DNA of 39,570 nucleotides, from contig JAUCBJ010001252.1 in assembly GCA_032718475.1 (NCBI GenBank), positions 1-39,570 on the forward strand. Direction: 5' to 3'. Position 1 is the stretch's first letter. Every line of letters begins with the position of its first letter. Shown one piece after another: positions 1 through 39,570 of this stretch. The notes below the pieces were generated by a model. That model did not search any database, was not told where the DNA came from, and worked only from the letters and a program-made list of their open reading frames with translations. The position numbers and the translations under genes were made by a program. Origin of the DNA: Nemertoderma westbladi (Eukaryota; Animalia; Xenacoelomorpha).

Positions 1-143
1 ACGAACGTGTCGTTCTGTCGTTCTGTCGTTCTGTCGTGTTCAATTTTAAACGTTAATAACTCGGCCAATCTTTGATGAAATCTATCCAAACTTGGTACAC
101 ATGTTGTTTGGCAAAAGTTTAGAAATTTTCCAAGTAGAATTTC
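1..143 (+). mobile_element. Helentron/DINE-like non-autonomous repeat fragment
   Basis: (CTGTCGTT)n microsatellite followed by core GATGAAATCTATCCAAACTTGGTACACATGT. Near-identical inverted copies lie at ~24328-24465 and ~26829-26960. The family assignment is from architecture only. Confidence 0.55.
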
Positions 144-989
144 AGTGTGGCCTTCGAGAAGCTAAGATAATAGCAGTTAATTAGTTAATTAAGTTATTAC
201 GGTAAAAACACCATTTTCAACCTGCCTGTTAAAGGAAATTAATTGTTTTACAGTATAAGATTTAAATAATTATAATTAAAAATTATACAGATGTAATCCA
301 CATACTCCATTCTATTATAGTTTTTAATTAGTTCAAGTGATTTGCTTTAATAATTGTGTCTTTAATTGATCTAAAGTAATTAAAACGGCAAAAAAAATTT
401 ATTCTCATTAAATACTGCTCATTTATTGGCCAACATGCTGGTACATAGATGGGATGTGTGTGTCATTCCCAGTTGCTGGGAATGATTATTGGTCAAGTCT
501 CTGCTGCTGGCTGGGAGTTGTTGCTAAGACTAACCAGAGAGGAATAGTAATAGACAACCAGTATTGCTATTCCAGCCCAGACAGCATTCTTTAAATTCAC
601 TATAAATGTTGTATTGCTATCTCAGGTGAATGACAGATATCATAACATAAATACTATCCATGGCATGGCTGTTGTGTAGGCTTCTGAAATAGTTTATTCC
701 ACAATGTATATGTCTGGTTATTTTTTAATTGAATTTTTGCAAAGTAGTAAAATTAATGTTCTTAAAAATAATATTATTATTTTATATGTAACCTAGGAAA
801 TTAGCTACATTTTTTCGCTGCAGCTTTAAGAGTGTACATTAATTTAATATTATTTCAATACCCATATTACTACATCGGCATAAGATGCGTTGGCGTTGTA
901 TCACACATCTCCACATATCACACATATCCACATAGATGTATCAACAGTTACTCGCACAGTTTCGAAACTTCGCATAGTTATAACTGTAT

Positions 990-1531
990 AAAGATCGTCA
1001 GTCTGCGTTTAGGAAAAATATTTTATAACAAAACAGGACAAGCGACGAGCGCAACGAGGCATATAATGAAGACGAGTACTGCGTTGACTAAATTATTATA
1101 TAAACCACCTGGCTTCACATATTGATCGCATCCCTAGTTATTATTATTATAAAGAACGTCCTAGCCTGCGTTTAAGAAATATATTTAAATACAAAACAGG
1201 ACGAACGCAACGAGGCTTATAATGAATACGAGTACTGCGTTTATTATATTCCTATAAACCACCTGGCTTTGCATATTGAACGTGCGATTGGAAATAAGTT
1301 CGTGCTACCCTTCCGTGGGTGGTAGATGTCGCGGTTATGTATTGGTGGTTGGGAAGGGTGGGGGGGGGGGGGGGGATTAAAAGGGGTGAACACGTACTGT
1401 CCCCCTTTCTTTGATTGATTGGTGGTGTGGGTAAATTTCTCAAAACCTGATTTTGTGATACAGTCGCTCAATTTTAATTTGTATCTCATAACTGGGCCTC
1501 GTAATGCGCGAAGGCCCCACGAACGTGTAAT
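990..1531. repeat. Dispersed repeat with an internal ~165-bp tandem duplication and a terminal GC hairpin
   Basis: ~995-1130 repeats at ~1165-1285. 1130-1531 is the reverse complement of ~21015-21415 and ~24456-24855. It ends GGGCCTCG..CGAAGGCCCC-ACGAACGTGT, the last part being the sequence that opens the window. Confidence 0.8.
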
Positions 1532-2392
1532 CATTGCATATAGCTCCACACCTACTGTATCTGTTTTGCATTTTACATTGTAGTGTTGACCGCGATGAGA
1601 AGTAGTCAGTAGTATCAGTTTAATAAAATAATCAATAAATATTATATTGAAATTTAAAACAAAGACTACCAGTATTATATTTAAATTCAATTTTCCTGCT
1701 TTCACTGTCATTACACTGTTATCCTGTTACAGTACAACACAAAATAGTTTCATGGTGTTATAACCCTGCGTGCACCGACTGGTGCGATTTGCACCGACTC
1801 AAGTATGGTCTGGGGGAGTCCCACCCCCCCCCCCCCCCCCCCCCCCCCCCCGTGAAACCGCCCCTGCAGGGGCCAATGTTTTAGCCAGCCTTTTGCCACT
1901 ATAGTGGGCGTCTGCACTGCTGGACTATCATACGACGGACATTACATGTTTTCACTTTTCATTTCCGGTTACCTAGCTATGTTTTCACTGTAATGTAGAT
2001 TGTTCTTGGGAACACGCGACCTTCCGTATCGTTGCCAAGTTTTCACTACCATTAACCATTAATCGAGACCAATAACAGCTAGAGCTAAGAGCCCTATTTC
2101 AGTTAGTCAGTATCATAAAACAACACGGACTTTGAAATCAGGATGCTGCTAACAGTCAGTCACACTTGGTTTCTTTCTAAACTGAAACATGAAACTTATG
2201 AGAACCGGCCTTATATAGTGTGATCTCATTTAATTAAAGGTATAATTCAATCCCATGAAGTATGCGTTTCAGATCCTGTGTTTTAAATAAATAAAAAGTT
2301 TGTTCATTTATCTTCATTTTACGGTATTTTTTAAAGGTCTAGGTATCTGTAATAAATTTAGCCAAAGGCTAATAATATTTGAAAATTATCCG

Positions 2393-3739
2393 ATGAGCGA
2401 TTATCCTAGTATTTCGGAACACATGTGTTATATTCTACTCGGAGTGTTAGGGCTTTTGGGGCTGGTAAGTGCCGGTTGCTATTCCTTCTACTTTCGGCCC
2501 AGGAAGCAACAATGTTGCAAACAACGTGACGTCATAATTAAAGACATGAACAAAGGTAAAGGCGTTATATCCGATAAACATTGGTCTCGATCCATAGCCA
2601 ATCGGGGCGTAGGTCGTGTGTTCGGATTGGCTAATATCTTTGTTATCGACGATGGTGATAAATCATATAGGAAGGCGGCTACTCCTATTTTTAAACGTGT
2701 CCTGGATAAAAATCATAAAGAAAACATTGCGGCAAAAGCGAATGAGGTTGTAGTTATTGCATTGGATAATATTGACATTGCCGCTGACGGCACATTAAAT
2801 TTAGTTAAATTCACTCAATTTATTGTCCTTATTACTTTCTCGGAGTCATTCCTGGGGGTGGAGGGATTGCGTATTAAAGACCGTGCATTACAAGTGGCGA
2901 CCCTGATCAATGACCTGTGGTCGTTGAAGAACATATCGGATGCAAATAAATCCGATGAAGTTGCTGGTAAACGTAAAACATTGAACATGATTCTCGGCCA
3001 ATGCGGGGCCGCGGACCCTCACAATGTTTGGAAACCTTTATGTGAGGTCACCCGTAACAAAGTTCAGAGTGACCTTAATAGTAAAGGAGGAATCTTCAAC
3101 TGGATTCTGTCGTTACGTAAGTTGTTTAACAAGTCTTCCTCACTGCGCGGCTACGCAGCGGCGGAAGATGACGTCACAAACCTACTAAATGTAATCATCC
3201 CCGGATATGAGACGATGTGGCGAAGTGTTTTTAATCTTCTAGTTGAGGTCTCGCGGAGACCGGAAGTGCGAACTGACGTCATAGACGAGATCGTTAGCGA
3301 CCAGTTGGGATGCTGTCCACTCCTGATTGGTTGTATCTACGAAACACTGCGACTCTACCCCCCGACCAAATCAATACAGCGCGTTGCCATGGATACAAAC
3401 AATGACGTTCTACCTGGGACCTGCTGCGCGGTCGACGTTGTATCAATTAACCGGAACCCCTTTGATTGGCCCCGACCGAAGGTCTTCGATCCTTGTCGTC
3501 ATGGTAACCCAGTAAACGGATCCCGATTTCGTTCTCGGACTTTAACTTTCGGTTGCTTCCCGAATCGCTGCATCGCTTCCACCGGTTACGCTGTTGATTT
3601 CATCGATCGATTAGCTAGGGCAACGCTTAGTTACTTAGAGTTGGAGTTGCCAACCACTTTGCAGGTCGACAAAGATGGATTGCTTATTAACAGCCGCAAT
3701 ATTTACAATAAACTACGTGTCAATTACAAATTGATTTAA
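2393..3739 (+). CDS. Cytochrome P450, divergent, intronless (~448 aa from ATG 2393)
   Basis: N-terminal hydrophobic anchor then RPRK; I-helix IIPGYETMW; K-helix ETLRLYPP; PERF-like FDPCRH; heme loop FGCFPNRCIA; AATAAA at ~3768. Confidence 0.88.
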   Translation: MSDYPSISEHMCYILLGVLGLLGLVSAGCYSFYFRPRKQQCCKQRDVIIKDMNKGKGVISDKHWSRSIANRGVGRVFGLANIFVIDDGDKSYRKAATPIFKRVLDKNHKENIAAKANEVVVIALDNIDIAADGTLNLVKFTQFIVLITFSESFLGVEGLRIKDRALQVATLINDLWSLKNISDANKSDEVAGKRKTLNMILGQCGAADPHNVWKPLCEVTRNKVQSDLNSKGGIFNWILSLRKLFNKSSSLRGYAAAEDDVTNLLNVIIPGYETMWRSVFNLLVEVSRRPEVRTDVIDEIVSDQLGCCPLLIGCIYETLRLYPPTKSIQRVAMDTNNDVLPGTCCAVDVVSINRNPFDWPRPKVFDPCRHGNPVNGSRFRSRTLTFGCFPNRCIASTGYAVDFIDRLARATLSYLELELPTTLQVDKDGLLINSRNIYNKLRVNYKLI

Positions 3740-3854
3740 TTAATACTTCAGCACATTTGCTTCAAACAATAAATAAACAATGGAGTTACACGGAACCACG
3801 CATTGATAACAACAATGCGTTGTATGTACTATATGAAAATTGCTCAGACTTTCG

Positions 3855-3995
3855 CCAGACTACATGTGTACCAAGTTTGGTTGGATTTCATTGAGGATTG
3901 TTCGAGTTATTAATTAACCTTGAAATATTGGGATCGACTGATCGACAGACATAGAGCTTGAGATAGTGGTACCCGTATGCTAAGCTCGCTTAATA
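3855..3995 (-). mobile_element. Diverged Helentron/DINE-like repeat fragment
   Basis: ACATGTGTACCAAGTTTGGTTGGATTTCATTGAGGATTG..CGAGTTATTAA core and GGTACCCGTATGCTAAG end, similar to 26870-27010. Confidence 0.5.
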
Positions 3996-4889
3996 ATTAC
4001 GTGACTCGCTTTTTATATAATATTTTTATATATGGAATATAGGTTTGGTGCATGACCTACTCTACTATACTGTATATAGTATGTATCTGACCTACTATAG
4101 GTCATGTTTGGTGTTTTCAGAAGTCAAATAAGCTTGAATAATTAAAGCAGAATTATTTTTTACGGAGCAGTGTGTAAATTTAGAAAAATCGCTGGGCAGG
4201 TGATTCAATTATTGTATATGGTCACAGGCAAAGCGATTCACAAGTCAGATTTTTCCTTCGGAGAATTGCAGTTATATAAAGTTAGCAAACGCGAAAATTT
4301 ACAAAAATGTTTCAAGGAAATTTTACGAATGTTTCCGAACTTGGAGGGGATTTCCCCTCCCAGAAAGCAGGATTATCTTGTATTAGCACACTGCTCTGTC
4401 ATCATAGTCACCTGTACGGCGGAGAGGGCCCCATTCTAACACACAACGATGAACATACAACACACCAAAGATAAAAATTAACCCCTTCCCTTCCCGTCTA
4501 ATGACGTTTTTCCGTGTTCGGTGTATGACGTATTACCTTTTTTATTATAACTAATATTAGTTATGAAGAATTAATTAGTAATAAATAATTAAAAATTTTT
4601 CCACCATTCGAACATATTTGATTCACTACAACTTTAATTTTTTCATTTGCCAAGTGTAGTTCAAAAAATTGTGAATTGTTTGATTGTTCATTTTATAAAA
4701 AATGTAGGTTCTGTGGGGCATATCAGAAAGTGGATTAGTACGGAAGGGGTTAAGCTACTTTCAAGAAAATAAAAAAAAAGTACGCTCACGTTAGTCTTCG
4801 TATTACATTGATTTGTAGAGGATGGAGTGTCCATACTGTCCAATGTACCACCCCCTTAAAAAAATATAAACACGCCACTTGGTGTCCAT

Positions 4890-5145
4890 CAATATAATAA
4901 AGATTCAATGCTGCGAAATCCTAAAGAGCTTATGGAATACAAGTAATCGTTGCTGGCTTGTTATATTGTGACACAGAAGCTCAGACACCTTCCCTCAAGA
5001 GATGGTGAGACTGGGGTCTTTTCAATCCTTGCTGGTTTTCTGCAATGCAACACATTGGCTCCAGTGTAGGCCTACTCTACTATTGAGAATTTGTATTGGA
5101 TTACGCATTGAAGACAGCGATAAATGGTGATGTAAAGGGTGGCGA
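4890..5145 (+). mobile_element. Degenerate RTE-type LINE reverse transcriptase fragment
   Basis: Translates in pieces as RAYGI..GLLYCDTEAQ..DGETGVFSILAGFLQCNTLAP..VLDYALKTAI, matching the RT GVLQGDTLAP..LDY motif. Frameshifted. Confidence 0.7.
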
Positions 5146-5289
5146 TAACTGGGAACTGCTGGAGAAGTAAACATGAGGTCATAACAGATCTTCTTTCTGG
5201 CAATCAAAACAAGGTAGGAGTTCCCGTGGACGTCCGGCTATGATAAAGGGATGAATCGGCCTGTTGAATTGAAGCTACACACACATTGA

Positions 5290-5390
5290 CATGCTATGCT
5301 GGCTTAACAAAAATATTTTGCCACCACCATGCAATCCACAATTGGATAGCCCAATGCAGCATGCATTAAGAATGCTATGCCGGCTTGAAG
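5290..5390. repeat. Dispersed ~100-bp repeat, second copy at ~27397-27502
   Basis: Shared TATGCTGGCTTAA..CACCACCATGCAATCCACAATT..CCAATGCAGC..TTAAGAATGCTATGC. Confidence 0.75.
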
Positions 5391-5499
5391 GGAATAGGGA
5401 TACTGGACTTCGGAGAAACGAAATTGCGACAACCATGAAAAATGGGGGAGCCTGGAAGGGATGTCATATTTTACTGTACGAGCTTGCTCGACCAAATGT

Positions 5500-5650
5500 T
5501 AATTTGTCCCCTGCATCAATAAATCTTAACCCATTGTAGTTTGACCCCAACATCAATAAACAAAACCTATGTTAGTTTGATCCAGCCATAACCTATGTGA
5601 GTTTGGCCCCACAATCAATGAATCTAAACAATATCATTTTGTCCCCGTCC
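5500..5650. repeat. Degenerate ~40-bp minisatellite
   Basis: Recurrent TTTG(T/A/G)CCCC..ATCAAT(A/G)AA units, about 4 copies. Confidence 0.5.
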
Positions 5651-6343
5651 AGCAATAGATGTCAAAGACACCTTCAATCAATCAAAAAGTGTATGTGTGT
5701 TATGAACTATTATTTGAAATCATATTTTGCTTTAGATGATGAATTACTCAGAATATAATACTTGAAAGAATTACAAACTAAATATTATAAGTTACTTAGT
5801 ATTACTTGTTACTATTAGTAAATATAAGTTACTGATATTAAAATTAAACACATTAATACACATTAAAATCCTTTTAGTTTTATTTAAATAGAGATAAAAC
5901 CAGGAGGCTGAAGTCGGTAAAAATAAAAACAGTTATATTATAATAAGATATGATAATTTTGTTAAGAAAATGTATTTTGTTAATTGTTATTTGTTAAGAT
6001 AATGTAAAAAGAATTTGTATATAACTGTATAATAATATGCATAATGATGAAACCGTGAAAATATACAACTGCGATAAATATAAATAAAAATTATTTACCG
6101 AACCGACCAATATTTCATGATATCCGCTTTTCTTTCAACTTGTTTATTGGAATTCAGATTCAGCCATGTTTTTTACTATATGAAATGTAAACTAAAAGGA
6201 AACTTAACTTTGGAGACGTTCATCATATCATTAGATATATAGTAAGAAGTAATAAGAACATTAGGAGTAACTGAGTATAAATACTTAATAGGGTGTATAT
6301 ATGAGAGTTAGTGTAACAGATTGAGAGCAGCCCAGAAATCCAC

Positions 6344-10465
<4,122 letters not shown>

Positions 10466-10611
10466 CTAGGTTTCTCGTCAATCTTTAAATTATTAAGTAT
10501 TATATATATATAAACTACTTTTCAGTGAGGTGAAAAGTAATAGACCTAGGGGAAAATATCATATTTTGGAAACAATGGGTGAATTTTTTGGTCATATTTT
10601 AATATAATCCG

Positions 10612-10940
10612 CGTTACAGGTCAAAACGCACCTCGGTTAAAACGTACCCGATCAATAACGTACCCATATTTCGGGTATGTTTTAACTTCGGGACCCACAA
10701 CACATTATATTCATCCTAACAAAACTTGCTATAACCAATCAAATTCGTTAGTTCCGGAGATTTAAATGGAAAGGAGCAGGTTTCAGTGACGAATTAATCT
10801 ATTCAAAACAATAAATGAGAGTCAATTCAATAGCACAGGTTACAGTTTATTTTTCTTTTATAAAATTGTTAAAATACAATTGTTAAAACGTACACAGTAT
10901 TCGGGTACGTTTTAACCAGGGTACGTTTTCACTTGTTCCC
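10612..10940. mobile_element. Mutator-like MITE, copy 1
   Basis: Ends ACAGGTCAAAACGCACC..GGTACGTTTTCACTTGTTCCC with subterminal AAAACGTACCC repeats. Paralogous to 12448-12808. No TSD visible. Confidence 0.7.
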
Positions 10941-11725
10941 AAAAAAATGTTACTTTCTATTTGTAAAATAAATAGTTAGTATGCTATGTTTTATATTAAA
11001 CAGTTTGCCGCATAGTTTAAAAATTATAAAAAAAAGTAAAATTTTAGATTTAATTAACTGATTAATTATGCCTAATTTAATTAAACTATGAAAAATAATT
11101 TATTAATTACTCAGGATCAGGAAGCCCGTCGATATAGTGCGGTTAGCAGCATTCTTCTTACAATGTCACCATCATAACAACCAGTTGCTATGGAAGGTAA
11201 CACGACTCATAATATTAACCATTCGAAAGTGCATATGCATAGGCCTACTCATTATATAGGCAGACAGCCATTACGTTTATTACATCAAGCATTTAGACTG
11301 ATAGACAAGAAATTGAGGGAGTGAAAGAATACAAGATAGTAAATATATGATGATAATAGATGAGGTAAAGCAAATATGCTAAAATGGCATTCCGCTCTAC
11401 CTCAATGTCAATATCTAATCTTATGTGGAAAGGAGTAAGTTACAGTGGCAGCGTTTTCTAACCAAAACAATAAATGAATCTAGATTTCTTAATCAATGGA
11501 CAGACGGAAAGGAGCAGGCAGGTAGGTTACAGTGGCGAGCTTTTCTAACCAAAACAATAAACGATAACAGGATAACTCAATAACATCTATGTTACAGTCA
11601 TATGAAATACGAAAATACCAGAGGTGCGGATATGAACTGTACTATAGCTGTATAGGTTAATATACCGTCAACTGGGGGGGGGGGGGGGGGGGCATATCTG
11701 CATATGTACGCTTGTAGTTGTACGT

Positions 11726-12380
11726 CAGGCTGCAAACCACCACTGAACCGCGCACAACGCCTGCGCACAATTTTTCAGCCGCGCAATATCGGACAATATA
11801 CCGCGCATGCACCGAAAAAAACGCGCACACCACATTTTAACAATGTAAACGAAAAACATACGCGAGTGAAGCGAGCAAAACTTTTTCCATTAACATTGCA
11901 AAATGAAAAAGAAACGCGAGCAAAACTCAAAGTGAAGTGAGCGAAATTTTTTCATTCTAACAGTGCAAAATGAAAAAGAAACGCGATCAAAACTCAAAGT
12001 GAGCGAATTTTTTTCATTCTAACAGTGCAAAATGAAAAAGAAACGCGAGAAAAACTCAAAACAGCAAAGAGAGCGAAATTTTTTCATTCTTGACAGTGCA
12101 AAATGTAGAGAAACGCGAGCGAAGCGAGCGAAATTTTTTGTGGCAAATTATTTTTCTCACTTTGAATGCATGTAAACTTTTTTACGCCTCATCCACCTGT
12201 ACCCAGGTACCCCTGTACGCGCACTTTACGACTTTTGAACTTTTGCACAGAATACTGCGCACTTTTGTTGTCTTTCACATAATTTCGCGCACTTTTATTT
12301 CAATTCCGCGCACTTTTACCGCGCATTATTTCAAATACGCGCACAACGCGTTGCGATTTTTGCATTTCATTTGCAGCCTG
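11726..12380. mobile_element. hAT-like MITE with internal ~57-bp tandem repeats
   Basis: 11-bp TIR CAGGCTGCAAA..TTTGCAGCCTG, CGCGCAC subterminal motifs, tandem units at ~11850-12140. No clean TSD. Confidence 0.65.
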
Positions 12381-12447
12381 GGCTTGTACGATACATCTGT
12401 ACATGTTTTTGACCCTTCAGTCCAGTCATTTACTACAACATCGGAAC

Positions 12448-12808
12448 GGTAACAGGTCAAAACGTACCCGAACAATAACGTACCGATTTTCTGGTATACG
12501 TTTTAACTTAGACAACACATTATAGCAGTATACTGGTATAGTCATCCTAACAAAACTTGCTACAACCAATCAATATCGTTAGTTCCGGAGATTTTAAGGG
12601 AAAGGAGCAGGTTACAGTTACGAATTAATCTAACCAAAACAATAAACGAGTCAATAGCGCAGGTTACAGTTTATTTTTGCTATTTATTTTTGTACTACCA
12701 AAACTTAACTAACTGCCTAATGCATCATTGTTAAAACACCCAGTATTGGGTACGTTTTTGTTCGGGCATCGGGTACGTTTTAACCACGGTACGTTTTCAC
12801 TTGTTCCC
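12448..12808. mobile_element. Mutator-like MITE, copy 2, with 9-bp TSD
   Basis: TIR GGTAACAGGTCAAAACGTACC / GGTACGTTTTCACTTGTTCCC. CATCGGAAC is duplicated at 12439-12447 and 12809-12817; a 9-bp TSD with GG ends is typical of MULEs. Confidence 0.85.
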
Positions 12809-14249
12809 CATCGGAACATTTTAATTAAAAATTACTACGGCCTAAATTCTGAAATTCGAACCAATAAATAATATGGTTCGTTCACAAACCAGGAAAGTAA
12901 CACAGAAGTATGCAGATTACAGTAGGCCCTGCCTTATACTGTTATAATTGCACACAGCAGTATTGGATTGGAACGGAATGCCTTCCACATCCACATACTT
13001 CTGACTTAGGCCTATAGTCAGTTAGTTCAGTAGTTTGTAGTATTCAAGTTATAGCAGTATAGTCCTGTCAGTAGGGAACATACCCTTAAATAAGCTCCAA
13101 AAGTGGGTTCTTATTTAAGGAAAATGGCTCTTATTTAGGGGTTTTTGGGCCTTTTTTGGATATTTTTTCGATATAATATGCAATAACTTGTTTCAGGAAA
13201 AAATACCGCATAATTTTATTTCACAATGTAAAAGTTGGGTCTTTCTTGAACATAAAGCAAAAAACCAGAAAACATTTCACCGTCCGGTTTTTTTTCTACA
13301 AGCGTTTTAAAATTGCATCAAAAATACGACTAGTTCTTAAATAAGGGGGATTTTTTAAATTTACCTTATTTAAGATATCGAAATCGAAAATAAATACCAA
13401 AAGTCCCTAAATAAGAACTTTTTGACCTGGGTTTCTTATTTAGGAATACAATTGTATTCCAAAATCTGCACATTCCTTAAATAAAATAAATATTCCTTAT
13501 TCCTTACAGTATATGTTACACTTCTTTCATAATTCTTTGATTTATGTCAGTCTGAATATTGCTAATTGTTGTGTTAAGGATAAGGACAATGGTTGCACTG
13601 CACTCTATAAATCCTCTATAGAATATCGTATCATAACTGCATAATGAAGTTGCTAGCACTGGCATTCTTACCTCACACGGTAGCATAGAATAGCCCATTG
13701 ATATTCAAAAGAATAGCCCATCGCCCATCTAAGCTTACATCATTGTCACGTATTTCGATGAGACATGAGACATGACTCAAGTAACTGGACATCGCCGCAC
13801 AGTTTCGAAAAACTAACTTGTGTCCTGCATTTCCTCTTCTGTTCCGCGTTACGCCCCACTTAGATGGATTGTCCACAATGTTGTACTTGAAAGGTGTGAA
13901 AAAAAAAACCAATGTCAATGTCATGTCTCATGTCAATAGGCACAAAGATGGTTCCGTCCGGCAGCTGATAGCAGGATAGACGTTAGAAGGTTAAAGATGA
14001 TGACTGGGTGGCGTTTTTGGCCTAACTGACTCAGGCAGCAGTGGGACACGTTCGTGGGACCTTTACGCAGCGCAGCATGAAGTGAGCAAAGCCTTACCTA
14101 GCCCTAGCTGATAGGGGTCCCACCCCATTAACATGTTGTCTTTCGTTAGTCAGAGGTCGTTCAACACAATACTCGTCTCCTTAATTTGCCTCATTGCGTT
14201 AGTTTGTTTTTTACCAAACTTCAGATTATTTCTAATCTTTTGACAGACT

Positions 14250-14398
14250 ACATACCGGTACATACCAAGTTTCGTTTAATTTCATCAAGGAATGACCGAG
14301 TTATTACCGATAAAAAATTTACAACGACGACAGACAACTCGTTAATAGCACCCATATGCTAAGGTTTCGCTCACTTGAACGTGGCTCTCCCCCACATT
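14250..14398 (-). mobile_element. Helentron/DINE-like fragment nested in the TIR element
   Basis: TACCAAGTTTCGTTTAATTTCATCAAGGAATGACCGAGTTATTA core and GCTAAGG..CTCACTT..CGTGGCTC..CCCCACA end. Confidence 0.55.
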
Positions 14399-14414
14399 CA
14401 ATCCGGTTCGACGC

Positions 14415-15722
14415 AGTTTGTTGCTCGTTGTTGCTCATTGCTGCTCATTGTGCTTTATTATTTCTCATTGTTGGTCATTGTTGCTCGTTGTTGGTCATTG
14501 TTGCTTGTTGGTGCTCATTGTTGCCCGTTTGCCGTTAGTTGTACTTTATTATTGCTCGTTGTACTCTATTATTGCTCGTTGTGGCTCGTTGTTGTACTTT
14601 ATTATTGCTCGTTCAATCGTTGTTCCTCATTGTTGCTCGTTGTTTCTCGTTGTTGTACTTTATTATTGCTCATTGTTGCTCATTGATACTCGTTGTTCCT
14701 CATGTCCTAATTATTGGTCGTTGTTTCTCGTTGTTGCTCGTTGTTGTACTTTATTATTGCTCGTTCAGTCGTTGTTCCTCATTGTTGCTCGTTGTTTCTC
14801 GTTGTTGCTCATTGTTGCTCGTTGTTGTACTTTATTATTGCTCATTGTTGCTCATTATTACTCTTGTTACTCGTTGTTGCTCATTGTTGCTCGTTGTTGT
14901 ACTTTATTATTGCTCGTTCAGTTGTTGTTCCTCATTGTTGCTCGTTGTTTCTCGTTGTTGCTCATTGTTGCTCGTTGTTGTACTTTATTATTGCTCATTG
15001 TGCTCATTGTTACTCGTTGTTCCTCATGTCCTAATTATTGGTCGTTGTTTCTCGTTGTTGCTCGTTGTTGTACTTTATTATTGCTCGTTCAGTCGTTGTT
15101 CCTCATTGTTGCTCGTTGTTTCTCGTTGTTGCTCATTGTTGCTCGTTGTTGTACTTTATTATTGCTCATTGTTGCTCATTATTACTCTTGTTACTCGTTG
15201 TTGCTCATTGTTGCTCGTTGTTGTACTTTATTATTGCTCGTTCAGTTGTTGTTCCTCATTGTTGCTCATTGTTTCTCGTTGTTGCTCATTGTTGCTCGTT
15301 GTTGTACTTTATTATTGCTCAATGTTACTCGTTGTTGCTCATTGTTGCTCGTTGTTGCTCGTTCAGTCGTTGTTCTTCATTATTGCTCATTGTTGTTCGT
15401 TGTTTCTCGCTGTTGCTCATTGTTGCTCGTTGTTGTACTTTATTATTGCTCATTTTTGCTCGTTGTTGCTCATTGTTTCTCATTGTTTGTTGCTCAATGT
15501 TACTCGTAGTATTCGTAGTTCTGTAGTTGCTCATTGTTTGTCATTGTTGCTCTTTCAGTCGTTGTTCCTCATTATTGCTCGTTGTTGTACTTTAGTATTG
15601 CTCATTGTTGCTCAATGTTACTCGTTGTTGCTCGTTGTTACTCGTTGTTGCTCGTTGTTTTGTTACTCATTGTTCATTTGTTGCTCGTTGTTGCTTATTG
15701 TTGATCATTGTTGCTCGTTGTG
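14415..15722. repeat. Complex TTG-based satellite, (G/A)TTGTTGCTC-type units, with 324-bp higher-order duplication
   Basis: 9-10-bp units with GTACTTTATTATTGCTC variants. The block TTCCTCATGTCCTAATTATTGG recurs 324 bp apart (identical ORF starts at 14714 and 15038). Confidence 0.95.
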
Positions 15723-17026
15723 CATTTTTGCACCTATCAAATTAAGCTCAGAAGCTCCCTTATCTCGGCATCTTGCAATGTCCTGGAAAGGTTAGGCAGT
15801 TAGGAGGTCATAACTGTCATAAGCAGTTAAGGGCAGAAGGAGGACGGGGCTGGGAGACGAGGTTATAAGAGACATTATATAAGGATATTTAATTTAATTT
15901 ATTTAATTTAATATATGAGAAATGAGAAATATTTAATTTATTTAAGGAGTATGCAGATTTTGGAATGAAATTGTATACCTAAATATGAAACCCATGTCAA
16001 AAAGTTCTTATTTAAGGACTTTTAGTATTTATGTGTACAAATTCGATGTCTTAAATAAGGTAAATTTAAAAAATCCCTCTTATTTAGGAACTGGTCGTAT
16101 TTTTGATGCAATTTTAAAACGCTTGTAGAAAAAAAACCGGACGGTGAAATGTTTTCTGGTTTTTTGCATTATGTTCAAGAAAGACCCAACTTTTATATTG
16201 TGAAATAAAATTATGCGGTATTTTTACCTGAAACAAGTTCTTGCATATTATGTCGAAAAAATATCCAAAAAAGGCCCAAAAACCCCTAAATAAGAGCCAT
16301 TTTCCTTAAATAAGAACCCAGTTTTGGAGCTTATTTAAGGGTATGTTCCCTACTGCCTGTTGTCATTACTGCAATATGCAACTTCTGCTGTACCTGTGCA
16401 GCCTGTGTACTGTGCAGGTACAGAGGTACCGGTAGCAAGTTTATGCCTACTAAATAGTAAATTACCGGTACCGGTACCGGTAAGGTAGCTACTGCTTTAC
16501 TCCATACTCTGGCACTACAATTAATACCTGAATGTCGTAATGTTAGAATGAGAGTATTATTAGCAATAAAATGTTCTTTATAAACAGCTGCAGTTGAACG
16601 TTGTTCTACTGTAAGATTGGATTAACCAATGAACGACTTCCGTGTCATCAACTTGGCACTTGGCTTGGCTGGCGTTATCAGATATTCGTATATGCGTCAT
16701 AGTCAGTCCACCACCACATGTTCCCTACAACACACACTTTATAGCCAGCGTCATTGATTTGTCCCTTACCTGTAACTGCATGCCTAGAGATGGAATGCCA
16801 CACTCATGTAGATACATTATGAAGAATGGATTCGATGGATTCTATGTTTACCCAATTTACCATAGCTAACTGCAATCTGGCTATATGCATACATAATAAT
16901 GTATGCGATAATATGTATACGATAAGGCTTACTGTACTGAGTGCTGTCCGCAGTGCATTTATCATTATTTTTGTTACTGTACAGTGTATCTTTAGTATTT
17001 ATTTAGTGAAGTGAGAAGTGAAGGTT

Positions 17027-17974
17027 AACCAAATTAGTTCCAATCGCACATTTTCAAAGGCGAACTGAGTTCCCATTGAAACGAATTTAGTTCCAAAATA
17101 AATTTTACAAAGCGAACTTAGTTCCAATCGAGGTGAACTTAGTTCCAATCCTAGAATATCAAAACGAACTTAGTTCCAATGATTCCCCGTACTTGGTTCC
17201 AATTTAAGCCTCATGCGAATTTAGTTCCAATGGAAACGAATTTAGTTCCAATTTTGGCGAATTTAGTTCCAATTTAGGCGAACTTAGTTCCAATAACTAG
17301 AGAAAAGGAAAACGAATTTAGTTTCAATGCATGCGAATTTAGTTCCAATTGATGCGAATTTAGTTCCAATTGATGCGAATTTAGTTCCAATGGATGCAAA
17401 CTTAGTTCGAATGCAAGCGAATTTGGTTCCGATGTTTCATGTGTGGGGCGAGCCACGTAGTTGGCGAAGAATCTGTTTAAGGACACTATTAGGTGGATGG
17501 TTAAATAATAATTGTAAATAACTAACCCAAAACGCCTAATCTCCTAACCAAAACAATCTTATCCCAAACAACGCCCAACCTCTTAACCCAAACAATTCAA
17601 TTAAATTCATTTATATTTAATCATTTGAAATTATATTCATTGTAAAAAACAACGCCCATTGTCTTACCTCCTTGGTTAGGAGGTTAGGAGGTTGGGCGTT
17701 TTGGGTTAGTTATTTACAATTATTATTTAACCATCCACTTAATAGAGTCATTAAACACAGATTCTTCGCCAACTACGTGCCTCGCCCCACACCTGAAACA
17801 TTGGAACTAAATTCGCCAAAATTGGAACTACAGTAAATTCGTTTTCGTTTGTCTCTAGTTATTGGAACTAAGTTCGCCTAAATTGGAACTAAATTCGCCA
17901 AAATTGGAACTAAATTCGTTTCCATTGGAACTAAATTCGCATGAGGCTTAAATTGGAACTAAGTGCGGGGAATC
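17027..17974. mobile_element. Foldback-like element with arms made of ~21-bp tandem repeats
   Basis: CGAA(T/C)TTAGTTCCAAT units. ~17181-17550 is inverted relative to ~17672-17974, including the unique inner segment GTGTGGGGCGAGCCACGTAGTTGGCGAAGAATCTGT. Confidence 0.85.
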
Positions 17975-19368
17975 AATTGCATGAATTAATTATATTTATT
18001 TTACCCCTGATATTTCTTCCCACTTCTTAGATTATGACATGATTATTTGAATTAGGATTTGTGCCTGGTGACCAATAAAACCCTAACCCAAAATCAAAGT
18101 CTAACCCAAAATCGCCTACCAAAAACGTTGACTGCTTAACTGTTACTACAGTCCCGTAGTTAATCTATAGCCTCGTTTTTAAATTTTTAGTTAAATCTAA
18201 AAGAGGCTCAACATTCCCAGCATACTGTAAAATACCCATGAGTATCCGCGTTTCTGCCACACCTGTGGCGTTCGTAAAAAGTAGTACAATATTTGTTAAG
18301 ATTTGTGAAACTTTCGTCATTGATTATCGTTAGTCCGAATAATTTTCCAAATGCGTATACAGTATAGTATTGCATGTTATAATTCGCGATTCGAATTCAT
18401 GCGATTCGAATTCCACACCACGCAAAAATCACATCCGTGGTTTCTTTTGTTTGTGGTACATATGCGATAGAATGCAGGCAGCCCACAATAGTGGTGGTGA
18501 CCCCGCAATACGCATGTATTTTCAACTACATACAGGAATTCAGGTCAATCTCTACTCAGTAAACATTAGATTGTCCACTTTATCAGTGGCCTCTTTCACT
18601 CTCTTTGTTAATAGACAGTCAGGCACAAGACAATCACTCTTTGGCATTGGCGACGTTGCGAAAATATACCAGGGGAGTCTTAGCCTACTCCGGCAGAACC
18701 ATGTCTCACTCTATAGATACGACCAGGGAAACTCAACATACAGTAATAATAAATTAAGTATAATAATACTGTATAATTATATTAACTACTTTATACATAG
18801 TTTATATTTCCCACTGATAAAGTTCAAACTTTGACATACTGGTAGGCCTACAGTATTTTGGCAACTCGCCCTATAGTTCGGTAATATAAAGGTACTTTTT
18901 TGGGATGAAGATATTGCCTGGCCAGCATTTCTATTCAAGTCAATATTTATTTATAATTACTGTATTAAAACATTACCTTGGTTACTAAAAATTAATTATT
19001 GACTGACATGGAAACCAAACATGTATTTCCTTTGCTGAACTGAAATGTATAATTTGCCGAGCGAGCGAGCGTTCAGCTACCGAAGTTATAATTATTATAC
19101 ATCAAGGAAAAAAAAACAATTGTTTTCCACGTAATAGCCTTTTTTAAGTTCCACGTAATACAGTAATTACCTTTTCACCTCCCTTTATTGCTCCCCCATC
19201 TATATACCTTACAGTATTAAGGCAATTCAATTTTGTGGCTATCGCATAAAATAAATGCATGTGAAAATCAATTAATCATAAAATAACAAATATACCATCC
19301 ATATACAAATCATTGTCAACCTGATAACTAACACTCACAGTACGTCAGAGTATTGCCCTAATGGAGCA

Positions 19369-19932
19369 CTATTTATTTATTTTATCAGCAGGTACATGTT
19401 TGAGTAGGTATATGAGCTTGTCTAGAACTTGGAAAATGCCATCTCCTGATGTTCCACAAGTGGGCAGGACGTAAGTACCATTCGTGTTTGGGCAAGTATT
19501 TCAACCTCATTCCATTGGATACATCAACTGGGTTCATTGCATTCGGTAAATCCTGTTTGTTTGTTGTTATTACAAGCAGAACAGATTCCAATAGTTGATC
19601 TTCCTCCAATAGTATCATGAGTTCTTCCCCCGTCTCATCCACTCGCTTTCTGTCGCTACTATCAACGACAAATATTAACCCATGAATATTCCGGATAAAA
19701 TACCTCCATAAAGGTCTAAACTTCTTCTGACCACCAACATCCCACACTTTAATATTAATTATATTATTCTTATATTCTACAGTTTCACCACTAAGTCAAC
19801 GTTTGGAATGGCTGTTACATCTTCTCCATACTTTAACTTAGACAAAATGCTAGTCTTTCCAGCTACATCAAGACCCATCATTAATATCCTTATGTGCTTC
19901 TTTCGGGGGCGCGCTCCGAAAGTATTTCCCAT
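19369..19932 (-). pseudogene. ADP-ribosylation factor (ARF-family GTPase) pseudogene
   Basis: ATG 19932 [21 protein letters not shown]; frameshift near 19790; [32 protein letters not shown]; second frameshift near 19465 before [14 protein letters not shown]. Confidence 0.85.
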
Positions 19933-20029
19933 ATTGATCGACAGTTTTACAATCAATTAATTTCACGAGCAACAAAATATAACGATAATTCAATTAAAGG
20001 ACTGTCGAGGATTTCATATTACGGTATCA

Positions 20030-20380
20030 CAATCTGATTATGGGGCCTTAGAACATTATTCGTAGAACCAGCACTCCTATGGAAATCCATGCTGGGGGTC
20101 TAACTGCTGAGGACACCAAATCTCTCTATGGCGCATTCACAAGAATGCTACGTAGGGTTCACTGTGTCAAGTACAATGCACACATCTCCAACCAGACACT
20201 ATATAACATTGGAGGTGTCTCATTGGTTCCCCCAAGCTTGACACTAGAACAAAGCCGCCTCCACTTAGCAGGATATTGCTTTCGCCGTGTGGACCAGCCA
20301 GCCCATAATCATGTGCTTTCGCAGCCTCATGGAGTGAATAAGTATGGTGGACAGTGTCGCGCTGCAATTTTATCGACAAG
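20030..20380 (+). mobile_element. RTE-type LINE, 3' ORF2 fragment
   Basis: GAFTRMLRRVHCVKYNAHISNQTLY..RLHLAGYCFRRVDQPA resembles the RTE C-terminal TRMLR..RLRLAGHC motif. Confidence 0.75.
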
Positions 20381-22194
20381 CAGGCCTAGCATTCTTAGTA
20401 GACGCTGCATTACAGCAAACAAATTGCATAGTGGTGGCGCACTATTTTTGTTAAACCAGCACAGCATCTCAATGTGCAGCTGTAATACAGGAGTCTAGGA
20501 GTCTAATTCTAATTAGATCAATGTTAATAAACAATTAAGGGAAAGGAGCAGGATACAATGGTAGGATATTCAAACTAAAACAATAAACGAAAGAAAAAAT
20601 AAACTTTGCTCCTGATCAGCTGTATGATTTGAGTCGAATTTTCCCTGGAGAGGGATGAATTCTAATTGCTTCAAGAGTCCCCCTACCCCCCCCCCCCCCC
20701 TCTGTAATTGTAACTATTAAATTTAACCTAAATTAAATTAAAGTCCATAATTTAGTAAAGCCCAGATAGATCAATTGTTAATTCAACAGGAATGTAATAA
20801 ATTAGCGTTTGCACGCACCGCACACCATTATATATATATTGGTAAACCCCATATACCCGGTAACTAATGATGGATTATAAATTCATTTATTACTCTCGGT
20901 TCAGACTAAATTCAATGAAAACGGATACAACTTTTAAGACCATTGTCTTGTCATATCATTATGCCCTTGTTCTCAATAAAAGAAACACTCAGCCATTCCG
21001 GTGTCAGAACATAAATTACACGTTCGTGGGGCCTTCGCGCAGCACGAGGCCCAGTTATGAGATACAAATTAAAATTGTGCGACTGTATCACAAAATCAGG
21101 TTATGAGAGATTAACCCACACCACCAATTAATCAAAGAAAGGGGGACAGTACGTGTTCACCCCTTTTAATCTGCACCCCCCCCCCCCCTCCCTTCCCACC
21201 CACCAATACATAACCGCGACATCTACCACCCACGGAAGGGTAGCACGAACTTATTTCCAAACGCACGTTCAATATGCAAAGCCAGGTGGTTTATAGGAAT
21301 ATAATCAATGCAGTACTCGTCTTCATTATAAGCCTCTTTGCGTTCGACCTGTTTTGTATTAAAATATATTTATTAAACGCAGGCTGACGCTCTTTATAAT
21401 AATAATACCTAGGGATGCCAGCTTCCAGACTTTCAATCTTTACTGCCGCGCAAACCCCGCAGAGGAAGTTTTGGTTTGAGAGATCAAGCCCATCGGCAAT
21501 TGGTGTTTCAATTTCGGTCCAGGAACTCTGACAATGGGAGCATTCAACCTTAGCTGTGGTCCATTCCCGTGGTTTCGGCTTCCTTTTCTTCGTCCCAATG
21601 ACAGATTCTTCTGAAGACGTTCGATTCGCTTTCAGTGTTTTGAAGTTGTATTCGAGTGGACAGTCGCGCCGGTTTCGAGGTAACCATACCGACCTGTGAT
21701 AAGCGTTGGTTTTGTTGAGTGCCGGTATTCATCTTCTCTCACCTCTTCAATGTCAGATGTTGCAAATACTGATAACACGAATAACGGTATATATTTCAAT
21801 ACTTGTCAATAGTAATATATATAATTTAGATAACTATTTTATATCTGTACTGTTGAGCAAACTCTACATAAATTCCAACCTTTGTATCGCCGGTAGTGCT
21901 GTTGCTGTGCAAGTGATGAAGTGCTAGTTGCCACCGGTCAGCCGGTACCGGTAGTAGGGTGGTACCATGGCCTACTACACACAGGCCATGACAAGGACTT
22001 TGCTGTGAAATTAGCGTAGGCTGACTGGTGACTGATGAATTATCAAATATTATATTTTCCACGAATGCAGGGTCCATATTTAAAAGAAGATGACTAGATT
22101 TTCGTAAAGTAATTTAATTGAAACAGTATTTAATAATTAATAAATTAATTAACGCTAGAGTTCCTGCAGCTTTTATTTGTTTGTGGCTGCCTCT

Positions 22195-22495
22195 GGCTAT
22201 GTTTGTGGCAGGAATGTTTGAACGCTTATAAGTCAGTCAATCAAGGATGAAATGGAACCAAACTTGGTACACATGTAGTCTATAAAAAATTTTGAAATTC
22301 TACACACAGACAGACTTCTACAGTTCCCCTGTCTGCCGCTAGGGGGCGAATTAACAGAAACTTAAAAATAGCTGTAATTATAGAACCAACGATCAGATTC
22401 ATCTGAAATTTAGTAGTAGTTACCTAAGAGCATTGCTTAATTAGAAATTCTACAGAGACTTTTACAGTTCCTGTCTGCCGCTAGTGGGGAATTGT
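22195..22495 (+). mobile_element. Helentron/DINE-like fragment (duplicated at ~25645-25940)
   Basis: GGATGAAATGGAACCAAACTTGGTACACATGT core plus two internal CAGTTCC..TGTCTGCCGCTAG units. Confidence 0.5.
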
Positions 22496-22607
22496 TAAAG
22501 CTCCAGTTCAACGTGCTTAGCACGGTTTAATAAACAATAAATTAATTATTTTATTCAATACAGTAATTATAACAGTAAAATGCAATGTATTCTATTTTTT
22601 AGTAAAA

Positions 22608-22876
22608 TCAAGAGACAGGAGGGGGGTGGGACTGGACGCAAATCCCATCTTGGCGAATTAATATCCCGCCTCAATATTAATTTCTCAATTTTGGGAAAGG
22701 AGCAGGTTACAGTGGCACGTTATTTTAACCAAAACAATAAAGTAAACACAATAGAACAGGTTACAGTTTTATTTTTGAGAGTAATCAGCTGTTGTTATTT
22801 GCGTCCAATTTCCCCTGGAGAGGGATTAATTTTTATTGCGTCCAGTCCCCCCCCCCCCCCCCCCCCCCTATCTTGA
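22608..22876. mobile_element. MITE with G/C-tract TIRs (duplicated at 26056-26321; relative near 20538-20700)
   Basis: TCAAGA..GGGACTGGACGCAA / TTGCGTCCAGTCC(C)nTATCTTGA. Confidence 0.65.
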
Positions 22877-23024
22877 AATCAAATACCAAAAATATATTTA
22901 TTATATGAACAATCTATTTGGAAATTGTAAGTTCGGCCTATCTCTTTACCATAAGCTCAGTATCTTTATCTGGTGTGTTTTTATTATTTTACCAATTATT
23001 TAATACGTTTGATAGAATTGAACA

Positions 23025-23659
23025 ACACCGCCCAACACAACCAACTCTCTATCCGCCTCGAGCTGTCGAGCATCGAGAATACGAGAAACTCGATCGAAAT
23101 ACCTGCTTATCCCAGTAGTATCCGTCCGTAGTCACCGGACCGCTGCGGTTTACTCCCGTAGAACAGTAGAATTCCCGCAGCTTTCGACCCAATTCGACAA
23201 CGAATTCGCTTCACACTTTCACGTCGCAGAGAACGTAATCCAGTGCGATACAAGTATGCCCGACGTTCAACCATTTCCCCCAGGCGATACCAGGATCCGG
23301 GCCGCCGCTAAACCCAGATCGCAATCCTCGTCGATTCGTCCAGTCGTCGACGTAAGTCAGTAAGTGGGACTCTTCCCACCGCACTCCAAGGTGGGTGACC
23401 GGAGTGAGGCATGAGGAACTTGGCAGTGGCCCGCATTACGATCTGACCGACCGCCGTATTCCCAGTGTCTGAGTGTAGTAAATACCCAAATAGAATCGTA
23501 CTGACAAACAAGCAATTCCGTAGCACTGCGTAGTATTCCCCCGTTAATCACCTCTTGAAGCAACTCGGCTGCTCGGGTCCAGATACATCGGACTGTCGGG
23601 AGCGTTTCAGACAGTAATGGCAGAATGGAGCGGCATTTGCGAATATTTCCAATGGTTTT
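23025..23659 (-). pseudogene. Aldehyde dehydrogenase family 3 (fatty aldehyde dehydrogenase-like) internal fragment
   Basis: After removing small insertions it reads KPLEIFANAAPLLSETLPMYLDPSCF..VINGG..ATELLVCQYDSIYYTGNTAVGQIVMRATAKFLTPVTLECGGKSPTYVDEDCDLGLAAARIAWGKWLNVGHTCIALDYVLCDVKV*SEFVVELGRKLREFYGSKPQRSGDYGRI, which includes the ALDH LE-GGKSP and catalytic Cys motifs. Confidence 0.92.
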
Positions 23660-24854
23660 ATAATAAATAAGGGGATTAAATGCTAAAACAAATGGATTAT
23701 TCCTAACCCCACCCCAATACAGCAGTATACCTAACAGTATATAGCTTGTACCACAGTACCATAATCTGATAATCAGCACAGTCAGCCTACGCTAATTTCA
23801 CAGCAAAGTCCTTGTCATGGCCTGTGTGTAGTAGGCCATGGGTGGTACCTACGGCAGTACGGTGCGCACTACAACTGACAACGGCAGTACAGCAATACGG
23901 CTGTACGGTGTACCGTGCCAATGCAGCAATGACTGAATGATTAGCGGTAACTATCTAAACTATTACTGTATTATATTATTATTACCGGTGCCGGTACTGG
24001 GCTAATTAGGCCTAAACTTTAATCACCGCAAGGGTTGCCGGGGTTAATTAGATTACATGATATGGCATGTCTGCAGTGTATGGTACCGGCTGACCAGTAT
24101 TGCAGTATTGACTGATTGCAGGATTCTCGATTCAGGGATTGAGTACAGCCTGACAGTACCGGTACACATGGTACATGCAGACAACCCCAATGTATTGCAA
24201 AATTTGTCAGAAAAACCAGCTGATTTATCCTACAGTAATAATAATTTAACGCATTTTAAATTTGGATAAATAAATTTATTATAACTGCAATAACAGTTAC
24301 ACTGATGCTGCACGAAGACCCCACGCAAATTCTACTTGGAAAATTTTCAAACTTTTGCCAAACAACATGTGTACCAAGTTTGGATAGATTTCATCAAGGA
24401 TTGGCCGAGTTATTAACGTTTAAAATAAAATACTGAAAAAAAACGCGACAGAACGACACGTTCGTGGGGCCTTCGCGCAGCACGAGGCCCAGTTATGAGA
24501 TACAAATTAAAATTGTGCGACTGTATCACAAAATCAGGTTATGAGAGATTAACCCACACCACAAATTAATCAAAGAAAGGGGGACAGTACGTGTTCACCC
24601 CTTTTAATCTGCACCCCCCCCCCCCCTCCCTTCCCACCCACCAATACATAAACTGCAACATCTACCACCCACGGAAGGGTAGCACGAACTTATTTCCAAA
24701 CGCACGTTCAATATGCAAAGCCAGGTGGTTTATAGGAATATAATCAATGCAGTACTCGTCTTCATTATAAGCCTCTTTGCGTTCGACCTGTTTTGTATTA
24801 AAATATATTTATTAAACGCAGGCTGACGCTCTTTATAATAATAATACCTAGGGA

Positions 24855-25188
24855 TGCCAGCTTCCAGACTTTCAATCTTTACTGCCGCGCAAACCCCGCA
24901 GAAGAAGTTTTGGTTTGAGAGATCAAGCCCATCGGCAATTGGTGTTTCAATTTCGGTCCAGGAACTCTGACAATGGGAGCATTCAATCTTAGCTGTGGTC
25001 CATTCCCGTGGTTTCGGCTTCCCTTTCTTCGTCCCAATGACAGATTCTTCTGAAGACGTTCGATTCGCTTTCAGTTTATTGTTGGCGTTTGTGTTTTGAA
25101 GTTGTATTCGAGTGGACAGTCGCGCCGGTTTCGAGGTAACCATACCGACCTGTGATAAGCGTTGGTTTTGTTGAGTGCCGGTATTCAT
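24855..25188 (-). other. Truncated Cys-rich ORF, possibly a LINE ORF1 PHD-like fragment (frameshifted copy at 21415-21732)
   Basis: ECSHC...FFCGVC pair of CxxC motifs followed by KIESLE; runs into a dispersed repeat. Confidence 0.35.
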
Positions 25189-26957
25189 CTTCTCTCACCT
25201 CTTCAATGTCAGATGTTGCAAATACTGATAACACGAATAACGGTATATATTTCAATACTTATCAATAGTAATATATATAATTTAGATAACTATTTTATAT
25301 CTGTACTGTTGAGCAAACTCTACATAAATTCCAACCTGTGTATCGCCGGTAGTGCTGTTGCTGTGCAAGTGCTGAAGTGCTAGTTGCCACCGGTCAGCCG
25401 GTACCGGTAGTAGGGTGGTACCATGGCCTACTACACACAGGCCATGACAAGGACGTTGCTGTGAAATTAGCGTAGGCTGACTGCTGAATTATCAAATATT
25501 ATATTTTCCACGAATGCAGGGTCCATATTTAAAAGAAGATGACTAGATTTTCGTAAGTAATTTAATTGAAACAGTATTTAATAATTAATTAATTAATTAT
25601 CGCTAGAGTTCCTGCAGCTTTTATTTGTTTGTGGCTGCCTCTGGCTATGTTTGTGGCAGGAATGTTTGAACGCTTATAAGTCAGTCAATCAAGGATGAAA
25701 TGGAACCAAACTTGGTACACATGTAGTCTATAAAAAATTTTGAAATTCTACACACAGACAGACTTCTACAGTTCCCCTGTCTGCCGCTAGGGGGCGAATT
25801 AACAGAAACTTAAAAATAGCTGTAATTATAGAACCAACGATCAGATTCATCTGAAATTTAGTAGTAGTTACCTAAGAGCATTGCTTAATTAGAAATTCTA
25901 CAGAGACTTTTACAGTTCCTGTCTGCCGCTAGTGGGGAATTGTTAAAGCTCCAGTTCAACGTGCTTAGCACGGTTTAATAAACAATAAATTAATTATTTT
26001 ATTCAATACAGTAATTATAACAGTAAAATGCAATGTATTCTATTTTTTAGTAAAATCAAGAGACAGGAGGGGGGTGGGACTGGACGCAAATCCCATCTTG
26101 GCGAATTAATATCCCGCCTCAATATTAATTTCTCAATTTTGGGAAAGGAGCAGGTTACAGTGGCACGTTATTTTAACCAAAACAATAAAGTAAACACAAT
26201 AGAACAGGTTACAGTTTTATTTTTGAGAGTAATCAGCTGTTGTTATTTGCGTCCAATTTCCCCTGGAGAGGGATTAATTTTTATTGCGTCCAGTCCCCCC
26301 CCCCCCCCCCCCCTATCTTGAAATCAAATACCAAAAATATATTTATTATATGAACAATCTATTTGGAAATTGTAAGTTCGGCCTATCTCTTTACCATAAG
26401 CTCAGTATCTTTATCTGGTGTGTTTTTATTATTTTACCAATTATTTAATACGTTTGATAGAATTGAACAACACCGCCCAACACAACCAACTCTCTATCCG
26501 CCTCGAGCTGTCGAGCATCGAGAATACGAGAAACTCGATCGAAATACCTGCTTATCCCAGTAGTATCCGTCCGTAGTCACCGGATTACATGATATGGCAT
26601 GTCTGCAGTGTATGGTACCGGCTGACCAGTATTGCAGTATTGACTGATTGCAGGATTCTCGATTCAGGGATTGAGTACAGCCTGACAGTACCGGTACACA
26701 TGGTACATGCAGACAACCCAGCTGATTTATCCTACAGTAATAATAATTTAACGCATTTTAAATTTGGATAAATAAATTTATTATAACTGCAATAACAGTT
26801 ACACTGATGCTGCACGAAGACCCCACGCAAATTCTACTTGGAAAATTTTCAAACTTTTGCCAAACAACATGTGTACCAAGTTTGGATAGATTTCATCAAG
26901 GATTGGCCGAGTTATTAACGTTTAAAATAAAATACTGAAAAAAAACGCGACAGAACG

Positions 26958-27073
26958 ACAGGTTGATTAATGGTACCCCTACGCTAAGGCTCACTCACTT
27001 CGTGGCTCGCCCCACAGGTTGATTAATGGTACCCCTACGCTAAGGCTCACTCACTTCGTGGCTCGCCCCACAG
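26958..27073. repeat. Exact 56-bp tandem duplication of a Helentron/DINE-like terminus
   Basis: ACAGGTTGATTAATGGTACCCCTACGCTAAGGCTCACTCACTTCGTGGCTCGCCCC occurs twice. Confidence 0.95.
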
Positions 27074-27602
27074 TAGAAACCGTCGAATGATAATGTTGAT
27101 GTTTGCCAAGTTTTGAAAACTTAACCAACATTCCAGACGAATAAAATGGAGAATGTTCTTGTTGGTGACCGATTTGGAAGACAACCACCCCTTGGATTCT
27201 TATTTGTAACCAGGCCTGAATTTTTGCCACCACCCGTGGATTTTTTTATCTTCCTTTGCTTAGAATTGTTTATCAATACTGTTTAAATTCTATTATACAA
27301 TGGGATACGGTTGTTAAAAATATTATGTTTTTGACCCACCCTACTACTGTACTAAAATCGGGCAGCTGCTTTGAAGCTGCATATATACAGTAGATGTATG
27401 CTGGCTTAACTGTTATATACAAAAATATTATTGGCACCACCATGCAATCCACAATTAGCATTCTCCAATGCAGCGTGCCTTAAGAATGCTATGCTGGCTT
27501 TAACCCAACCAGTATAATGTTAATGCCCCTTTGCCCACTTCCTCTAGCAGGAAGTCAAGTTGCAAAATGCGGCATATATCGTAATGTATTATATTTTTAG
27601 AC

Positions 27603-27770
27603 TAATCTAAGCCAACACTAAGCCACTCTAATCTAAGCCAACACTAAGCCACTCTAATCTAAGCCAACACTAAGCCACTCTAATCTAAGCCAACACTAAG
27701 CCACTCTAATCTAAGCCAACACTAAGCCACTTTAATCTAAGCCAACACTAAGCCACTCTGATCTAAAGCC
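27603..27770. repeat. 26-bp minisatellite, 6 full copies plus a partial copy
   Basis: TAATCTAAGCCAACACTAAGCCACTC repeated in tandem. Confidence 0.97.
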
Positions 27771-28011
27771 ATAGGCAAGAAAAATCGAACCCATTGTTCT
27801 TATTTAAAACCCACGGGTACCCATGGGGTGGGTCTATTAAGACCCCAAGGACACATTTAAAGTGTTGTAATTTCAGTCCAATTAATGTTCATGTACTGAA
27901 ATTCCATGAATTCCTCAATTTTTGTGTGCTCTACATGACCCATATAATTTCGTAGACCAAAAATTTAATTTACGCTTTTAATTTGAACTTAATTACCTTG
28001 GCCACGCCAAC

Positions 28012-29335
28012 CACCATTGGGGTCAATATGACCCCGATGGTTTTTTAGGCTTTTAATCTCGAAAAGAAACACCTAAGCGGAATTTAATTTCAGTTTACGT
28101 TCCTGATAAGTAAAAGAGACGTGACAGACGAAACACCAGGGGCGACCGGAAGGCTCCACTCTCTTGGAAATTGCCTGTATTGTACGGATACGTCTCTCTA
28201 ACTCTCAAGTGCATTTTTTTGATTATTTTTTTAAAATTTTAGACCATTGTTTTAATTTCATTTCAGTTTACATTCCTTATGAGTAAAAGCGACCAGTGAA
28301 CGTCATAGATGAACATCGGAGACGACTCGAAAGCTCCACCCTTTTGACAATTACAATAATGTATGGATGAATTATGTCCTACTGTAATTACAGTGGTGCG
28401 TGGAGAACTCACCAGGCTTGCCCGCAGTAGCGCAAAGCTTACCTAACGTCGCAGTCGCACCCAGTTGCAGCATTCAGCGTAGCAGATGACGCGATCAGGC
28501 GATCGTGTCCCACAGGCACAACGGACCGGGGTAGACTGGGTTGCCAATGGTAACGCAGGCAGACAGCGTCGTGAAACTCCTCCTTGGTAAGATAGTTACC
28601 ATGGAGTGTGATTGGACGCGGAGTTTATCCACGTCGACACCTACTTCTCCGCCACTAACTCGTTCAACTGGAGCTGCTTTGAGGTTAGTTTGGCACGGGT
28701 TACATTGACCTTCGTGTGTACAGCGGTAAGCGCCCGGGATTTTATTATGTTGGCGACGTGCTGTTGGCTGCCCGCACACCGACATATTGCTGCTGTAGTT
28801 AAATGGCTCGCAGTCCTCTCTGGAATTTAACGTGCTGCTGGTGGACAAGCAACGGATTTCCTCAGTTCCTGGACCACCAAACCGGACGGGCAACGATATC
28901 AGCTCGCGTTCAACTTCGTCTAGGGAAGCGTGTTCCGGTAAACTTGTAAGAAACTGGCGAACTGAAGTTTCGAGCAGTACGAAATGGTCCGTCGCCCCGG
29001 GTGTACGTTATTATCATTAGTTCTATTAGTTTCTATTAGTTATCTAGGCCTATTGTTATTATTTTGTCAATTAAAATTCAGCATTTTCAGCGGATTGCGG
29101 AATTTAAGTGAAAATATCCAAAAAGTGCAATATATTAAATTTAATTTGATGTAAATAAAGTCGAACAATCAGACAGTCAGACAAGTTGAACTTTGAAGGT
29201 CTGGGCTAAAATTACTTAGTTTGGTGGATCTAATAGAGATTCGGTCCATTATTACTACATATTTCCATTCAGGCCCACAAGAAACTACTATTTTAGTACT
29301 GGGGTCTGATATGACCCCAATGGTGCACTATAGGG
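28012..29335. mobile_element. Possible piggyBac-like non-autonomous element enclosing a LINE fragment
   Basis: 14-bp inverted repeat CACCATTGGGGTCA (28012-28025) / TGACCCCAATGGTG (29312-29325), followed by CACTATAGGG. TTAA TSD not recovered. Internal ~175-bp duplication at 28087/28260. Confidence 0.35.
28480..29008 (-). mobile_element. CRE-like (RLE-type) non-LTR retrotransposon fragment
   Basis: ERELISLPVRFGG.. and EK*VSTWIN..HGNYLTKEEFHDAVCLRYHWQP resemble the post-RT region of CRE elements. Frameshifted. Confidence 0.7.
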
Positions 29336-29360
29336 CGCCGTTCTGGTCAAATGCACATGC

Positions 29361-29527
29361 CATTCTCGCTGCGAGAATCTCGTTGCGAGAATACATTCTT
29401 GCAGCGAGATTGACTTCTCGCAGCGAGATTGACTTCTCGCAGCGAGATGTCATTCTCGCAGCGAGATGCCATTCTCGCAGCGAGATGTCATTCTCGCAGC
29501 GAGATGCCATTCTCGCAGCGAGATGCT
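29361..29527. repeat. Minisatellite of ~19-bp units with palindromic core TCTCGC(A/T)GCGAGA
   Basis: About 9 copies with short GTCAT/GCCAT/TGAC linkers. Confidence 0.9.
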
Positions 29528-29846
29528 ATTGGTAAAATTCTAGTACTAGAAAAAATTATTTTTGAACGGCAATGTTTGGGGTTTCGAAACATGGATATGC
29601 TGAAAGAGGACATCGAATTAAGTTGAATAATAAAAACCCCTTCGAATTTGGACCAAGTGTTCCGGAGCTATAGCGGATCTAAAATAAAATTACCACCTTT
29701 TTAGAATGTGTTTTTCAATTTTTTGCGTTATTTTTGACAGGGAATCTATTGGCAATACTGGCTACGAAAAATATGGAAAAAGTATCTTCTCAACTCGACA
29801 CACTACTGTATAACTAAAAAACCATTCAGGTGGCCAGCATTTCCCA

Positions 29847-29941
29847 GGAAAGTACAGCGAGTTAGTTGTAAGCTGTCAATCTAAAGTACAAATAATTTGT
29901 ACTTTAGATTGACAGCTTACAACTAACTCGCTGTACTTTCC
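29847..29941. repeat. Perfect 95-bp palindrome (47-bp arms, 1-nt spacer)
   Basis: GGAAAGTACAGCGAG..GTACAAAT-A-ATTTGTAC..CTCGCTGTACTTTCC. Confidence 0.97.
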
Positions 29942-30264
29942 CTATCACAATTACCTTACGTTATACAGTACATACATATACGTTAACCTTTCTGGGATTC
30001 ACCTATCAGGTATTCCCCTTTAAAACTTAGATATATATATATAGACCCCCACCTTTTCCTGTTAGTTGCCAGTACATAGTCTGATGCAGACCGGTAGGTC
30101 GAAAACGTTTACTATTGTATCTTTATCTAATATAATATAACCAGCTAAAGACCCTCAATACTTTATTATTTTTTTATCATCTTTACACTATGCTGCCGCT
30201 GGTGAATGCCTACCACTTCATCCGTTCGTTTAATATTACATTTTATATAAATTTAGTTGTAATA

Positions 30265-31329
30265 CTATAAAATTGAGAACCTTTGTTTAGGAATATCAAT
30301 AAATATATTAGAATCTGGAGTGCAAACATCAGTTTGTTTACAGTATATCTCCGGGAAGACTGTTGTCTTCATTGTTGTATACGGATTGGCAAATTCGTTG
30401 AGAACATCCGACTCAAGTTCATCTATTTCCGCCTTGAGAAGGATAATTTCTTCAGTTTGGGCCATTACCTCTAACTCTACCGCTTTATTGGTTAACTTTG
30501 CGTCATCCCATTGGCCATTGCTCTCGTCTAGCGCTCGTTTAGCTGCGTTATCTTTAATTCGATTCATATTGACTTCGTGGTTGCCAATGTACTTCTCTCT
30601 CTCGATATCCAATATACCCTTTGTATACGACACGTCTTTATCATGCTCTTCGTTAATACACTTTATTTCCCTCTCCAAACGCTCTATATTACGCACATTG
30701 TTTATATATTCCCTCTCCTTATAGGAATGTAAAATTCTCAATTTGTCTTTCCCTTGGTTAACCTTATTATCCACCGTTCTCAGATCGCTTTCGATTTTAC
30801 CCCTTTCAAGTTTAATCTCTTCGCTGGTTTTCTCGAGATCTAACTGAGCCTCCTCGCATAAACTTCCTGCGTACTTCCCTATGGTTTCCTGTGCTCCGAA
30901 ACAGTTATCGTATTTGCGCAACAATTCCCGAGAATGTTTGCAACTGGAGCCTTCCAGCTGGTCGATCTCTTTCATCAAGCGGTAATTATCGGTAGTTAAA
31001 CGCTCTCGACTCATAAGTAATTCTTCTAACGTTTTTAATTTTGTTTTAATTTTCATTCTGAGAAGATTCCTCTGTTCCTCGCGCAGTCTCGCATCTTGCG
31101 GTTTCTCTATCGGTTCGCGTTTCGGTACCCATGGATGTCTGCACGTGCTGCTACACGCGGTGCCGGGTTTATTGCCGCGGTCACCGTGTGCCGAGCGCGT
31201 CAGTGGGCCGCTGGTAAACGGGGGTCCGACTGGCGGTTTACTCGACGTTGACTGGGCAGCACTACTGGACGACACTAGTGGGGTTGACTTCCTTTTCCGT
31301 TGCCAGTCTGTGTAATCAATTTTCTCCAT
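30265..31329 (-). CDS. Coiled-coil protein, C20orf96/DUF4618-like
   Basis: 354-aa intact intronless ORF with a low-complexity N-terminus and a long coiled coil. C-terminal CTPDSNIFIDIP resembles the C20orf96 CTPDMDVILNIP motif (from memory). Confidence 0.75.
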   Translation of the reverse strand: MEKIDYTDWQRKRKSTPLVSSSSAAQSTSSKPPVGPPFTSGPLTRSAHGDRGNKPGTACSSTCRHPWVPKREPIEKPQDARLREEQRNLLRMKIKTKLKTLEELLMSRERLTTDNYRLMKEIDQLEGSSCKHSRELLRKYDNCFGAQETIGKYAGSLCEEAQLDLEKTSEEIKLERGKIESDLRTVDNKVNQGKDKLRILHSYKEREYINNVRNIERLEREIKCINEEHDKDVSYTKGILDIEREKYIGNHEVNMNRIKDNAAKRALDESNGQWDDAKLTNKAVELEVMAQTEEIILLKAEIDELESDVLNEFANPYTTMKTTVFPEIYCKQTDVCTPDSNIFIDIPKQRFSIL

Positions 31330-32104
31330 TGAGTCAAACTCAAATATTGTACTACAATTAATTATTAATGACTAATACACATAAGATATGGTATTCTTGT
31401 AAGGTTACAGATTCTCTGAGGTATTGGTATTATTGCGTGCACATAGAATATCGTTCTGAATAGAAGAGAATTAATAAAACCCTCTAAACATTATATAAAG
31501 ATTTTAATGAAATACTATATTGTATCATTTTTAGATTATGTAGGCCTAATATTATTTTTAAATATGTAATTATATATAATAATAATATATAACGTGTAAT
31601 GAATTGTTTATAATCACAAAATAAATATTGTTACTTCTTACTTGGTTCAGTAACAAAACGATCTATACGCGTATTGCTATTTATAGGGCTACTAACTGTC
31701 AGGATAGGCACGGGAAACAAGTTATTAGTGTGGTTGCCTGGCAACTGTTAAGGATGGGAGGGGGGGGGGGGGGGGGTAGTTTGTTGAGTGTTGTTCATAT
31801 TAAAACTATTATGTAGTGTAGATGATATAAGGAAGAAAATATTAAAATCGCTATAAATTAGCGTAGACGCCGCGAAAATGTCATAATTTCATTATCTCCC
31901 TATTGTATAAATTATATTGAGATGGATGTCCAGAATAAAAGTCTAGTTGAATATGGAATATAATGAATATGTTGAATGAGTGTTAGGCCCACTGTGTTTG
32001 GCGACTTAATGTGGAAGTGAGGGTCGGTCTCGGTATCATTAAATAAGTTAATAAAAAGTGATTATGTGTAAAAAAAACTAGTCATTAATTACTCCTTGCA
32101 ATTA

Positions 32105-32700
32105 GCAGGGCGGTATCGTTAATTAAATGTATATTCTACGTGGATGACCTTGTCTTCTATTCGAAAACCGTGATGATATTCAAACAGCCGTCAATGCGCT
32201 ACACAGCTGGTGTACCGTCAACGGAATGGATGTCAACCTTGTTAAGACTAAAACCGGCTCGTCCAGAATGATAATTTCACATACAACGGCAATCCAGTAA
32301 TAATCTATAGCGAATACGATTACCTCGGAATCACTTTACAGCCATCTCTCAGCTTCACTGTACATGTAAACTCTAAACTCAAATCAGCTTACAGCATCAT
32401 CGGATCCCTCAACCACCTCCCACTTTTATCCGTCGAAACTGGAATGCAAATATTTAATATGAAATTGCTCCAATTGCTACATACGCCATTGGACAGATCG
32501 GTCCGTTGTCCTCAAACTGATACATCTAAATAAAATAAAGAACGCGCACGTCAAACGCATGTTAGGATTACATACCTCAGCCTCCTCCACTCTTCCACTA
32601 CATCTAATCGAAACGGATACATTCATCAATGATATAATTTCGAAATCTCCAATGTCCAATACCGACGTTTTAACTGCCTATCAGAACTTCCGTGATGAAC
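32105..32700 (+). mobile_element. Degenerate LINE reverse transcriptase fragment
   Basis: ILYVDDLV (YADD-like); IQTAVNALHSWCTVNGMDVNLVKTK; YDYLGITLQPSLSFTVHV. Confidence 0.8.
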
Positions 32701-33294
32701 GCGAAACAAACTATACAGAGGAAAGATACTCCCTTGGTCCCGCGTTTGCCAACCGCACCTGGAGACGTCCAGGGCAGCGAAACCGGCACATACTGAACCC
32801 GGTGCACCTCCCACGGGTTCCACCGCAAACTCTGCAGTAACTCTCAACCGTTTCACGAACTTGCTGCAAGCTGTGAGTGTAGATTCTGTGGCGACTCCAG
32901 CGAAAACCGCTACACCACGGTCTCGTGTGCCCACAGAGCCCCCAGATTTTAATTAGCGAGCGTCAGCGAGGTTAATAAAGGGTTGAGATAATATTGAAAA
33001 CAAAAATGTTCAACGTTTTTACCCCTTGTAATACGTAATTTTATTCTTACATTTGTACTTTTTGCTGCTCAATTCTTCAAATATAAGATATATAGGCGAT
33101 ATATAAGCGATATAGTGTTACAAAATAAATAGAACTGTAGTATTTTACTATATTGCTTCCATAGTTACTGCGAAAATAAAATTTAAGAAATTCCACAAAA
33201 ATATTTAATTTTACTATATTCGCCGAGAAAAAAGCGAAGTCAATGAAATCGAATATTCGAGGGAAAAAGTAACAATTTAAGAATAAAATATATT

Positions 33295-33500
33295 ACAGGT
33301 CATCTAGGTTGTGAAAGTGTCTGAAGGCCGTGAGTTCGAGCTTCAGAAAATGAAAACCCCATTTGTCGTCAAGTTATTAACTCTAAGGAAGTCCATACAG
33401 CTGTAATAGGAACCTGGTATATGCTGGGGGAGTAAACAAGAGGGTTAGATCCGATCTTGGGAGTTAGTGTGGCAACACGTCACACTGTTATTGGCCTTTT
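33295..33500 (+). mobile_element. Possible degenerate tRNA-derived SINE
   Basis: B-box-like GAGTTCGAG at ~33331 and a SINE core-like GTCCATACAGCTGTAATAGGAACCTGG. Confidence 0.35.
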
Positions 33501-34117
33501 ATTATTTTCCATCCCCCTTTCGTCGTCAAATAATGCCAGGATGGCAACCCCACACGATTTACTGGAAATGCGTGTAATTCGTTATTTCAAACCGCTATGG
33601 TGTCATTAAACTTAGTTTTAGGGGGTTTATTTACAACGCTAAATATTGATTTATAAAAACACGAATCGCTTCTCAAAAAGTTAAACTCAAACTGTTTCGA
33701 TATAACTAAAAATCGAACAATTTGGGAAATAATACTCATTAATTATCCTGAAGCAGCTAAAATATTTAATTCAATTGTAATATTATCAATCAACTGTCTG
33801 TAAATTTCTTACACTTTATCTTATACGGTAGATTTACAATATAAACTGGGGTATTAAATTATGACATAAATTTGGTTTATAAAACAGCGACATTAACATT
33901 AAGTCGATTGCAAAAACATTTTATTTCACTTCCAAAATGGTGCGGTTATATTTTTTAGGGTGTGTAATAATATCTTATTATGACTGGGATAATTTTGAAC
34001 TGGGATTTAAATTAGAAATTCAAAATTAGAAATTGAATGTTAGAAAATCGATAATATTTGGTTTTTGGTTTAATAATAAAATTCTAACGTAGTTAAAAAA
34101 AGGTATATTATTAACTA

Positions 34118-35569
34118 TCATACAGTTATATTGGCATAGAACTTATAAGCTTTCTCGTTAGTAAGCCGTATAGCCAAGCCTAGTTGAGTGCCAGCGCCGA
34201 CCTCGTAGGAGCGAGGGAACCCAACACGCGACCCACGGTCGTACAATCTGTGTAGGACGCCCTCCCACTGAACGGGACGGACAACACTGTCCAACAGCGA
34301 CCTACGGAAGTTACGGACCGAGTAGTTAACCGAGGGTTTAGTACCTACGATAACCCGACGTCGTCCGGGGTTACACCGCATCGTCTTGAGCAACGGGATT
34401 AGTTTCTCCGCAACGGGTTCCATCAGGGAGGTGTTGTATGCGCAGCGAACCGAGTTGATCCACCGACACCGCTCGATGTTCAACCGACGGGCGTCGCGTT
34501 TAATCGATCGCAACGCCTCGGTGTCGCCGCCTAGGATCCGCACGTCCGGGCAGAGTTTAGCGGCGACGGAACAACTTAGTTCCGTGGCCGATTCCGCCTC
34601 ACTACAGAGCTCTAGCCAACGTGTGTGGTGGTTGCCGTGGCAGCTGAGCAGCGCGGAAGGTCGCGCAGAGACACCCTTCTCCGACTGTTGACAGCGGATG
34701 TCTAGGAGTTTAAGAGCGTCGTTTAGAGAGAGAAGGTTCGCGAACACCAACGCGGACCACTCGCCGACTCCGAAGCCCGCGGTTGCCACGCAACCCGCCA
34801 CCGACTCGGGGCTCTCCGCCGAGAGTTTCTCTATGGCGGCGAGGTTGGTCACGAATACGGCTGCGGCGGCACAGAGCGGCGAGTCGAGCCGCTCCCGGGG
34901 GCCGTTGAGGCAGACCTCGAGGAGGTCGTAACCGAGGGCGGAAGAGGCGCGGTCGTACAACGGGAGGACCCCGGGGTACTGGAGGAGGCCGCGTCCCATC
35001 CCCGGGTACTGACTCCCCTCGCCTGGGAACATAAGGATAGAGAAGTTACTGGGATGGAGGCGCGGGGACTCCTCTTTGAACGCCTCTCGAGGAAACATCA
35101 TGTGTTCAGAGAGGAAGGGATGCTGGATGATCTCCTTGGGAGGAAGAGAGTTTAAATCGACGAGGTATTCCTCTACGAATCTCCGGTGTTTGTTGAGGAC
35201 TTTAAGGGATTCGCGTTCCTTTTCTTTGGCGAAGTTATTTGGGTTGATTAGCGGTCCGTGAGAGTAATCGGTGTGTGTGTGGGGGGACAATGGGCGCAGC
35301 GTGCGGGGTCTAGTTGTCGGGATTTTACCTGATTCTATGACATCTGTTTGGTTATGTAATGACACCGACGGATCTTCCATCACGCTTCCCATATGTTTAT
35401 CCCCGTTTGGACCCATTTTCTCCGGATTACTCGCCGGGTTTTCGGTTTCATCTCCGGTAGAATTCACTTCTCTCTTTACTCGATTATTACCAAGGATTCC
35501 ACGGGTATTTAGACTACGATTTAAATGAAGACATCGATGGTACTGGTACTGACAACGAAAGACAAACAT
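34118..35569 (-). CDS. MCAT: Mitochondrial malonyl-CoA:ACP transacylase homologue with substituted catalytic residues
   Basis: ATG 35569 with an Arg-rich presequence-like N-terminus; LMFPGEGSQYPGMG, LGYDLLEVCLNGP, CVATAGFGVGEW, AYNTSLMEP, VRPVQWE, FPRSYEVGAGTQL. Confidence 0.9.
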   Translation of the reverse strand: MFVFRCQYQYHRCLHLNRSLNTRGILGNNRVKREVNSTGDETENPASNPEKMGPNGDKHMGSVMEDPSVSLHNQTDVIESGKIPTTRPRTLRPLSPHTHTDYSHGPLINPNNFAKEKERESLKVLNKHRRFVEEYLVDLNSLPPKEIIQHPFLSEHMMFPREAFKEESPRLHPSNFSILMFPGEGSQYPGMGRGLLQYPGVLPLYDRASSALGYDLLEVCLNGPRERLDSPLCAAAAVFVTNLAAIEKLSAESPESVAGCVATAGFGVGEWSALVFANLLSLNDALKLLDIRCQQSEKGVSARPSALLSCHGNHHTRWLELCSEAESATELSCSVAAKLCPDVRILGGDTEALRSIKRDARRLNIERCRWINSVRCAYNTSLMEPVAEKLIPLLKTMRCNPGRRRVIVGTKPSVNYSVRNFRRSLLDSVVRPVQWEGVLHRLYDRGSRVGFPRSYEVGAGTQLGLAIRLTNEKAYKFYANITV

Positions 35570-37028
35570 ATTTCCGTATACATACAGACATACATACAAT
35601 GCGATGCAGTCATTCAGTCAACAATGCAGCCATGAGTTATCGTTGGTGCTTGATTGTGTGATGTCGTTTTGTTTTATCTGTCAAGAGTTTAGGCCTAATT
35701 CTGTAATTTATTGACTTAATACTGTAATACTGTAATACAGCTACAGCACTGCAGTAATAAATTATTACGGTATGCTGGTAAACCGCCGTACCGGTATGTC
35801 CAGATGTCTGTATTTTAATTACAGAATTAACAGACTGCAGACTGACAGCCGGTCAGCCGGTACGCTGATACGTGACCCCGTTCCCGTAGCGCAGTAGCGG
35901 TAGCCGGTAGCGGTAACGTACTACTGTACTAACGTACATCTGTCTGTCTGTACATAACGTCGACTAGGAAGTACTGTACTCAGTACTGAGGTGAGGCGTG
36001 AGGTACCGGTCTGCCAGTAGCTGACCTACCGGTAGTGCTGTCTGCTGGTCTGGCCTGCTGACTGTAGTCAGGTAGTGCTGTATTGTTTTGAACGAATCGA
36101 TAAAAACAGGATTGCCCTTTGGTGAATTCAAATTTCCCGCTTTAATGTGCAAATGGCATCGTTGAAGAGCATACCTGTTTTTAAAGAATCATTGACCAGT
36201 ATACTATAATTATTGTCTGTTCGAGAACGGAATATACGGATATTATAATACCTGAAGCAAATTAATATGTTTAACTACTGAGACCGTTAGGTCGAAGTAG
36301 TTAGTTATACATGATATATCTGCTGAAGGAAGGAATAGGTATTATAGCCATTCTCGATCAGACAATAATTAGTTTATCCCTTATAGTTAGTCGATGCTCA
36401 AAAACACCCACTGTCGTTTTGTTTCCAAATATATATTATTACAGACTTTCATATTTGAAGTTTCGACTCAAAAATCCCCTTACAGAGAAAACGAGAGGTT
36501 ATCTTCTAACCATTCGCATTGTTGTCCGCCTCCAATGCTACAGTTCGCCTCTCTCAGGCTACAGTATAAAGCAATAATAATTTGAAAATTCTTTATTTGG
36601 GCATACAATAATGCATCTCTATTTATTTTTCTTAGTGATTTTAATTTCACATTCTTACGAAAGCTTTGTACTACCTAATTTTGTAGTGACAAATTAACTA
36701 AACCCAAATAAAAAATATAAATGACAAGTTAGGGGGGGGGGGGGGGGTAGTACCCCCCTATTTTGGAAATTGACAAAAATGTGTTTTTTTATTCTATCTT
36801 GTGCCGAATTTAATGGAGATTTAAAATCTGCAAGCAGTATTATCATATCTTTTCTCAAACTCAAGTTATTATGCAAAACGTAAGAGCTAGTCTGATATTT
36901 GAAAAGCCTTCGAGCAGAACTATATTTTACAATACGGTGTACGATGTTTAGTAGCACAAAAAATAATTTTCACTCAATTTTATGGTCCAGAGACACAAAA
37001 ATGTGAGGTTCAATTTGGATACCCCCCC

Positions 37029-37200
37029 TTAATGCTTCTTAGAAGTTCGCCAGGTTTGAAGTCCACTGTTTCTATAGGTGTCGTATTGTCCTTGTCATAT
37101 ATTTTCCTTATAGGGCTGACCTCGATGGTTGGTGGCCGCCCAAGCAAGTTTCTGAAGTGATCTTTCCATGTCCCAACACGTTCTTCGGGACTATCAACTA
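37029..37200 (-). mobile_element. RTE-type LINE ORF2 fragment (pre-RT region)
   Basis: DSPEERVGTWKDHFRNLLGRPP..IETVDFKPGELLRSIK. Confidence 0.65.
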
Positions 37201-38315
37201 TTCGGAAAAAAAAATGATGTTTTAGCTAAAAACAAATTGTTTTTAGATGTGTATACTGTATGTTTGACCTATATTACATAAATAAACATTGTGGTGTTGT
37301 AGCCTTTAAAATCTAAGCCATCAAGCTCTTAGTACTAGCTTCCCAAATTATTGCCCATTTAGTGAATATTCACCATTGATCGAAATCCACCATGTTAGTG
37401 CTCAATGTCTGCGTTTCATAAACATAGATTGCCAAAGCCAACCCTGTATGGAGGTCCCGAGTATAGATGATAGAGCCGGCATAGTGCAGTAGTGTCAGGC
37501 GTATAATAATAGAAATTATATAGTCAAATGAGGTTGATATTAGATATCAGAAAATAGCCTTCAGATTTGGAATCTCCATTAAATTCGCCACACCACAGGA
37601 GGATATCATAAAAAAAGGATCCAAATTAGGGAGCTCTCCCCCGTCCTCCCTTAACTAAAACTAATAATCCACCACCAGCGAGGACCTCGCTTAGTTAGGA
37701 GTGTGCCCTCGGCCTCTGATTATGGTCCACCTCTGCCCCTCCCTTAGCAAATTCCCGGAACCGCCCCTGTGTTGTACATGGTCTATGTGAACGAACCCAT
37801 GACGTCACTACCGACATTTTCTAAGCTGATAGCTATAGGACAGGAGGGGTGTGGCTAGTCCTGTAGTCACACTTCCATTGATTAATACAATACCAAATAT
37901 GAAAAAAATGTAGTGTACCAAAGTTCATTATTAAATCAGTTACAGTATTACTGTTTTATTAGTAAGTAATCAGATAACAATTGGGCTTATTTCAGTTTGT
38001 TGTAAATGACATTTCGAATTAGGTACCTATTTATCTGAACTATGTACTTCTGGGCTAGCTGACTATATGCTCAGTAGCTAGCATAGCAGCATAGTCTAGC
38101 TCACATTCTTTGACGTCACCGCAGCTTAGCTTCAGTTTCACAGGTTGTATTTTGGGTTTGGTCTTGCTTTTGTCTCGTCTTGTCTTGTTCTGCAGTTATT
38201 AGTTGTTTTCATCAGTTTATTGCTCAGCATTTAAATTAAAGGTATCCCTATTTATTGCTATTTATTAGTTCTATTTTAGCTTAGCAAAATAATAATTCTT
38301 GGAGTGAAGTTGAAG

Positions 38316-39418
38316 ATGAATATTATTCAGCCTTATTGTGATTCTTGCGCTCGAACTGTAAACTTTCTCCAAGATCGTATTGAACATGCTTGCCGTGGAA
38401 TTCCTGCATGGAAGATCATAGTGATGACGTCGGCAGCTACCTACGCGGGAATGAAACTGCACAGACTGGCCACGGACAGCCACAAACCGATGTTGGTGAG
38501 ACTGAATCAATGGACGTTCAGAACAATCCGAAAACTCCCGATTATTGGAGCTAAGATAGATAAAAAAATCGACGATCAATTAGACCCGGTGAAAGAGGAT
38601 CTATTTACTATCCCAGATGGTTATTCATATATTATGAATTTACCGGAAGTTGGATGGGACAAAGAGCGAATATTCCAAGAGATGCGACATTACGATAAGA
38701 TGGAGGATATTGATTACGCGAATGGGAAGGCCTCCGGTTCGGTTTACTACTACGGGGAGGACACGCGTTCGATATACCGGGAGATTTACGGAAGTTATTC
38801 GCACGCGAACCCGCTCCACTGCGATATTTGGCCGAATGTTCGCAAAATGGAGGCGGAGTTAGTGCGGATGTGTTGCTCGCTGTTCGGCGGAGACCAATCG
38901 ACCTGCGGTAACACGACTTCCGGGGGCACCGAGTCCATATTGATGGCGATGCGAGCCTATCGCACGCGAGCGCAGCAGACGAAGGGGGTTCGCTACCCGG
39001 AGATTGTGGGTGGGGTTTCCATACACGCCGCTTTCGATAAAGCGGCTGATTACTTCCAGATGCGACTGCGTCACGTCTCTGTTGACTCGGAAACACGCAA
39101 GGTTGATGTAGCCGCTATGGAGCGAGCCATAAACCGGAACACAGCTGTTCTAGTAGCGAGCGCGCCTAGTTTCCCGCACGGCGCGTTAGATGACGTCGCA
39201 GCTGTGGCTAGACTGGGTATTAAGTACGGCATCCCGGTTCACGTAGACTGCTGTCTGGGCGGGTTTATTGTCCCGTTTATGGGCGACGCTGGGTTTCCGG
39301 TGCCCGCTTTCGACTTCCGGGTACCCGGGGTCACTTCCATCTCGGCAGACACCCACAAGTACGGCTTCAGTCCGAAAGGGACCTCGGTTATTATGTACCG
39401 GAACCGATCCTACAGGAG
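38316..39418 (+). CDS. SGPL1: Sphingosine-1-phosphate lyase, first coding exon (gene continues beyond the window)
   Basis: ATG 38316; GKASGSVY, ANPLH, TSGGTESILMA, HAAFDKAA, HVDCCLGGF, PLP-lysine motif SADTHKYG. Probable splice donor AG|GTTAGT at 39419, followed by AT-rich sequence. Confidence 0.95.
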
Positions 39419-39570
39419 GTTAGTGGTTACCCGTCTAGGGAATAATAATAGGCAGAAAGTCCCATTCTATTTATTTATTAATAACAATTATATTTCGCTT
39501 GACAGACCAAAAATTTAATGAATTTAAAGATTTGTACACAATCATCAAACATAAACGACATATTAACTTT

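Follow-up and report, generated by a model that had tools for sequence, protein, structure and literature searches.

A gene-less transposon family as the probable source of eight-base CAG/CTG insertions in Nemertoderma westbladi

The window analyzed here, a contig of 39,570 nucleotides from Nemertoderma westbladi (JAUCBJ010001252.1, assembly GCA_032718475.1), holds a sphingosine-phosphate lyase whose nearest proteins are from animals (45–53% identical), a minus-strand acyltransferase gene, a class 3 aldehyde dehydrogenase (ALDH3) pseudogene, and a non-autonomous element of 3,287 bp at 13069–16355 with CCTGT at both flanks. Words of the form N5-CAG-N5 or N5-CTG-N5, in which the same five bases stand on either side of the trinucleotide, are referred to as scars. 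The features are as follows:

12521–12541, plus strand: double scar, with one 8-base scar set within another; the paralogous copy of the repeat at 10635–10940 lacks the 16 bases
12844–13062, plus strand: four scars (12844, 12934, 13023 and 13050) within 220 bp left of the element
13064–13068, plus strand: left copy of the target-site duplication, CCTGT
13069–13504, plus strand: left terminal inverted repeat, with eight copies of a 10-bp motif
13505–14227, no strand: non-coding interior, common to other family copies as judged by contig depth and without Pfam matches in any tested frame
13632–13644, plus strand: scar CATAA-CTG-CATAA within the element, absent from other copies
13967–13979, plus strand: scar GATAG-CAG-GATAG within the element, absent from other copies
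14228–14392, no strand: nested copy of another dispersed repeat, matching 44–126, 24343–24425 and 26845–27013
14418–15721, no strand: tandem array within the element, with a 10-bp period and a 324-bp higher-order repeat
15744–15804, plus strand: two further scar-shaped words in the element (15744–15756 and 15792–15804), recognized by word form
15918–16355, minus strand: right terminal inverted repeat, with seven motif copies of at most one mismatch and an eighth with two
16356–16360, plus strand: right copy of the target-site duplication, CCTGT, read directly
23045–23701, minus strand: ALDH3 pseudogene (E 2e-10) with nine scar-shaped words
23108–23123, plus strand: TATCC-CAGTAG-TATCC, ambiguous; an insertion of 5, 8 or 11 here would be compatible with the pseudogene frame
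35580–36076, plus strand: densest scar cluster, 12 exact, directly 5' of the acyltransferase gene

The element starts with CAGTAGGGAAC at 13069 and is closed by GTTCCCTACTG at 16355, and both arms start with CAGTAG. The initial annotation had proposed a 5-bp target-site duplication, CAGTAG ends and 426-bp terminal inverted repeats. Direct reading confirmed the duplication and the ends, while the arm length was revised to ~436 bp, based on an alignment of 13069–13504 with 15918–16355 that gave 438 columns, 93.4% alike. The inner arm edge was fuzzy; the outer limit of arm complementarity lay exactly at 13069/16355. CCTGT, an exact repeat, is the outermost repeat around the arms. A five-base match at both ends has a chance probability of ~0.0013, and the duplication is known from one copy. 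A mis-bounded element with a fortuitous CCTGT pair would be in keeping with the single complete copy seen, but is scarcely credible in view of this probability and of the position 13069, which is the limit both of arm complementarity and of the matches to contigs from other loci. Polintons have AG ends and a 6-bp target-site duplication; a Polinton-like reading was rejected, as the flanks differ (CCTGTC and GCCTGT). In the left arm, the motif CTTAAATAAG or its reverse complement occurred with at most one mismatch at arm positions 17, 42, 62, 268, 297, 338, 367 and 408. The other 36.3 kb of the window held no exact and four one-mismatch copies, and the repeated 10-bp motifs are likely to be transposase-binding sites.

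Contigs of public sequencing runs indicated that the family is repeated and that other copies, too, have a defined end. In run X1, the summed contig depth was 6,900–18,900 on the left arm and 800–4,300 in the interior bins 13521–14155, compared to 13–15 on unique contigs; across the runs, arm coverage was hundreds of times above that of unique DNA. In two contigs from other loci (X3-23 and X4-30) the match begins at 13069, and the contigs then run on unlike, and contig X4-29 matched the left flank up to 13068, followed by 46 other letters, a possible empty site. No empty allele of the element site was read in these contigs, and no second complete copy with both flanks was seen. There was no Pfam match to a transposase in 28 frames across the window, including 10 from the interior of the element, and no Rfam match. 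The terminal patterns of the element had no matches in metagenome contigs or prokaryote genomes, nor had a gapped terminal pattern in viral contigs. A 16-base word occurred at 14 viral loci, none of which extended (7–18 of the next 44 bases alike), and was attributed to chance.

The scars reported in the initial annotation proved far more frequent than expected by chance. In 30.0 kb of unmasked DNA, 59 exact words were counted, compared to 0.9 ± 0.9 in Markov simulations, in which the largest count among 200 was 5. The excess was sharp at a repeat length of five bases, with 12 words at four and 2 at six, and the control centre GAC/GTC gave 5 words. With one arm also masked, 58 scars remained, compared to an expectation of 3.5 derived from the full set of other centres. 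CAG and CTG centres numbered 29 and 30, an equality that follows from strand symmetry and thus proves nothing about repair. Other spacers between five-base repeats showed no clear excess, the highest being CA with 14 versus 7.6 (p 0.02, uncorrected). TA-type scar words also occur in this genome. The 58 scars comprised 47 distinct five-base targets; in none did the centre mirror the flank, and three targets themselves held CAG or CTG. The targets were 32% GC and TA-biased (the element's own duplication is 3/5 GC), with a preference for half-sites that open with TA: TA was found at 31 of 116 half-sites, versus 8.8% expected (p 1.6e-8).

Scars were unevenly distributed, with 1 in 5.6 kb of coding and 57 in 24.0 kb of non-coding DNA, and were clustered, 12 of them falling within 600 bp (p < 0.0002). 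Across 42 bins, scar density was not significantly related to CpG ratio or GC content (p 0.07 and 0.13, respectively). Based on comparison with the repeat paralogue, other element copies and the ALDH3 pseudogene, several scars were shown to be new 8-base insertions. The 8 letters at 13632 were left out in contigs of three of the four runs (X1, X3 and X4, not X2), and at the scar of 13967 contigs of two of the four (X1 and X3) had loose ends before 13986, with the target present once and the 8 bases missing.

The scar words of the pseudogene (7 exact and 2 with one mismatch) coincide in several cases with its frameshifts. A length-neutral alignment gave 6 frame-relevant insertions of at least 5 bases. 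Both 8-base insertions lay wholly within scars (~0.08 each by chance), a 24-base insertion spanned two scars and a third 8-base repeat, and a 16-base insertion spanned one scar; those of 11 and 5 bases matched no standard scar. When overlap of these insertions with scars was tested loosely, 4 of 6 overlapped, short of significance (p 0.08), and the fit to the family was no better once the three scars at 23564–23628 were removed (16.5 bits, versus 22.8 raw). In a weak test against a single bacterial ALDH, removing the best subset of scars gave 70.9 bits, versus 39.7 raw, and the highest score among 200 random removals was 67.8. The pseudogene piece gave no match when used as query in a word-based search of proteins. 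The scar at 23108 had been taken to retain the full CAGTAG. The word is indeed present, but can equally be an ordinary scar with a 3-base slip, and this ambiguity means that it lends no independent support.

Host break repair or slippage that adds CAG or CTG between a five-base duplication could in principle yield such words, and two observations point that way: 6 of the 58 scars belong to tandem runs with an 8-base unit and may have been copied by slippage, and the clustering resembles repair hot spots. We consider this origin very unlikely. The other 52 scars are not tandem, the constant centre is not copied from the flanks and is missing from ancestral states, and the window itself holds an element whose ends and duplication length agree exactly with them. 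No repair pathway is known to us that inserts an invariant trinucleotide.

The form of the scars matches the ends of the element: the three bases that open each arm are those of the scar centre, and the scar repeat has the length of the target-site duplication. This match makes the element's family a likely source of the scars. We assign a probability of about two in three to the reading that the gene-less element, or a sister family with a common unseen transposase, produced the 8-base insertions; the window holds one such element and 58 scars, and another CAG-ended family could be their source. For Sleeping Beauty, excision is described as a nick three nucleotides inside the end, leaving 3-nt 3' overhangs that become the footprint (PMC7827188, PMC8151067). 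In the preferred reading, insertion first duplicated five bases, as seen in this copy, and the targets vary but favor TA at the half-site start, as seen in the scars. By analogy with Sleeping Beauty, the transposase would then cut the transferred strand at the tip and nick the non-transferred strand three bases further in, leaving a 3' CAG overhang on each flank. These overhangs could pair C:G, A:A and G:C, and end-joining that fixes the mismatch either way would yield TSD-CAG-TSD or TSD-CTG-TSD (TSD, target-site duplication), a net gain of 8 bases. Scars build up where selection allows, as their clustering, their nesting, their presence within the element and their near absence from intact genes show. 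That the CAG/CTG centre stays constant across 47 targets agrees with cleavage three bases in from the end, and not with flank hairpins.

More tentatively, the element may represent an undescribed cut-and-paste lineage that combines hairpin-free, Sleeping Beauty-like excision three bases in from the end with integration at a five-base stagger, in which either active site would prefer to attack just before TA. Scars at ~1 per 400 bp of non-coding DNA and 1 per 70 bp in the dead gene would then make excision a main source of small mutations in this genome. Target length and excision chemistry serve to sort DNA transposons, and the pairing of a five-base target and a Sleeping Beauty-type remnant unites traits that the literature consulted gives to separate groups, the hairpin-forming Transib and hAT elements and the TA-targeting Tc1/mariner elements. 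The transposase, if found, would allow a test of how stagger and cleavage chemistry uncouple, and a Tc1-like enzyme with non-TA targets, if real, would be a useful tool. Scars with a duplication of this length can be recognized individually and so form a countable and datable record of excision, unlike TA-type scars. They thereby allow insertion-site preference, hop rates and the transposon share of small mutations to be measured genome-wide from sequence alone.

Compared to known systems, the element resembles Sleeping Beauty in the 3-nt CAG/CTG remnant that it probably leaves between duplicated targets, in the favoring of TA, here at scar half-sites, and in its long arms with repeated binding motifs (~220 bp in Sleeping Beauty; PMC7827188, PMC8151067). 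It differs in its variable five-base target in place of TA, in having eight motifs rather than two, in its ~436-bp arms, and in a probable net gain of 8 rather than 5 bases. Tc1/mariner (ITm) elements duplicate TA, whereas the duplication here is CCTGT; they are cut slightly inward of the end and leave the terminal bases as footprint, a form that the scars have and that the element would share if its family is their source. The transposases that mark the groups compared here are of the DD34E/D type in Tc1/mariner, RAG1-like in Transib, of a Blackjack-related hAT clade in hAT5, and equipped with C(2)C and H(3-4)H motifs in the clade of CACTA, Mirage, Chapaev, Transib and kin; in the frames covered, the element showed no coding capacity.

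Short subterminal motifs in both orientations are typical of hAT and CACTA ends, and the arms carry many. Judged by its ends alone, the element may belong to hAT5 or the CACTA/Transib clade: a 5-bp duplication is given for hAT5 (PMC12730594) and G as the third terminal base for hAT (PMC1131882), and the clade of CACTA, Mirage, Chapaev, Transib and kin has CA..TG ends with 2–5-bp duplications (PMC12730594), all of which are found here. The main text of PMC6004678 holds no passage on hAT5. An ordinary member of these groups could thus excise via flank hairpins, with the scars made by a different, unseen CAG-ended family; the TA-type scar words imply that several scar-making families exist. We regard this as unlikely. 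This view would still call for another family that shares the 5-bp duplication and the CAG ends, which only moves the puzzle, and the element lies amid the four scars to its left, as expected from a common target preference. Moreover, hAT arms measure 5–27 bp (PMC2874221), far less than here, although this is a weak criterion for non-autonomous derivatives, and hAT excision through flank hairpins leaves variable footprints (PMC8151067), unlike the constant scars here, which do not derive from the flank and which the element's family probably made. Ginger2/TDD elements differ in having TGTNR rather than CAGTA ends.

Under the preferred reading, in which the element's family makes the scars, its transposase may still come from a described superfamily, the pairing being already in Repbase or Dfam or reflecting a small shift of target spacing in a known lineage. 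This is a serious possibility, if short of an even chance, and differs from the preferred reading in novelty, not mechanism. It is favored by reports that a single Transib lineage shows variation in duplication length (5, 3 and 2 bp) and in terminal bases (bioRxiv 10.64898/2026.08.26.747230), that both also vary within IS481EU (PMC10045372), and that C. elegans has unclassified non-autonomous families with a 5-bp duplication and no known partner (PMC2817418), which resemble the element by description. Against it, no element pairing a 5-bp duplication with a constant 3-nt footprint was found in the literature searched. The proposal that the element fits neither Tc1 nor Transib holds in part. 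A TA target is lacking, as are the conserved CAC start of the heptamer/nonamer ends of Transib (PMC1131882; CAG here, with ends starting with G reported in the 2026 preprint cited above) and its GC-rich targets (PMC1131882), in contrast to the AT-rich scar targets. The flank hairpins made by Transib and RAG (PMC8151067, PMC6900584) would not give a constant scar centre, whereas the 5-bp duplication, seen on one copy, is shared with Transib and RAG-like elements.

The scars of the window (8-base insertions with a five-base repeat around CAG or CTG) are real. In 30.0 kb left after masking of tandem arrays and of one of the two copies of a local duplication, N5-CAG-N5 occurred 29 times and N5-CTG-N5 30 times, compared with 0.9 scars in all expected from 200 Markov simulations (maximum 5). 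The next commonest centre between five-base repeats was found 7 times, and the CAG/CTG excess was confined to repeat length five (59, versus 12 at four and 2 at six). When one terminal inverted repeat (arm) of the element described below was additionally masked, 58 exact scars were present against 3.5 expected, and 46 one-mismatch scars against 22.5, a ratio suggesting a mean scar age of about 4% substitutions per site. There were 47 distinct targets, and no centre mirrored its own flank. Six scars belonged to tandem runs of an 8-base unit, perhaps copied by slippage; head-to-tail scar units with an 8-base period, at 8-37 and 35717-35737, reflect either repeated hits on one target or scar slippage. 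Targets had a GC content of 32%, and TA stood at the start of 31 of the 116 half-sites, where 8.8% would be expected (p 1.6e-8). Non-coding DNA (24.0 kb) contained 57 scars and coding DNA (5.6 kb) a single one. The scars were clustered, with 12 in 600 bp where uniform placement gives 5.4 (0 of 5,000 draws), the densest group lying directly 5' of the acyltransferase gene. In the unmasked non-coding DNA of the window, TACAGTA (16) and TACTGTA (18) exceeded the 4.75 expected for each, as did TACCGGTA (9 versus 0.76) and TAGGCCTA (8 versus 0.28), and no enrichment of TACATGTA was seen there. Only 7 of 34 TAC(A/T)GTA words lay inside five-base scars; the TA-flanked words were probably left by other families, which target TA.

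The window is animal DNA of about 39% GC and carries genes for polyubiquitin, P450, an Arf-like protein, a DUF4618 protein, an acyltransferase and a sphingosine-phosphate lyase. The lyase was at most 53% identical to the best 120 database proteins, indicating a host without a close annotated relative. The polyubiquitin gene (6354-10459, minus strand) comprises 18 units with DNA 98% alike. Four genes contain intronless stretches of 350-500 codons (2393-3739, 30265-31329, 34118-35570 and 38316-39518), which is unusual in animals.

The element, a gene-less 3,287-bp DNA transposon (13069-16355) with CAGTAG ends and CCTGT on both sides, is likewise real, and its coordinates and letters in the initial annotation agreed with the window sequence. 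Its arms (13069-13504 and 15918-16355) aligned at 93.4% identity over about 436 bp, with complementarity stopping at the terminal CAG; a five-base match just outside both ends has a chance probability of about 0.0013. A 10-bp motif recurred in both orientations in the arms, 8 times in the left and 7 times in the right (at most one mismatch), compared with no exact copy and 4 copies with one mismatch in the remaining 36.3 kb; these motifs are putative transposase-binding sites. Non-coding DNA makes up the interior, together with a tandem array of 1.3 kb and a nested copy of a dispersed repeat. No transposase match came from the 10 interior frames examined, and the element is non-autonomous. A second foldback-like element (17027-17975) has several inverted arms, nested, along with subrepeats of 21 bp, and a 95-bp near-perfect palindrome (29847-29941) is perhaps a collapsed MITE.

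Contigs from four public DNA runs (X1-X4; at most three samples) were compared with the window over 10600-14400. Summed contig depth, which is no copy number, was 6,900-18,900 for the arm in X1 versus 13-15 for unique contigs, and was similar in X2 and X3; in X4 it was far lower (34-151 versus about 45-55, again no copy-number measure). The element end is thus much repeated in three runs. In one X3 and one X4 contig the match began exactly at 13069 and the sequence beyond was unlike the window's flank, so this boundary is common to other copies. One X1 contig crossed the left junction without differences. Another X4 contig matched the left flank up to 13068 and continued with 46 non-element letters; it may be an empty allele.

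Three lines of evidence, from a repeat paralogue, other element copies and a pseudogene, identify the scars as insertions. In the repeat copy 12455-12808 there are 16 bases absent from its paralogue (10635-10940), and these form a scar nested in a scar, in whose target the paralogue differs by one base. Inside the element, the 8 letters of the scar at 13632 were left out in X1, X3 and X4 contigs, and the scar at 13967 was absent from X1 and X3 contigs; the window's copy was therefore hit after landing. The third line comes from the following feature:

23045-23701, minus strand, class 3 aldehyde dehydrogenase pseudogene (E 2e-10)

It contains nine scar-shaped words. In about 190 aligned codons it has one in-frame stop, yet at least six insertions; most of it, about 910 bp, is missing from the duplicated copy (24456-26960) of a local ~2-3 kb tandem duplication (21018-24462 and 24456-26964; 98% identity), a 63-79-bp piece of which recurs inverted at 23764-23841. 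When it was aligned to a profile built from 43 of 139 homologues (those with 250-620 residues), with no insertion length favoured, insertions of 8, 8, 24, 16, 11 and 5 bases and two of 3 were placed. Both 8-base insertions fell entirely within scars, the 16-base insertion spanned one scar, and the 24-base insertion spanned two plus a third 8-base repeat with a different centre; no standard scar matched those of 11 and 5 bases. At 23328-23348 TCGTC occurs three times, with spacers GAT then CAG: beside a scar lies a third insertion of 8 bases, whose centre is non-standard. Counting against the insertion reading, a loose overlap test of pseudogene insertions and scars gave 4 of 6 (p 0.08), and the three scars at 23564-23628 were jointly frame-neutral, their removal lowering the score; a test with one bacterial homologue was not decisive. 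The 5-base insertion is the 23108 site, which the initial annotation had read as retaining the full CAGTAG; this is possible but not needed, since 5, 8 or 11 bases all keep the frame.

Sleeping Beauty is described as being nicked first at a point three nucleotides within the element and next at its tip, the 3-nt 3' overhangs giving the footprint (PMC7827188; PMC8151067; PMC2874221), and hAT, Transib and RAG as forming flank hairpins with heterogeneous junctions (PMC8151067; PMC6900584). The constant scar centre across 47 targets fits a Sleeping Beauty-type cut and not flank hairpins. Excision would proceed by a three-base inside cut at the element ends and insertion by a five-base stagger; two of the three positions in overhangs from CAG ends could base-pair, and this would account for the dominance of one product. 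Because the element's first three bases are identical to the scar centre, the scar repeat has the length of its target site duplication (TSD) and four scars adjoin it, the element's family is the natural candidate source of the scars, as initially proposed for the element itself. The best account, to which we give a probability of about two in three, is that the element is a non-autonomous member of a family whose excision cut lies three bases inside the ends and whose insertion has a five-base stagger. A more tentative proposition, which we hold to be somewhat improbable, is that the family represents a lineage not yet described that carries mutational weight across the genome.

Full-text searches of openly available papers yielded no element combining a five-base TSD with a constant three-base footprint. 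TSDs of 5 bp are reported for Transib, with CAC ends and GC-rich targets (PMC1131882), for TDD-4/5 of Ginger2, with TGT ends (PMC2836005), for hAT5 and for the CMCT clade, with CA..TG ends, there as the upper limit (both PMC12730594), for rare copies of IS481EU (PMC10045372) and for unclassified C. elegans families (PMC2817418). The element lacks the CAC ends of Transib and the TGT ends of Ginger2; a 2026 preprint reports variation of both TSD length and ends inside Transib and cautions against letting them outrank transposase homology (10.64898/2026.08.26.747230). By its ends the element is compatible with hAT5 and CMCT, but should the scars stem from it, its excision would set it apart from both. 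Tc1/mariner elements in general target TA, whereas the Zator target is 3 bp (PMC10045372). The element's own duplication is not TA: its proposed excision would resemble that of Tc1-type transposons, but its target sets it apart from them.

Follow-up and report, generated by a model that had tools for sequence, protein, structure and literature searches.

Introduction

During Sleeping Beauty excision the non-transferred strand is cut a few bases within the element; once the ends are joined, CAG or CTG remains between the two copies of TA (PMC6943129, PMC8151067). The canonical footprint of Sleeping Beauty and of Tc1/mariner elements is TACAGTA or TACTGTA (PMC6943129, PMC8151067, PMC4378557). 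The window analysed here, by which we mean the whole stretch of 39,570 nucleotides, contains numerous insertions ("scars") in which CAG or CTG separates the two copies of a five-base duplication. These scars resemble the Sleeping Beauty and Tc1/mariner footprint in leaving the three terminal bases CAG or CTG between copies of the target, in having shorter variants and in causing frameshifts in exons. They also agree with the description of Tc1/mariner footprints in PMC6943129 as the terminal 2–4 nucleotides of the element, CAG and CTG being the ends of an element described below. They differ in that the duplication is of five varied bases (45 kinds in 55 scars) rather than TA, and the net gain is 8 nucleotides rather than 5. 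Membership of Tc1/mariner by TA target duplication was rejected: flank matches peak at five bases, with no overall excess at two, and the element itself is flanked by CCTGT.

Five-base target duplications are described for other groups. They occur in hAT5, which has been found in invertebrates (PMC12730594, PMC9004415), and the CAG end has the G at terminal position 3 that is given for hATs in PMC1131882. The hAT footprints described in PMC8151067 are variable and arise through a hairpin on the flank, whereas the scars are constant and element-derived. Flank-hairpin excision, as in hATs, Transib and MULEs, would explain only 3 of the 55 spacers and was rejected, on a criterion shown for hATs other than hAT5 itself. 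For hAT5 footprints or ends we found no published account with which to compare. Transib and RAG also duplicate five bases, but the ends that PMC1131882 gives for Transib are CACAATG-like, with GC-rich targets and flank hairpins; here the end is CAGTAGG and the targets lean to T and A (T-A-N-T-A), and Transib was rejected on both heptamer and target. In Ginger2/TDD, TDD-4 and TDD-5 make 5-bp duplications, but the ends reported in PMC2836005 are TGTNR, which our element does not have, and the animal members make 4-bp duplications; this group was rejected as well. A search of open-access papers found no report of CAG/CTG footprints between free five-base duplications.

The scar unites traits that the cited papers assign to separate superfamilies: terminal-base footprints (Tc1/mariner, with TA) and 5-bp duplications (hAT5 and Transib, with flank hairpins). 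Footprints make excision chemistry readable from DNA alone, and the transposase, once known, would either define a further lineage or require a revision of hAT chemistry. Chance very seldom produces a 13-letter scar whose 5-bp duplication is free, in contrast to TA-CAG-TA, and past excisions can therefore be counted and mapped one by one. The share and location of small-indel variation that is due to transposon excision becomes directly testable in a natural animal genome.

Results and Discussion

Scars in and beside an ALDH3 fragment

The original prediction described a gene fragment at 23025–23659 interrupted by twelve motifs, each a five-base duplication around a short spacer. All twelve were found where it had placed them. 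The 635-bp stretch has seven exact N5-CAG/CTG-N5 matches, compared with a mean of 0.011 and a maximum of 1 in 1000 dinucleotide shuffles. A scar at 23519, with spacer CACTG, is additional to that list. The features are as follows (the scars are not assigned a strand):

23017–23734, minus strand: dead class 3 aldehyde dehydrogenase (ALDH3) fragment in a high-copy repeat, about profile positions 113–310
23058–23077: canonical CTG scar (8 nt), then CA scar (7 nt) in the same target; the 8 nt at 23058 are absent in runs X1, X3 and X5
23108–23123: scar whose spacer CAGTAG is identical to the initial 6 nt of the 3.3-kb element
23159–23171: canonical CAG scar; cost of leaving it in the profile test, 19.6
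23286–23298: canonical CAG scar; a parent-like contig is 8 nt shorter across the stretch containing it
23328–23365: GAT-spaced 5-bp duplication (GAT is not an element end), then CAG scars at 23336 and 23353
23405–23416: trimmed CA scar (7 nt); cost of leaving it in, 12.5
23464–23492: canonical CTG scar at 23464 and CCC-spaced 5-bp duplication at 23480
23519–23533: CACTG-spaced scar (CA plus CTG, 10 nt); the 10 nt are absent in all four runs compared
23564–23628: three CAG/CTG scars, at 23564, 23588 (one mismatch) and 23616; 8 nt are absent at 23616 in X1, X3 and X4
23749–24175: the scar field extends upstream of the fragment, with eight scars of exact canonical form and variants with TG, G and CATG spacers

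Individual sites depart from the canonical form. GATAC-CAG-GATCC (23286) is imperfect in the window, and its duplication is perfect in most other copies (23289 A>C). The site at 23108 can alternatively be read as a CAG scar plus a 3-nt slip. In AAATA-CCC-AAATA (23480) the spacer does not derive from the element ends. There is a plain duplication at 23390, and a few such duplications occur in the fragment.

The fragment shows colinear similarity to ALDH3 proteins. Its frame at 23214–23435 (minus strand) matches class 3 ALDH chains in the PDB (E 3e-5), and a Pfam search of its raw frames gave no match. No intron is present over profile positions 134–310.

The scars are true insertions

Scars were deleted in silico and the fragment was scored with a frameshift-tolerant ALDH3 profile built from nine bacterial plasmid ALDH3-like proteins. 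The score rose from 135 for the raw sequence to 229 when the 13 scars of the original list were deleted, and was 219 when 23519 was deleted too; 300 random control sets peaked at 159 and 200 shifted sets at 171. Removal of the scars therefore does restore colinearity with ALDH3, as had been claimed. In leave-one-out tests 10 of the 13 helped singly, 23588 and 23616 were neutral, and deleting 23564 lowered the score; the likely reason is that small indels nearby bring the sequence back into frame. With an optimised choice of 15 deletions, a single frame covered profile positions 134–310 and scored 155 bits versus 31 raw, with three stops left; this set is a greedy choice among 27 candidates, omits 23066 and 23564, and is not an unbiased test.

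Independent evidence comes from contigs of the four runs, compared over 22900–24330, which contain other copies without the scars, exact to the base. Among the 12 of 68 indels listed for other copies, nine are multi-base deletions, and each removes one copy of the duplication plus the spacer: six are 8-nt CAG/CTG deletions, one CACTG, one TG and one G.

23058, 23616, 23761, 23896, 23919 and 23961: exact absences of 8 nt in other copies
23519 (10 nt, CACTG), 23871 (7 nt, TG) and 23985 (6 nt, G): exact absences of variant scars in other copies

A parent-like contig, whose depth is that of a single copy in X1 (20) and X3 (2.8) and is 2585 in X4, represents a working ALDH3 gene, because all six diagnostic sites (among the 40 of 101 differences from the window listed) are synonymous third positions. 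Over 23166–23330 (165 positions) 23 letters and a single 8-nt gap separate it from the window; the shortfall of 8 nt falls within 23188–23330, the stretch that spans the scar at 23286, where the gap would lie. The parental comparison that the original prediction named as a possible refutation does not refute it, the contig being without at least one scar. A word search for the parent ALDH3 protein found it in none of nine candidates, and a representative search gave five unrelated repeat-like matches.

The region is a high-copy repeat and locally duplicated, circumstances that would suit an assembly or sequencing artefact. Forms with and without scars, however, both occur in contigs of independent runs, where the X5 contig matches 23271–23611 with one differing letter and a 10-nt gap only, and intact ORFs of the same window are nearly scar-free. 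The independent contigs rule an artefact out, and we give it practically no credence. We conclude that the scars are true insertions.

Window-wide statistics

The original prediction had proposed a comparison of trinucleotide spacers and flank lengths. Run on the window, this comparison shows CAG and CTG to be far commoner than other spacers between 5-bp duplications. After masking of tandem arrays, of one terminal inverted repeat and of the second member of a local duplication, exact 5-bp flanks occur at 58 of 863 CAG/CTG sites (29 + 29) versus 0.6% of other trinucleotides, an 11-fold excess. The excess is at five bases only: ratios for flank lengths 1–4 and 6 are 0.7–1.2, and lengths 7–9 give zero matches. 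A stricter count, in which homopolymers and the microsatellite at 1–40 were additionally masked, gives 55 of 851 sites versus 3.3 expected (P 7e-47), or an excess of approximately 52 scars in 29.2 kb (1.8 per kb). Twenty unrelated viral, plasmid and metagenome loci, used as a negative control, have 5-bp flanks at 3 of 2527 CAG/CTG sites.

Among 3-nt spacers the enrichment is confined to CAG and CTG, whose 29:29 balance follows from strand symmetry and so is no evidence for mismatch repair. The shorter spacers CA and TG are weakly enriched across the window (24 sites, 1.8-fold). The 4-nt spacers CAGT (0 of 148) and ACTG (1 of 149) are not in excess between 5-bp flanks in the window, which points to exactly three terminal bases. 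The spacer is independent of the flank, since the 55 scars comprise 45 distinct duplications and only 3 of the 55 spacers could be explained by a flank-derived palindrome and 4 by a plain 8-nt tandem. The targets lean to T-A-N-T-A, with TA at either end in 26 of 55 scars (background 17%).

These figures bear on other possible origins of the scars in decaying DNA, namely slippage during replication, short tandem duplications or chance. The few plain duplications (23390, and those with GAT and CCC spacers) are of the kind that slippage would give. Slippage copies existing bases, yet the spacer is unrepeated in 51 of 55 scars, and neither slippage nor chance accounts for a five-base excess of this significance with other flank lengths not enriched. 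Such processes may explain single atypical sites; for the CAG/CTG class they are ruled out, and as an overall explanation we consider them highly improbable.

A 3.3-kb element with CAG...CTG ends

A candidate source lies 10 kb from the ALDH3 fragment:

13069–16355, no strand assigned: non-autonomous 3287-bp DNA transposon with ends CAG...CTG, candidate source family of the scars
13069–13504, plus strand: left terminal inverted repeat of approximately 436 bp, 93% identical to its right counterpart and containing a 10-bp motif eight times
15918–16355, minus strand: right terminal inverted repeat
13064–13068, plus strand: left copy of the 5-bp target duplication CCTGT; the right copy is at 16356–16360

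The ends are CAGTAGGG...CCCTACTG, the left one beginning CAGTAGG, and the interior includes a 10-bp tandem array. A search of 13069–16355 for a transposase ORF found none; the element is non-coding and, having no transposase, was placed in no superfamily. In a search of the window for inverted ends with flanking duplications, it was the only 15/15 terminal pair with a 5-bp duplication. Other inverted-repeat elements lie at 10635–10940, 12455–12808, 17180–17975 and 36800–37592, none with CAG ends and a 5-bp duplication. A pattern scan with the terminal inverted repeat gave four short matches in viral contigs, with no further similarity to the repeat; in metagenome contigs the 26-mer gave none and a looser pattern seven, none with similarity to the repeat or a partner end.

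Depth rises from 15–25 to thousands in the bins containing each element end (X1 and X3), and over the element is hundreds of times that of the flanks. X3 has both element junctions without difference from the window, and X1 and X4 have a haplotype that skips the element; X5 has no contig on it, which may be a filter effect. The 13069–16355 element therefore has terminal inverted repeats, a target duplication, many copies, insertion polymorphism and no transposase, as expected of a non-autonomous DNA transposon. The element-free joint (X1 and X4) has 23 letters, compared with 9 for a clean empty site and 17 for a canonical footprint, expectations that assume the neighbouring scar to be shared. 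It fits neither, so polymorphism is proven and excision is not. The element carries polymorphic scars of its own (13632). The element-free haplotype also shows 16 gap letters in 12800–13054 and 17 in 16356–16700, hinting at allelic scar differences in single-copy DNA.

The original reading of the insertions as transposon excision footprints is supported at two points: the insertions are real, and the window holds an element with the predicted CAG...CTG ends and 5-bp duplication. The insertions have a fixed form and are missing from other copies; they agree with the element in end sequence and in duplication length. We therefore consider it probable, with good confidence, that the eight-base insertions are excision footprints of cut-and-paste transposons with CAG...CTG ends and a 5-bp target duplication, such as 13069–16355; excision itself we infer from the sequences. 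As counter-points, one full element is seen in the window, its duplication CCTGT is without the TA bias of 26 of 55 scars, and two of the fragment's 5-bp duplications have the spacers GAT and CCC.

A host process independent of transposons, in which a nuclease makes breaks with a 5-nt stagger and repair adds a fixed CAG/CTG filler, would make the nearby element a coincidence. It fits the finding that no transposase is seen and that scars outnumber visible elements in the window by about 50 to 1. Against it, the window contains a high-copy, polymorphic element that matches exactly in both end and duplication length, and the variant spacers each consist of a left-end prefix followed by a right-end suffix. 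We know of no repair pathway that adds a fixed trinucleotide, and regard this explanation as very unlikely.

A possible mechanism

In the excision model, insertion by a putative transposase would be staggered by 5 bp and weakly favour T-A-N-T-A. On excision, cleavage of one strand would fall 3 nt in from each end, as in Sleeping Beauty, giving a CAG 3' overhang on both flanks. In end joining these overhangs would pair with an A:A mismatch between them, whose repair to CAG or CTG would give a net gain of 8 nt. Trimming or fill-in of the overhangs may produce the rarer spacers G, CA, TG, CATG and CACTG, all of which are left-end prefixes joined to right-end suffixes, as expected from trimming two 3-nt overhangs. 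Selection would purge the resulting frameshifts from working genes, and scars would pile up in introns, upstream regions and repeats. A cleavage of Sleeping Beauty type combined with a 5-bp insertion stagger yields the observed scar; the cleavage chemistry is deduced from the scar because no transposase was found.

The same elements might instead be moved by an ordinary hAT5 or other flank-hairpin enzyme, the terminal bases coming from gap repair that starts to copy the element from a sister or homolog still carrying it and is then interrupted. The 5-bp duplication that defines hAT5 (PMC12730594, PMC9004415) and the G at position 3 of hAT ends (PMC1131882) both fit the element, and the scar at 23108 has 6 terminal nucleotides, as copying back could give. 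Copying back should also give a spread of lengths, whereas CAGT and ACTG are found at 0 of 148 and 1 of 149 sites compared with 55 of 851 for the 3-nt spacers. The flank hairpins and variable footprints that PMC8151067 describes for hAT excision likewise sit poorly with scars of which only 3 of 55 fit flank-derived bases. We regard this route as unlikely, although less so than a host process.

Returning to the excision model, the scar is a known type of terminal-base footprint with a five-base duplication, and there is a fair chance that it marks an undescribed transposase lineage. More tentatively, and with confidence somewhat short of even, we propose that this animal hosts an undescribed cut-and-paste lineage that combines excision of the Tc1/mariner type, with cuts 3 nt within its CAG ends, and a five-base target stagger almost independent of sequence, or else that a hAT5 has abandoned the flank hairpin. 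On this proposal the footprints, about 1.8 per kb in the window, would lead frameshifting insertions genome-wide and would record past transposition in countable, allele-resolved form 5' of active genes.

The repeat that carries the fragment

Pack-type and Helentron-type repeats carry captured gene pieces. The ALDH3 fragment is similar in being a piece of a host gene inside a high-copy repeat. Summed contig depth over the fragment is 15,000–93,000 in X1 versus 21–33 on single-copy flanks, a figure that is not an exact copy number.

The original prediction regarded the scars as the decay of a gene fragment. The scars are real, but because the fragment rides in a high-copy repeat they would have accumulated in the repeat lineage rather than at one decaying locus. 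Some are common to the near-identical X5 contig and others vary between copies, a mixed sharing that fits master copies acquiring scars in turn. The ALDH3 piece may have been captured into the repeat, whose master copies would have gained scars serially and passed them on, to a density of one per approximately 45 bp. The further claim that scars are a major mode of decay holds for indels and loss of frame, but not for substitutions, which outnumber the scars.

The composite repeat forms a tandem pair in 21018–26964 (21018–24462 and 24456–26964, 98% alike), of which the second, truncated copy, 24456–26964, is without about 23140–24050. A 63-bp perfect inverted repeat (21965–22027 and 23779–23841) flanks the ALDH fragment, with no clear duplication; a search for its extension into long terminal inverted repeats found none. 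The composite repeat also contains an ORF at 21294–21728 that is zinc-finger-like, with two CxxC pairs, and gave no convincing family against Pfam and the Atlas. Small repeats dispersed at 1–162, 14228–14392, 24307–24490 and 26809–27073 have short inverted ends plus a microsatellite tail, and presumably resemble Helentron-associated elements.

Distribution of scars in the window

Within ORFs, 2 of 117 CAG/CTG sites are scarred versus 53 of 739 elsewhere (P 0.024). One of these two is upstream of the first ATG, and there is none in the polyubiquitin coding sequence. The scars are clustered, with a median neighbour distance of 80 bp versus a simulated mean of 174 and minimum of 78 (500 simulations). 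They concentrate upstream of a FabD-like gene, in what is probably polyubiquitin's first intron, and both within the ALDH piece and upstream of it. Features outside the ALDH3 region, none assigned a strand, are:

11053–13062: 11 canonical scars to the left of the 3.3-kb element, in the putative polyubiquitin 5' intron, with one further at 16416
35580–36076: scar cluster immediately upstream of the FabD-like gene (first ATG 35569)
29855–29933: 79-bp perfect hairpin MITE with the arrangement TA, CAG...CTG, TA, candidate source of classical TA-CAG/CTG-TA scars

Open-chromatin preference or local hopping could underlie the clustering; the accounts in PMC2753552 and PMC4378557 describe both at far larger scales. 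Outside the 5-bp scars, TA-CAG/CTG-TA occurs 29 times versus 8.8 expected, about a 3-fold excess window-wide. Given these TA-type scars and the TA-flanked, CAG-ended MITE, two CAG-ended families seem to be active.

Genes in the window

The window contains genes for a P450, polyubiquitin, a broken ARF, DUF4618, a FabD-like protein and sphingosine-1-phosphate lyase. The ARF gene at 19385–19925 (Pfam Arf, E 5e-31) is frameshifted and has zero five-base CAG/CTG scars. The 18-unit polyubiquitin gene (6344–10465, minus strand) has a probable 5' intron of approximately 6 kb at 10546–16525, which contains the 3.3-kb element and 12 flanking scars. A contig of X4 joins 16526 to 10514–10543, with GT and AG at the ends of the skipped stretch. 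X4 looks like RNA, because this contig is joined across the GT-AG intron and copy number in the run stays level across the terminal inverted repeats.

The window is DNA of a divergent, intron-poor animal. Its sphingosine-1-phosphate lyase shares 45–53% identity with proteins of molluscs and vertebrates, and the 120 matches listed include no close relative. Long coding stretches without introns are present in this repeat-rich animal genome, namely the P450 (2326–3739), the FabD-like gene (34118–35569) and sphingosine-1-phosphate lyase (38316–39430).
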